A stretch of DNA of 64,000 nucleotides, from positions 1,199,197 through 1,263,196 of the forward strand of contig NC_090600.1 in NCBI RefSeq assembly GCF_000497125.1, read 5' to 3'. Both the position numbers and the translations under genes were made by a program. Positions within the stretch are counted from its first letter, which is position 1, and each line of letters opens with the position of its first letter. A model generated the notes under the pieces. It saw only the letters and a list, made by a program, of their open reading frames with translations. It did no database searches and was not told the DNA's origin. This document shows positions 1 through 64,000 of the stretch, piece by piece. This DNA is from Spironucleus salmonicida (taxonomy: Eukaryota).

Positions 1-968
1 TCAGTCTGTTATTACATTTCAATAATACTAGCTTAGTCTTATTTTATTCTTTAAATATCGTCATTAAAATTGGTTTTATATAAATCTTATGATTATTAAA
101 GTAATAAAATCTTCTGATTAATTTGACTAATCATTGTAAAATATTTCTAGTTAGCATTATTGCTATCATTTTATTATAGCTTCAATAACTCTGATCCCTA
201 TTCTATAATTTTATCTTTTTATTTTCTTATAATCTCTACAAGTCTATCTTATTTTTTCTCTAATTGAATCAATCTATCATCATATGATTATTTTAATCCA
301 TCCTATTTATTTTATATAATATGTAAATCAGTATACCTTTTAGTAGTAGAATCCTTGAATAAATTAAAATCAACTTAATATCTATTCTGATTTATTTTTT
401 CAACTTCGTATACTTTTTAGTTTTACTATAGAATCTTTTTCATTATTTTCAGTTTTCCATTCATAGATATAAGTCGCTTAGAAAGAAGAGTATTAGTATT
501 TTCAAGTTTAATATAGTCTTACGCATTAGGATTAACCTAGTTTTATCTTTAATATTAAATTTAATTTTCTAAAATAGATAATCGTCTTAAAATTTCACCA
601 TTATTTTATTGCATATTACTTTATGAAATTTCTTATTTAGGATGAAGAATAGAATTAATTAATGATGCTCTTTGTGCCTGTGATTCTAATAATGCCTCTT
701 AAACCTAAGGATCTAACTATGGAGTTTTCTTGATATTGTAAATATTTTCGTTAGGATTAAGTTATTCAATAGAACTGGCTATAAAAGATTTTAGATAATC
801 ATTTTAATTTCTTTCAGAATGCTTTAATGCCTATTCAACCAACTTTCCCGCTGGAGAACTATGATCAAACATATCTATATGATTTAGATTAGGAGTTTAA
901 TTTTTAGTTTTTATTGGCTTTTTAGGCTGCTAAATGGTAGTTCTTTATACTGATTTGGATTTCTACAT
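1..968 (-). CDS. Hypothetical coiled-coil protein, partial (runs off window start)
   Basis: ATG at 968 (MQKSKSVQRTTIQQPKKP...). Frame reads open with TAR=Gln at both ends, no TGA at the window edge. Q/K/E-rich. Confidence 0.65.
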
Positions 969-1075
969 TTGAAATTTAATAAGTATAGTCATATATTAAT
1001 ATATATTGTATATGGTCGACAATACTTTTTAAATTATCAAATAAATATGCAATGTATATAATAGAATACAAAAAA

Positions 1076-2749
1076 ATGGATCTTGATATTTCTTCATCTA
1101 GTTCTGAATTTTTAAGCATACATCTTATTCTACAAGCCGCTACAAATATTCCTATTAAACTCAATGAATTGGTGCGGTTTCCAACCTTTAAATCACCAAA
1201 GCTTATATTTATAATTCCAATTGAAGAATTTTTGAGAAGAAATTCTATTAAGTAATTCATTTTAAATGAAAATAAGCTACTAAATGGAGCAATATAGGCA
1301 TTTGAGATGAAATTTTCACCAACTTAAGAATCAAAAGAGTTTATAATTTATACAGGACTTCCTATGCGCTTCTAAAATTCAGAATTAGTTGAAATTGAGC
1401 TTAAAAACATAGTATTATTATACAAAGCTAAAATATAAGTCTAAGATTAGTATATTCATTTAACATAATAGTAAAAATTAAATTAAACGACGTTTTATTC
1501 ATCTATGGCTGCGTTTAGTGAAAATCAGATTAATTAATTGACGTCTTTAATTAACGAAACCAACAAAGAAACAATTAAAGCAGAAAGTTAACTTGCCAAT
1601 ATTTATTAGTAGTCACTAAAAGAAGTTTAGTTACGGAGCTAATTTTCTATTAATATGCTAGAATCGATGAAATTAGGATTCTAAAAATAAAAAACTAGAA
1701 TTGAAAAAGTTATTAATTTAGTAGGATTATCTGAATAAGTATATACAGATGATAATTCTACCAGTATTTAATGCGCTACATGCCCTGTTGATTTATTTAA
1801 TGAGAAAACTCTAAACTTTAATCTCAAACTAACTATTGTAAACTAGATAAAAGTTGATAATAATTTCAGTTCAGCTTTATAATAGAATTATATATCATAT
1901 GATTCTGAACAGTTACACTAAGATGCATAGGATTACTTATAATTTTAGAGTGATTAATAATAAGCTGTATATAGAAGTTTAACAGCTAGTTATGCAATTT
2001 AAGAGTTATAAAAAACACTTAATGTTAGTGGTCTTGACTCAGAATCTTTAAAAAAGCGTGCCAAGGAGGAATTAAAATAAAAATTGGAAAGTAGTATGAG
2101 TTAGTCAAGAAATTAATCCCGTAATGAAGAAATTATGCAAAATACATAAAACGAAAGCTAGTTAGAAGTTTCCTAATTATAAAATTTTACTAAAAAATAA
2201 AATATCACAAGGAATAATAGTATTAAAATTGAATCAAATTTCATAAGGAATAATTAAGCTAGTTTAATTTTGAGCGGAGAACACGATACCAAATTATAAC
2301 AGAGAATAAACGTACAGTCTCGTGTTTTATCATTAAATAAAAAAATTAATTATAAACCAGAAATCACGAATTTATAAGACATTCCTCTTGATATTTAATC
2401 TAAGTATAACGAATACTTTACAATTTTATGTTACTAATTTTCAAAGTAAAAGAACGATTCTACTTTAAAACTTCCAATTTTCATTAAACGTAGAAATTAT
2501 AATTCAGGAAATATGTTGGTGGTTCTTTTTAATCAATTGAAAAACAACGACCTGATAGCAATCTTGGTAACAACAGACAACGAATCTATATGTTTCTTAT
2601 GTTATAATAACTTATTTTTAAATCTAGGAACACCAAAAATATCAGTACAGGGAATAGAAAGTGAACTGCTACTTATTAAGGGCAAGACTCTCACATTTGA
2701 AGGAAAATCAGAAACGTACGAAAAAGGTGTTATATTCGATGTCGAGTGA
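1076..2749 (+). CDS. Hypothetical protein (~557 aa)
   Basis: ORF-track fragments 1052-1255 and 2513-2749 share a frame and join when TAA/TAG=Gln. Ends GAG TGA. Start could be 1052. Confidence 0.65.
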
Positions 2750-2933
2750 AATATTATTTAAAGTAATTCTTATAAATAACTTTAAAAATATCAAACTAAT
2801 ATTTCTCTATTTCTTTTAAATGTATAATAAAAATACGAGATTAAATTTTTATGAATTTTATATCTTTCAAGAAATAATTAGTAAATAAATTATATAGACA
2901 TTTAATATCTACTTAATACTACCAATTCACCCC

Positions 2934-3812
2934 TCACTCAATAATTTTCTAAAATTATTCTTCTGTAAAACCAAGTTAAATAGCACCCTATAAATGCAAT
3001 TTTTACCTCTATAATACATCAATCAAATTCTATTATTTCTTTACAATATTCAACAGTTCATCTCTTTCTCTTTCCACAATTTTAACAGTTTCTTCTTTAA
3101 CGTTATCGTATTATTATAACTTAGTATTAAGCTATTTTATAATTTGGTCTTAGTCAGAGAGTTGATTTTTGAGTTTTTCTATTACTTCCTAAGCCTATTT
3201 AAGACGTTTTTCTTTTAGTTCTACCTGTTGAATTCCCTGATTCGCTATTTTTGATGTTCCGTCATTTCTCTTCTACAAATCGCTCAAAATTGCTTCTAAT
3301 TCTTAGTTTCTAAGGCCTTGTTTTTCACTATTTTTAGCACTCATTTCGAGTTGTTTTCGAAATTTCTCACACTGTTATTTCACAGAATTCAACTAATTTT
3401 CTGCGAAAATTTTAACTTCTTTTGCAGTTTTCAACTCAGCTAACGAAGCTTGGTAGTCTATTTAAATCTAATTTTATGTCTTAAGCAGCTGCTAAACGCG
3501 CGTTCTTAAATATTCTAACTCGGCATTTTCGCCCAAATTTTGCAAAATTTCGGGTTCCACTCCCAATTTTCCGAGTTTAGACGCCAGATTAAGTAGTTAT
3601 GATTGTTATTGGTTATTTGGCTATACAGAATTCTTAGATTTCTGCGGGGTAGGTGGTTTCTATGTGATTTGTGGTGTTGGTGGTTTTTCAGAGTGTTAAG
3701 CGGCCTAAATAAGAAGCTCATTTGCATGTTATTAATGTTATTTTATTTAGTCGTTTTTTGACTAGATATCATGTTCAAGTTATTGTAAATAGTCCTCTAA
3801 TGAATTATCCAT
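2934..3812 (-). CDS. TEX9-like coiled-coil (ciliary/basal body) protein, 292 aa
   Basis: MDNSLEDYLQQLEHD... C-terminus KKQQNLIDVLQRQKLHLQGAIQLGFTEEQF resembles the TEX9 family C-terminal motif (recognised from memory). Confidence 0.65.
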
Positions 3813-3870
3813 TGTTAATAAAATTTACCTGCTTTTATTAAATAATATAATAAATCTAAAATAATTTTAT

Positions 3871-4692
3871 ATGATGAAAACCAATAATCATTAATCTGAC
3901 TACTTAGCTATACTAGCTGTTGCATATATCAAGGCACTGATACAGAAAAAACTCAATAATATTTAATATTTAGAATAAGATATTAACTCCTTTTTCAGTT
4001 AAATTTTTCCAAATTAAACAACCTTCGAATCTGCTAAGAAAGATGTTGCACCAAAAATCGCTTATATATCCTAAAATGATCAAATATTTGCGGCTATAGT
4101 TGTCTTGCTACAAAAATTATAAATTAGCACAGTCTAATTCCCACCATAATTTGATTCTCTTTTTTAATGCTCCTAGAATATTGATGAATCCATGCTCTAA
4201 GGTGGTATTGGGCTCATTAGTATGGAGTTATAGCAGATACGGTAAGAGATTCTGAAAGTAAAATAATTTAAACCGTTAGAACTAACGTAGCTAGAAATAA
4301 TTTTTCACACTTAACTAGCTTAGATCGAAAAGGCTCGAACATTTGCAAGAAAGGCCAAAGAAAAAATTTTCTAATAGAAGTAAGAAATAGATAATTTTTC
4401 GAGATAATTCAGTGAAGCATCTGATATGAGTACTCTAGATGGTCTGAAATTTGACAAGCAGGAAGTAAAACAACAATATAATTCGTAAAGTGTTAATTAA
4501 AATTTTAATGAGAATTCACTACATGAAAGAGTAAACACTCTTGAACAATAGCATATTAGCGATTAGTAGTTAATTTAGAGACTTTCAAGCCATTAAAATA
4601 TGTTAGGGGAACTTAATAATGAGATTGTGAGGTTGCGATAAGAGAATAAACTTTTAACCCTTGAAAATAGTATTAAGGAATAGAATAAGTGA
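3871..4692 (+). CDS. Hypothetical coiled-coil protein, 273 aa
   Basis: ATG 3871 to in-frame AAG TGA 4692 with TAR=Gln. Confidence 0.65.
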
Positions 4693-4801
4693 CATAATAT
4701 TCTCACTGTTTATGATTATCTCTAGGTTATTCGATTCGCTTTTTATCAATTTTTGCATATTTAATAGTAATATCAACCATTCTCATAATACTTTTAACTA
4801 G

Positions 4802-5470
4802 TCATTCTTCGTTTATATACAAATATCGTTACTCAGCATATCCTTCTACCATTTTAATAGTTAAACATACTTGAAAGACCATGAATTATAACCTAAAAGC
4901 ATCTCAGTAAGTTTGCGTTACTATTTTATATTATCTCTCATTTTTTCTATAAAATAACTTCTTAGGATTTCATTAGACTACAAGAATGAACTAGATCTAG
5001 CAAAATATTATATTCATCTAAATCCTATTATAATATTATCTTTTCCCCCTTTTATTCTAAATTCTAAGTTATTACATTATTATAAGCAATTAATCATCTA
5101 TGTTGAATTTATAACAATCTTAATTGCTTTAAATCAATAGAACTTCTGCAAAACTTTTATAAGTAGTTGTTTCCCTTTATTGAATAATTGGAATCAATCG
5201 ACGTATTAACTATATATCCTTATTACTGTATGTATTATTCTGTTTAAATAAAAAAATTGGTCTTTATTCTATTTCAAACCTAGCTGGTTATTAATTTATA
5301 TTATCAATAAGCTCAGATTCACTAGACCCAAATTAAATATCATTAAAATTTTATGTGAATAAAACTAGCTTTCTTTGTGGTTATTTTGTTTTTATTATTG
5401 AAAGTTATTGATCATGCTACAATACATGTAACTGTGATATATACTATCTCTGCTCATCAAGTTAAAACAT
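4802..5470 (-). CDS. Hypothetical protein, ~222 aa
   Basis: MFQLDEQRQY...YLYINEE-TGA. Start and stop in frame; no homology recognised. Confidence 0.45.
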
Positions 5471-6805
5471 CCGCAAAACTGGCGTTGGTGAAACAATACT
5501 CTTATTTTATAGACATTATAGACTTATAAGTTTTGAATAGTAGTTTGTGTATGCTCTCAGTATTTGTGTTTATCATTTACTAATAATAGATAGTTTCTAT
5601 TACTTTATTTTAATGTATAAAAGGGGCATATTTAAAATTAATATACATTTTAGTATAATATTACTAATAAATATATGTAGATTTAACTATATTATTTAAA
5701 AGACACATTAATATATTATAATAAATAATAATCAACATCAAATTTCCTATTTAGATTTATCAAAATTACCACGTGTTAGTTCTTATTTTCCTAAAATTCT
5801 AAATAAAAACATAGAAATGTCTTACTATACTAAATTTAACAATGAACCATTACTTTTATCTAGTATTGTATTATTAAAATAGTGGAAAATTTTCATAGTA
5901 TTATTTACTATCAATTTATGTGTGATATTGTAATAGTAAATACACAAATACATATACTAAAACCTTGCTATAATCAATTATTGTTTGATTATAATATTAA
6001 ATCACTTCAATTTAATAGCAAAACATTTTGTTTTACGTTTTAATATAACTAATTCCTCAAAATTTTATCCTTTGAATTAATGTTAATTGAAACTATGCAT
6101 AATTATAGATCTTAAATAAGACTTATACTACGTAAATCTAAGCAGAAAAACTAGTTTTATAATTTAAAAATAAAACTACTGGTGTATATTAATCAAAATT
6201 TCTCATTAAAAATAATAATCTAACAATACTTTAATAAATTCTATATAGTATATACTTTCCACTATTTAATTATATTAACTTTTTTCAAAATAATATTTCT
6301 TATGTTAACAAAAATTATAATTAATATTCATTTAATAGTTTGTAATTGCTATTTCTCAACAAAGATAATGGAGTTTTATAATATCATAAAATCCACCTAC
6401 CAGAAAAATCTTTTATATACAAAAATTAATAAATGGTTATAATTATTAATATAGCAAGCAAGCAAATTTCTATCAACGCAATATGATTAATCCTTGGTGT
6501 CTATATGTGTAATTTAACTTTTACTTTGAGCCATAAAGCTTAATTTATAATTTTTAGATACAATATCGAAGAAAATTAAACTTTTAAAATTATCAAGATA
6601 TAAATAATATTTACATTGGAAATTTAATCTTTTTATTATGGTCCTGCTAAGTTATATATAAAACAGTATAATTTAATTTTATATAGTTATGCCAAAATAT
6701 AAATTAAAATCCTAATTTCCTTTAATAATTAATAAAGCATTTAGTTATAAACTTTGTTGTTTCTATAAGTACAATAAAAGCTTATATAATGTTATAAATT
6801 TTTAA

Positions 6806-7072
6806 ATGAGGACAAAATTTATAAAAAATAGCAGTAAGTTATCTTAAAACGTCGGCAACAGTTACATTGGTATTCCTATTGAAACATGCTTTACTCCATT
6901 AATACCAATCTAAAAAATAAATCAAAAATCAAAAAAATTAACAGATTATTTAAACTGTGAAGAATTACAATAAATAAAAGCTATATCTATATAGTAGCTA
7001 AACTTAACAACTAGCAATGAAGATATTTTTAGTCTTTCCGATTCGTAGTCAAATAGAATTACATAATAATGA
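6806..7072 (+). CDS. Possible small hypothetical protein, 88 aa
   Basis: MRTKFIKNSSKLSQ...RITQQ-TGA. Short and in very AT-rich DNA. Confidence 0.3.
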
Positions 7073-7156
7073 AGAGTAGCATTTGTCTACAAATTGCTAA
7101 ATAATATAAAACAGTGAATCGTTACTAAGATCATTCAGAACCTTAGCTAAAAATGA

Positions 7157-7810
7157 TCAAGCCAACCATTCTTTCCAAAACTGTTTGAAGTCTTTATTTC
7201 CAGGAACAAAATGTCCTCCTTCATGTTCTATATATTTAAAATTAGGAAATTCAAGTCTTAAGGTATGAAATGACTGCTATGATATAGAATTATCAGTTTT
7301 TCCATATATTACTGTAATATCTTACAAAATATCTTGCTAGATAATGTTTTCGATTAATTAAGGTTGCTTTTAAGAATAAATTTTATCATACCACCATGGA
7401 GAAACTAGGCATACTTTAACTTGAATAGCTGACTATTTTAATGCGCATAATAAAGCTGTAGCACCTTATGAGAATGCTATTATATTATCGTAGTTATTTT
7501 TCTGTATCAAATCTATAATAAAATTAACAGACTCTTATAGATGATAAAATCTACGGCCAGATTTGACAGATTAATCTATCTCCCAAACATAATACGCCTT
7601 TGCATTATCTTATATGTCACTTACTGCAGCTGCAACATTAACAGGAGGATCAGATCCAAGGACATATTATCCATTTTCCACAACAACTGTAAATGGAGCA
7701 TCTGGTGAATAATATTCTTACTTTTTATTTAATCTTCTTATACTCCCAAGTCTAGTATAAAAAGATTGTCCATTCTAACCAAATCCATGTAAAAGCAATG
7801 TTTTTTTCAT
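7157..7810 (-). CDS. FSH1/OVCA2-family serine hydrolase, 217 aa
   Basis: MKKTLLLHGFGQNG..., nucleophile elbow AFSQGA (Gln encoded by TAA), C-terminal EHEGGHFVP. Confidence 0.88.
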
Positions 7811-7882
7811 TTTATCAATTTAAAATAGATTATGATATATAAAATCATATTTTAACCACTCCAAAAATTCTCACTTCAAAAA

Positions 7883-10800
7883 ATGCATATTCAGTTTTCG
7901 ATTAAATCATCTCAACACAACAATCGTACACCGCTTTTGAAGATCTCGCCTATTGATGATATAGTAGCAGTTGCATCTAACGCCTCGGTAATAGTATACT
8001 CTGCCGACGGTGGCAAAATAGAGTAAATTGACACGCAAAATCACCCAGTTTTGGACATTGCCTGGTCCTCGGACGGCAGCTATTTAGCTGTTTTAGCACA
8101 GAATTCCAATATCGTCTATTTATGGATGGCGCTCCATAAGCGGCAAACGAAGCTCACGTTGGACGTCAGCGACCCAATTTGCATAGACTGGAGCTACTCG
8201 ACCAAGCAGCTTGCCATAGGAACAGCCTAAGGTCATATGTTTACATACGATGCCTTTTCTTCAGCAAGAGTTCCATTTATGAGCAAGCACCAAAAGCGCC
8301 TTTACTCGATTTGCTACACGCACACATCGGACCATATTGTAACAATTTCACCAGAGTCGCTGAACGTTTCAACCTCTTCTGGAGAAACGATAGGTTATTT
8401 GCGTTAGAAATCTCTTGGATGCATCTTTTTAGGCCGTATTGTGGCATGCCAAATCAAAGGTCCATCCCAGCTTTTTGATGCAGTTTGTGTTCCTGTTTAT
8501 CTTAATGCTGCACTCTCCAAAAAGGCTAAAAATGAAATTTATCCTAACGCATCCTCGATATTCTTATTGATTTTGAACGTCGATAAGGCTGTTCTTGGGG
8601 GAGGTGAGGCCAAAGATATTTACTAATTGCTGAAAGAAGGTAAAAATGGTTATTATGCTACTGAATTATGGACTCAAAATGATGCTGATACCTTATTAGA
8701 CCTCTAATACATGCCAGGGACCGAAACAAACCCTCCTTAGCTTGTATCGTTATTGTCCAGTGGAAATATTTTTAACACGCTATTAGATCATTCTAGACAA
8801 GAGATGAATGTTGTTATGTAGGGAGAAGGCAAATATAAATATGGCACTATTGTTTCTAGAAGAAGTGCAGAGTGTGTTTAAAATTGTTACGCATAATTTT
8901 TGAGTTATTTAGAAGAAATTAATAACCAATATGGTATTGTTGAGAATACCAACGGAAACTAATAGTTTAATTTAGTAGTTTCACGTTCACTTTGTCCTTC
9001 TCGCTCAATTTCAATTCTACAAGTAATCAAAAATTCATCCAAATTCCTAGTTCCATTTGACAAATCAATTAATATTATTGATGTATCATCTGGTTCTAAT
9101 ATAGAAAAAACTTATATGGATTTTACAGGTGGTAAGAATAGTTTAGGAGTAGTCAGCAATTATCCAACCAATATTGTTTTCTCTAACACATCAAATGCTA
9201 TATCGATGTTGTCTTTTTCGAATGGATCTACGATGCTTTTGCTTACTAAATCAGTTTCAGTTCATTTAAAGTAGACTATTGAAGGATGTATTCCCCAACC
9301 AACATCGTTTACAACCGAAAATTATTTATCTTGTAAATACTAAGGTATGCATATTATCAATCAAATTTCGCCAAAATAGTTACTCATTTAAAAGGTTATT
9401 CCATGCCAATTTTCTACACCTGTTATTTCCTAATTTGCGAATGAAATTTCACTTCCATAAGAAGCCCAAAAACTTGCAATTTCATCTGAAGCATTTGGTT
9501 ATGTTAATGGCAACAATATAACTTGGTCATCAATTTCACATGATGAAAATTATAATTTGAACTTGGCTTTCCGTACAGCGCAGTAATTAAACATTCAATA
9601 ATTCTAACTTATTAGTGTCAATAGCTACTAGGTTGCCGCCATTAAAACAAGCGACGGTGGTGTAGCAATGCATGCCGGTGGAGGTGTTAGTGTCATTGTT
9701 GACTTCTAAGGTAACAAAATTCAATAAATCAAGTGTTGTTCTCCGTTACTTTTCACTCTTTCAGACAAGTCTCTTCTTCAGGTTTACAATATTGATGTTG
9801 ATGATGATAAAATCTATTATAATTTGGTTTCTTAGCAATAAATGTCTAATCAGTTCAACTCACAAACTAATTCAAGCGATGTAGAGCTTGAAATCATGCC
9901 TGGAGGTGCGGCTGTAATGATTTACAAGAAGAATACACTTTGTAATCCATAGGTTTACTTACCCGCAGAAGAAATCCTTTTAGATGATATTTTCAGGCAG
10001 CAAATTGCACTTTCTTAAGTACTTTTTGATACTTCGCTTTTGGGTGTTTTTGCTGCCTTCAATTCAACTTCTAAAGGTGATTAATTGTTTGCAAATGAAG
10101 TTTTTACTGGAGCAGTTGCATTTTCAGTTGCGGATTATGAAGGGCCGACAGTGCTTTTCTCCAAGTCATCAGTGCAGTCCAGAGAGACTATGGCGCTGCC
10201 TAATATTCTTTCAAATGGTATAAGTTATACTATTTCTAGCAAAATTGAGGAATCTGATCCGATTCCTGGTCTTGCAAATATTCATCAAGCATTGACTTCC
10301 ATATAGTTGCCATCAAATTAATCATAATAAACATATAATTTCATCAATTATGTCAACCCAATCACTTAAATATAGACTTAAAATGTGTCTATTTTACCAA
10401 CTGATAATTAGGTGTCAATTTAGCTTTTAAATCACTCCCCAGAATTTAAAAAGATGCCCCATCCTTCGTAGATTATTATATTCTCAAGAGCAGCATGTGA
10501 ACTATGCAATTTAGGTCAAACGACATTAGCACTTCATTTTGCTGTGCGACTTTATAACGTCGCATTACTTAAAATAGTTGGAGATTCAGCCCTTAGATTT
10601 GGCGACACTGAAACCGCATAATGTGCTTTTAACGAGCTTAGCTTGATGTAGTAAGTTTACGAAAAATATGACGATGAAATAAAGTAACTATAAGCATTTT
10701 TTGAGGGAAAATAGTAATCTGAAATTTTCAGCTCGCTCCAAATTTGCCAATTTTAGTAAAATCTTTAGAATAATTTTGAACCAGCAGCGATTTCTCTGTT

Positions 10801-13393
10801 TATTTCAAGAATTTGTGCAGAAGAAACTGATGTTAGTACTAGTTTAGCATATTCGTTGTTGATTTCTACACCAGACATGGAGAAGCATCCGAAAGATGCA
10901 GAAAAAACTCTTGATATGGCCGAAAGGCTCTTACTGAGGTCAAATAAACCTTCTTTAGCGTTATCGTTTAGAGTTGATTCTTTAGATTGGGCTACAGCGT
11001 CTGATTTAGCCAAAAAGATATCATCTCCTTATGTTAGAGCTGAAATTTTAATATAACAAGCTGGTGAGCTGGAAAGTAAGAATTTATACTAGGAAGCAGC
11101 AGAAATATGCTTACAAATTGCAAAATCACCAAATTAGAAAGATGCTAGGGTTGAGCTTAGCTCAGTTCCTGCGCATGTTTAGCCGTTGTTTATTGGTGTT
11201 TTGAGCCGTTGTTATGTAAATTAGGGAAAGATAAGCGAGTGTAGAGATTTAGCTTTACCTCCTAAAATTAAGGAAAGATATCAATATAGACCTAGAGACC
11301 CATTAAATATTCTACAAAGAGTACGTTTATGTTATGAATGTGGTGATATTTTATTTGCTTAAAAGCGTTACGTTGATGCTGCTAACTTTTTTGAAGCTGC
11401 AGCTTAGTTAATTGCTACTTGTTTTAATAAATTAAATAAGGAAATTAATATGCTTAATACTGCAGAAGTTTCTTTATATGAAATTGTATTCGGTAGTGCA
11501 GCTGAAAATATGTTACTATTCTAACTAGTATAAGGCTTAAAAATTAAATGTTAGATCAATTATGAGCTTATGGTTAATGATAAGTCCGACCAATATGATA
11601 TTTAGTTATTGCAGTAATTAGATAAAGATGAAACTGAAAATTAGAAAAAAGCTTAAGCAGCCAGTTTGCCATAGAAATTAGGAGATATTGTAGCAAAAAC
11701 TGACCTAAATGAGTTAGATGCTGGCTCTTTACTAAGCAAGGCAGCTAATTGTTATATTAAAGGTAGATAATTCGAAAATGCTGAAGCCCTTATCGAATAT
11801 GTTACTGACAAAAATACTATCGCCGATTTAGCCAGAGTATTTATGCGTGACAATCCTGAAAAAGCTTTGAACCTTTTCAAGAGAGCAGGCAAAAGTTTAG
11901 AAATTGTAGAGTGCTTACTTAGTTTAAAGAAAGTTCCAGAGGCTGAAAGTGCCGTACGAGAAGTAAAGGTACAATTGGATAAATTAGTTGCTGGTAAAAC
12001 TCTAGGCTCAGAAGCTCTTATTATGGATATGGAAAATGAGTTTCGCCAATCATCATTGTTATTAGCTAATTTCTTTAAGCGTGCTAATGCAAGTAAAAAA
12101 GCAGTGTACTACTATATTATGGGTGAAAATTACGATGAAGCATATGAATTAGCCATTGCCACTAAGAACGAAGATATACTTATTAAGTATGTCACAAATA
12201 AAGCACCTTCTGAATTCCTTAAGAAGGCTGCGAAATATTTTGCTTCTCCAGATCCAGATAGTTAGGAGAAGAAGCCAAGGAATATGACAGCTGCTGCAAA
12301 GTTTTTAGAGCTTTCAGGTGCAGTTGATAATGCAATTAAATTACTCTTAAACTATGGTGATGGTTCTTCGGATATTGATAAAGCTATCGATCTTCTTAAA
12401 AATTGCAAGAACATGGTTGATTATGTTCTTAAATATCTTTAGGGTGGTTCTGATGGTGTAAAGAAAAATCCAATTTTTATTTTCAAATTATACCTAGCTC
12501 TAGACAGGCATTAAGATGCGGCTAAGACAGCTTATATTTTAGCTGATAGAGAGATTGAAAACTAGCGCTTTAATAGAGCTAAGAGTATATTACTTACCTG
12601 TATGAATAAACTGAAATAAGCAACTGGTAAGGTGCCTTAAAAATTCAGACAACAACTTATACTTATGCATGCAGTTGATGTAGGTAGAAAATTTGCCAAG
12701 CTTGGTCTACATTAGTAGGCAGGTACTTGCTTATATAGAGCAGCTAGAGTAGCTAGTAGATTTAATGAATCTGCTAGTAATATTCTTATTTCGGCTTGTG
12801 TTGAATGTAGTAGGGCTGGCCCAACGATGTTACTTGAAGCTTATTAGTGTGCATGCGTATTACTTAAAGAATACTAAGATGAAATTCCTGATAAATATAG
12901 AAAGCCTATTGAATTAATCGTTAGAAAACATAAAAAGGATTAAATTTAAGAAAATGTTTCACTAAATTGTTGTCAATGCCAAAGCGAAGTTAAGGCTGGT
13001 AAGCTGGAATGTGATTCATGTTAAGCTGTTCTTCCTCTGGATGCTGCAACAGGGAACTAAATGACATTAAGCGACTATTGTGAATGTCCTTATTGTAACT
13101 GGCAATGTTCTAGATTAGGTCTTTACGAAATATATTCTTAAGATGAAATTAAAGCATATGATACCACTTGCTTGATGTGTAATTAGGTATTTGACCTTAA
13201 GGATTGTTTGGTAGTTGATAATAGCAACTACCAATTAATCAGCAACGGTAAAATGAATTATGATCACTATGAAAATAGGCCATTAATTATTTTTGAAGAT
13301 AGTAATTTAGCAAGGAAAAGATATGAGGAATGGGTTAAGATTTGGTATGCTGAAGAAATTAAAGAAACTAATACGACTGAGAAGTAAGAATGA
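7883..13393 (+). CDS. IFT144: Intraflagellar transport protein IFT144 / WDR19, 1836 aa
   Basis: N-terminal WD40 repeats (LDIAWSSDGSYLAV), central TPR-like helices, C-terminal Zn-ribbon CCQC..CDSC..AATGNQM..CPYC. ORF-track pieces 8441, 10085, 10856 and 11843 are in frame. Confidence 0.88.
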
Positions 13394-13757
13394 CAGGTTT
13401 ATGCTTTTATCTTTATTTGTTTTACGTTTAATGTTGATACATATTATTATTAATATTTATTACGTTCTTAAATTTTTGTTGGTTCATAAAAATAATTCGC
13501 ATAGGATTTCATGTATATAATAGCGACACGATATAATGAATTATTTTTATATTTAGAATCACAGAATGAAATTAGTCATTGGGAGCAAATTATTTTATAT
13601 AATTTACTTTATATTTGAGTTTATAACTTTTCAATTATCATATTGGTTTATGTTACTTAACAATTTATTAATAATATGATACATATTAAAAACATTCTTA
13701 AATGTTATGTGACAATTATGTCTATAAATAATAAAATAAAAATAACCTTTCCCATAA

Positions 13758-15230
13758 ATGAAATTAGGAACATTAATTGGTGTTGTTATGACACTATCTA
13801 ATACTTCTTTAGGAGCTGCAATTCTTTAGCTCCCATTTAGATTTGCTGCACTTGGAGTGCCGTTGGGTATCACATATTGGTTTCTTTCCACCGTATTTTC
13901 ATTATTCTTATTGACATAATTAGCGCGACTAACTCATAAATATAAGGCTAAAAATGTTACAGAATTGATAACCAAAACTGCAGGTAAAAAGGGGATGATT
14001 ATTTTAAGTATAAGTAATACTGGTATGTTTTTTGCTGTTATTACAGTATATATAATCATTGGAGGAGATTACTTAAAAACAATTTGGGTATTAATAAAAC
14101 CTGACGCCCACTGTAGCGCTCCTGATAGCTTCGATACAATATTATGTGAATAATTTAGATAATGTCAAGGTTATAGTAAGAAACTTGATATTTATACAAG
14201 GCTAATAGTCGGTGGGTGCATATTTATGTTAGAAAGCTTCATAGGTGATTTAAGAGTACTTAATACTATCTCATCTGCTGCTGTTGTTATTGTTTTATTT
14301 ACCCTAATTGCGTTGGCATATAGAACCTTCTAATCTATTATAACAAACTAAGTCCCATTTTTGGATACTTATATAAATCCAGAACCTAAAATTCCAGTTA
14401 AACCAAGTTTAATTTATGCATTGACTTCAATACCATCTTTCTTTTAATTATATGGTGCCTAAATGACTATAACCCCAATATATAATGACCTTAAGGAAGA
14501 AAATTATAAAACTGTTAAATGGGGTGCAATAATATCAATAATTCTAACCTCCTTATTGTATTTGCTATTTGGAATATTTGGAATAATTATCTTCTATGGT
14601 CAAAACCAAGGGAGATAATACCATTATGACAATATACTATTAATATTTAGTCCTAATGATATACTTATGACGATAGCGCGAGTATCGTATAGCATAGTTA
14701 TCATTGTATCGTTTCCCGCTATAATTTATGGTATGAGATCAGTAATTATGAGCTGGTTTAATGCAGATCGAACTCTAGACAAAAAAGGAAAATTAATATT
14801 TTATCTTAGTGGGATTATAATTGTTATATTTGCAACTATTTTGGCGATAATAGTCCCCTAAATATCAATAGTTCTGGATTTATTTGGTGCAATATTTGGG
14901 ATATTAATCTTTATCCTAATCCCTCTTTTAATCATTATATACGAAGATAGCTAACCAGACATGATAGATTCCCCTATAGAGGACAAAAATCACGAGAGTC
15001 GACCACGTGTAAGTTCTCTCCCATTAGGGGAAGGCAATTAAGGTTAGTTATAAGACTTGACAATAGAAGATAATAAATCTATAGAATATAAGTCTATTAA
15101 ACCTATTAATAGTAAATACAATATATTTTTATGGTGTGTCTTTGGACTTTTTACTGTTATTGGCTTAAATGGTCTCGGATTTACAATAAACGAAATCATT
15201 TAAATAAAAGAAGAAGTATGTAAACCTTGA
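13758..15230 (+). CDS. Amino acid transporter (Aa_trans / SLC38-like), 490 aa
   Basis: MTLSNTSLGAAILQLPFRFAALG N-terminal signature and many hydrophobic TM segments. Confidence 0.85.
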
Positions 15231-15377
15231 ATGAACTTAACAATAAATTTATATTTTAATGATTTTGGCTATAACATACTTGTATAACTATTAGAATTAA
15301 ATTTACTAACAAATATGAAATCATTACCATTACGAAATAACTTATTTATTATTATATTTAATTTAATTTGTACTTAA

Positions 15378-15839
15378 ATGTTATCTAAAATACTTTAATT
15401 TTTTACCCGTTCAGAAATTCTATTAAAATAAAAATAGAAAGAGCTATCGAATTATAAGCAATCTATAATCGACCTTACTGCGTAGCTTTCAGAATTTGAA
15501 TCATAAACATAAATATTAAATAATGACGTAATCTCTACATAGGGAAAAATTTAGGTTTATAAAGGAACCCATCAGATGAATGAATTGGATACTTAAAGAT
15601 AATAATAAGTAATTTCTGATATAGAATTTTTATTTTTAGAGCGTGATGAAATAAAGCAATAGATTAAAGATTAGACATAGATTGCACTTCAAAAAGAAGC
15701 AGAAATCAAAAGAAAATAACATGATTCGAAGCTTATAGAAGAAAATAATAAGGAATTTATTGTTGAGTGTGAAAAACTGAGAGAGTTTCATCACCATCTC
15801 GAAAAATAGGTTGAAGAACTAGAAAAAGAATTTGATTGA
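15378..15839 (+). CDS. Hypothetical coiled-coil protein, 153 aa
   Basis: ATG 15378 to in-frame TGA 15839. E/K/Q-rich. Confidence 0.55.
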
Positions 15840-15870
15840 ATATTAATATATTATATTATTTTTATTTTTT

Positions 15871-16290
15871 ATGGAGAAGAAAATTGAATTTCTAAGATAA
15901 CTATTTGGTGAACCTAAATAAACCTACCTTCCAGACTTATTCTAAGGACATGCAATATTTTCTTGCCAAAATTTTTAACCCTTATCAATTAAAAATTTAA
16001 AGGAGAAAACATTTAATCCTAAAAATATTCATTCTCGTTAAGTTTTTACGGAATCACTACAAGACACAAGATTTATTATTTCTAACATACCAAAAGATGC
16101 ACATGAAATGGACGTCATATAATAATTAGAAAAATTCTGTTAGCTTATATCTTTCAGCTTCACATATAACAAACAAGGCCGATTTCTACGATATGGGTTT
16201 GCAGAGCTTGCCTAACCTATTACTCTCGATAATATGAAATTAAATATAATTAAAATTCATTCCAGATCCACTCCAAAATTCAAAAAATGA
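15871..16290 (+). CDS. Small RRM protein (possibly U1-70K/snRNP35-like), 139 aa
   Basis: RNP2-like FIISNIP and RNP1-like RYGFAEL. N-terminal LFGEPKQTYLP is reminiscent of U1-70K LFAPRxPxxYLP. Confidence 0.6.
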
Positions 16291-17036
16291 CATTTTTTTC
16301 TGCTGCTAATTCCTTCGGATAAAATAAACCAGCTTTTGGATCTACTGCTACTCCTGCACCATAAACTTAACCACCATAATTCGTTATAGGTTCTGGTGTA
16401 TAATAATTTAGAGCTGATAAATTACAATCTATTCATGATCAATTACTGTCAGGATACTAAGAATCTGGTTAAAAATAATTTGTTACAAATTTTTATGTAT
16501 ACTAGGAAAAATAACAGTCATCTTTAGCAGCAATACCGGCATTTAATTCAGGATTTGGAAATTTTAATAAACCTTAAACAGCTCATGTGCCTGATTCTAT
16601 GCAAACTAGCACAAACCAAGCTAACAATTATGCTCTCAACACTTTAACACCATCAGAATATAGAGGTTTTGCTGGAATATAATAAAAATTAACTTAGACA
16701 TAAGAGGATTCGAAAAAAGTAGATTAATTAACATAATAAGTTAACGAGAAACTAAGTAAAATATTAAGCGCTTAAAAAGAAATATTTATAGAAATAGAAG
16801 AGCAATAATAAGTTTAACTAGCACTTAAAGTTTAATTACTGCAAAACTAAGAGAATGAGCAATCATTCTAGTATGGGTTTTCTATTAGCTTAGAAAATTT
16901 TTATGGAAGATTAAAAAATATATAAAACACGATATTAAAAGTTAATATGAATACAGTTAAATCGTTTTAAATTGATGAAAAAATAATTTAAGATATAGAA
17001 AAACTAGGTGTTTTAATTTGTAAACTTTTCGAGTGA
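16287..17036 (+). CDS. FG-repeat nucleoporin-like protein (Nup54/57-like), 249 aa
   Basis: MTFFSAANSFGQNKPAFGSTATPAP..., SGFGNF, then a coiled coil. ATG overlaps the upstream stop (ATGA). Confidence 0.6.
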
Positions 17037-17050
17037 ACGTTTTTCTCACA

Positions 17051-18697
17051 TCATATTTAAGTGATACCTAATCTAGCAACATTAGTAACTGCGGTTTTGA
17101 GCTGCATTTTCACTTTTGGCTCTATATTTGAGTTCATTATCATTTCACTAGTTGCTAAGAAATCTCCAGCCTAATTACTAAAATTGACACACCTTGATAA
17201 TCTTTCCTCAGTACCAAAATCAATTTTACCTCCTTACTGCCTGGCAAAAGTACATGTTTCCTTTACAACTTATGAGAATGAGTTACATATTTCTTGAACA
17301 ATGTTACAACAAGATACCACATTATCATAAACATCAGGCCTATTATTCATTTCCAAGCGCTTCAAATTTTTATTTATAATTTCTAAGACTTTAGTACCAC
17401 CATTTAAATCTAAAGTCTTTAAAACACCCATTCTTTATAAAATATCACATACTAACCGACAATCATCAAATTCTTAAACCAAGTCTAAAACATCTCTCTC
17501 TTCTCTATTTTTTAATTAATTTAATACAAGCAATTTATCTGACAAAATCCCCAATCTGTCATTATGATTTTACATAAATTTATCTATGTTCACGCTTCCT
17601 TTGCTACTGTAATTACTATTACTTTTCTTGGGCTAACTTGGCACGTACTCAATTTTTTCAGAATTATCAATAGCTTTGTACATATTAGTCGGATTATCTT
17701 CCTTATTAAAAGGAAATACGTATTTCAGAGAAACCACGTATATAACAACATTTGCATTTGGATTAGCAACCATAACTAGTATTTAGGGAATTGTTGAAGT
17801 TGTTCGTTGACAAACAGAAATAATATTATTGAATTGATATTCTAGCTAATTTTTCATGAATTTTTCGCCTGAATTTTCTACTACTCCGTAATCAAATATA
17901 TCAATACCGTGTTTTCTAACACCTACAGTGATCGCATCTTTAACTGGACAAAATAACCCGCTATATCCACCATTTCTAATTGGTGTGGTACTTACAACCC
18001 CACAATTCTAGGCGTCAAAAACAGTAGCTTTCTACCCGTCTGATGCGATGATAACCCGCTCTATCGGATGCGAGAAAATATACTAAACGCTCTTAAACGA
18101 GGAGCTTGTATTCCCAAGAAATATTTCACCCCTGTAAATCAGCTTTGTGAGATCCCAGACTAGAATTCTACCGCTTGCATCTCCGATATACAGCCAGCTG
18201 GCGTTGTAGTTAAACTACAGGCTTACAATTTCGTTGATGTCAACCAGCTTCGTCATTTGGCCATTCTTCATCTGGGACTGGTGCGCAGTGTTCAGATCTT
18301 GCAGTAGCTGGCCTTCACTACAATTCCAGAAGCGAACATTTCCGTCCTTCGCACCAGTGGCCGCAAACTGGCCGTTGGGCGTCAGTGCTGAGGCTGTAAC
18401 TGGCGCCCTGTGGGCCGATATCTACTTAGTCTGTTTGAGCGTGTGGGGGTCGAAAATGATGGCTTTTCCAGAGTCAAAATACGCTATTCCAGCAGTGTCA
18501 TTTTTAGAGATTGTTAAGCCCTACGGTGGCGCGTCGAAGATCGCCTCTGCTTTCATGACTGGCGTACCAAGGTCGAATGAGCGCATCGTGTTATTGGATA
18601 CGCAGAAGAAAGTTTGCGACTAGCCTCCGAAAGCTGCCACTTATGTGTTAGTTGCAAATGGTGCAAAAGACTAAAATGGGAAAATTTTATCTGTCAT
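17051..18697 (-). CDS. KATNB1: Katanin p80 WD40 subunit, 548 aa
   Basis: N-terminal WD40 (HRAPVTASALTPNGQFAATGAKDGNVRFWN) and C-terminal con80-like IDFGTEERLSRC. Confidence 0.75.
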
Positions 18698-19277
18698 TGT
18701 GAAACGGTGGAGTGGGTGATATTATATAATATATAATATTTATATAATATATTCAATTTTTGTTAATTAATGATTCGATAAATATTTATTTTAATGTATA
18801 AATTTGATAATAAATTGTATATGAAATGTTGTTTGAATAGTGATTTATGCATAAGAATAAATATAAACATGGTAAAATTTAATAATTTGTAACAGACTAA
18901 CTTGCAATCTGTTTTTGTATTTTTAATTCATTGACGAAAAATATATAACTATTTTGATATTATAGAATTAATAAAAAATTTAAAAAGTTATGTTGTCTCA
19001 TATCAATTTTTTATTTATTTAATAAACGTAAATATTAATCTATTTGTAAACGTATTTACAAAAACTATAACATATTATATTAATATTATAATATTATTTT
19101 TATATTAACTAAAATAGTTTTGTACATATATATTACATATATGAAATTATTACTAACATTAACTTCACTGAACAATTATTCTATAATATAAGTTAGTACA
19201 TTGTTCGTTTAGAATTTAAAAGAGATTTATATAAAATTTCATTAATTAAATTAAGATAAATTTACTTCCTAATTAGA

Positions 19278-19997
19278 ATGAAATCAATTAAGGAATAGCT
19301 TAATATCCTAAAATAAGACTCTACTAAGCTCGATAGACGTCTCCAATCATCAGAGTAATTGCTATCCCAAATGTACGAAGCACTAGTGCAACATCCAACA
19401 CAACCTATACCGGCATCTACTGAATTTACTAAAGCTGAGCATAGGTAATTCTTACAAGCTATAGATGAATAAGATAGGAAAAATGTTTAGCAAATAGCTC
19501 AGTATATACCCACAAAGACACCTGTCTAAATCCATAAATATGCATCTTAATACTTTATGCAGTACGACAAAACTATGATAGAAATCATGAAACAGGCTCA
19601 CGCTACAGATCTAGCATTCAAACAAGCAAACCAAAAACCACATTACATGTTTGCAGTATAATAGCTGGCACTGGCATCCCCACCACCCTTAATCAAATAA
19701 ATAGTCATCAAACACGCAAATTCTATGTTTTATGTCGTTTGTGGAACTAAGATACCAGAAAAGGACTATGGAAGAGAAATAAGAAATTATATTCAAATGG
19801 CAAATTCATTTCTAAGCTATGTAGTTACTTCGGCTGGATAATATGCGATTCGATCAATTATGACTGTCGCACTAGGTTTTTGGAAATTCTGGGAAGAATA
19901 GGAATTTTAGATGAACAATTTCGCAAAAATAGTCGATTTGCACGTAGATATTGTTTGTGCAATTGTATTCTGTATGATGGTCGTGAGTTGTCAGTGA
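19278..19997 (+). CDS. Myb-like (SHAQKYF-class) DNA-binding protein, 239 aa
   Basis: FTKAEHRQFLQAIDEQDRKNVQQIAQYIPTKTPVQIHKYASQYF. Confidence 0.78.
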
Positions 19998-20178
19998 AAG
20001 TTAAATTTTATTATTTTATTAGCTAAAATTTTTATTTTTTGTTTTAAAAATTATTGTATATACCATATATTATTATCAATATCTAAAATTTTAATTATTT
20101 AAGAATTATTAGGTATAGCGTTATTATATTTAAATAAATGTAAATTACTTACATTCCGCATATTTTCAAAACTTTAAA

Positions 20179-21321
20179 ATGGCAGATAAAATCTTACATT
20201 AATTAGACCAAATTGACTAATTAGCTTAACAGTATGAGTCTGCTCCTAATATGGTACAGGTAGAATAACTCTAAAACGAGCTCAAGGATGTCTAGAATAT
20301 ATTGGTTGATATCATTACATCTGATAAGTATCCTGATGAAGTTCGTGACATTACCTAACGCTATGGAGAAGTATCTTAATAGGTTGAAAGACTCAATGAG
20401 TATGCTCTTAATTCTACATCAAATCCAGTCACTCGTCAGCACTTGATTCCTCCAACTATTTCGATATCCTCATCAAGGCAACTTAACACTAATGTATAGT
20501 AATTACGCCAAACTCTTACTTCTATGCATTAAGCTGTTTTAGAAACCTCGGATGTTGGTTAAATCACTTAAGAATAAGTTATTGAGTAGCGTGAAATTAA
20601 GGATATCTCTACTCTTGCTGTTAATTCTCTTAAATAAACATTAAATGTTTAAAATAATAACTTATACGCTGAAAACTAACGTCTTCGTGACTAACTTGAA
20701 GAAGTATTAGCTGAAAATAACGATATCAAGTAAATCAATGTTACCTTACGTGCTTAATTAGATGAAGCAGTGACTGTCGCAACTCTTGGTGAAAAGAATA
20801 CTAAGACTCTTTATGAAGAACGTGGTAGAAATGCTGAAGATACTGAGCGTTTAACAGCTGATGTTGACCGTTATAGAAGTAAATTTGAAAACTTGAAAGT
20901 CTTATTTGATATGGAATAGAAAAATTCATCTGCATCTCGTTAAGAATCCATATAAAAACTTACATAATTAGAGGCTGAGAAAGATGCACTTTTCGATGCA
21001 AATTCTAAAATGTAGCTTCGTTTAGCTGAGCTGGAAGAATGCGACATGGACAGCGCTGCTATTGAAGTAAAGAGAGCGGCACAAACTATTATTGAATTAA
21101 ACAAATAGATTGATGAGCTTAAAAATAGAATAGGTTAATAATAACAAGTTGACGTTGATACTACTCAAGCTTTAAAAGCTACAATTGCTGCCATCCACGA
21201 AGGTGATACTCAATTTATTGAATAAACAGTAATTTAAAAAACCTAATTAATGGACCAGTTAAAGAGCTCTCGTTCTGAAATAGATCAATTAAAAAGCAGG
21301 TTGCAGAATAAGAGAAAATGA
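20179..21321 (+). CDS. Coiled-coil protein, 380 aa
   Basis: MADKILHQLDQIDQLAQQYE... to in-frame TGA. Heptad-rich. Confidence 0.7.
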
Positions 21322-21544
21322 AACATTTTGATTATATTATTTTTTAGTCATATTTATGATGTAATTATTGTACTCCAAATGTAGCTTCTTATATGATCAA
21401 TTTTATAGTAAAATTGTTAGTGTATTCAAAATTAACAATTATAGTAAAAATCAGTTCATATATTACTAAATCCTAGCTGTTTGAATGTAGTGATTTATAA
21501 TTAATCTTTAATAATTTGCTCCCAAATATAAATCCTCCTCTCAC

Positions 21545-21871
21545 TCATTCTAACTACTCCAGCAATCCATCCAAATTTTTATGCACTTCTACAATAGAAT
21601 TAAGAAATGCTTCCTCCACTTTCCCTTCCGAATCTTACTTTTAAATCCTAATTAGCATAGACTATTCTAGTGGATGTGGCTACCTTATAGCCACATAGCG
21701 AATATTGTTCTGTTGTCTAAGTTCATGAGCTAAAAGTGTTGCGACGGTATGATCACAATGTGGAATATTGAACTCAGCTGCATTTTTATCTGTTCCAATA
21801 GGATGAATTTATAGTGGTTATTGATTATCTAAATAACGTACTGCTTCTAAACGATTTGGTAAATTTTCCAT
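21545..21871 (-). CDS. RPB11: RNA polymerase II subunit RPB11, 108 aa
   Basis: MENLPNRLE...NAAEFNIPHCDHTVATLLAHELR...VAIRQPHPLE, the RPB11/RpoL pattern. Confidence 0.82.
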
Positions 21872-21914
21872 TTAAAAGGAACGGAATATAATATATAGTA
21901 AAATTATAAAACAA

Positions 21915-22490
21915 TCATAGTATATAACCAAATTTAACTGCAAAATTAACTACTTTTTATTAGTTATGATCTAATTTTTCATATTCTTCGTCAAATTATT
22001 ATTATAATATCTTATTTTCTTCTATTAAAACCCAGTACTAATTTTACAGTTTTAGCAGTTGATTAAGTTCAGAGTTACCAATTATCTTGATCTTCTTTAA
22101 TTCTGTTTCAACTTAAGCTACAGATTATCTAAATACATCATAATTTGATTTTAATACGAAATTTTCTTTTTATATCTACATTTTTTTTGAAACTCTCATT
22201 TAATTATCTTTTTTGATATTTAGTTCTTCTTCATAGTTTTTTATATCTTTCTGATATCTATTAATTATTTCTGTATATTCTAGCATTTACTCTTTATAAT
22301 TTTAAATTTAGTCCTAAATTCTAGGGTATTAAACATTAAATTACTATTTCTCTATCTCATAAGAAATTTATGGATCTTCCCAATGATCAGTTTAAATTAA
22401 CTTAATTCTATCTTATAAATTACCAAGAAGCGCTAATTTGAACGGCTAAATATCATCTGAAATCGATAATGATTCTTATTAGTCTTCCAT
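21915..22490 (-). CDS. Hypothetical protein, 191 aa
   Basis: MEDQQESLSISDDIQPF... to in-frame TGA. Confidence 0.55.
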
Positions 22491-23081
22491 GATAATTTTA
22501 TTATATCAATATATATAATATCATAATAAGTAATTATTCAACAATATATTCTAAATCTAGTTGAATAACTGTTTTATTTACTCGTATTTATTTATATCCA
22601 TATTACCCATATACTCAATAATTTAGGGTCACTAATTAATTCTTTAACATACTACATTGTTTATGGGTTAAGTTATGTAGCATAAATAAAAATGTATATT
22701 TATCTTATTAAGAAATATAGAAGAATAACCTATTAATCTAATTTTCTATATTCATTAATATAAACATTTAATATATGTTTATACTTTAGAGATATAATTA
22801 TTAATTATAAAAATGGTAAAACACTCGTATAAAAAGTTAAATTAAGTTACAGTGTTCCTTTGGTATTAATTTAAATTTAATTTGGAATTGTTAATATCTG
22901 ATGGCAATGATTTCCATGATCAATAATATTAAAATAATAGGCTCTCATTATATTCAATTTTCATTCAAATAAAGTTATAAACAAGAAATTATTTTTTAAA
23001 GATTCTTTAGTTTGTGATTCTAAAAATATATTATAATTTATAATCAAAAAGAACATTTTCATACGCATTCCGCAAAATAAA

Positions 23082-24143
23082 ATGGGCTGCGGAGGGTCGT
23101 AGTCTAACAAATTATCATCTTCAACAATGATAAAAGAATAGCCATAAAAGAATGCCCCTAAAAATTCAACATCATAGATATACTCAAACGGTCGCCTCAG
23201 TCCATAGTTTTCGTTTTAAATCCCAAATTCAAAAATTGACCCAGAAAATATAATTTAATATGGTATTTGTGCAAATTAGCGGGTTAGAAGATCACAGCTT
23301 TCAAGTGACGCTAAAATTGTTTTAGATTAGCTCGTTTCCACTGCGTATGCTTTTTAACAAAATACTACTATAAGTTTGTAGAATGTCAATGATTTATCAT
23401 CTATTTTAGATGCATTCTATTCAGATTATCCAGAAATATTCTGGACTAAAATATAATCTACGTTGGTTGTTTCAAGTGGGATAGAGATATATTTCAGTTA
23501 ATTCGACATTGAAAGTGCTCAGAAACGTATTAACTGGGTTAATCAGGCTATCGCCTATGTAATTGACTTTAGATGTTATGAAAATGCTCCTGTGTTAGCA
23601 TTATAAAGGGTAATGAATGTTTAACCTATTGATAGTTTAGTAGAAATTGATTCAGTTTTAATCGAGAAATAAGGTTCACAGATTGCCATTTTACGTACAT
23701 TCTAGATTTTATTGATGAGGTTAGGTTATTAATGTATTATAGAAAATGATACTATTCTTTATAAATTAAGTTCTGATACGTAATGGAATGCTGCTTAGCC
23801 ATAAAGTGGTAACATTAAAGGTCTTTATGTTCAAAATAAAATATAAGGCTACGATATTGGAAATATCAACCCTGTTGGTGTGTTTTAAGCTTAAAAGGTT
23901 GCTGTATAAATTTAATAAAGTTAATTTATGGAGAGATCTGCTAAGTGCACTGTATTTGTATAAGGATATGCAGAAGATATTAAACTTTAATTACCATAAT
24001 TGTAGCCCATATTAACAAAAATGGGTGCAGGTTTTATTTCAAATGTGAATATTATTGAAGCCACAACTTGTACTGCCTCCGAGATTTATTTTACTATTTC
24101 TGCTGAAGTATCTTAATTAAACATTGAGATTAATAGGATATGA
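23082..24143 (+). CDS. N-acylated (MGCGGS) protein with degenerate transglutaminase-like region, 353 aa
   Basis: MGCGGS myristoylation/palmitoylation motif. DYPEIFW and ILRTFQILLMRLGYQC resemble transglutaminase-like domains. Confidence 0.6.
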
Positions 24144-24158
24144 TTATAATTCAATTTT

Positions 24159-26027
24159 TCACTTTTTACCTCTAGATTTCTTTTCAATTCTAACTAAATT
24201 TTTAACATCATGAGTTTACTAGTCGTACTAACTATTAACAATACTTTTGATCCTGTTGATTCTTTCTGACCTCTCCTTCATCCTGTGTTATCTCATAACT
24301 ACCTCTTAACGCTTTTCTTTTAGCACTTTTCTAGCAGTATCCTTTTATACTCGCTTTTCAGCTTTTTCTAAAGCTTTGGCTCTAGCTTTTGTTCTGTCTA
24401 ATGATAAATCTTTTTTATAATCATAACTTTACGCATATAGTGGCTCTAACTACTATATGAGTACAGGCTTTTCTTTAATGTAATCTAAACATATAATAGT
24501 ATTGGTATTTTGACAAAATTATTACAAAATTGAAGGCACAAAATCTATGTTGATTTAAAATACACTCTAATACACTTTCACAATAGTTTACACTATGGAA
24601 ACAATCATTTCTTGGCTAACTTCTTATTTATAACTTGTAGACATAAGAACACGCAAATCAAATTTTGTATTACATTCTTTTAAATATATACTAGATTAAT
24701 ATTCAATAAACGTTAATACATTTTAGCAAAATCTTAAAACAGAACTATTATACCTATAACAGTTGATACTTAAGCATGCAACTTAAGAAACAAAGAATAA
24801 ACTTTACATGAGTTAATTAGTTGTTTTAATTGGCTATAATAAGATATTTTCGGAGACTAAAAAGCACATAGAGAATAAATTATTAAGTTTTTAGCTTGAG
24901 AAATCGGTTTATATATAGCATATATTTATTAATCTCAATACTAAAGAAATTTAAACTGCTTGAAGAGTCTTATATTAGTTTAAATAATTTAGCAACAAAC
25001 CAGCGCAGTGGGATGGAAGCTCATAAGTTATATGCCTAAAACATCTCATACAACAATCCTTTCTTGTTAAGTCATTAATTTCTATAAAACGTTTAAAAAC
25101 GAAGCTAGATAATTTTTCCATGGCTGGTGCATTATTTTTATCATTCAATGTCGAGTTTGTCTTAATAAGTCTATCCATGACTACAATTTCTTCTGAGTTC
25201 CTTGCCCTGTTAAGTAAAATACCAAATTATGAATAGTTTCCTGGAACCTAAATAATAAACGGAAGAGACTGTAAATAAGCACTAGAACCTTCAGCAGTAT
25301 CAATTTCCTAAATTGATATATCTTCTAATTTTTATGATTCCGAAGATTCTTCAATTTATTCACTTTCGTTATCAGTACCAGCCCTAAATTCCTCCATATC
25401 CACTTCATCGTCGCCTAAGTCATAATTTATTTTTTGTGTTTTCGTATTTCTTTATAATTCAATAAGTCTAGCCGCACCAGCTCTAACAGCATCATCATGT
25501 GTTATTTAACCTTTGTTAGCAGCCACTAGACCACTAATATCATCATTATGGCGTTAGTTTACAGATACTTCTCTTTGAGGCAAAATATCTTTCAATTACT
25601 ATGAGATTTTATCCAATTGATAAATTTTTTTCTCTACTTATAATTTAGTTTATTTCTTTTCTTCTCTAAAATGTTTAGATTTTTCCTAAATTTCTTGATA
25701 AATTTTATCCGTTTCTGAGATTTTGAAATGTTAAGTCGCTTCTTACTTTTGGAGAACAAACTCAGCAATTTAAGATTGAATCTATGCTGAAGATTTCTAA
25801 GTATCATCTTATACGAAAGTTAGTTACTAAGTTTATGGCTTTTACGGTTATTACTTCGATTATTAAGTATTAGATTTTTATGCATGTTAATATGGAATTA
25901 TTTTATTAAGTACTTTTTAATGAGTGTGTGATTTTTTTATATCGAAAGGATTGGGTGCGTTTATTTTAAGTTTTGACCTCGCTTATTCAAGGCGAGCGTT
26001 CATATTTTGTTTAGTTGGTTTAGCCAT
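24159..26027 (-). CDS. NOP14: Nucleolar protein NOP14-like, 622 aa
   Basis: N-terminal NPFDIKKSHTHQKVL, acidic middle, K/R-rich C-terminus (KLKSEYKR...). Confidence 0.6.
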
Positions 26028-26340
26028 TTATATGGAATGAAAAGTGAAAGTAAACATACTATAGTACATATAATTATACTATAATTTATTTGATGAAATA
26101 CTTAAATATTATTTGGTAAAATTATATATTAAGAAAATCACTGTACGTATTGATTTAATTAGTAAACAACTTTATAAGTATGTTGTTAACTTCTAATAAT
26201 TTAGGCAACGATTATTGTATTATAATATTAAAAATTATTGTCATACACTTGCTGTATACTTTAACAATACGTTTTTGAGAAGTCTTAATGCAACCATTTA
26301 GTAATAAATAGTAACTTAGATTTTCCAACCTTTCTTAAAA

Positions 26341-26865
26341 ATGGAGCATTTACTTGAAAGACGTTCATGCCGTGCATTCTAGCCTACAACTATTACTTAG
26401 AAATAGATTGACTAAATTGTACTTGCAGGTATGTCTGCACCTTCTAGCTTTGGTAAGTATCCTGTTCATTTTTTAACAGTTACTGATAAGAAAGATTTAG
26501 AATTTTTATCCACTTTGAACGAGTACTCAACTTTTACCAAAGATGCTGCATGTGTAGTTATTATTTGTGTAGATCAGAAGGCTGCTTTAGATTATGGACA
26601 TTAAGAAACTTTTGCTACTATTGATGGCGGAGTTGCCCTTTAGAACATCCTTACTGCTTCTAAAATTTAGGGATTTGATGTTGTTTGCTGCGGAACTTAT
26701 CCCATGGAAAATCTTATGGGTCCTATTAGAAAACATTTTGGCATTCCAGATGACATTTCTGTATTTAACAGAGTAGTTATTGGTAAAAAGTCAGATAACT
26801 TCAAATATGATGCCGATTATGACAATAAATATGATGCTAAGAAGCAACATACAGGAAAATGGTGA
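26341..26865 (+). CDS. Nitroreductase family flavoprotein, 174 aa
   Basis: LLERRSCRAF...GMSAPSS...PVHF; DGGVALQNILTASKIQG. Confidence 0.88.
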
Positions 26866-26898
26866 TTCATATTTCATTTCAGTCTACAATTTAATAAA

Positions 26899-27696
26899 AT
26901 GTAACCCTTTCTTTATTACTGGAATTCTAGAAAAACACTACAATAAAGTAATAGCCAGTAGTTATTATTAGTAGAAAACGGCATTTTTGATCTTACTACA
27001 TAAAATATTCTAATAAATAAGCCAGTACAGTTATTTTCTCTTAATGAGTAATAACTAATTTATTGCACGGTTAAAGATTCTATTTTTATAAAAAGTAATA
27101 TGAAAACGCATGAAATTAGATATCCAGTACACCCTTATACAACCTTTATAGACTTTCCATAAGATATATAAAATGACAAAGTTTTACGACGTAAATCACT
27201 TGAATGGTTAGACTTTGAAAAGCTTGTAATAAAATTAAAGTATTAACCAGAAGATAGTTATTTATCTGCCTTTTATGATGATAATGATGTTTGTTATGTG
27301 GCATCTGGTACATTTTTAAGTCGAATATGCTTTAAGTCTCTGTAAACTATTGATTTTTGCAAAATACATTCAAGAATTAATTGTGTTTAGAAGATTGACA
27401 AATTTATAGTTATAGGTACTATGATGGGGGATGTTATTTTTACTGATTTAACAGGTAACATCGTTTTTTAATTCATGATAAGCTCCATTGTTAAGGGGCC
27501 AATTGGACAATTTAAAGAGTATAAAAAATTGATTTTCGCAATAGGACATAGAATTATAACTAAAATTAATATTACAAACTAAAAATTTGAAATTTTTGCA
27601 GAATTTGGGAGTATTTATGGAATCGTATTTGATGAAATAAAAGGAACTTGTCTAGTGGCTTGTGATACTGGGTTAATTAGCCTAGTGATTGATTGA
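26899..27696 (+). CDS. Hypothetical protein (beta-propeller-like), 265 aa
   Basis: MQPFLYYWNSRK... to in-frame TGA. Beta-strand-rich (IVIGTMMGDVIF). Confidence 0.55.
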
Positions 27697-27982
27697 TAAA
27701 TTTGAATATTAGTTTTCAAGTTCACTAATAATACTTTGGTTACAGATATACTAGTATTTCTAAAATAAAAATATCGAATTGGACTAATGAACCATAAATA
27801 TCAGAACATAAACTATTTATATTAATAAAATAAAAGTATGTCCCAACTTTATCTGTTTAAATTATCATCATGTTTAATCTACTGTATGTTTTTCTTAATC
27901 ATTTATCATAATTTAAAATACATGATTATTTATTATTTTATTATTATAAAGTATCAAACCACTCCATATTTCAAAACTTTAA

Positions 27983-29068
27983 ATGCCAATCACTGTATAG
28001 AAGAACCTTCCAGCAGTTGTTACCTCATAAATGGCTATAATGCGTCTACGTGAGCTTCACTTCGAGCGTGCTTTCTAAAACCAAAAAGCTCCTACTGCAG
28101 CAACATTTGCGTACAAATCAGCCTCCCCGATGGATCAACTTCTTGCGTTTTCTTCTATTTCACGCTGGCTTCTTGAGCGCTTAAATGCAAAACTGTAGAC
28201 ATTTTCTGAATTTGACGAACCGAATGCCATCGCATTGGAAATAATTAACGCGTCAAAGCCATTCGTTGACTGTAGTAGCCTCGCCCCTCACGAGTTAAGA
28301 ACTGGATCTGGAGATACAGTTTCTGCATTGATTTTGGCCCTTTCTGAGGCTGTTCTAGAAAAATAGTAGCTTACCGTTATTGCCTGGAAAGACCCTCAGG
28401 CGACCCAGCAATAGGCTCAGAACATTGAAGACGATGATTAGGATGAAGACTTTATTGATGATGTTTTCATGACTTCTTTCTCCAACAATCAGCAAACGCC
28501 TTAAAACAAAATTGCACAATAAGAAATTGCTCCAGGAATTTAGGACATTCACAAATGGAATGAAGAGCAATTATAGGTCGAACAGCAATTAAATGCGTCT
28601 AAATACGCTTAGGTTAACTAAGACTGGCGTCCAGATATTTAGAAACTTACTACGCTAGCTTCATAACTTTCTACTGAGTCTTCCACAATTACATAATAGA
28701 TATAAGTGGTTTCTGAAGGGATTGGTAAGTAGTTGGAACGTTTAACTCAAAGAGAATAATTTCTTAATTAATAAATATCATCTTTTTCTGGTAAGCTTAT
28801 TGAAGTTTCTAGAAAGCATCAATCTCTTACTAAAGAGCAGGACGAAGTTTAACAGGAAATTAGTGTATTAAACGAATAATTACTTGAAAATACTGATAAA
28901 TTTAAGCGCGCAAAAAGCGAACTTACAGCTGAAAACAATAGAATTACCGATACAAGTGGATTAAGCTTTGCTAAATAAGCAATCGCATCTTTAAGCAGTG
29001 AAATCAGAGATATAGATTTAAAGATAGTCCTCGCTTAATAAAGATTATTTTCGGGCGTGAGTTAATGA
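27983..29068 (+). CDS. IFT57: Intraflagellar transport protein IFT57, 361 aa
   Basis: FSEFDEPNAIA...PHELRTGSG..., WNEEQLQVEQQL, DWRPD, C-terminal coiled coil ending ITDTSGL. Confidence 0.82.
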
Positions 29069-29290
29069 CAAATAATTATTTTGTATAATATATACTTATA
29101 AACATTAAATACTTGTATTAATCAATTAAAGTTTGTAGACCTTTTAAATTACTAATTCGACGATGAACACAGCATTAGTTATTTTATTATTTTTATCGTA
29201 GCTTGTAATTATACTTTACACACCATAATTTCCCTTGCCTGTCACAATTGAAACTATTAGAGAATTGTTTGAACAAACAGATTGATTATT

Positions 29291-30046
29291 TCACTTCACG
29301 CCATTTTCTCGCTTGAGGGCCTCGAACTCGCGCCGGAAGAAGTCCTGGAACTCCCTGCTGCCGGCCCCGCGGATCTCGTCGAAGTCGCCATCGAAGTGCC
29401 TGTCGAACCACTCCTTCCGCAGCACCCAGCCTATTTCCATCGGGATAGCGTTGGCGGCCATGTCGTCGGTGTTGATGTCGGCCTTGGCGGGGTAGGTCTT
29501 CTGGGTGAGGAGGTCGAACGCACAGTCATCGGCGTCGATGAGCAGGTTCACGCTGGAGAACTTGAGCGGGAGCAGCGGCTGTATCGCGCACGGCTCCAGG
29601 CGGAGGTCGCGCACCTCAAAGAGCGCGGCGTCCAGGAAGGCGAAGGTGCGGCCGAAGACGGAGTGCACGAGCGTGCGGCTGGCAGGCCGGAGCACGCAGA
29701 GCGGGGACAGCGCGAAGTCGCTCACGTCGAACACGGCGCCCTTCTGGTCGAGGAAGCAGAGCCGCGGGCCGTGGCGGAAGAGGGCGTTGTTGCCGTGTCT
29801 TCGCAGGCCCATGCGCACGCTGGGGGCGGGGGAGAACTCCAGGAGCTCGTGGGCGCACGCGGCGTAGAACCGGCCGCGGAGGCACACGGTCTGCGTGGTG
29901 ATGGAGAGGGGCGAGGTGGCGGAGACGAGCGAGGGCTGGGACGCGAGCACCTTGCCGTACACGTCGATGGTGGTGTCCCTGGAGGCGCCGGAGAGCTGGA
30001 AGCCCTCGGGGGCGTAGCGGAGAAAGTAGAGCGCGCCGGGGTCCAT
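29291..30046 (-). CDS. Hypothetical protein, 251 aa (copy 1)
   Basis: MDPGALYFLRYAPEGF...LKRENGVK-TGA. Third positions almost all G/C. It is the C-terminal part of the 704-aa shadow ORF. Confidence 0.75.
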   Translation of the reverse strand: MDPGALYFLRYAPEGFQLSGASRDTTIDVYGKVLASQPSLVSATSPLSITTQTVCLRGRFYAACAHELLEFSPAPSVRMGLRRHGNNALFRHGPRLCFLDQKGAVFDVSDFALSPLCVLRPASRTLVHSVFGRTFAFLDAALFEVRDLRLEPCAIQPLLPLKFSSVNLLIDADDCAFDLLTQKTYPAKADINTDDMAANAIPMEIGWVLRKEWFDRHFDGDFDEIRGAGSREFQDFFRREFEALKRENGVK

Positions 30047-30078
30047 GGTGGAGAGGTGGAAGGGAGGGCGATACAGGC

Positions 30079-31392
30079 TCACTCTACCGCGTACACCGCG
30101 AACGCGAAGGGCCCCAACGGCACGGTGCCGTCCATGGGCGGGGCGGGGTGCCCGAGGAGCTGCCGGACGGCCCCCTGCAGCCAGCCGGGCGCGAGGGCCA
30201 CCTGCAGGGCGTGGTCGCTCAGGTTGGCCAGCACGATGCGGCGCGCTGCCCCGGTCCAGAGGCCGCAGAAGACGTAGCGGTGCACGTCGGCCTGCGTGAA
30301 GGCGCCCTGGAAGGCGTTGTCGCGCAACAGCCGCAGCAGGCCCGCGTAGAACTCCTGCACCGCTGGGTCCGCGGCCTCCGGTACCGCACGCCGCAGCTGG
30401 ACCCCGAGCCTGCCCCGGCGCCCCTCGAGCTGCCCGTGCTGGAAGAAGCGCAGCCCCGGCCGGAGGTAGCACTACACCGCCGCCGGGAGCGCGTTGTGGA
30501 ACCGCGCGATGCGGGCCTCGTCGTGGTTCTCCAGGAAGTGGCAGCAGGCGGGCCCGCACCGCAGCCCCTGGGCGAAGCAGTCCTGCAGGGCCCCGCAGGT
30601 GTCCAGCGGCCGCTTGCAGTACACGAAGTCGAAGCCGCGCTCCACCAGCGCGTCCTCGGTGTCCCAGTAGGCCTCCGCGAGGAAGACGAAGTCGCGGTAG
30701 GTGCGCCGGAGCGCCGAGATGGCGTCGCGCCAGAAGTCGGGGATCTCGGTGCCCCAGATGGACCGGTGCACGTCGGGCAGCTGCAGCATCGCCATGTCGC
30801 AGCGCACGCCGTCGCACAGGCTGGCCACCTTGAACAGGTCCAGGCCGCGGGCCGCGCGGGTGTCGGGCCGCGTGAAGTCGAACTGGGCCGTGTCGCCCCA
30901 GATGTGGTAGCGGTCCCTCCCGAAGAAGACGCCCGAGGGGTGCTGGTCCGTCGCCGAGCCGAAGGGTCCCCGCAGGAACAGCTCCGGGCAGGCCGCGGCG
31001 CACTCGAGGGACCCGTGGTTCGGCACGAAGTCCAGCACGAGCCGCATCCCGCGCTGGTTGAGGCGCCGCTTGAGCCCGAGGAGCGCGGCGTCCGTGCCGA
31101 GGGCGGGGTTCGCCACGTAGGCCGCCACCGCGAAGGGGGAGCCGATGACGTCGGCGGGCTGCAGGTCCGGGAGTAGCTCGCGATACACACGCTGGCGCTC
31201 GGGCCGGAAGTCGCAGGCGAGCGAGGCGGCCCCGAGCGTCCACGCGCCGAGGAGGTACAGCATGTCGAAGCCGCGCGCCGCCAGGGAGTCCAGGAAGCCG
31301 TCGGGTATCGCGTCCAGACCGCGCAGGCCCTGCTCGTACAGGAAGGGGCGCGCCGGGAGCTGGTAGAGCGTCGGGTACCTTCTCCGCTCCAT
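30079..31392 (-). CDS. GH13 alpha-amylase-like glycoside hydrolase, 437 aa (copy 1)
   Basis: LVLDFVPNH, DGVRCDMA, FLAEAYW, FLENHDE catalytic regions. Reads through one TAG=Gln to TGA. Confidence 0.88.
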
Positions 31393-31442
31393 TCTGATTT
31401 GGCATAATATGCCCGAAACCGTATCCAAACTTAGTTGCTCAC

Positions 31443-31636
31443 TCACTCGTGGTGCAGCTGGAGCATGAGGCCGAGCATCGCGTTGCCCTGCTCATGCACC
31501 CTCGCGCAGAAGACCTCGAAGCCCTTCAGGTCGGCCTCGTCGATCATCTCAAGGCAGCTGTGCATGGCCAGCATCGGCAGGCCCATGTCCACAACCTTCA
31601 TGTCGCAGTCCGCCGCCACCAGGTTCCCGATCGTCC
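31443..31636 (-). pseudogene. 5'-truncated fragment of the M18 aminopeptidase gene (last ~63 codons)
   Basis: Matches 40083-40276. Upstream is unrelated AT-rich DNA with no peptidase N-terminus. Confidence 0.8.
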
Positions 31637-32302
31637 TCAGGCATATAAGAACATAATAGCATTAAATAGTTATAATAATGTGAAGTAAAATCTACCTACA
31701 GTTTTAATAAATTCTTCATATTTTATTTTGACTTTATGGATTTTATACATATTTTTCTTATTGTTACCGATAAAATATGATGGATAAAGCCAAAACGGAA
31801 GTAAGATAATGTTTACAATAAGAATTAATGTGTAACTATTTTATACCATTGAAGAAATATAATGTGTAAAATGTGTAGTGAAATATTAATAAACAGAAAA
31901 AATATTATAATACACAAAATGAACTGACAAAAAATTAAGGATCTCAATCAATTTTAAACATGAAAATAGTTTGGTTTAAAAACGGATATAGTATTGCAAG
32001 CAGTTATTAAATAATTTTTTATTATTTAAACACAAAACGTTATACTAATAATAGAGTACTATAACTATATCAAATATTATAAAAGTATCTTATTTCGTTT
32101 ATTTTCTACTGCTTTGTGATATAATTAAGATTTCTAGATAAAATTTTCAGAAAATTAACTGCTAGCTAATAATTTATGTTTATTTAAAAAGTTATTTACT
32201 ATTATATGAATTCTACTAAAGTTAGAAATAAATTATATTCAAATTACAATATATAATATATAGATTGTAAATTCAAAATTTAACCACTCCAGTTAGCAAA
32301 AT

Positions 32303-32779
32303 ATGCAGAAGAAACGTGCTATTGAGCCAGAACTTACTGAAGAGCAAAAACACGAAATCCGCGAGGCATTTGACCTTTTCGACGCTGATGGATCAGGCCG
32401 CATTGACGTCAAGGAGCTTAAAGTTGCTATGCGCGCTTTAGGTTTTGAGCCCAAACGCGATGAGCTCAAGCGCATGATTTCTGAGGTGGATTCATCCGGA
32501 AACGGAACGTTGGACTTGAACGATTTCTTTAGAATTATGACAGCCAAAATGGGCGAGCGCGACTCTCGCGAGGAGATTTTGAAAGCCTTCAGGCTGTTCG
32601 ACGAGGACGACACCGGTAAAATTTCGTTCAAAAACCTCAAGAGGGTGGCAAAGGAGTTGGGCGAAAACCTCTCAGACGAAGAAATCCAGGAGATGATAGA
32701 CGAAGCAGATCGCGACGGGGATGGCGAGATTAACGAAGAGGAATTTTTGAGGATCATGAGGAGAACCAGTTTGTACTGA
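32303..32779 (+). CDS. CETN: Centrin (caltractin), 158 aa
   Basis: [34 protein letters not shown]..., four EF-hands, ends RRTSLY. Confidence 0.96.
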
Positions 32780-32810
32780 TAAATTCTTTTAATTATGTAT
32801 AATAATTGCT

Positions 32811-34940
32811 TCACTCGCTTCCGTCCATATGCACTGTCATTCCCAACCCCTAATATACTACGCTAATACTAGCATTTTATAGTTCCATTTTATTTCCTTG
32901 CAAAACCTCACAGTCATTATCTGCATGCCGTGCAAGCATTTCTAAATTGCATATAGATAGAGTATGCACAAAATTTAAATCAAATTCGGCCACACAATCA
33001 GCTACTGAATTCTACCCGTCTAATGTTAGTTTAATCAGCCTCTATATGTTATAATATCCTAACTGAAATACTCGTTTCATTCGTTTCATAGAGGATTCGG
33101 AAACTGTCTTTCCGATGTTATTTGAAGGCAATAATGGATCAGCGATATTAACAGATCTAAACTAAAACGGCGGTTTTTGGTCCTAGAAAAATTTAATCAA
33201 TAATGCTGATCGAACAAATTCATCTAATGTCTTACTTAATGCTTATAAAAACTATGTGTTGCTTATATTCTCATCCTAAAGAATGATTTTTTCATCTAAA
33301 TATTAAAAAAACTCTTAACACTGAGCACTGTATTCCTACCTATTTTAATCAGATTTCTTATAATTTTATAAACAATTTTTTAATCCTTTTTATTCTAAAA
33401 TATTGCCATCGCTCGCGACACGCAAAGCAATTAAATGCTTAATCTCTTTTGCTAATTATAGCTCTTTATCATTGAATTTTTTATGTACAAATTATGACAC
33501 CTATTTATCAAAGAAACTTTAAGCAGTATCGCAGCTTTCAAAATCTTCTCTAGGAACTGCTCCAAAAATAGTTATCAAATTTTAGGAAAAATCAAAGGAA
33601 GAAAAATAAGCTAAAAATGCATATAGTGCTTATAATGGTGTTGTGATTTGAGATTGATGTAAGAGAATAAAAATAACTAGGGTACGTAATCCATAAGACG
33701 AAAGCATAAAATTATGAGATCCTAAAATATGTAGCTCGTTAATACAGTAACATTATATAAATACAAGTGAGCGTTTTAGTAAATGGTTTTTACCTATATA
33801 GTTATCTATTAATTCTAAAAAATACGCTGTTAATACACCAGCTGGTTAAGTAAATGAAATATCGAAACCCACATCCTGGTATGTGAATTTAATAACTGGG
33901 ACTTCTGCATCGATATGTACTAGATTTTATAGTTCAATTCCAGAAAGAACTTTTAATACTCGCCGAGCAGTCACTTGTTCCTCTTCATCCTTGTTCCAGC
34001 AGCAGAAATCTATATCAGAATTAAATAAATAGCAGTGAGATTGAAAAGACCCATATGGTAAAATAACCGCAGTCGGAAGCTCTTTTGTAATAAGACTTGC
34101 TAATTCTTAGAATAATGTTTACCTAGTACATTAAACTTTTGTAGATGGCCCAACTATAGATATAAGGTCATCAATTCGTTCTGTAATGTATTGCAGATTC
34201 TAAACTGACTTGATGTACACCATATTTGCATCAGATTTTTGCATCTATCGAAGTGGAAGTGAGAATAAAATAGAATACTAAATATTATATAAAAATCACC
34301 ACTTATCATATTCGTCCACCCCAATTACAAATAATTTCTTAAAAGCATTAACTCTACCAGCATCAATCAATTTTGCAATAACGTTAACAACAAAATCAGC
34401 CTTGTCATGGTTCGGGGTTATCTTGCATACATCTAAAGTGCACTCTACGTATTCTTCCTCTTGGTAATCCAAATAATCATCATAGTTACATAAAGAAAGA
34501 TCGTCAAAATCACCTATACTAGTAATCTCAGATTCAGAAGCAAAAATAGAATCTTATTCTGATGATTCAGATATTTCATCTGCTTTTTCAATAATAAGAT
34601 GTACTTCAGCTTTCCTAGCTTACGTTTCATTCTTAAGTGCATTTTGTACTTCTATATCATGACCTAGAAGTTCTCTCAATTTGTCTATTATCATATTTTT
34701 ATCATTACTTGGCGTAGCTTAAACTTATGTTTACTGTATTTTTTTAAGAGCAGGTGGTGGAATATTAATCTTATTCATATATGATGTGTAAATTTTTGAC
34801 TCATGTTATAAATACTATAAGAAGACGGATTGTGCTTAATTTACTGGTAATTTAGCTTACTATAATAATTATGGTATATCACTTAGTTTTTACGTTCTAG
34901 AAATTTTTATTTTTTTATTATCTTGTTCAAACCAGCTCAT
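32811..34940 (-). CDS. Non-canonical poly(A) polymerase / nucleotidyltransferase (Trf4/PAP-associated-like), 709 aa
   Basis: YGSFQSHCYLFNSDIDF (GS...DxD motif) and NIADPLLPSNNIGKTVS. Confidence 0.78.
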
Positions 34941-35104
34941 TTTATTTTAGTAAATTCTGTTAATAGTATATAATATTGTAATTTAAAGTATAATTATATA
35001 TTGCTTTAAATAATAATATGTATTGAGTTTATCGGGCAAAATACTTAATTTAATATATTTATTATTGATTTAATGTTCGATTAATTCCACTCCTCCACTT
35101 CTTA

Positions 35105-36466
35105 ATGTTCTCTATAAACGATGATTCAGCTAACTTCCCTAATTTTGATTCAATTTAAGACCATGGAAGCTCATTTCTTCCGTTTGATAGCCAAATGGTA
35201 TAATCCCAACCTTAAATTACCACATTACGTTCTTCTCAAAAATTTTCCCTAACAAGTAGTCCTGATAAAATTCAAACAAATTAAGTCCCACCTAATCAGG
35301 TTCAATATTTAATGGCGAATTTAGTTAGCGCTGGATGCTCAAACTAATCAAGAAAAGTTTAAGATTTAGTAGATTTATTGGCTTAGAATGGTTAAAATGA
35401 TATTATTGATAGAGCTGTTCAATAGCATTTAGGGACACTTCATAATCTTATCACAGATAAATATGGTAATTATTTGATGCAATTATTAATTAAGCATTCG
35501 TCTCCGGACGTATTTTAAAATATTATTGCGTTAATTGAACACAATATTTTAGAATATTCATTCAATTAATTTTCTTGCAGAGTTGTTTAAGCTGTCACTG
35601 ATAGATGTATTTCCTTAAATATTTCCTATTTTGTTTTAAAAGTTTTTGATACTTTAGTATAAACCTAATAATTAACAACTCGTTCATTAAATTCATAATT
35701 TGCCAGCCATATTGTACTTCTTACACTTAATTCTATCCCATATTAAGATTAAGAAAAGATGTTTATATTCGCTGCATAAGATTTTTTAAATATAGCAAAA
35801 GATTAATATGGTTGCCGTATACTTGAGTATGTTTATAAATTTGTTTAAGATGCATTATCTGCAGTTTATGTTGAGGCATTATTTTAATTATTAAGTACTA
35901 ATGTACTACATTTATCAGATAATAGATATGGAAATTATCTTGTGTAGGCTGTTCTTAAAAACCAATTTTATTAAGTAAATAATTATTTAGAAAATATTAT
36001 GTAAGTATTAATGGATAGCTTTAGAACTCTTTCATAATCAAAATTTGGGTCTAATATTTGTGAGTGTGTCGTATAGCTTTGTGACATTTAAAGTCTTGTT
36101 AGATTAATTTCAAATTGTAATTTTGAAGAACTTATTAAAGACTAATATGGAAATTTCGTCACTTAAGTGTTTATTTAGAGAATGTCAGATTTCTCATTAA
36201 AGTGTTAATGCCCAGTATGTTGTATTAAACTTTAGGAATCATTAGAGTATTCTCATGACGTAGAAATGGATCAAATCAATATAGCCTTACCAATAGACTC
36301 AGATGTGATCTGTACGATGGAGCTTTTTAGAAAGTTTTGCTGCTTTATCAAGGGAGTTCTTGATATAGTACCATCTATTCATGTTTAAAGATCTATTTAG
36401 CGTTCTTTTGATTTCCATGACCTTGAAGTTTGTTCATTTGATGAATTTCGTGAACTCATCTTGTGA
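35105..36466 (+). CDS. Pumilio/PUF RNA-binding protein, 453 aa
   Basis: Repeats DKYGNYLMQ, NQFSCRVVQ, DQYGCRILE, NRYGNYLVQ, SKFGSNICE, DQYGNFVTQ. Confidence 0.88.
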
Positions 36467-36548
36467 GTGAGTGTGTAACCTAACATTTTATAGTTACTAA
36501 TATTATTTATAGTATAATTTCATTTATATTTGATTTTCACTCCTTAAG

Positions 36549-37970
36549 ATGTCTATAACAGAAGGAAAAGTAACATTAAATACTGACGTCGCATTTTACA
36601 ATGAAACATAAGTGTTTAACCGTGATTTCTCTGTCCTTGCCATTTCAACTTTTTTTGATCATTTTAAACCCAGAACATAAAACTAAGAATTAACGCTCCT
36701 TGATGCACTTTCAGCATCTGGACTTCGCGCACTAAGATATGCCGCGGAAATACCGCATGATATAAAAATTACTGCTAATGATATATCATTAGCAGCGACA
36801 GTCCAAATCAAAGAAAATGCAATTTTAAATGCCAAAACTCTTTAAATTTAACATTCAGATGCAAATCTATTTATGTATAATAATCCATGCTAGTTTTCAT
36901 GTATTGATATTGACCCATACGGCCATCCCACTCCATTTTTAGACTCCGCAATTAAAGCTGCTGCGCATGATGCACTGCTCTGTGTGACAGCTACTGATTC
37001 TCTTGTTACTTGCGGACGCCAACCTGAAGAGTGTCTTAGACGTTATAATTCACTTCCTGGAAACTCTGTTTTCGGGCACGAAGCTAGCGTTAGAATCGTC
37101 ATTGCAAGTATCGCAGAAACTGCTGCACGACAGCGTTGTGGAATTGATGTTTTATGCGCTTTTTATCAATTTCATTATTTACGCGTTTTCGTAAAATTAG
37201 ACAAAAAACGTTCTCGTGGTGTTGAAATGATTCAAAATTTGGCAGAAATTAACTATTGCGGGAAGTGCTAAAGCATGAATTTTGGCAGAAAAGTTGGCAG
37301 AATTTTTGCGTCTTAGACTGTAGAAAATTGTGAATTTTGCTATTAAAAACTTAAAGTTTGTGGGCCAATATGGTGCGGCGAAATTGGTAATAAATAGTTT
37401 TTAACACAAATAAATGATAATCTCGAAAAATTTCCATTATTGAATCAAATTTCAAGAATAAGTGCGCATGTAAAGTTCCAGCTTTTGGACTATGACAAGA
37501 CTCCACTTTTTTACGATCTAACAGAGATTTCAAAATACTTGAAAGTCACATGTCCTCCGATGTCGATTTTTGTTAATTTTTGCAGCTAAATTAATGTTGA
37601 AGTTAGTCCTACATGTTATTCTTCTAATGGATTTAAATGTAGCTATGATAGCTTTTAAAAAGTTCGTGACATCCTGAATTTATGGTTTAGATTGATGAAA
37701 AAAGGAGGGAAAAGTAAAAAAGAGTGGGAAGGAAAGGAGTGCGAAATTCTATTTTTGCATAGTGTTTAAGATCTTGAAAAGTTAATGAAAAAAGCAGGAT
37801 TTAATTCTGAATTAATTGAAAATTTTATAAAAGATAACTATTAAGAGTTTGTAAAAGAAGGGGGATTGCAGTATTAAAAAGAATTTACTGGGGAATGGGC
37901 AATTAGTAGTTAGTTGGGGCTCTTTAAAGGCAATCCTGGTAAAAATTGGGGGCCGAAGAAGATGAAGTGA
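36549..37970 (+). CDS. TRM1: tRNA (guanine-N2,N2)-dimethyltransferase, 473 aa
   Basis: AFYNETQVFNRDFSV, LDALSASGLRALRYA, IDIDPYG, C-terminal NWGP. Confidence 0.92.
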
Positions 37971-38312
37971 AAATTTGTAATGGGTTTAGTATAATATAAC
38001 ATTAACTCTTTACAAACAATCGAAAAATTAGACCGCTTATATAGTTCGAATTTTTATATAAAATAATACTCATATATATTTTTAAAAACTTTCATAATAG
38101 TAATATGTATAAATGTATATATATAAATAATTAATAGATTATGATAGTTTGCCTACTTAATCAATATAATATATTAACAAAGATTGTTAATTTCCATTCA
38201 CAGTATAAGTTTATTCAAACTAAGAATACTGTAATAAAATTGAGGCAGATGCTTTTGATATCAGAATAAATCAAATTGCCCTAACTCAAAAATTAAAGTA
38301 AAGTTTTGAAAT

Positions 38313-38633
38313 TCACATCTAACTAGAGTAGTAGTTCGTTTTTTGCTGTAGACGTTACAGACGTTCTTGGTCCAGTTACTCCCGTCTTGATTTATGAGAT
38401 TAGAATTTTGGATCTTCTTTGATAGAAGATACAATTTATTACCTTGGTTTCTTTATTTCTGGGGTGTCGTATGAGGCGTATGTAAGTGCTGAATATTTAA
38501 TTTTTTTAGGCTATAATGAATGGTAAGTTTATGATGTGATTGGAGTCATTTAATGATTACGATTGGGATTTGGTAATTTCATGTTATCTAGAATCCGTAG
38601 GATCTCTTTAGGGCCTTGTTTCAAAGTTGACAT
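38313..38633 (-). CDS. Small hypothetical protein, 106 aa
   Basis: MSTLKQGPKEILRILDNM...YYSSQM-TGA. Confidence 0.5.
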
Positions 38634-38953
38634 TTGAGGTTTGTCAATATTACGGTATAGGTTTTTATATAATTATATTCTTAATATTACATGACTTTAT
38701 TAATCTTTTGATAATTTTACTAAAAATAAGATAATGTATATTAAGAAAATTGCATAAAAATATAATTATATAATAATGATAAAGTATTAATAAATACTAT
38801 ATAAAAGATAAAAGCATTACAGGTTTGTTTTCCATACACTAAAGCAGTCTTAGTTGATATTTTAATGTATCTAGGTGAGATAGTGAATAATCAAACTATA
38901 CAATTAAATAACTATTATATATGTTAATTTAATAAGTAAATTCAGTTTCACAA

Positions 38954-40276
38954 ATGCTTACTTTTGAAGAATTTATAAGCGCTTCCCCATCACCTTATCA
39001 TTCGGTTAAAACAGCAGTGGATATGCTTGTATCTGCTGGTTTTAAACATATCAGAGAGTCTGAAGTTATACCATCTAATACTCCTTGTGTATATACTAGA
39101 GATGGTACTGCTGTTATTGGTTGGATACCAGGAACTGATTTTACTAGTGGTTTTACTTCAGTATAGTCTCATACTGATTCTCCTTGCCTTAGATTTGTGT
39201 AAAGCGGTGCTATAAAAGCTTTTGGTACTCTTATGTCAATTCCTGTTGAGCCTTACTCAGGATTGGTTGTTGGAAGATTTATTGATAGAAAATTGAGAGT
39301 TGGTGGTAGAATTTCTTATATAGTTGAAAAAGATGGTAAATTCATCCCTGCTTCTATTTTAGTTAAATCTGAGGGTGAATTTGTTATTCCAGGCCTTGCT
39401 CCTCACATGCTTCGTAATCCTGGAGATCCCAAAGATTGGATCCCAGAAGGTGATGATTTTGTTCTTTGTTGCCCTAAAACCGTTACAATCAATGGAAAAC
39501 AAATTGAAGTAAAAGAAAAAGCAACAATGAATGATCTATTTGCTCCCCTTCTCCCAGTAGGAGCTATTATTTCAGCTACTTAAATTGATATATCAGCAAT
39601 TGAATTCAACCGTTATGGGTCTCTCATTTAAGCACCTAGAATTGATAATCTAGCTTCTCTTTATGGATCTGTTGTTGGATTAATTAATTCTTTCAAAAAT
39701 ATTCCCACGTAGGCTAGCACGCGTATGATAGCTGGCTTTAATCATGAAGAGATTGGTTCTAGAACTCGTTCTGGGGCAGCTGGCATAGGCCTCCATGATT
39801 GGTGGTTAAGAGTTTGTTAACTTCCTTCTGATATTGCTATTGCAGCTATGCATAAATCTCTAAATATTAGTGCTGATGGGGCTCATGCTAATCATCCTGC
39901 TAAAGGTGCCTCTTCATGTCATGACCCAATACCTGTTCTTGGTAGTGGTGTTTGTCTTAAGTTTGGCTAAAAGTAGAATTATGCATTCACTGATAATCTT
40001 TCAGCAGTTGTTATCGCTATTGCTAAAAATGCTGGTGTTTCGACTTAAAAGTGGGTCGGTAAGTCATTCAAGGCCGGGGGCGGGACGATCGGGAACCTGG
40101 TGGCGGCGGACTGCGACATGAAGGTTGTGGACATGGGCCTGCCGATGCTGGCCATGCACAGCTGCCTTGAGATGATCGACGAGGCCGACCTGAAGGGCTT
40201 CGAGGTCTTCTGCGCGAGGGTGCATGAGCAGGGCAACGCGATGCTCGGCCTCATGCTCCAGCTGCACCACGAGTGA
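38954..40276 (+). CDS. M18 aspartyl aminopeptidase, 440 aa
   Basis: SPSPYH, SHTDSP, RIDNL, FNHEEIGS, SADGAHANHP, GGTIG, DMGLPMLAMHS. Last ~63 codons lie inside repeat copy 2. Confidence 0.92.
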
Positions 40277-40326
40277 GTGAGCAACTAAGTTTGGATACGG
40301 TTTCGGGCATATTATGCCAAATCAGA

Positions 40327-41640
40327 ATGGAGCGGAGAAGGTACCCGACGCTCTACCAGCTCCCGGCGCGCCCCTTCCTGTACGAGCAGGGCCTGCGCGG
40401 TCTGGACGCGATACCCGACGGCTTCCTGGACTCCCTGGCGGCGCGCGGCTTCGACATGCTGTACCTCCTCGGCGCGTGGACGCTCGGGGCCGCCTCGCTC
40501 GCCTGCGACTTCCGGCCCGAGCGCCAGCGTGTGTACCGCGAGCTACTCCCGGACCTGCAGCCCGCCGACGTCATCGGCTCCCCCTTCGCGGTGGCGGCCT
40601 ACGTGGCGAACCCCGCCCTCGGCACGGACGCCGCGCTCCTCGGGCTCAAGCGGCGCCTCAACCAGCGCGGGATGCGGCTCGTGCTGGACTTCGTGCCGAA
40701 CCACGGGTCCCTCGAGTGCGCCGCGGCCTGCCCGGAGCTGTTCCTGCGGGGACCCTTCGGCTCGGCGACGGACCAGCACCCCTCGGGCGTCTTCTTCGGG
40801 AGGGACCGCTACCACATCTGGGGCGACACGGCCCAGTTCGACTTCACGCGGCCCGACACCCGCGCGGCCCGCGGCCTGGACCTGTTCAAGGTGGCCAGCC
40901 TGTGCGACGGCGTGCGCTGCGACATGGCGATGCTGCAGCTGCCCGACGTGCACCGGTCCATCTGGGGCACCGAGATCCCCGACTTCTGGCGCGACGCCAT
41001 CTCGGCGCTCCGGCGCACCTACCGCGACTTCGTCTTCCTCGCGGAGGCCTACTGGGACACCGAGGACGCGCTGGTGGAACGCGGCTTCGACTTCGTGTAC
41101 TGCAAGCGGCCGCTGGACACCTGCGGGGCCCTGCAGGACTGCTTCGCCCAGGGGCTGCGGTGCGGGCCCGCCTGCTGCCACTTCCTGGAGAACCACGACG
41201 AGGCCCGCATCGCGCGGTTCCACAACGCGCTCCCGGCGGCGGTGTAGTGCTACCTCCGGCCGGGGCTGCGCTTCTTCCAGCACGGGCAGCTCGAGGGGCG
41301 CCGGGGCAGGCTCGGGGTCCAGCTGCGGCGTGCGGTACCGGAGGCCGCGGACCCAGCGGTGCAGGAGTTCTACGCGGGCCTGCTGCGGCTGTTGCGCGAC
41401 AACGCCTTCCAGGGCGCCTTCACGCAGGCCGACGTGCACCGCTACGTCTTCTGCGGCCTCTGGACCGGGGCAGCGCGCCGCATCGTGCTGGCCAACCTGA
41501 GCGACCACGCCCTGCAGGTGGCCCTCGCGCCCGGCTGGCTGCAGGGGGCCGTCCGGCAGCTCCTCGGGCACCCCGCCCCGCCCATGGACGGCACCGTGCC
41601 GTTGGGGCCCTTCGCGTTCGCGGTGTACGCGGTAGAGTGA
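40327..41640 (+). CDS. GH13 alpha-amylase-like glycoside hydrolase, 437 aa (copy 2)
   Basis: MERRRYPTLYQL..., same GH13 motifs. TAG at 41245-41247 read as Gln joins ORF-track pieces 40273-41247 and 41359-41640. Confidence 0.88.
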
Positions 41641-41672
41641 GCCTGTATCGCCCTCCCTTCCACCTCTCCACC

Positions 41673-42428
41673 ATGGACCCCGGCGCGCTCTACTTTCTCC
41701 GCTACGCCCCCGAGGGCTTCCAGCTCTCCGGCGCCTCCAGGGACACCACCATCGACGTGTACGGCAAGGTGCTCGCGTCCCAGCCCTCGCTCGTCTCCGC
41801 CACCTCGCCCCTCTCCATCACCACGCAGACCGTGTGCCTCCGCGGCCGGTTCTACGCCGCGTGCGCCCACGAGCTCCTGGAGTTCTCCCCCGCCCCCAGC
41901 GTGCGCATGGGCCTGCGAAGACACGGCAACAACGCCCTCTTCCGCCACGGCCCGCGGCTCTGCTTCCTCGACCAGAAGGGCGCCGTGTTCGACGTGAGCG
42001 ACTTCGCGCTGTCCCCGCTCTGCGTGCTCCGGCCTGCCAGCCGCACGCTCGTGCACTCCGTCTTCGGCCGCACCTTCGCCTTCCTGGACGCCGCGCTCTT
42101 TGAGGTGCGCGACCTCCGCCTGGAGCCGTGCGCGATACAGCCGCTGCTCCCGCTCAAGTTCTCCAGCGTGAACCTGCTCATCGACGCCGATGACTGTGCG
42201 TTCGACCTCCTCACCCAGAAGGCCTACCCCGCCAAGGCCGACATCAACACCGACGACATGGCCGCCAACGCTATCCCGATGGAAATAGGCTGGGTGCTGC
42301 GGAAGGAGTGGTTCGACAGGCACTTCGATGGCGACTTCGACGAGATCCGCGGGGCCGGCAGCAGGGAGTTCCAGGACTTCTTCCGGCGCGAGTTCGAGGC
42401 CCTCAAGCGAGAAAATGGCGTGAAGTGA
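41673..42428 (+). CDS. Hypothetical protein, 251 aa (copy 2)
   Basis: As copy 1, with one aa difference (QKAYP vs QKTYP). Confidence 0.75.
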   Translation: MDPGALYFLRYAPEGFQLSGASRDTTIDVYGKVLASQPSLVSATSPLSITTQTVCLRGRFYAACAHELLEFSPAPSVRMGLRRHGNNALFRHGPRLCFLDQKGAVFDVSDFALSPLCVLRPASRTLVHSVFGRTFAFLDAALFEVRDLRLEPCAIQPLLPLKFSSVNLLIDADDCAFDLLTQKAYPAKADINTDDMAANAIPMEIGWVLRKEWFDRHFDGDFDEIRGAGSREFQDFFRREFEALKRENGVK

Positions 42429-42619
42429 GAATAGTAATATAATCTTCTAACCCCAATAAATTTGATAGTAGACTTAAAGCTAAGTTAATTATGTAAATTA
42501 GATATATTAATAAACTGATGTTGTTAACAGTCTATAATTATTCATATGTAAATCTACTGGATTAAATTTGTGATGATAAATATTATATATTGTATTATTA
42601 ATAACTAAAAGAATAAATA

Positions 42620-42841
42620 ATGACGGAAGCACTTTAAAAACAATAAAGTTAACTTATATAGCAGGCTACTGTATTATCTGCTTAACTAAATAGAGATTCT
42701 ATTACTGTTAAATAGTAGCTAAATAAAATTAACTAAGAACTCAATGAATTTCTTAAATACGCTAAATAACGTGTATTTGATGCAACTAATACACATAGAT
42801 AAATCTGTGATAATCTTATTAATGAAATTGAGAAATTATGA
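42620..42841 (+). CDS. Small helical hypothetical protein, 73 aa
   Basis: MTEALQKQQSQLIQQ...EIEKL-TGA. Confidence 0.45.
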
Positions 42842-42889
42842 AATTATAATTTATTTATGCTAAATATATTTATAAATATATTTTATATA

Positions 42890-43858
42890 ATGCTCAAAAC
42901 ATCAATATTTGATTATGACGTTTATTATCCGCGTCATAATTGGGCACATTCTAAACATTTAGCAAATTAACTCAGGTCTACGGGAAAAGTAACTCAACTA
43001 CCAGTTTCAGCCTTACTTTCTGAATCAAAAATAAAGTAAAAACAAGGCTCATTATTAGACTTCATTATTTTCTTTGAGATTTCACCTTAAGAATAGCAGT
43101 TTCTCCTAAAGCTATCACCTGTAGAAACCGCTATTGCTTGCAAAAATTATTAGTCAATGTATTCCTTAACAAATAAACTAAAAAATTCTTTGGAGGAGTA
43201 TGATGATTTAACCGATTTTTGTTTGGCTGCATTATAAAATAAGTCTGGTAATGTATAAAATCTCTTTATTAAACTATCAGAATTCATTAAAATTGTTTTT
43301 ACAATAATAGAATTGATTTAAAAATTACGAAATATATAATAATAACCTCTATTTTATGAAATTTACGATGGAATCATACAAAATGAAGTTTTTTCTGTTT
43401 AAAATGTTTTTTCTATATTTTAAATTTTCAGATAGTTTGCTGTTTTTAAAGTCGGTAATGACGATGCTATTTTAGATAGAATCTAGTAGGTCGGTGAAAA
43501 TTTTTAGACCAAAATGCTACTGGGTGTAGGAAAATTAGGAAGGTTGTTATATGTTGGAATTTTAAGAATACTGAGTTATTAAACAACATTTTAAAATTAT
43601 GGAAAATACTATTATGAGTTACTCTATAAAGAAGAAAAAACTTTATAGGTATTTTAAAACTAGAACAACATTCTAGAACAGAGTGGATATAAATAATTTA
43701 CCGTTAATATACGTGGAAAGATTGATATTTTAGATATTTATCCTCTTAAAACTTATAGAAATGATATACTTGATGACTAATTCGATATATATGATATGAA
43801 AAGTAGTAATATTAGATAATCAACCTTAGTTACAGAAGAATTTGACGATTTTGAATGA
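42890..43858 (+). CDS. Hypothetical protein, 322 aa
   Basis: MLKTSIFDYDVYYPRHNWAHSKHL... to in-frame TGA. Confidence 0.65.
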
Positions 43859-43866
43859 ATCAGTAA

Positions 43867-44730
43867 TCACTTCTCTTATTTAAACTTTTATTGTTATTAT
43901 TCTTTTAACTACTGAATATCTTAAAATAAATCTTTTATCAATCTTTGTGTTTCAGTTTAATCAGTTTATAGTAATTATTAAAGTTGATCTGCATTATTTT
44001 CTAAATGCAAATATTTATCTTTAAGGTTATTATACTTCTCCTTCATTTTTATTATTTTTCTATCTTTCTAGGCGATCTCTTTGCTTAAAGACTATATAAT
44101 AGACTATAAATTTTAAATTTTATCCGGGTCAACCATATTTTCTAATTCCTAATACTTAGTCTTAAGATTTATATTCTAAATTTCCAATTCCTTTGATAAT
44201 TATTAAGCAGTATGTACATATTCTTAAGGTTGCTACATTTATAGTGTATCTTATATATGTGATAATTATATCTAAAGCTTCTATTCACGTGCTAAAGAAT
44301 TTTAAAGTTCAGATTTCAACTAGTGACTATCTTAAACTTCTGATTCTGCTAGCCCTCCAAAAAGAGAATTTTATTTGACAATATTAACTTAAAGACAGTT
44401 TTATAGCTCTAAATTTTTACTTTTTAAATCTTTTATTTAAGATTGTTGCTATAACATCAAAGACCGCATTTCTTCTACTTCGGGCGATATCTTAACAGCT
44501 TAGCTCGTTTTTAATAATTTTTCTGTTTAAATAATAGGAATATTCTATTTCTATAAAATAATATTGGAAGCCGTTAATTTTTTATTTCTAGGTGAAGTAT
44601 ATTCAGACTAAGATGCACCAATTTCACGGATATGGGTTTTTAAATCAGTTAATAGATTTCTTTGTTGTTAAGATTAAATGAAATAAGTATCTATTTTAAT
44701 GTTATCTTTAGTTGCAAACGAATTTTTCAT
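43867..44730 (-). CDS. Hypothetical coiled-coil protein, 287 aa
   Basis: MKNSFATKDNIKID... to in-frame AAG TGA. Confidence 0.6.
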
Positions 44731-44791
44731 TGTAGATATGAAGCGGAATTTATGATTTATAATATATTATTATATTCAATAATTTTTTAAA

Positions 44792-45388
44792 ATGTCAAAA
44801 TTTTAAATCTCAAAAAATTCTGCATTTCTACCTAAATCTGAACAAATATAGTAGACTGAGAATCTTATAGAGGTAATTTTAGAAGTTTTAGATGATAACA
44901 ATAATTTATAAGATAGTATGCAACTAAGGTAATAAAAAATTGAGAATATTGATTTCCTTATTTCCAAAACATATATGATTATTGGTAAATTTTTCAGTTA
45001 AAAAGATATTAAAAGATTATTTGAAAATAAATTTGAAGCTTTTTCCCACTCACTTAATGATTTTTTATAAAATTAATTAGTAGCACTTGATATGACAATC
45101 AGTGAAATTAACGATATTGATTGTATTTAGCTTAAAAATTAATTTTAGGAGATTGCTGAAAATGTAGTTTATGGTAATCATATTTATCTATTTATATTGA
45201 TTAATATGTCAAATTCTGAATAGCTCTAAGTTTTTCAGTTTTTGGACAAGTCGTAATAAAGTAAAGTCAAATTTGCTGTAGTAAGTATTACAATGGCCAA
45301 CGATAAAATTGGACAATTGATGGCATCTGTTGAGTATTTAGTAGATGGTAAATAAAAGAGAAGCGTTTGGGATTACAGGACAGTGTGA
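44792..45388 (+). CDS. Hypothetical protein, 198 aa
   Basis: MSKFQISKNSAFLPK...VWDYRTV-TGA. Confidence 0.6.
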
Positions 45389-45402
45389 ATGATTTAATTC
45401 AA

Positions 45403-45717
45403 TCAATCATCTTCTATAGTTTCATCTAGTTGTGAGTAAAGACCTTACGAAGTAAGTACCTGTTAAGATTTAGGTGAGTGTGCTCCAGAAATTGTAAAAG
45501 TATCATCTAAAGGCATAAAGTTGTTTAATTGAAGGTATTATTTTGAATATTTCTTTACATCACGAATATCTGATGTATTTAGGTAATCTAATAGTGCTTT
45601 TTATGCATTACTTTAGGGTACCATTAGTTTATCATTCTCAATATTTTGAACTTTCACCTTAATATCAATTGTACTTGATCTTTTTACTTAAGATGATACT
45701 TTCAATATCTTTTTCAT
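45403..45717 (-). CDS. Small hypothetical protein, 104 aa
   Basis: MKKILKVSSQV...ETIEDD-TGA. Confidence 0.5.
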
Positions 45718-46002
45718 TCTTGGAAGATAGTTAGATATTACTTTATTATTAGAATATAATATAAGATAATAGAAACTAGAAACATCGAGTGAATTAAAAA
45801 CTATAATAACAATCAATTACATATATTTTCGGATTAATAAGATAACTATAATATAAAATAACTAAGAAACTATGTTGCTATATTAAAAATTATTTTAATT
45901 TACATATCTAGGGAGATGTTGTTTTAGAATTGATTACTAAAAATGAATGTATGTCAAAAGCCTTTTTTACAGTTACAAACTCTAAATATTAACAAATTTA
46001 AC

Positions 46003-46524
46003 TCATTTCTTAATTTTCAGCCATTCCTTATAAAAAGATAGGACCCCTTGTCTATCTGCAACACTAGCTTTATTCCACTTATCGCCCCAAGATGTTTTGT
46101 CACAATCCGCTTCGAACTTTTCATCTAAAATCTTACGAACTTTTGCAGATGCTGGAAGATAATCTGGAGCGAATTATCGCCTAAAACGCTTAATAAATGC
46201 CACGAAATAAAAGAGTTTTAAATTCTTTTCATCTAATTTCAGGTTTTTCGGCTCCTTCTTGGATTGCTTTTTCTCAGCTTTTTCTGCCTCTTCAGCAGCC
46301 TTTGCCTCAGGGTTTTATTCGTAAAATTTGATCAAATCTGTATTATACTGCTCACGTTGCTCAGTTGCCTTTTTGCTATAATCTTAGCGCTGCTCTTCTG
46401 TGAGGTCTTTCCAGCGTTAAGACATAGCCTTTGCCTATTCTCCTATTGAAAGATGAGAATATTGAGATCGAATTTCAGCCTAAAATAAGAAATATGATGT
46501 GGATGGCTTCTGGGGCCTTTACAT
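46003..46524 (-). CDS. HMG-box protein (likely two boxes), 173 aa
   Basis: MQRPQKPSTSYFLFQAEIR...KAMSQRWKDLTEEQRQDY. Confidence 0.85.
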
Positions 46525-46633
46525 TAATTTGAAGTGGAGTGGTTAAGATTAAAAAAATATATTGAAATATATATTAATTAAATATTTTCTTACTGTTCTC
46601 ATGACTGAATTTACTATTAGGATACATTTTAGT

Positions 46634-48157
46634 ATGGAAGAATAAACTTTAGATATAAACTAGTTATTAACAAATTAATTATAAATAATTTCGAATTCTG
46701 CAATATATTTTACGCCTATTCTTACTACCTAACAAATTTTATCAGAAGAGAAGATTATCTATCCGTGTACGGAAAGAATTGAGGGATTTGAAGAAATATA
46801 CGCCATTATACCACCATAGTTATCTAATTTATTATCAACAATCTCACCATAATAAACATTTATTCCATAAATTTAATTTGATATGATCGTAGAAAAAGCA
46901 GAAAATCAGTATTTACTTGCTCCGACATATGTCAGTCAAATAGAAAATAAATATTCAGTCTGCTTAAGAAATATACCATTTATTTTTACATATATTCCGG
47001 AATCTCCATTTTCGGCATTATATAAATCGGCTATGCGGTTACGGGTAGAAGATTTAAAGCCAGACATTTTATAGTCATATTTCTCTGGAGATTTTAGTTC
47101 AGATTATTACTATCCTCCTAGAATTCTTAGCTACAAATATAAAATGTTTCTTAAAAAAGAATTTTCTGACTCGATCTCAAGGTTAAATTAAATATTTCAT
47201 TTGGTGGAGCAAGATTTTATTTATCTGAAAAGTTAAGATACTTTACCTATTAACTCTAGGTTATATTTACCTTTTTATTCAAAAATAATGATTTTTAAAT
47301 AACTTCATATTTTTTAGTACATTAAAAAATAATATAAAATTTACGTTATCTTATCAAACCTATAGAAAGAAATCTACATAGATATGGATAATACATTAAC
47401 AGTTGAAAAATTTTACAGTGTATATCTGAATACAGTTTTATATAGATGTTATTATTATAATTTTCAAAGCCAGTATCAGTTAATTGATGAAAATTTGCAA
47501 ATAATAAATACAAATTTGCCTTAAACTTTTTATTTAAGGTAAATTTAAGCAGATAATCAGTCATTGTAAATGAAATAGATTAGGCTGGAAGTTGATATCA
47601 GTGTTTTAAAATGGTAAAAAATGCAATCCATATCTAATTTACCACAAAAAAATTGGAAATTCGATTTAAGAACATATTTAGTTTAATGTGATGAATCTTA
47701 ATTTAATCCGTAAATTTCATACAATGGACTTTGTAAGTATCGTGAAGTTCCTTTTGCTGAAGAATAGTTTTGTTTGACTGATTCAGAAAAAAATGATATA
47801 TTTACAGAATTTCATAATAAAAGATAATATAAACCGCAAAAATAAGCATATTTAAAAAATGCTTATGAAATTGAGTACATCGTGGCAAGAAAGCCTCTTC
47901 ATCAAAAATAAAGTAAATTTTATCCAAATATTCAGCATTAGTAGTTTTTAATTCATTGGGTGGGATATCGAATTCAAGATAGAACATGGGAACCAGAGGA
48001 AAATGTCCTTGAAAATTGCTGTGCAGTAATAGCATTTAATTAGGTGTTTGGTTAGCTTGATAAAAATTCAGTAAATGGATTACTTGATGAATAAAATTTA
48101 GAAGAAATTTAAGTTAACCTAGTAAAACTATAAGAAAAAATATATAATGAGCAGTGA
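46634..48157 (+). CDS. Hypothetical protein, 507 aa
   Basis: ATG 46634 to CAG TGA. ORF-track piece 46883 is in frame. Confidence 0.65.
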
Positions 48158-48361
48158 CTTATTATATATATCTTTAAAATTTTAGTAATAGTATATCTTT
48201 AACTAAACCTTTTATTGGTAAAGTAGTGTGATGGATTCTACATGACAGGAGAATACAATAATTATATAGTTTACTATAATATTAAAATATAAACATTCAA
48301 TTATTAAGAATTATGAGTAATTATTATTGTAATGACATTGATACTTTCTTTTAATAATATA

Positions 48362-48706
48362 ATGTAAAAAATTAACCGTAAGTACTCCTGTGGGATTCGA
48401 TCTTAGACTCATGTAGTACAGATACCGAGTATGATCCATATTTTACCTTAAAATAATATTGCTATTCCGCCTTTACCTAATAAAAATATAAATTAGTCTA
48501 GATAACTTAAAGGTCTTCTTGCTTAATTTGAGCAAGATTAAATTAAACACTTCACAATGCCATAGATAACATATCTTAACTTAGTGGATGATTAGAACGA
48601 TATATTTAATCTTTCAGGATCTGGTCGATCTATATTCAGTCCTAAATGTCAAGGATTTAAAAATAGTGTTGTAACTGATTTAAGTATAATTGAGGAAGAA
48701 TAGTGA
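48362..48706 (+). CDS. Small hypothetical protein, 114 aa
   Basis: MQKINRKYSCGIRSQ...IIEEEQ-TGA. Confidence 0.45.
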
Positions 48707-49122
48707 ATTTCTATAAATACGTTCACTGACATTAATATGATGTTACTTTTGATATACTATTTTGGCTACTTTGTTAATCGGTGATATTATGACTTAATGC
48801 AAAATTTCAATTAACACTATAACAATTAAGATAATTTTATTTAACTTTTTATTAATATGAATTTATATTTTAATTTACTTATTAAAGTCAATAGTCATTA
48901 GAAGTCGATACTAAGTAATTATCGAATTATTAACACTATTTCTTATTAAGAAGATTATACTACTTATAATAGTTAGCATTAATTCATTGAGTATCTCTAT
49001 TATAGACTTCAAAATTAAATAAGAGGAAAATTTTGATCCTTATATTTTTATTATGTTCTAATTTATATAATTATTATATCATAATAATAATATCAACTAC
49101 AACCTCATTCATACCGCCATAA

Positions 49123-50040
49123 ATGTCTCGTCGATCATCATTGCTATCTTCAGTTGTTTCAAACAACCCAAATACTGTGCCATCAGATGCAGTAGCTGAT
49201 AAATTACTCATTTCGCTCAAACAGAACCGCCCAACTTCAACAAAATCAAATATATCACTCCGAATCCCGTCCGCAAAATCTACTACTTCTACTAACCTTC
49301 CGACAAACCGGTCTATATCACAAATAGACTTTCCATAAAATACAGAATTAAAGGCCTATAAAATAAGCATTGAAATCTAGAACTCCAAAAATTAATTCGA
49401 CCAAAAAATTACAGAAACCGTTATATAGTCTCGTGGAACTGGAGATTCTGTACCATTTCATTTTGAAAAGTATCCAGAATTTTACGAAAACTACAAACCT
49501 AGTCTTCCTTTTAAGCAAAAGAAACTTGATGAAGATCGGAGAATTGCCGGCGAAAAAGTAATCAAGACGTTTAATTATAGATATCACTTAAACCATATGT
49601 AGCCTTAATAAAGAGCAATAAAGCCAGGATTTTCTGACTATAATAGTATTTTAACAGGTGAATTAAATACTGCTAGCGCAGATATAGCATTACGAGTATA
49701 AGAGCTGAAATTATAATAGGAAGGATACGATATGAAGATATTAAAACCCGAATAAAGGAAGCAAGTTATAGCTTTTGGAAGACCGAATATTTAACCACGA
49801 ACAATTTCAGATATGGTATAACTTCAAGAGGCAGAAAAGTTTTAGATGAAGCTCGAGTAAAGTGATATTTTGGGAGAGAAGATTAAGCATGGTAAAAACA
49901 TTGGCAAATATGCAAATAATGCATTTAGAAGAGGTGCAGCAAGTTAGATGAGCTAAAGTTAGTATTAAATCGAACAAACTGGGAGGGTTATTGGTCATGA
50001 TGAATTGGAACATTCTGTACCTCCTTAGAGACCATACTGA
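49123..50040 (+). CDS. Hypothetical protein, 305 aa
   Basis: MSRRSSLLSSVVSNNP... extends through TAA codons to TGA 50040. Confidence 0.7.
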
Positions 50041-50551
50041 ATTATTTGGTTGTTTTTTAGTGTATAACTTTATATTAAGGGTTAGAAGTTTATAAGTTTA
50101 ACATATTATGTGCATGAAATTTGATTTTTATAATTTAGAGATTATTTTATTTTTAGAAAGATCGATTAGACAATTAATATTTTATCTTAATAAATAGAAT
50201 TTTTTGCTTTTATCATTGTATAGCAATGAGGTATGCTATTTTAAATAATCATATACTAGTAGTATAATTTTGATAGTATTGTATTGAATATCAATTTTGG
50301 TGTCTATTGCATTATTATCTAGTATAAATATATATAATATTGTTTTTTAATCTACTTACTATGTGTTTCTTATTCATTAAAGACTTATATATAAGATACT
50401 TATGATGTATAGTTGACTGCAATTAATGATCAATTAATGTGCAAATTATCCCCATCAAACATACAGATTAAAAGTTAAATGAAACTATTTTTAGTTTCAG
50501 ATCATCTAATTATTATAACTGATAAATAAATAATTTATATTTTAAAGATTA

Positions 50552-51175
50552 ATGCCAAGTAAAGAAAACTCCGAATAAGCTCCATTAAGCTAGGTAAAAC
50601 CTGAATAAGATACTATTTCATCTGAATAATTACCTAATAAGAAATAATAAAATAATAAAAAGGTTGCATAAACCCTTAAAATTCCTATTCTTATTTTTAA
50701 TATTATCGGTACAGCATGCGTGTTTTCCCAAGGGATATGTAGTATTTTACGCTCTGTTGATGGTTTATAGTCTTCTAAACCGAAATTTTAGGATATCCAG
50801 ACGCTCATTATTTCCTTCTTCATCAGCGTGGCCGAGCTGTTTATATTCCTGGTCATCATTACCAAGAGAAAGCTCAGACTAAAATTGGAGAGCTGGTTCA
50901 CTCTCACCAAGAGTATCCATTCCTACTTCGTGGTGCAGATCCTGTTCTCGTTCATCTAGGGCCCGCAGGACATCTTCCCCTCGCCTGGCACCACCGTACT
51001 TCCCAATGTGTTCTACACCACCTACAACACCGCGCTATCCTATCTGCTGATAGCTGGATGGATCTGCAACACAGTAGCTTACCTGCTATACATGGTTGCC
51101 GCGGCGAACAGGAAGACGCAGTACAAGGCCGCAAAGAAGGCTGGGGCCGAGTCTGAGGTCATCCAGCTGTACTGA
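50552..51175 (+). CDS. Small multi-pass membrane protein (COPI-associated/TVP15-like architecture), 207 aa
   Basis: MPSKENSEQAP..., about four hydrophobic segments (IPILIFNIIGTAC, LIISFFISVAELFIFLVII, YFVVQILFSFI, LSYLLIAGWICNTVAYLLY). Confidence 0.65.
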
Positions 51176-51511
51176 GGTATGTTTTCACTTAGGAACTGCG
51201 CAAGGGTTTCCAGGTATCACGCTAGAGGCGAAATATGACTACGTGATCCCGACAACAGCGCCCGCAGAAATTTCATGGCACCCTGCATCTTTGCTGGCCT
51301 GGCTGCGCAACTCATGCCGCCCTCCTATATCGTACGCTGCCCTGCACTCGTCCACAATTTCCATCTGCCACCTGCCCACGCTATGCAATACCCTGCTGCG
51401 CTGCCAGGATGCTGCCACTTTCCGGGCAGGCGCCGCTCGCTGCCACCACAGCGTTAAACCTGGCCGGCCAGCTAATGCCCACACTAGGTGCCATACACTT
51501 ATCGTTACCAT

Positions 51512-51585
51512 GCTCCTGTGGCGTAATTGGATAGCGCACTTGACTACGGATCAAGGGGCTGCAAGTTCAAGTCTTGCCAGGTGCA
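51512..51585 (+). tRNA. tRNA-Arg(ACG), copy 1
   Basis: Cloverleaf: acceptor GCTCCTG/CAGGTGC, D-arm TGGCGTAATTGGATAGCGC, anticodon arm CTTGA-CTACGGA-TCAAG, T-arm GCAAG-TTCAAGT-CTTGC. Followed by a T5 tract. Confidence 0.93.
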
Positions 51586-52414
51586 AATTTTTCATCCGAG
51601 GATATGGTCTATCTAATAATAATGAGATGCAGTATTTACGCTTCTAGATGATATAGAGTCCTACATATCGATTCTTCGCTGTCCCTGAGTACAAGTGTCT
51701 CTAGTCATCCTATATAGGTAGTAAACACAGAGTGGTTCTAGTTTGTCAAAAACCAAAGAACACGCCGTTTAAAATGTCCAGTGTACTCCCTATAAAATCA
51801 CTTCTGGTTTTGGATGTTTAGTATTTTGGGGTTATATACTAAGAAGAATATTTTAAGTTGAAAGACATCGAAATTTATATTTTACTTTTATTTTAGTGCT
51901 TTTGCTGCTAACTGATAATTTATATTGCTTATGATATACATATTCTAAGCATATCTAACTAACTGTTTAAGATGATATTGTTATTAATATTACAGCAACA
52001 TGCTTTGATTCTTTATAGACTGAGACTATTAATTGACCAGTACGATGTATGAATTACCTTAGTTATTAATATTTCCATGCCAAAAAATTTAGTAAAATAA
52101 TAAATTTAAATTATTATATTTTCTGCTAATTTTAAAGTGCTTAAAATTCAAATTTCGCCCAATAATATTTATTCTCCTTCATAATCAGGAGCTGTTGTGA
52201 TTTCTGCAATTTTGCGATTCACAGTTCTCGCAGATACATTCCAAGTGCACCCCACGGTCATTTTTCTTCGTCGCCGAAACCAACCAAATATTATTTTCTG
52301 ACTTGCCGCGGTATCGCAGGCCACCCAAAATCTGGTTTTTTGCTAAGGAGACGCAGATTTGGCTTCCGCTCCATTTCCACAAAAACTCACTTTACGAACC
52401 TGCGAGCAACTAAA

Positions 52415-53878
52415 ATGCAGTACCTTTCCGCCATGTCGGGTGTCCAGTAAAAGGTCCTTTTCACAGTTTTGGCCCTCGCAGTGCCCTGCCTGTATCGGCG
52501 TCTCAGCCGGTCAAATTTCTACCTGCGCGACTTCGCAGTCTACCGCGCCCCCATTTCTTACCAGACGACTGGGACCGAAATGCTTAGGATCGCGCGCAAC
52601 TTCCACTTCTCGGCTGACGCGGCCAGCTTTGTCCGGCGCCTGCACTCGAAAACTGGTCTAGGACCGCGTGTGGCCGTCCCGCCGCATCTGCGCGCGCAGC
52701 AGCATTCGATCGAGGACGCCAGAAAAGAAGCATCTGACGTCATGTTCGCGACGATCGATGAACTGCTGCTGAAAACGCGAATTGTGCCCTCGGAAATCGG
52801 CGTTGTGGTGACGAACTGCTCGCTGTTCAACCCCACACCCTCGCTCGCATCCATGCTGATCAAAAAGTACCAGTTTCCGCCAACCACGCACGCATATTCG
52901 CTGGGAGGTATGGGCTGCGGTGCAGGACCTGTGGCAGTGGATTTGGTGCGGGCCATGATGAAGTTTTACGGCTGCAAGTATGGGCTCCTACTGAGCACAG
53001 AAAACATGACGCAACACTTCTACAACGGCGAGGATCGCTCTATGCTGCTCCCGAACACGTTGTTTAGAATGGGAGGAGCTGCAATGTTATTCACGAGCGA
53101 GAGAAAAGGGTCGAAATACGCCTTGCAGAATCTTATAAAAACACATAACGGACGAGATAAGAGCAGTTACGAATCTGTTTATCAGACTATAGACAACGCA
53201 GGTAAAACAGGTGTTCGTCTAGATAGAAGTATCACAAAGTGTGCTTAAAATGCTCTTAAAAATAATTTGCATAGGTTACTGCCAAGATGCCTGCCTAAAT
53301 ACGAACTTTTTAGATTTTTAGCTTCAAATTTGTATAGGAAAATTACCAAATAGTAGCCTGAGGTAATGCCGAAAATATGTTCCGGAATAGATAAATTCTG
53401 CTTCCACTGCGGTGGAAGGGGTGTTTTAGACGGAATGTAGTAGATGTTTAATCTGAATAAATAATAGATGGAGGCATCTAGAGCTGCTCTGTGGCGCTAT
53501 GGGAATACTTCTTCGGCGTCGATTTGGTACGGACTGGCATACCATGAAAATTAGGGAGTAAAAAGAGGCGATAATATATGGTAGATTGCTTTTGGAAGTG
53601 GTTTTAAAGCGAATTCACTCGTCTGGCGCAGTTTGGGTAGCAAAAACATAACCAAGTTTTGTGATGAAGAATGGAAATGGGATGAGTAAGAAGGATACGA
53701 TTTGATAGACTAAGAGGTACTGGATATCGATTATCATAAGGAAGATGAAGAAAAAAAAGTTTAAGATGAAGAAAATGAGTTTCAGTAGTTCTTATAAAAG
53801 TATTGGGGAAGAATTGAGATTTTAAGGGGGTGCAATATAAGGGATGTTAAATAGGAGATTTGTATGGTCCATGAGTGA
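52415..53878 (+). CDS. FAE1/KCS-type 3-ketoacyl-CoA synthase (very-long-chain fatty acid elongase), 487 aa
   Basis: NCSLFNPTPSL, LGGMGC, STEN, FRMGGAA, FCFHCGGR, YGNTSSASIWY, WQIAFGSGFK (Cys-His-Asn triad). Confidence 0.92.
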
Positions 53879-54436
53879 TGAATTGTAAATTTTTATAATT
53901 AATAATGTGTTTAAAGGTAATATGATATCAAAATAACTTATTTTGTAGTAGATATAGTGTTTAGCTAACTATGTAACAAAATTATATTATTATAATATGT
54001 AATTATATGTTAAAGTAAAATTAAGTTTGAACTAGTTAATATTTCCTTTGAACATTTATAGTCATATATCAGTTGTAAGCAAGGCTGAAGTACAAAAGTA
54101 AATTTTTAAACTAAGTAATGGATTATGAATTTTATAAAAATATTGAATTAACCACACTAATTAAGAACTTTAGTTGGCGTAACTTATATTATGACAATGC
54201 TAGCTTCTATATTATTATATACCAAAAGATTTATTTAATTCTTTGTGTTACATTTCTAGTAAACAATACTATATAAAACTTAGTGATTAGTAATAATAGG
54301 TAAGATAAAGTATGGTTTAAAGCTTCTATTTATCTTACGAAGAATTGGTTCCATGTTCTGCTCCTTGTATACTTGAGGCGAATTTCTATATTCTACAAGT
54401 TAAAAAATATTATTATAGATACATTATTATGAATAT

Positions 54437-54510
54437 GCTCCTGTGGCGTAATTGGATAGCGCACTTGACTACGGATCAAGGGGCTGCAAGTTCAAGTCTT
54501 GCCAGGTGCA
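54437..54510 (+). tRNA. tRNA-Arg(ACG), copy 2
   Basis: Identical to 51512-51585. Followed by AATTTTT. Confidence 0.93.
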
Positions 54511-54518
54511 AATTTTTA

Positions 54519-56420
54519 TCACTCAAAAGCTGACCAATCTACCTTGAAATCTATTCGTTCTGCTGTCAGTACCTCCTCGTCTACGGCTACGGCTGGATCA
54601 CAACGTTCATCTAAACCAAATCCAATACAGTAACCATACTTGCAGACGCTGTAGCGTAACACACGGATAAACTTTGCTGTATCTGGGCTTACCTTTGTCA
54701 GATTCTCATCAACACCAAATAAGGCAATAATCTTGGGTAGGGGATACGAGTTAACCTATCGCTACAATTAAGAAATAGAAGGGAAAAATAACTGCGTTTT
54801 AAGCTGATTCATTCGGTTCAATGCTAATGCTATAGCAGATTTAGATAATAACTTCTATGGTTAAAAGTTAACACGAAGCGCATTTTAGCACCTCAATAGA
54901 CGACCAGTATCAATTATTTATTTTTCTGGGATCTTGTTTATAATATCAACTGAAAACTAACCAGAAGGAGGTAATTGTGCTGTAGTTGGAGAGAAAAATA
55001 CCAATTATCCATGATGTCTTTCAGTAGCACCACATTTCGAGCATAATAAATCTTTAACTGTAAGTTCTTTACACCACGTACAGTATGCTCTGTTATATGG
55101 TTTAAATTTTTAAATGATAAACTCCTTTAATTTATCTTAATTTTGTTAACTCGTATATATTTTAATTATTGCGTCCTTCAATTAAAATTAGAAATAACCA
55201 GTTTTTTGTTCATAACTTACCCACTAAATTATAATAAATTCTTCAAAATATACATTCGAATTTTAATTTATAAGAATCATTCTATGAAAATCTGTAATTA
55301 ATAAATGACTCTACTACTAGGATCCATTATACTCAACTTATGCCTGTAAATAGTATATACAATTTTCTTAAAGTAATAAAAATTTTTTTAATTGGGCCGT
55401 TTTTAATACAATTTTATGATCTGATATATTAAACTATTTATTGAGCTTCATATTTGTACGTTGTGCCTACATTATATCTTTTTTAATTTCTAAAACATTA
55501 ACTAGTTAGAATTGCTCGAGTTTGTCAAAGTTAATACCTTGAAAATACTCAAATTCTTTCAGCATTTTCCAACCTCCTTAAAATCGTGAATATGGATTCT
55601 TTTCAAGGCATTTAAGCGTAAAATTACGAAGATTTTCTGGCATAGCATCAAAATACTTCTCTGCATTATCTTTTAATGCAAAATAAGGAAGGCCAGATGC
55701 TAATTCAAAAGATATAAGGCCAATTCCATAAATATCAGTCGGGGAAGAATAGTATGCTTTAGCATTTTAAATTTCGGGGGCTTAATACTATTATGTACCG
55801 ACAAAAGATTATGCCTACGTTTACCTAGGTGTCTAAAGGTTTGACTATCTTCCTGAAGAAAGGCGAGTACGTCTACGCACAAATGGTTCCAATCCTTTTG
55901 ACATTTCAAATTCGTCATCTGGCATCTTCTTTATAGTTCCAAAATCTGATATTCTGACATGTCCATTTCGATTTATAAGAATATTTTGAGGTTTTACGTC
56001 ACGATGCGAGAAACCTGCATTATGTATTTAACAGAAACCCTCTACTATTTATGCTATTATTATTTGTATATACTTTGGAGGCAGTTTATTATAGGTTTTT
56101 ATTATTTGAGATAAGTCCATTGGAGCAAACTCCATAACAATGATTTGATATTATTCATATGTGAATCTATTCAGTGCCTTAATGACAAAATGTAAGTCTC
56201 TAAAATAAATAAATGCATTTACTTCAGCTTGAAGTGAGTTTTTGTCCGATTCAGTTTTTAATAACTAAGTATTGATTATTTTCATTGCTACCTCCTAACC
56301 ATCTGTAATTTTTGTCGCTCTATAAATAACCCCAAATGCTCCGCTACCTATTTCTTCATGAATTCTATATTTGTCTAGCTCAATTGATTACTCACTACCT
56401 GATAACCCAGGTATCTGCAT
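54519..56420 (-). CDS. Ser/Thr protein kinase with C-terminal extension, 633 aa
   Basis: [29 protein letters not shown]. Confidence 0.9.
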
Positions 56421-56451
56421 TTCAATTAGAAAATAATATATAATAATATAT

Positions 56452-59400
56452 TCATTCGCCTTTTAGTCTGGATCTAATTTAACCAACTCTTTATCTTTAA
56501 ATCTTCTTTCGATATAAATCTTACAAATACAGGTTATCTCTCATTTATGGTTCCACACTAAGCCATAAAGTATGTAATTCTATATTAGAATCCTCAGATT
56601 CTTCAGTTAATTCATATACCCGATAAAATTACGATTGTATAAGATAACATAATCCTACTTATCTAGTGATATTTCTGCGTTCAATAAACCCTTTGATTAT
56701 AGACTAGATGAGAACTATACTTTCTTAATATTGCAACTACTTATGTCTAACTAAAAATCCAGATGAATTTCTCTATATTATGGAAATACTATTTTTGGTA
56801 TGGGTAAATTAATTTTTGGACTGAAACTCTCTTACAAACATTTAAATAAATATTGTTGCACTAAATTCAATTTAAAATTTATATTTTTCGATATATCGTC
56901 TCCAGTTTTTTCTTATTACTTTTACTGAAAATTATAATTGCAAATTATTACGTAATATATTTATCATTTTAAAATATTTCTATATTATAGAGCACGAAAC
57001 TTTAATCTACTCAAATTTTTAATTTTTAAGATTCTGGTCCCCTCGATACAAACAAGTAATGACTTGGCAACTTCTTTCTTAATAGCTTAAGTTTCGTTAA
57101 ACCAAAAACTATTTAATATTTCTAGAAATAAAACTAACGACAGTTGTTTTCTTCTTAAATTTCTAATTCATGCTGAAATACCTATAATTTTTCTATACTA
57201 CTATACATGCTAAATTCCATATTGTTATTATTTCATTTGCTCTATTTTAAATACGAATCTGTGGTACTATACTTCTTTGAATTAACTTTGATAGTTTTGA
57301 AATACTGTCCAATTCTTTTCGCGCTGATTTTCCTCTAAATATTGCCTGAATTTGAACAACAGCAATGAAATGCGAAATAAATTCTCTTCTCGCAAGTGAC
57401 TTTCTATATTACGTTTAAATTCGTAGTGCTGCACGAATTTACTTAATATTATTCTTATCAAAAAAGTATTAAGTAATATGTTTTTTTAAGATTTAGACTG
57501 CGTTTCTAACCAGAATAGATGGTTAATTCATAAGGTTAAGTTGGTATTATTATTAAATGATGAGTGCCGCTAATTTGATATCTTGAGTATAATATTAAGC
57601 AGATTTTTATCTGAAATAAGACTGTATAATAATAACTTTTTATATAAATTTTTTTTATCTGTTAGCGATGATAAAATATTATAACTTCCAGGCTGCCCAG
57701 TTAACTAAATGGTTATTTTTGTTTACATTAAATTATCTAATGAAGGACTAAATCTTAGTTATTTGGTAAATTTTGTACTCACCAATAATAAATCTTCTTC
57801 TATAAAAATTTTAAAGTTTAATCGCAGCAAATTTAAATTAAATAGTAATTTTTAATACAACTTACTTAGGTTATGTTTACAAAATAGGATATGAGTCCAC
57901 GGAAACGATCTCGACTGTAAATATTTATAATAATTACATCATCTTATATTATTCTGTTGGAGATTAAATATTCTATATCTAATTTAATAAGATATATGAA
58001 TTAACAGTATTTTATTAGATAACGTCTATATTTTCGGAAGTAATTTATTTTTCAGTAGGTTTTATAATATCTTCTAAAACAAGATTGTCATTTGACGTTT
58101 CAATTTGTATCGTTCCTTAAAGAATGAATTTTGATCTATTTTCTTAAAACTTATGTTGTGTTCTTTGATTATCATATTTCTGGTTTGAATGCTGACTATT
58201 TGAACAAGAAATTGGCCTAGAATCGATTGATTATAATTTATTTTTACTAGCAGAAACCGACCTACCTAAAATTTACAAAGGTCGTGATAGCTTGAGGTCT
58301 TATTTTTCATGATGATTAGTTTCTAACCTAAAAGTTGTAGTAATTTCAGATAGTTAAAGGCGGTCTTTTTTACTCAATGAGTCATTTATATCTTATTCAA
58401 ATGTAACCTACTTTTAAGAATTAATATAGTCCTGTTTGGTTTTAAGTATTAAAGATTTTTCTTAGGCTTATGATAAAGCTAAAGAATTCTCAATACTGTT
58501 AATTGAAAAAGGAATGGTTTCTAACTAAGATTTATTCGCTTATTATTATAATGTTCCTTAGGTTTTAGAATAATGAATAACAATTTCTTCTACATTGTGA
58601 ACATATTTTTAAATTAAAGTTGTAGCTTTCGTTATTTTAAGTAAAACTATCATATCTTTAAAATAATTTCGATAATGCTATTATAAAATTAGTGAACTAT
58701 TTTTCATTTATTATAATTTAATAGTCGACAATCTTCCTTACATGAAACGTTAAATTGTTATAATTTATGGAAAATTTGCATTAAATTACTGTAAAACCAA
58801 CATACTTCTGAACTTACTTTAAATTTGAATAACTTGATGTATATCCTTTATAGAAAAATGTGAACTTAATTATCTGTATGATTTTTATATTAATAATACT
58901 GCATCTAAATATTTTACCATTTATTTTTAATCTATTATTTTTAAAATTAATGATTAAATTTTACAGATATGATTTTTTTTAGTTTTAGCTAATTATACAG
59001 CCAAGCTACCTCTAAATATCTTTTAAATCATTATTGTTGCCTACTTATTTTAAATAAATTTGGTTCGTAAATTTATTGGGTATACTTTGCAGTTTGCTAA
59101 ATTAATTATTTCCTTTGGACTAATATAATGTTATTAGCTATATTTAATAAACTCTTTGTTGTAGGGTAGAATTTAATCAAATTTTCTTGATATTGGTTTC
59201 GAATCTAATTTTTTGCCTAAAGCATTTGATGTATTATTCTCTTTTAAAGTTTCTGAAAAAGCGACAAATTGGTCAATATATTTTACAAATTATGTTGGTG
59301 CAAACTAAAATTTATTAAGCAATTTAATCAGTAGATCTTTTTAGTCTATTAATTTTTACCTTTCTAGCTGCCTAAGTTATAATGGTAGACCATTTAATGA

Positions 59401-62400
59401 TTCTTCATGTTTAAGAACTTTTAATTGAGAACTCATGCTATCTAAAATTGAATTTTCTTTGGTTATATGTAATTACAAATTTTGTAATTATATTATACTT
59501 GAAATATTAGATTATTAAATTAATTCCGCAGTGAGGAGAGATAAAGTTTTCTATGGCATTTGCTTTAATCTATTAAGTATAATTGTCTTTTATTCAGGTA
59601 TGTTAATTTCTTACTATAAAAAAATTTATTTAGCCTACTAATTACGTAAATTTTAAATATCCTAGAATGATATTTTGTTATCGAAGAAGTCATTGCTTAA
59701 TAAATTATCAAATATTTTATTGGCTTCCTGAATTGTGATTTATTTTGATAATAGATTAGTGGCTGAGTAAAATCGTGGAATAACTGTGTTATATTGATTA
59801 CTCTTTCTAGATAAATATTTTTCTTCTTTATACTTATAGTGATTATTTCGCTAAATATTTGACCAAGTATCTATTTTACCCTTTTTAAAAGTGTCTTTAA
59901 GTTTAAACATAACATAATCAGGTCTTTATACTTGCTTATAAATAGAAGCTTTGGCTGAATTCAATGATAAATATGGATATAGTTATTATTATTAAGCCGG
60001 ATGCATTGTATTAACTTGCATTAATGAATTTTTCTTAACCATATCAGATTTCAATGGTTAATAAGAAGGGAAAATAGTTCTATTAATAAGTAGCCTTTAT
60101 GTTTAGTCTATTACAATTTCATAGAATGAATTATTTTATCTAACTAAAGACAAGCACACATCCTCAGAAACTGTTATTTATGGTGCAAAATAAGTATTTC
60201 GTCTCAAATATTTATTTTATTATAATTTCAAGCTAATAATTGGCTTCTGTTCACCATTCTATTTAATAATCTATGTCTATCTTTAATCATTATATAATTT
60301 TCCAGAATTCTTCTCATAGTCTGCTGTATATAATATTAATCTACCAGAACCCTTCAATTATGAAGGTTTCCTCTCAAATTATAGTCTCTCAATAAGTGAA
60401 CGAGCAAGCTTATTAATAATCAAACTGCTTTTCTGCATAAATTTATAGTTCCTAAAAGTAAGTAATGTTTTAATCATATTTTAAATGGCTTAAGCTGCTA
60501 GGATTTCATGATTTAATTTCCTATTTGATATTTACATTTAAAATGCTGACTTTACAATATATGCACTTTTAACTCCTAGTTAACATACATTAAGCATTTT
60601 AAAATCCTTATAAAATCGCTAAATATAAATACTGCTCATCTTCAGATCCAAATACTAATTTCTCTGATAATTCATTTTGTAAAATTAACAAATTTTTAAA
60701 GCTCCATTTTATAGCTTTGAATAGTTCATTCTGGCTTAAAATCCTTTATATAAGGTTCCAATTTTTAAAATCGCGCGTTTTTTCATATTGAATTATGAGA
60801 ACCTTAAATAACCATTAATAAATTTTTAAATACAAATTAATTATTTAATTGAATTTTTGTATCGTACAATCGCACTATTCATATAATAAAACTTTTATAT
60901 CATAATAGAACTTTCAACTAGTGGAACCAATTCCTTTTTAGTATTTCTCTAACGTATTAAATCCTGTAGTTTACATACTAACATCGTTTTATTTTGATTC
61001 ATTTTCTTTTAGATTTTGGTGTAAAATGCGATTTAAATGATCAAAATTTTACAAATTTTGTGAACGAGAATTTTACGTGAAGTTAATCCTCTATACTGCT
61101 TCTAAATAGTCAAAACAGCATTAAAGGATGCTGCTTTCAATTTTTACGCAAAAATACGCTTGAAAAAAACCTATAGAATTAAAATCTTTTAAAGTTTATT
61201 ATTATATCTTTATTAATATATTAATGTTCTAGCGAATTACTGAATTCGCAATATCTAATATTAGATAATTTAAAGCCTAGTTTTTCGCTATTTTTTAATT
61301 AAATTTTTTGTGTTTCTATAGAAACCTTATAGCATAATGGCGGCGGATTTTTCTTGATCCAGCTACGTCCCAAACTATAAATTTTAACTGCTGATGTCAA
61401 AGTCATCGATTTGGCCCAACTGCTTAAAAAGTTTTGACAGGTGCTAATTTCCGTGTTTTGGTACCTTTTGGCTTTAATTAATGATGTCTTCAAAGGGTTG
61501 AATCAGCCTCTCATATTTGAATTGACAAATAATTAATGCACTTTTCTGATCAAAACTAACAGAAAAATCTGGAGATTTTCGCTTCAAATGTTCCAGCTCG
61601 TGACGCTAAAGAAGCTGACTTCTGGATCGAAAATTTTAAGTTTTTAATTGCAAAATAGGGGACTGGTCCACCTGAAAATTCTAATTAACGAGCGTACTGG
61701 CGCGCGCCACGGGAACCAATTTACCGCCCTGGTATGTTCTGCCGCTTCGGAATAGCTTATCGTCGCTACTTACCTTCATTTCGTTCTAAAACGGCGTTTT
61801 AAGAAGATTTTAGGCCGATTTTTTGTAGTACTTGTTGGAATTAGACCTTGGGGGGTGCGGTTTTAACTTGGGTACCTGTGTAGAATCAGCTAAATCGTCT
61901 AAATTTTTGAATTTTAGCTTGTCAATCTAGTTCAAATCGCCGTATTTTTGCACCATAAAGTCATTTAAACGTTTATATTTGCCGTTTTCGATGTAACCTT
62001 TAAAGTCTTTGAAAAGGCGACGGGCTAAATCTTCTGCTAGCTGAAGTTATCGGAATGCCCAAGCAATAATAGGCTGTTCAAAAATATTTTCGTCTGATTT
62101 AAAGTATTTAATAGAATTTTAAAGACACTCATCAAAGTAATTATACCAAATGAAAACTGAGTCATTCGACGTTTTCAGACCACAAAAAATAAGACCTAAT
62201 AAATGCGAAAGAATAACCTTGCATAATGGTACTTTGTTACCTTTAAACATAAAATCAAACTAGTTTGGTAAATATGTGAAAGCTTGCAATGCTAGTTTAG
62301 CATGCGGGAGAGCCTCTTTATATCGATAAGCGTATTGATAAGCATATGCTAAATTTATGTTTAAAGATAACCCCTCATCAAGTCCTTTGGGGTCAAATTA

Positions 62401-62886
62401 ATATGCTTCTTCTAGAGTTAACAGAGTAGGCTCTGGTTTTTTAAGATAATTAAAGGCTTATGCTTTGATTATCATTAGTTACTGAATTAAAGGTTTGGTA
62501 AGCGGAATCTTACATTTAGTAGTGAATAAAGTCAAATGGTTAAACAGAAAAATTGCATTCTCTGGTTATTTCTTTGAAAGCCGTGATAAATCAATTATTG
62601 CCGCATGCAAAAACTGCAATACAACATGTTAAGTTTACTTACAATGCTAATAGTGAGTTATCAATTTTAACATTGCCTTGGAAATATATTTGTATACTAG
62701 TTCATCTGTTTGCTTGTCTTAAAAATTGCTATAAAACGATAATAGGCTTTTTGTTATCTTAATAATGTCTTCAGCTTCTCCAAATTATTTCATCTACTGT
62801 ATTATTTCCTATTTTGTCTCTATTTAGAGATCTGAATAGTAAATATATGGGGAACCAAAAAACCATGGTTTTGATAATGCTTTCAT
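56452..62886 (-). CDS. Large IQ-motif protein (~2144 aa)
   Basis: ATG 62886 (MKALSKPWFFGSPY) and TGA 56452 are in one frame, and about 20 sampled lines were open. IQ motifs AVVQIQAIFRGKSARK (~57360) and AAIMLQGFYRNT (~61340). Not every codon was checked. Confidence 0.65.
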
Positions 62887-62925
62887 TTGAAATTTTTGAG
62901 ATAATATATAATAATATAATAATAA

Positions 62926-64000
62926 TCATTCAGTCGCTACAAAATAAAATACAGATTGTAGATCATCTAAATCTTTGGAAAGGTGGAACTCGCCATGCAT
63001 AGTATCGCACATTTGATTTAATGCCGTATAATCAGTATCGCCGAATGCAACTACGTGCAAATCCATATCTTCCTCTAATTACTTATAAACGATCTCAGAT
63101 TTTTCCGAATCGTATTTAACATCCCCATCGGTAAAAACAATGCAAATTTGCTCATAACTCAGTGCTTTCATATCACCTTTATACTACACCTTGCTGCAAG
63201 CTATGATTCCACTCAAAATGTCTGATTAACCAGCAACTTGAATATTATTAATTTTCTAAAATATTAGCTGAATATTCTAAACTTTATCGAGCAAAATAGT
63301 AGCCTCCGAGTTAAAAATGATCAGACTAAAAATATCGTCCACATAGTTTTGCCTATTTCTCAGATAAAGGATTATCCGGTCTATTACGGCCCCGAACAGA
63401 TTCCGCCATTCGTTCTTGAAATTCACAGGTTCGTACAGGTTTTTCATGCACGAATTCATGCTCCCAGACGCATCGACCACAAATACCGTGTGACGCTTCG
63501 ATTTAAACTAGAACTTCAACGGCGTAAAACAGTCCAATTCGAGGTTTTTGACGGTCTTCGACACCGTCCCATACCGAACCCGTTTGACTACGCCCTGTAA
63601 ATTCGGTGTCAGGCGCAGACAAACCTCGTAGCTGCGCTTCTCGCGCGGCAGTTCCTTGTCGAGTTAGTCCAGTGACAGATGGAAGCCGCCGATCGGGTCA
63701 GACGACCCCTTGTAGACGTGGAATTCACCGTATTCCTCAATCTCAGCAGCCTCAAACTAGTGAATCACTATATCCACGAAATCGTCTTTCTGGTGCGATG
63801 GCAGCGCCGCAATATAGTTGATCACGAAGTCCTCGGCGTTGTCTGCGAAGTAATCCCCAGGCTTGATGAGGATTTTGCATGCGTTCACGACAAATGTCTT
63901 TCCGTTTTGCTCCAGGAACGTTAATTCGATGTTCCTGATATCAATTTTGGAGTCGAACTGAACAAGTGTCTCTACGCCGAAAAAGTGCGCGCTCTGTGTA
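62926..64000 (-). CDS. von Willebrand factor A (VWA) domain protein, partial (starts beyond window)
   Basis: MIDAS motif FVVDASGSM, FSLIIFN, IVFTDG. Ends FVATE-TGA. Confidence 0.8.

Follow-up and report, generated by a model that had tools for sequence, protein, structure and literature searches.

An inverted segmental duplication in Spironucleus salmonicida with GC-rich arms that are probably shaped by GC-biased conversion

The locus presented here raises the question of how two nearly identical, oppositely oriented and strongly GC-rich blocks came to lie in AT-rich DNA of Spironucleus salmonicida, and what made them GC-rich. Shifts from 30% to about 70% GC, together with genes of high GC3, were described in this species in 2007 as a 'peculiar phenomenon' for which, in the passages of that paper bearing on composition, mutation and selection were poor explanations (PMC1805757). 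In the genome of S. salmonicida, duplicated regions average 44.7% GC against 30.7% elsewhere, and the passages of the 2022 study that report duplicates to be GC-richer offer no cause (PMC9509377). We analysed a window of 64,000 nucleotides, the whole stretch of DNA to which all positions below refer.

A repeat search across this 64-kb window returned one long inverted pair, at 29291-31636 and 40083-42428, each arm 2346 nt long and the two 8446 nt apart. Base-by-base comparison revealed 3 differences in 2346 positions (99.87% identity), and this combination of length and identity makes a chance repeat impossible. The differences, given as arm B against arm A, are C versus T at 40536/31183, A versus G at 41079/30640 and G versus A at 42222/29497, so that each pairs a G or C with an A or T. 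Both the inverted pair and its three differences (TAT/TAC, GAG/GAA and Thr/Ala) are exactly those of the original prediction, which had been made by eye. The final 64 codons of an M18 aminopeptidase gene are present in each arm, together with a GH13 amylase-like gene and an orphan reading frame (ORF3), and the spacer carries the 5' 85% of M18 in addition to its other genes:

29278 to 29290, minus strand: 3' UTR of ORF3 copy A, 13 nt; poly(A) addition site at 29278, where contigs of runs X5 and X6 have loose ends of poly(T) plus adapter
29291 to 31636, minus strand: arm A, the copy without the M18 5' part; 69% GC
29291 to 30046, minus strand: ORF3, copy A; Thr at the variable residue
30079 to 31392, minus strand: GH13 alpha-amylase-family gene, copy A; protein equal to that of copy B, with 2 differences, both synonymous
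31443 to 31636, minus strand: orphaned M18 3' fragment of arm A; last 64 codons and stop, identical to arm B
31637 to 40082, no strand: spacer, unique and AT-rich, 8446 nt; Pfam matches, RNA contigs over its genes, a single DNA contig
32303 to 32779, plus strand: EF-hand gene in the spacer (Pfam)
32811 to 34244, minus strand: poly(A)-polymerase-like gene in the spacer (Pfam)
34296 to 35225, minus strand: ORF in the spacer
35105 to 36466, plus strand: PUF gene in the spacer (Pfam)
36549 to 37970, plus strand: Trm1 tRNA methyltransferase gene in the spacer (Pfam)
38313 to 38990, minus strand: ORF in the spacer
38921 to 40276, plus strand: M18 aspartyl aminopeptidase gene (PF02127, E 9.8e-60); 451 codons from the first ATG
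40049 to 40083, plus strand: GC3 switch within M18 (about 0.1 before it, 0.9-1.0 after it), 10-35 bp upstream of the repeat edge
40083 to 42428, plus strand: arm B, which runs on from the complete M18 gene
40327 to 41640, plus strand: GH13 alpha-amylase-family gene, copy B; 437 aa, in-frame TAG at codon 307, GC3 0.97
41673 to 42428, plus strand: ORF3, copy B; 251-aa orphan, Ala at the variable residue, C-rich tract before the ATG, AGTGA stop

The outer edge of both arms falls on the final base of the TGA that ends the 251-codon ORF, and a 520-nt alignment showed no homology past these outer edges. The inner edge of arm B lies within M18, and arm A begins abruptly in AT-rich non-coding DNA, which agrees with the earlier placement of the outer edge at a stop codon and the inner edge inside a gene. 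Transposase, integrase and reverse-transcriptase Pfam families were found in 0 of 45 scanned ORFs, the repeat search located no further repeats of at least 40 nt at the arm edges, and inspection of the flanks by eye revealed no target-site duplication at the edges of arm A. With neither transposase nor reverse transcriptase, terminal repeats or target-site duplication, the locus bears out the earlier view that it is not a mobile element.

The base composition of the window follows the repeat closely. Arm GC is 0.694, with 1-kb bins wholly inside the arms at 0.67-0.725 and bins just outside at 0.25-0.38, so that the visual estimate of about 70% against 25-30% in the flanks becomes a measured 69% against 25-38% nearby. 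Likelihood GC change-points were placed at 29297 (support 29290-29317) and 31643 (31642-31645) for arm A and at 40072 (40048-40076) and 42430 (42410-42435) for arm B, coinciding with the repeat edges at three ends; at the fourth, the inner one of arm B, the change-point lies 7-35 bp beyond the repeat. In M18, GC3 rises from 0.18 in the AT-rich part to 0.956 in the stretch within or adjoining the arm; it is 0.973 in GH13 and 0.94 in ORF3, and GC at four-fold sites is 0.97 in the repeat versus 0.21 outside. A/T-ending codons are more frequent within 300 bp of a repeat edge (14/169) than deeper in the arm (16/557; Fisher p=0.0037, with bins picked post hoc). Glutamine is encoded in the arm by 28 CAG, one TAG and no TAA or CAA codons, versus 194 TAA, 109 TAG, 102 CAA and 39 CAG in 11 genes of AT-rich context, and synonymous first positions are shifted as well, from TTA to CTG/CTC for leucine and from AGA to CGC/CGG for arginine. 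Observed over expected CpG is 1.06. Hypermutation by transitions alone was rejected, on a weak test: GTG outnumbers GTC among valine codons of the arm (32 vs 9) although GTT exceeds GTA outside, so that transversions are needed.

Raised GC3 of 0.5-0.77 also occurs elsewhere in the window, in a KCS segment (52364-53084) and a WD40 segment (18031-18661). Neither has a partner within the window and their proteins stand alone in their 90% clusters, indicating that duplication is not the sole route to raised GC here. An Rfam search of the window identified two tRNA-Arg genes only, and the GC-rich stretch 50900-51700 added none.

The M18 gene that crosses the edge of arm B is a clean natural experiment, in which a native gene passes from GC3 0.18 to 0.96 on entering the repeat. 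The switch was placed at 40049-40073, and the whole change takes place within 35 bp of the repeat edge. A public 440-aa protein (P0124) covers 98% of the ORF with 100% identity, and the GC-rich tail is in frame with the AT-rich part, which contains every one of the 11 TAA/TAG glutamine codons of the gene. The best named homologue is that of Hexamita inflata (48% identity). Against diplomonad homologues the tail is 51-52% identical and the AT-rich N-terminal part 48%, versus 23-35% for six other homologues, three named bacterial ones and one named fungal one included; the tail also has a GGGTIGN motif and a C-terminal extension common to the diplomonad homologues. Because the GARP/FYMINK amino-acid make-up of the tail is unchanged, the GC shift sits at synonymous sites. 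In a metagenome relative (code 6, 45% identity) GC3 of M18 is even, at 0.1-0.65, with no jump. A metagenome scan for relatives of the locus confirmed 1 of 316 pattern matches, a 1264-bp contig with M18 alone. A switch within one gene effectively rules out that foreign origin, transcription effects or codon selection caused it, and it points towards a process confined to where the copies are homologous.

The reading that we consider probable is an inverted segmental duplication whose arms have been homogenised by conversion and made GC-rich by GC bias in that conversion. The original prediction of concerted evolution thus remains the best reading, and we infer the conversion and its bias from the match of GC edges to repeat edges and from the GC3 gradient near those edges. 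The original locus order would have been M18 aminopeptidase, GH13 amylase-like gene and ORF3, from which the segment between the M18 interior and the ORF3 stop would have been copied in inverted orientation 8.4 kb upstream. Repair of double-strand breaks, repeatedly templated by the opposite arm, would keep the arms 99.87% identical, while preferential repair of heteroduplex mismatches to G:C may over a long time have pushed every free site of the repeat to G/C, with purifying selection holding the proteins. Since conversion acts only where the arms are homologous, the GC island would share the repeat edges and weaken toward them. A crossover between the arms is predicted to flip the spacer and yet leave M18 intact, as the M18 3' end is also present in arm A. 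Several features stand against this mechanism. The 50-bp spacer between M18 and GH13 inside the arm has only 42% GC, for which promoter selection must be invoked; both outer edges lie exactly on a stop codon, which a conversion model does not predict; and the required equilibrium GC is about 0.97, demanding a bias far above that reported for primate palindromes.

A more exotic variant, which we regard as a long shot, is a dedicated, repeat-targeted A:T to G:C process that would sense duplicated DNA, spare coding capacity and be the general cause of the 30% to 70% GC islands of Spironucleus, in place of mismatch-repair bias acting passively as a by-product. It would be a mirror of RIP in fungi, in which the composition change is confined to duplicated DNA and ends at the repeat edges. 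Unlike the arms described here, where genes are intact and copies identical, RIP makes repeats AT-rich and destroys genes.

Among the other origins of the island, a recent duplication is conceivable but rather unlikely. A GC island that already existed, owing to a recombination or repair hot spot or to an earlier partner now lost, would have been duplicated so recently that the arms are alike through youth. The 3 differences in 2346 positions are similar to the allelic heterozygosity published for S. salmonicida, 0.09-0.15% in the passage concerned (PMC9509377), outer flanks lacking residual homology are what simple breakpoints predict, and raised GC3 does occur in genes with neither a partner in the window nor a 90% paralogue. 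Such a history, however, needs the island edges to have chanced on the breakpoints, to within 35 bp in M18 and exactly at the ORF3 stop. From a hot spot one would also expect GC to peak, not to form a plateau bounded within tens of bp, and the reduced GC3 near the repeat edges suits a process limited by homology.

Foreign DNA, whether recently transferred from a GC-rich bacterium or a contaminant, and duplicated later, is a very improbable source. The genes that could suggest it are GH13 and ORF3. GH13 matches its family (PF00128) at E 9.1e-06, with 25.6 bits against a cut-off of 22, and has D199, E240 and D291 in invariant columns of an alignment with 9 homologues, which we take to be the catalytic Asp-Glu-Asp of conserved regions II, III and IV; comparison with solved structures gave two weak alpha-amylase matches only (E 7e-06 and 8.5e-05). 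Its homologues are 37-45% identical among the best 120 of 5115 matches, where all seven rows that name an organism are bacterial, mostly of GC-rich groups, so that part of the GC of GH13 could be inherited. An old bacterial origin is likely for GH13 alone, without explaining the island. ORF3 has no Pfam family and no homologue among 578 candidates. Exhaustive phmmer returned 9 weak matches (E 3e-07 to 7e-04), all to a 29-residue stretch; four of them were scanned, three being large WD40-repeat proteins and one a SpaA-type protein, and we rejected these matches as homologues, reading them as likeness to a single repeat unit. Atlas scores for ORF3 are at most 0.85, under the meaningful level, and AlphaFold modelled it from the single sequence with a mean pLDDT of 34.

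Against foreign DNA stands, above all, the M18 gene: it enters the island in frame and is diplomonad-like throughout, its GC-rich tail included, so the island is not foreign DNA. The host code reads TAA and TAG as Gln. Under Table 11 just 14 ORFs in 64 kb reach 150 aa, 10 of them within the arms, and Table 4 brought no improvement; Table 6 opens real genes, with a Pfam family at E<=1e-4 in 18 of 41 scanned ORFs. GH13 is open only under this host code, its in-frame TAG being read as Gln in both arms, and it is at most 45% identical to any sampled bacterium. Host signals, which point to a Spironucleus-type diplomonad, comprise an AGTGA stop and poly(A) 10-14 nt past the TGA; all three island genes (M18, GH13 and ORF3) end in AGTGA, the ORF3 ATG is preceded by a C-rich tract, and the island genes occur in polyadenylated RNA contigs of a second study (runs X5 and X6, taken as RNA from their adapter and poly(A) ends). 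One such contig covers M18 across the switch (38969-40281), another GH13 and ORF3 (29278-31383, with poly(A) at 29278), and one carries the arm-B letter at position 31183; both gene copies are expressed. The lack of RNA contig coverage over 31446-31936 and most of arm B is uninformative because reads from identical arms get placed on one arm. Together, the frame and affinity of M18, the TAG read as Gln in GH13, the AGTGA stops and the polyadenylated RNA uphold the earlier claim that the island is not a contaminant.

That only one copy is real, the other being an assembly or haplotype artefact, is extremely unlikely. In DNA runs X1 and X3 the repeat forms a separate 2346-nt contig, and the flank contigs (28500-29320, 31607-40112 and 42399-43200) each reach 30 nt into it, one short of the bridging rule, with no alternative branch. 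The spacer is one 8506-nt contig (31607-40112) whose two ends enter the same repeat end, the four distinct junctions are present at flank-level depth, and the flank contigs are unbroken at the repeat edge, contrary to a haplotype that lacks the copy. Both arm variants were recovered, arm B as the X1 contig and arm A as the X3 contig, and the RNA of the second study spans the M18 junction and locates a poly(A) site just outside arm A, in its unique flank. Read depth, which had been suggested as a check, did not behave as two copies predict: the collapsed repeat contig has a k-mer depth of 152 versus 164-185 in the flanks for X1 and 16.4 versus 10.9-11.8 for X3, that is 0.84x and 1.4x rather than 2x, and library GC bias would have to account for the missing depth. 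Runs X1 and X3 are also possibly the assembly's own source and hence not independent of it. The topology of the short-read contigs, with all four junctions, supports the earlier judgement that this is no assembly artefact. The two copies of this inverted segmental duplication are genuine and form a palindrome around an 8.4-kb spacer on a nuclear chromosome. Selection for G/C-ending codons, through translation or mRNA stability, is scarcely credible even though the genes are expressed and the EF-hand gene of the spacer has a GC3 of 0.59, since GC3 within a single M18 mRNA goes from 0.18 over the first 85% to 0.96 in the tail and the untranslated M18 fragment of arm A has the identical composition.

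GC-biased conversion between inverted arms has likenesses in known systems. The organism here is a tetraploid diplomonad, and to our knowledge meiosis has not been observed in diplomonads. The inverted repeats of plastids have copies homogenised by conversion, undergo flip-flop inversion of the intervening region and differ from single-copy DNA in composition and rate, but they are organellar, whereas the present repeat is nuclear, and their GC difference is small. Primate palindromes have arms far longer than 2.3 kb and a GC shift much smaller than the change from 0.21 to 0.97 at four-fold sites here. In the passages of Jackson et al. 2021 on primate X/Y palindromes, the features shared with our locus are a unique spacer between inverted arms, more than 99% identity, arms richer in GC than the flanks and a proposed cause in intrachromosomal conversion preferring G/C; conversion is evidenced across species there and inferred from one locus here (PMC8981503). 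The corresponding passages on S. salmonicida (Xu et al. 2022, PMC9509377; Andersson et al. 2007, PMC1805757) share with our locus TAA and TAG as Gln, a background of about 30% GC, sharp islands of about 70% GC, GC-richer duplicates that are 2 kb or longer and 95% or more identical, and high-GC3 genes that lateral transfer does not explain. They differ in giving genome-wide statistics that leave the cause open, without a link between island and repeat edges, a within-gene switch or GC-biased conversion. Among the titles and one passage of the literature covered, none linked the GC islands of Spironucleus or other diplomonads to gene conversion. If the link between island and repeat holds genome-wide, it would imply very strong GC-biased conversion in diplomonads and would explain the compositional mosaic of this genome, and it would advise caution in reading lateral transfer from GC content in such genomes.

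A repeat search of the whole window recovered a sole long inverted pair, two arms of 2346 nt with 8446 nt between them; apart from it, the window contains just a direct repeat of 94 nt, located around two tRNA-Arg genes, and a weak pair of 48 nt.

Arms of the inverted repeat and the two complete genes they carry
29291-31636, reverse strand, arm A
40083-42428, forward strand, arm B
40327-41640 (copy B), GH13, an alpha-amylase-family gene of 437 codons, 50 bp after the M18 stop
32 bp after GH13, ORF3, an orphan reading frame of 251 codons whose TGA holds the last base of the repeat

This pair lies where the original prediction placed a near-identical inverted duplication, and base-by-base comparison of arm A with arm B returned exactly the three differences it had claimed, in place and in kind (31183/40536 TAT/TAC, 30640/41079 GAG/GAA, 29497/42222 Thr/Ala), all of them G/C-versus-A/T pairs. 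Its description of GC-rich arms in AT-rich DNA was likewise accurate, with a GC content of 0.694 in the arms against 0.25-0.38 in the adjoining 1-kb bins, as was its placing of the outer edge at a stop codon and the inner edge inside a gene: both outer edges coincide exactly with the ORF3 stop, and arm B is continuous with M18, an aminopeptidase gene. None of the models considered here predicts the coincidence with the stop codon. GC likelihood change-points fell at 29297, 31643, 40072 and 42430, three of the four on repeat edges; the exception is arm B at its inner end: the GC-rich stretch begins there 7-35 bp ahead of the repeat, and GC-rich codons 10-35 bp ahead of it, which suggests that arm A was formerly slightly longer.

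Each arm holds the last 64 codons and stop of M18, followed after 50 bp by GH13 and after a further 32 bp by ORF3. Arm B runs on into the remainder of M18 whereas arm A starts abruptly in AT-rich non-coding DNA, and arm A is therefore the derived copy. In GH13, the residues D199, E240 and D291 occupy invariant columns in an alignment with nine homologues, and several segments that all nine have are missing. Its single in-frame TAG (codon 307) stands at a variable, usually hydrophobic column, and the conserved sequence downstream indicates that this codon is translated and not a stop. Identity to the nearest relatives is 37-45%; among the best 120 of 5115 matches, the seven that carry an organism name are all bacterial. 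This suggests that GH13 may have been acquired laterally long ago and have diverged afterwards. For ORF3, homologue searches that included 578 candidates found no relatives, and the predicted structure gave no usable fold. All three arm genes terminate in AGTGA, and a C-rich tract lies just ahead of the ORF3 ATG. The M18-GH13 spacer has a GC content of only 42%, plausibly reflecting promoter constraint.

The surrounding genes are those of an ordinary eukaryote once the host code is applied. Table 11 yields just 14 ORFs of 150 aa or longer, 10 of which fall in the arms, and leaves the rest of the window almost without ORFs. With TAA and TAG translated as Gln (table 6), genes appear for IFT57, WDR19, Trm1, PUF, a protein kinase, an FAE1-type condensing enzyme, and HMG-box and chromodomain proteins, and a Pfam family was assigned at E<=1e-4 to 18 of the 41 ORFs scanned under this code. 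M18, the gene that enters arm B, belongs to the aspartyl aminopeptidases (PF02127, E 9.8e-60); it has 11 in-frame TAA/TAG codons, and its best named relative, from Hexamita inflata, is 48% identical, the next being 47% and 41% and the rest at most 34%. For four genes, with both strands represented, RNA contigs end in poly(A)/poly(T) plus adapter 10-14 nt past the TGA (addition sites 29278, 32792, 37980 and 38299). Part of a published account of S. salmonicida and S. barkhanus describes AGTGA stops with poly(A) addition shortly past them (PMC3916229), and both species are also reported to have a TATA-like region and, some 10 bp ahead of the ATG, a C-rich motif. The sites in the window agree with these very short 3' UTRs, and the C-rich tract of ORF3 sits where the published motif does. 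The host is accordingly taken as a probable Spironucleus-type diplomonad.

The existence of two copies is supported by DNA contigs from two read sets, X1 and X3, which come from one sample that is possibly the source of the assembly itself. In both sets the repeat assembles as a separate 2346-nt contig, and four flank junctions are represented, at 28500-29320, at both ends of a single 8506-nt contig over 31607-40112, and at 42399-43200. Every flank contig enters the repeat by 30 nt, one letter short of the bridging criterion applied, and is unbroken at the repeat edge, which rules out a haplotype lacking one arm; this topology requires two inverted copies per chromosome. The repeat contig equals arm B in X1 and arm A in X3, so both variants are present in the reads. 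Its depth (152 against flanks of 164-185 in X1, 16.4 against 10.9-11.8 in X3) is not twofold, a departure tentatively attributed to GC bias. A second study supplied contigs that are taken as RNA from their poly(A)-adapter ends; they cross the M18 junction (38969-40281) and span GH13 and ORF3 together with the 32-nt spacer (29278-31383). Both gene copies appear to be expressed, because the latter contig is polyadenylated at 29278, which lies in the unique flank of arm A, 13 nt beyond the repeat, and one RNA contig carries the arm-B letter at 31183. A read-through or bicistronic GH13-ORF3 RNA (29278-31391) is only a possibility, as contigs cannot prove a single transcript.

The composition of the arms changes abruptly inside M18, where GC3 (GC at third codon positions) is 0.18 over codons 1-383 and 0.956 over the last 68, with the switch at 40049-40073. 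Identity to diplomonad homologues is 51-52% in the tail and 48% in the rest; identity to six other homologues, three named bacterial and one named fungal among them, is 23-35%. Because the tail is diplomonad-like, keeping diplomonad-specific residues with an unchanged amino-acid make-up, the GC-rich DNA is native and the shift synonymous. The G/C fraction at four-fold sites is 0.97 for genes of the arms, compared with 0.21 for 11 AT-context genes, and synonymous first positions have shifted as well (from TAA/TAG/CAA to CAG for Gln, from TTA to CTG/CTC for Leu and from AGA to CGC/CGG for Arg). The native tail upholds the earlier view that the island is no contaminant. Equally, the claim that it is not a mobile element, with no transposase, terminal repeat or target-site duplication, stands: scanning 45 ORFs turned up no transposase, integrase or reverse transcriptase, the window repeat search and the reading of the arm A flanks showed no terminal repeats or target-site duplication at the arms, and the outer flanks share no residual homology. 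The diplomonad chromosome thus carries, at this locus, a genuine and expressed inverted duplication of two copies, which is neither mobile, foreign nor artefactual.

The extreme GC of the arms is probably best explained by GC-biased conversion between them, in which mismatch repair would favor G:C only where the copies are homologous. A/T-ending codons are roughly threefold commoner near the repeat edge than deep inside (14 of 169 within 300 bp of the edge against 16 of 557 deeper; p=0.0037, with bins chosen post hoc), and M18 of a relative that also uses code 6 has no GC jump. This edge excess, the G/C-versus-A/T nature of the arm differences and the jump-free relative all fit GC-biased conversion. 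That an older GC island was recently duplicated seems unlikely. Selection for expression codons is ruled out, the published optimal codons of S. salmonicida being mostly U-ending in the text of the 2007 survey (PMC1805757) and the M18 fragment of arm A, which is not translated, being alike in composition. Transcription-linked effects are ruled out by one mRNA carrying both compositions, and a foreign origin by the native M18 tail. These three exclusions therefore leave a process limited to the stretch that has two homologous copies, and the known process of this kind is arm-to-arm gene conversion with G:C-biased repair.

Further genes in the window show moderate GC3 rises (0.5-0.77) in segments within otherwise AT-rich sequence and with no partner within the window, and duplication is therefore not the sole source of GC variation here.

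Raised-GC3 segments outside the arms
52364-53084, condensing-enzyme (FAE1/KCS-type) gene, GC3 0.6-0.77
18031-18661, WD40 gene, GC3 0.5-0.67
8012-8300, WDR19 gene, GC3 0.5-0.7

Partial paralogues elsewhere, old conversion and hot spots are possibilities for these segments; the condensing-enzyme and WD40 proteins have no other member in their 90% clusters. The condensing-enzyme gene sits between two tRNA-Arg(ACG) genes that are identical and share one orientation (51499-51592 and 54424-54517, 2925 nt apart). GC is 44-64% over 50800-51500. This stretch begins within the terminal portion of a membrane-protein ORF (50552-51175); between that ORF and the tRNA-Arg gene at 51511, neither a convincing ORF nor an Rfam match was recovered. 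Over 63400-64000, where the window ends on the right, GC climbs to 0.45-0.59 beside a VWA-domain ORF (62926-63459); a further GC-rich stretch, cut by the window edge, may begin here.

The closest mechanism in print is the GC-biased conversion described in the text on primate X-chromosome palindromes (PMC8981503). Architecture and direction are alike in the two systems. The GC shift at the diplomonad locus is much larger than the one reportedly seen in primates. For S. salmonicida, the text of the 2007 survey reports sharp shifts from 30% to ~70% GC, left unexplained there, and high-GC3 genes that did not arise by lateral transfer (PMC1805757). The 2022 genome text gives 44.7% GC in duplicated regions (>=2 kb at >=95% identity, 19.2% of the genome) against 30.7% elsewhere, and in the sections consulted raises gene conversion only for surface-protein expansion (PMC9509377). 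No paper naming GC-biased conversion as a diplomonad cause was found in the texts searched; the supplementary material and figures of PMC9509377 and PMC1805757 may include this pair. The locus is an unusually clean case of a known type of structure and an instance of a pattern reported statistically for S. salmonicida, and it ties the unexplained compositional mosaic of this genome to repeat homology in a form that makes the link testable.

Follow-up and report, generated by a model that had tools for sequence, protein, structure and literature searches.

A GC step inside a native M18 aminopeptidase gene at the edge of an inverted repeat in Spironucleus salmonicida

Anatomy of the inverted repeat and the GC-rich island

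The window analysed here, a stretch of 64,000 nt of contig NC_090600.1 (S. salmonicida assembly GCF_000497125.1), carries compact, intron-free genes. As far as the available text of the published descriptions goes, it resembles the genome of this species in its genetic code, with TGA as the sole stop codon, in the addition of poly(A) 13 nt past the stop and in a GC content near 30%. Within it, two inverted copies of a GC-rich segment are separated by an AT-rich spacer, and one of the copies includes the 3′ end of an M18 aminopeptidase gene. The features of the locus are the following (coordinates are those of the window).

29291..31636, minus strand: left arm of the inverted repeat, with 3 mismatches to the right arm; its flanks are loose ends at 40083 and 42428 in runs X1 and X3
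29291..30046, minus strand: left copy of ORF3, with Thr instead of Ala at codon 184
30079..31392, minus strand: left copy of the GH13 gene, encoding the same protein (arm comparison)
31443..31636, minus strand: left-arm copy of the M18 tail, headless (no 5′ part) and with no in-frame start nearby
31637..40082, no strand: AT-rich spacer of 8446 nt with genes for centrin-like EF-hand, poly(A)-polymerase-like, PUF and TRM1 proteins and the 5′ part of the M18 gene (Pfam)
38954..40276, plus strand: M18 (aspartyl-type) aminopeptidase gene, 440 codons and TGA, with TAA and TAG read as Gln; Pfam PF02127
38954..40066, plus strand: AT regime of the M18 gene, codons 1–371, GC3 0.18, nine TAR-Gln codons
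40067..40276, plus strand: GC regime of the M18 gene, codons 372–440 and the stop, GC3 0.96; its first 16 nt lie outside the repeat
40083..42428, plus strand: right arm of the inverted repeat, ~72% GC; assembled as one unitig of 2346 nt in the DNA runs X1 and X3
40327..41640, plus strand: right copy of the GH13 (alpha-amylase family) gene, 437 codons; PF00128; bacterial relatives
41673..42428, plus strand: right copy of ORF3, an orphan of 251 aa, GC1/2/3 ~0.64/0.44/0.94; the arm ends with its TGA

The two arms, each 2346 nt long, differ at three positions (29497/42222, 30640/41079 and 31183/40536; 99.87% identity), all of them G/A or C/T pairs, and their comparison placed the start of the right arm at 40083, where the sequence-only reading had put it. 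The GC-rich island itself spans 40067–42428 (2.36 kb, ~72% GC), and everything but its first 16 nt is present a second time, inverted, 8.4 kb away. Its coding content consists of the last 69 codons of the M18 gene, the GH13 gene and the orphan ORF3. GH13 and ORF3 are intact in the left arm too, and its copy of the M18 tail adjoins unrelated AT-rich DNA, the left flank beyond 31636 having no similarity to M18. Both the spacer and the flanks encode ordinary eukaryotic proteins (IFT57 and centrin-like EF-hand, poly(A)-polymerase-like, PUF and TRM1 proteins by Pfam).

Apart from the switch within the M18 gene, composition changes at 42421–42430, 29292–29310 and 31641–31646, compared with repeat ends at 42428, 29291 and 31636, respectively: three of the four island edges agree with the repeat ends within ~20 nt, and the fourth lies 16–34 nt outside the repeat. 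The sequence-only reading had taken this offset, which it put at ~16 bp, as a sign that the repeat once extended further; that suggestion found no support in the flanks past both repeat ends, which, when compared, scored no higher than shuffled controls and keep no relic of a longer repeat. The intergenic stretches in the arm, 84 nt in total, have a GC content of 0.42 (50 nt) and 0.62 (34 nt), and nearby AT-rich bins of 200 nt lie at ~0.18–0.25.

The two ends of the spacer adjoin the same repeat end. An exchange between the arms could therefore turn the 8.4-kb spacer around without disrupting the M18 frame; in short-read graphs the two orientations are indistinguishable.

The composition step within the M18 gene

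With TAA and TAG read as glutamine, positions 38954–40276 form a single open frame. The encoded protein matches PF02127 with 203.1 bits (cut-off 24), its residues 7–414 aligning with profile positions 1–422 out of 432, and H73, D75, D231, E265, E266, D308 and H402 are invariant in all eight aligned sequences. We take these conserved His, Asp and Glu columns to be the di-metal site; H402 is located in the GC-rich tail. The score against NCBIfam NF002759, the bacterial M18 equivalog, was 251.7 bits and hence below the cut-off of 356, and by these profile scores the protein is predicted to be a member of the family rather than the bacterial equivalog.

The gene was initially described as using A/T-ending codons and TAA-Gln up to ~40066 and G/C-ending codons from there on, with conserved motifs running continuously across the switch, and this description proved accurate. 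The last of the nine TAR-Gln codons is a TAA at 40046; GC3 rises from 0.18 in codons 1–371 to 0.96 in codons 372–440, where only three of the 69 codons end in A or T. GC1/GC2 amount to 0.49/0.45 in the former and 0.67/0.32 in the latter, with GC12 at ~0.5 in both. Of these motifs, GGGTIGN spans the edge of the repeat and DMGLPMLAMHS is encoded within the arm; the frame is kept in both. For comparison, ORFs of at least 150 aa outside the arms reach a GC3 of at most 0.69 in the window, and long native-looking ones range from 0.15 to 0.34.

A model with two regimes of codon composition fits the M18 gene better than a single regime by ~80 log-likelihood units (−165.5 versus −245.9). The best change points fall at codon 366 (nt 40049) and codon 372 (nt 40067), which places the switch at 40049–40067, i.e. 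16–34 nt ahead of the repeat start at 40083. All ten top cuts lie within codons 363–374, and a cut at the repeat start itself (codon 377/378) is worse by at least 3.9 units. The intragenic composition step is thereby confirmed as real.

Sequencing runs that cover the junction and the repeat

The stretch is present in eight sequencing runs from two studies. In the DNA runs X1 and X3, the repeat forms a separate unitig of 2346 nt, both flanks of each arm are loose ends, and a further unitig of 8506 nt comprises the spacer and, on either side, 30 nt from one and the same end of the repeat; this is the unitig graph of a two-copy inverted repeat. The depth of the repeat unitig was 0.82 of that of the flanks in X1, a shortfall probably due to GC bias, and 16.4 versus 8.6–11.8 for the flanks in X3. 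Since the unitig over 40049–40112 is unbranched, there is no third copy with that junction.

Single contigs of the second study cross both the M18 switch and the repeat start with no other letters (38969–40281 in X5 and 38971–40239 in X6). Past 42428, other X5 and X6 contigs continue into the left-arm flank for 13 nt and then into an A-run and adapter-like letters, and it is because of these loose ends that the two runs look RNA-derived. Stretches uncovered in them (e.g. 40282–40327) and the depths of their contigs carry no evidential weight. Both alleles at 42222 are found in X6. Given that the contigs bridge the two regimes unbroken, the M18 step can be due neither to misassembly or contamination nor to expression-driven codon bias, and the assertion of the sequence-only reading that the high GC is not driven by expression stands.

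Ancestry of the two parts of the M18 gene

The best named relative of the whole M18 protein is that of Hexamita inflata (48% identity); two further sequences follow at 47% and 41%, and bacterial ones reach at most 35%. When the protein is split at codon 372, both parts find the same three best partners, the 5′ part at 45–48% and the tail at 50–54% identity. The sequence-only reading had regarded the gene as native and proposed separate phylogenies of its two parts, and these bear it out: a clade of five diplomonad-type sequences is recovered with an SH-aLRT of 100 in the 5′ tree (385 columns) and again with an SH-aLRT of 99 in the 3′ tree (56 columns), the tail grouping with no other (e.g. bacterial) lineage. 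Within this clade, the tail falls outside the other four sequences (SH-aLRT 95), whereas the 5′ part falls inside P0004, a difference that would amount to a weak discordance on few columns. The share of Gly, Ala, Arg and Pro (GARP) in the tail, 0.25, compares with 0.21–0.23 in the AT-rich relatives and 0.29–0.32 in P0004, i.e. there is no GC-type amino-acid shift.

Ortholog DNA was available from one source, a distant metagenome sequence (L081; 45% protein identity, TAR read as Gln) whose contig ends with the gene and which was the one relative obtained in the metagenome scan. Its GC3 averages 0.45, with bins between 0.10 and 0.65 and the last three at 0.55–0.65; in this one distant ortholog outside such a repeat there is no comparable step, in keeping with what had been anticipated of orthologs lacking the duplication. 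Among prokaryote genomes, the 75-aa M18 tail gave 339 pattern matches, not one of which was confirmed, and a homolog search with residues 366–440 returned the query alone among 30 candidates, an outcome that reflects the limit of the word index and is not evidence. The earlier contention that the high GC cannot be the composition of a foreign donor is hence upheld as regards a bacterial source, the tail being diplomonad-type, but does not extend to a donor inside the diplomonad-type M18 clade, which is weighed below.

The GH13 gene and the orphan ORF3

The GH13 protein matches PF00128 over a short stretch only (25.6 bits, cut-off 22) and has 5115 relatives at E ≤ 0.001, the best 120 of which are all bacterial, with 36–45% identity. 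Its terminal branch measures 2.32 against a median of 0.31, i.e. seven times the median. All 13 sequences compared share D199, E240, H290 and D291, and the conserved Asp/Glu/Asp columns are presumably catalytic. Judging from these comparisons, GH13 is a very divergent, long-diverged gene of bacterial type. Its residue changes relative to the relatives number 39 up and 38 down, with no shift toward AT-type residues. GC1/2/3 is 0.73/0.48/0.97, and the choice within G/C-ending codons resembles that of eight high-GC bacterial GH13 genes, a likeness that does not discriminate between the readings discussed below. Among 80 bacterial GH13 loci, none has a relative of M18 or ORF3 within 4 kb.

The gene holds one in-frame TAG (Gln), at 41245–41247 and, in the left arm, at 30472–30474; it is the sole TAG in the island, is the same in both arms and lies one C-to-T step from CAG. 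A gene caller using table 11 would break GH13 at this codon.

ORF3 has strong coding periodicity and contig cover, and its arm copies are on record as separate proteins. No full-length relative was found among 1.84 billion representatives, no Pfam or NCBIfam family matched, and atlas matches scored at most 0.85 and belonged to no family. The representative search gave nine weak matches, each over ~30 N-terminal residues; of the five that were scanned, four are WD40-repeat proteins and one is of the SpaA type. Considering how weak and short these matches are, we draw no function for ORF3 from them.

Origin of the GC-rich island

Sharp GC shifts from ~30% to almost 70% were described on S. salmonicida contigs by Andersson et al. 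in 2007 (PMC1805757). According to the available text of that survey, they include native genes, the high-GC3 genes are mostly native, and the authors, who found that neither mutation nor selection easily accounts for the shifts, left them unexplained and called them a 'peculiar phenomenon'; the GC-rich segments are described there without reference to duplication. With its sharp transition between a ~30% GC genome and a ~72% GC island that takes in part of a native gene, our window is similar to these segments. In the 2022 assembly (PMC9509377), duplicated regions (at least 2 kb, at least 95% identity) have a mean GC of 44.7%, compared with 30.7% in the rest, and the accessible portions of that paper mention gene conversion solely in connection with the surface-protein repertoire. 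Within the available text of the two papers, the GC shifts and the GC content of duplicated regions are not linked through biased conversion, and no intragenic switch at a repeat edge is described. In the library that we searched, no paper joins Spironucleus with biased gene conversion, and the papers retrieved on GC richness and codon usage in the genus do not bear on this topic.

We favour the reading that the island became GC-rich where it stands, through GC-biased gene conversion between the arms. On an AT-rich native chromosome of a hexamitine diplomonad, recurrent conversion of one arm by the other, with a preference for G/C in mismatch repair, would have driven nearly all freely variable sites of the arms to G or C and left the unique 5′ part of the M18 gene at the AT-rich level of the genome. 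Our inference is that the arms convert each other often, with a bias towards GC, and that the composition arose in this way. We regard this as the best reading of the locus and give it about an even chance (roughly 0.5). It accounts for the coextension of island and repeat, for the purely synonymous shift in the constrained M18 tail, for the pronounced GC-type composition of ORF3, which is under weak constraint, and for a long-diverged GH13 without a shift toward AT-type residues. The wider claim, that conversion between as few as two copies drives synonymous GC from ~0.2 to ~0.96 and is a general cause of GC islands, is put forward tentatively.

The distribution of the remaining A/T-ending codons and the sites that differ between the arms are also consistent with conversion. 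Of the 124 codons that lie no more than 200 nt from an arm end, 10 end in A/T, and beyond 800 nt the counts are between 2 of 126 and 3 of 115; the successive 200-nt classes from the nearest arm end have 8.1, 6.9, 3.1, 2.5, 1.6 and 2.6%. Since conversion should be less frequent close to the edges of a repeat, the gradient fits. It has a Mann–Whitney p of 0.002 overall and of 0.20 in GH13 alone, distance being confounded with gene identity. Furthermore, all three arm mismatches are of the G/A or C/T kind and the TAG is a single C-to-T change away from CAG, which fits AT-biased mutation acting on a tract that is kept GC-rich.

Several observations count against conversion. The switch lies 16–34 nt beyond the repeat without any relic of a longer one, and the intergenic stretches of the arm are well under GC3, although a role as promoter or poly(A) sites may constrain them. 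There is no GC-ward amino-acid bias in either the M18 tail (GARP) or GH13 (39 up, 38 down), and an A/T allele, the TAG, is fixed in both arms. With two copies alone, a very strong repair bias would probably be needed to reach a GC3 of 0.96. The near-identity of the arms, which differ at only 3 of 2346 positions, would also fit a recent duplication of DNA that was already GC-rich. Strong GC-biased conversion between the arms, as it was first proposed from the sequence, stands as the best available cause, with the overshoot of the island and the lower intergenic GC weighing on the other side.

The island may instead have arisen before the repeat, through another regional process or through conversion with copies since lost, and most of it would then have been copied in inverted orientation recently, so that the match between island and repeat reflects the extent of copying and not the cause of the GC-richness. 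We consider this unlikely, even though the overshoot of 16–34 nt, the 99.87% identity of the arms and the absence of any trace of a longer repeat in the flanks all speak for it, as do the GC-rich segments presented with no mention of duplication in the available text of the 2007 survey (PMC1805757). The breakpoint of the duplication would have to match the distal end of the island within a few nucleotides, a composition step inside a run of codons is left without a cause, the unbranched unitig over 40049–40112 leaves no third copy with the junction, and the edge gradient of A/T-ending codons is not predicted.

A donor among GC-rich relatives with an M18 of the diplomonad type, whose DNA replaced the resident 3′ end at GGGTIGN and was then partly duplicated, is in our view rather improbable. 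It would be in line with the sharpness of both island ends, with the want of a relative of GH13 and ORF3 in the sampled diplomonads and with P0004, which shows that the M18 clade has a member rich in Ala, Arg, Gly and Pro; the position of the tail outside the other four sequences in the 3′ tree and that of the 5′ part inside P0004 in the 5′ tree point the same way. However, neither such a donor nor such a block was found, the metagenome scan having yielded one relative, which lacks the step, and the amino-acid make-up of the tail is like that of the AT-rich relatives and unlike that of P0004. Homology at the crossover would be low, and the contig ends, with 13 nt before the A-run, fit the host pattern in the accessible part of PMC1805757, where poly(A) follows at a mean of 13.2 nt.

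A recent transfer of the whole island, M18 tail included, as an operon fragment from a high-GC bacterium is largely refuted and very improbable. The bacterial nearest relatives of GH13, its codon usage and the tight packing of the genes are what such a transfer would lead one to expect, but the M18 tail belongs with diplomonad-type sequences and not with bacteria, ORF3 has no full-length relative among the representatives searched, none of the 80 bacterial GH13 loci has M18 or ORF3 company within 4 kb, the best identity of GH13 is just 45% on a branch seven times the median, the gene carries an in-frame TAG, and the prokaryote scan with the M18 tail pattern found nothing. That the step is an artefact of chimeric assembly or contamination, or a product of codon selection for expression, is scarcely credible: a 72% GC block in a ~30% GC genome has the classic look of contamination and the repeat depth in X1 is below that of its flanks, but the stretch occurs in runs of two studies, the unitigs form the graph of an inverted repeat, with a raised depth in X3, contigs cross the junction in frame, and one bridging contig carries both regimes, which leaves no expression difference between them.

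Related systems and implications

The closest parallel to GC-biased conversion as we envisage it here is Fxy (Mid1) at the mouse pseudoautosomal boundary, where the part of the gene that lies in the highly recombining segment is far GC-richer, a difference attributed to GC-biased gene conversion. As in the M18 gene, there is one gene with two compositions, and the GC-rich part lies in a recombining segment. In Fxy, however, conversion takes place in meiosis with the allelic X/Y copy as partner, whereas here a paralogous arm in inverted orientation would take that role, in a protist not observed to undergo sex; moreover, introns and amino acids are also shifted in Fxy and the shift is smaller, whereas that of the M18 tail is almost purely synonymous, from a GC3 of 0.18 to one of 0.96.

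Converting duplicates are known from the palindrome arms of sex chromosomes, histone, Hsp70 and rDNA genes, yeast and Arabidopsis duplicates and plastid inverted repeats, and they are homogenised and GC-richer than single-copy DNA. The GC effects reported for them are of a few percent to moderate size, compared with ~72% GC in a ~30% GC genome at this locus. We know of no other two-copy repeat at ~72% GC in a ~30% GC genome with an edge inside a coding frame. On the conversion reading, the locus would be a striking and unusually clean new case of the GC enrichment seen in converting duplicates, and it bears on a puzzle already in print.

What sets it apart is that one native gene, unbroken in single contigs, has both compositions and changes from one to the other at the edge of a repeat. 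For that gene, the change can no longer be put down to expression, gene age or bacterial origin, and the published puzzle of the GC shifts thereby becomes a testable claim on conversion bias. An intragenic GC switch at the edge of a duplication may help to explain the GC-rich islands of AT-rich diplomonad genomes. Should the conversion reading be true, conversion would be the general cause of the GC islands noted since 2007, such islands would mark recombining DNA, and screens for gene transfer based on composition would be unreliable in these genomes. The M18 gene would then represent a natural experiment with treated and untreated parts in one mRNA, and the island would point to highly active homologous repair in an organism in which sex has not been observed.

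Further features of the window

The three genes of the island all end in AG-TGA (at 40274–40276, 41638–41640 and 42426–42428), with an A two bases before the stop, which matches the termination-site preference of S. salmonicida given in the available text of PMC1805757. The centrin-like EF-hand gene of the spacer (32303–32779) has a GC3 of 0.59, the highest among the clearly native genes here, and no TAR codons; its GC3 is consistent with the published codon selection in highly expressed genes. The sole other repeat of at least 60 nt in the window is a direct repeat of 94 nt that contains two identical tRNA-Arg(ACG) genes, at 51511–51586 and 54436–54511, which lie 2925 nt apart.
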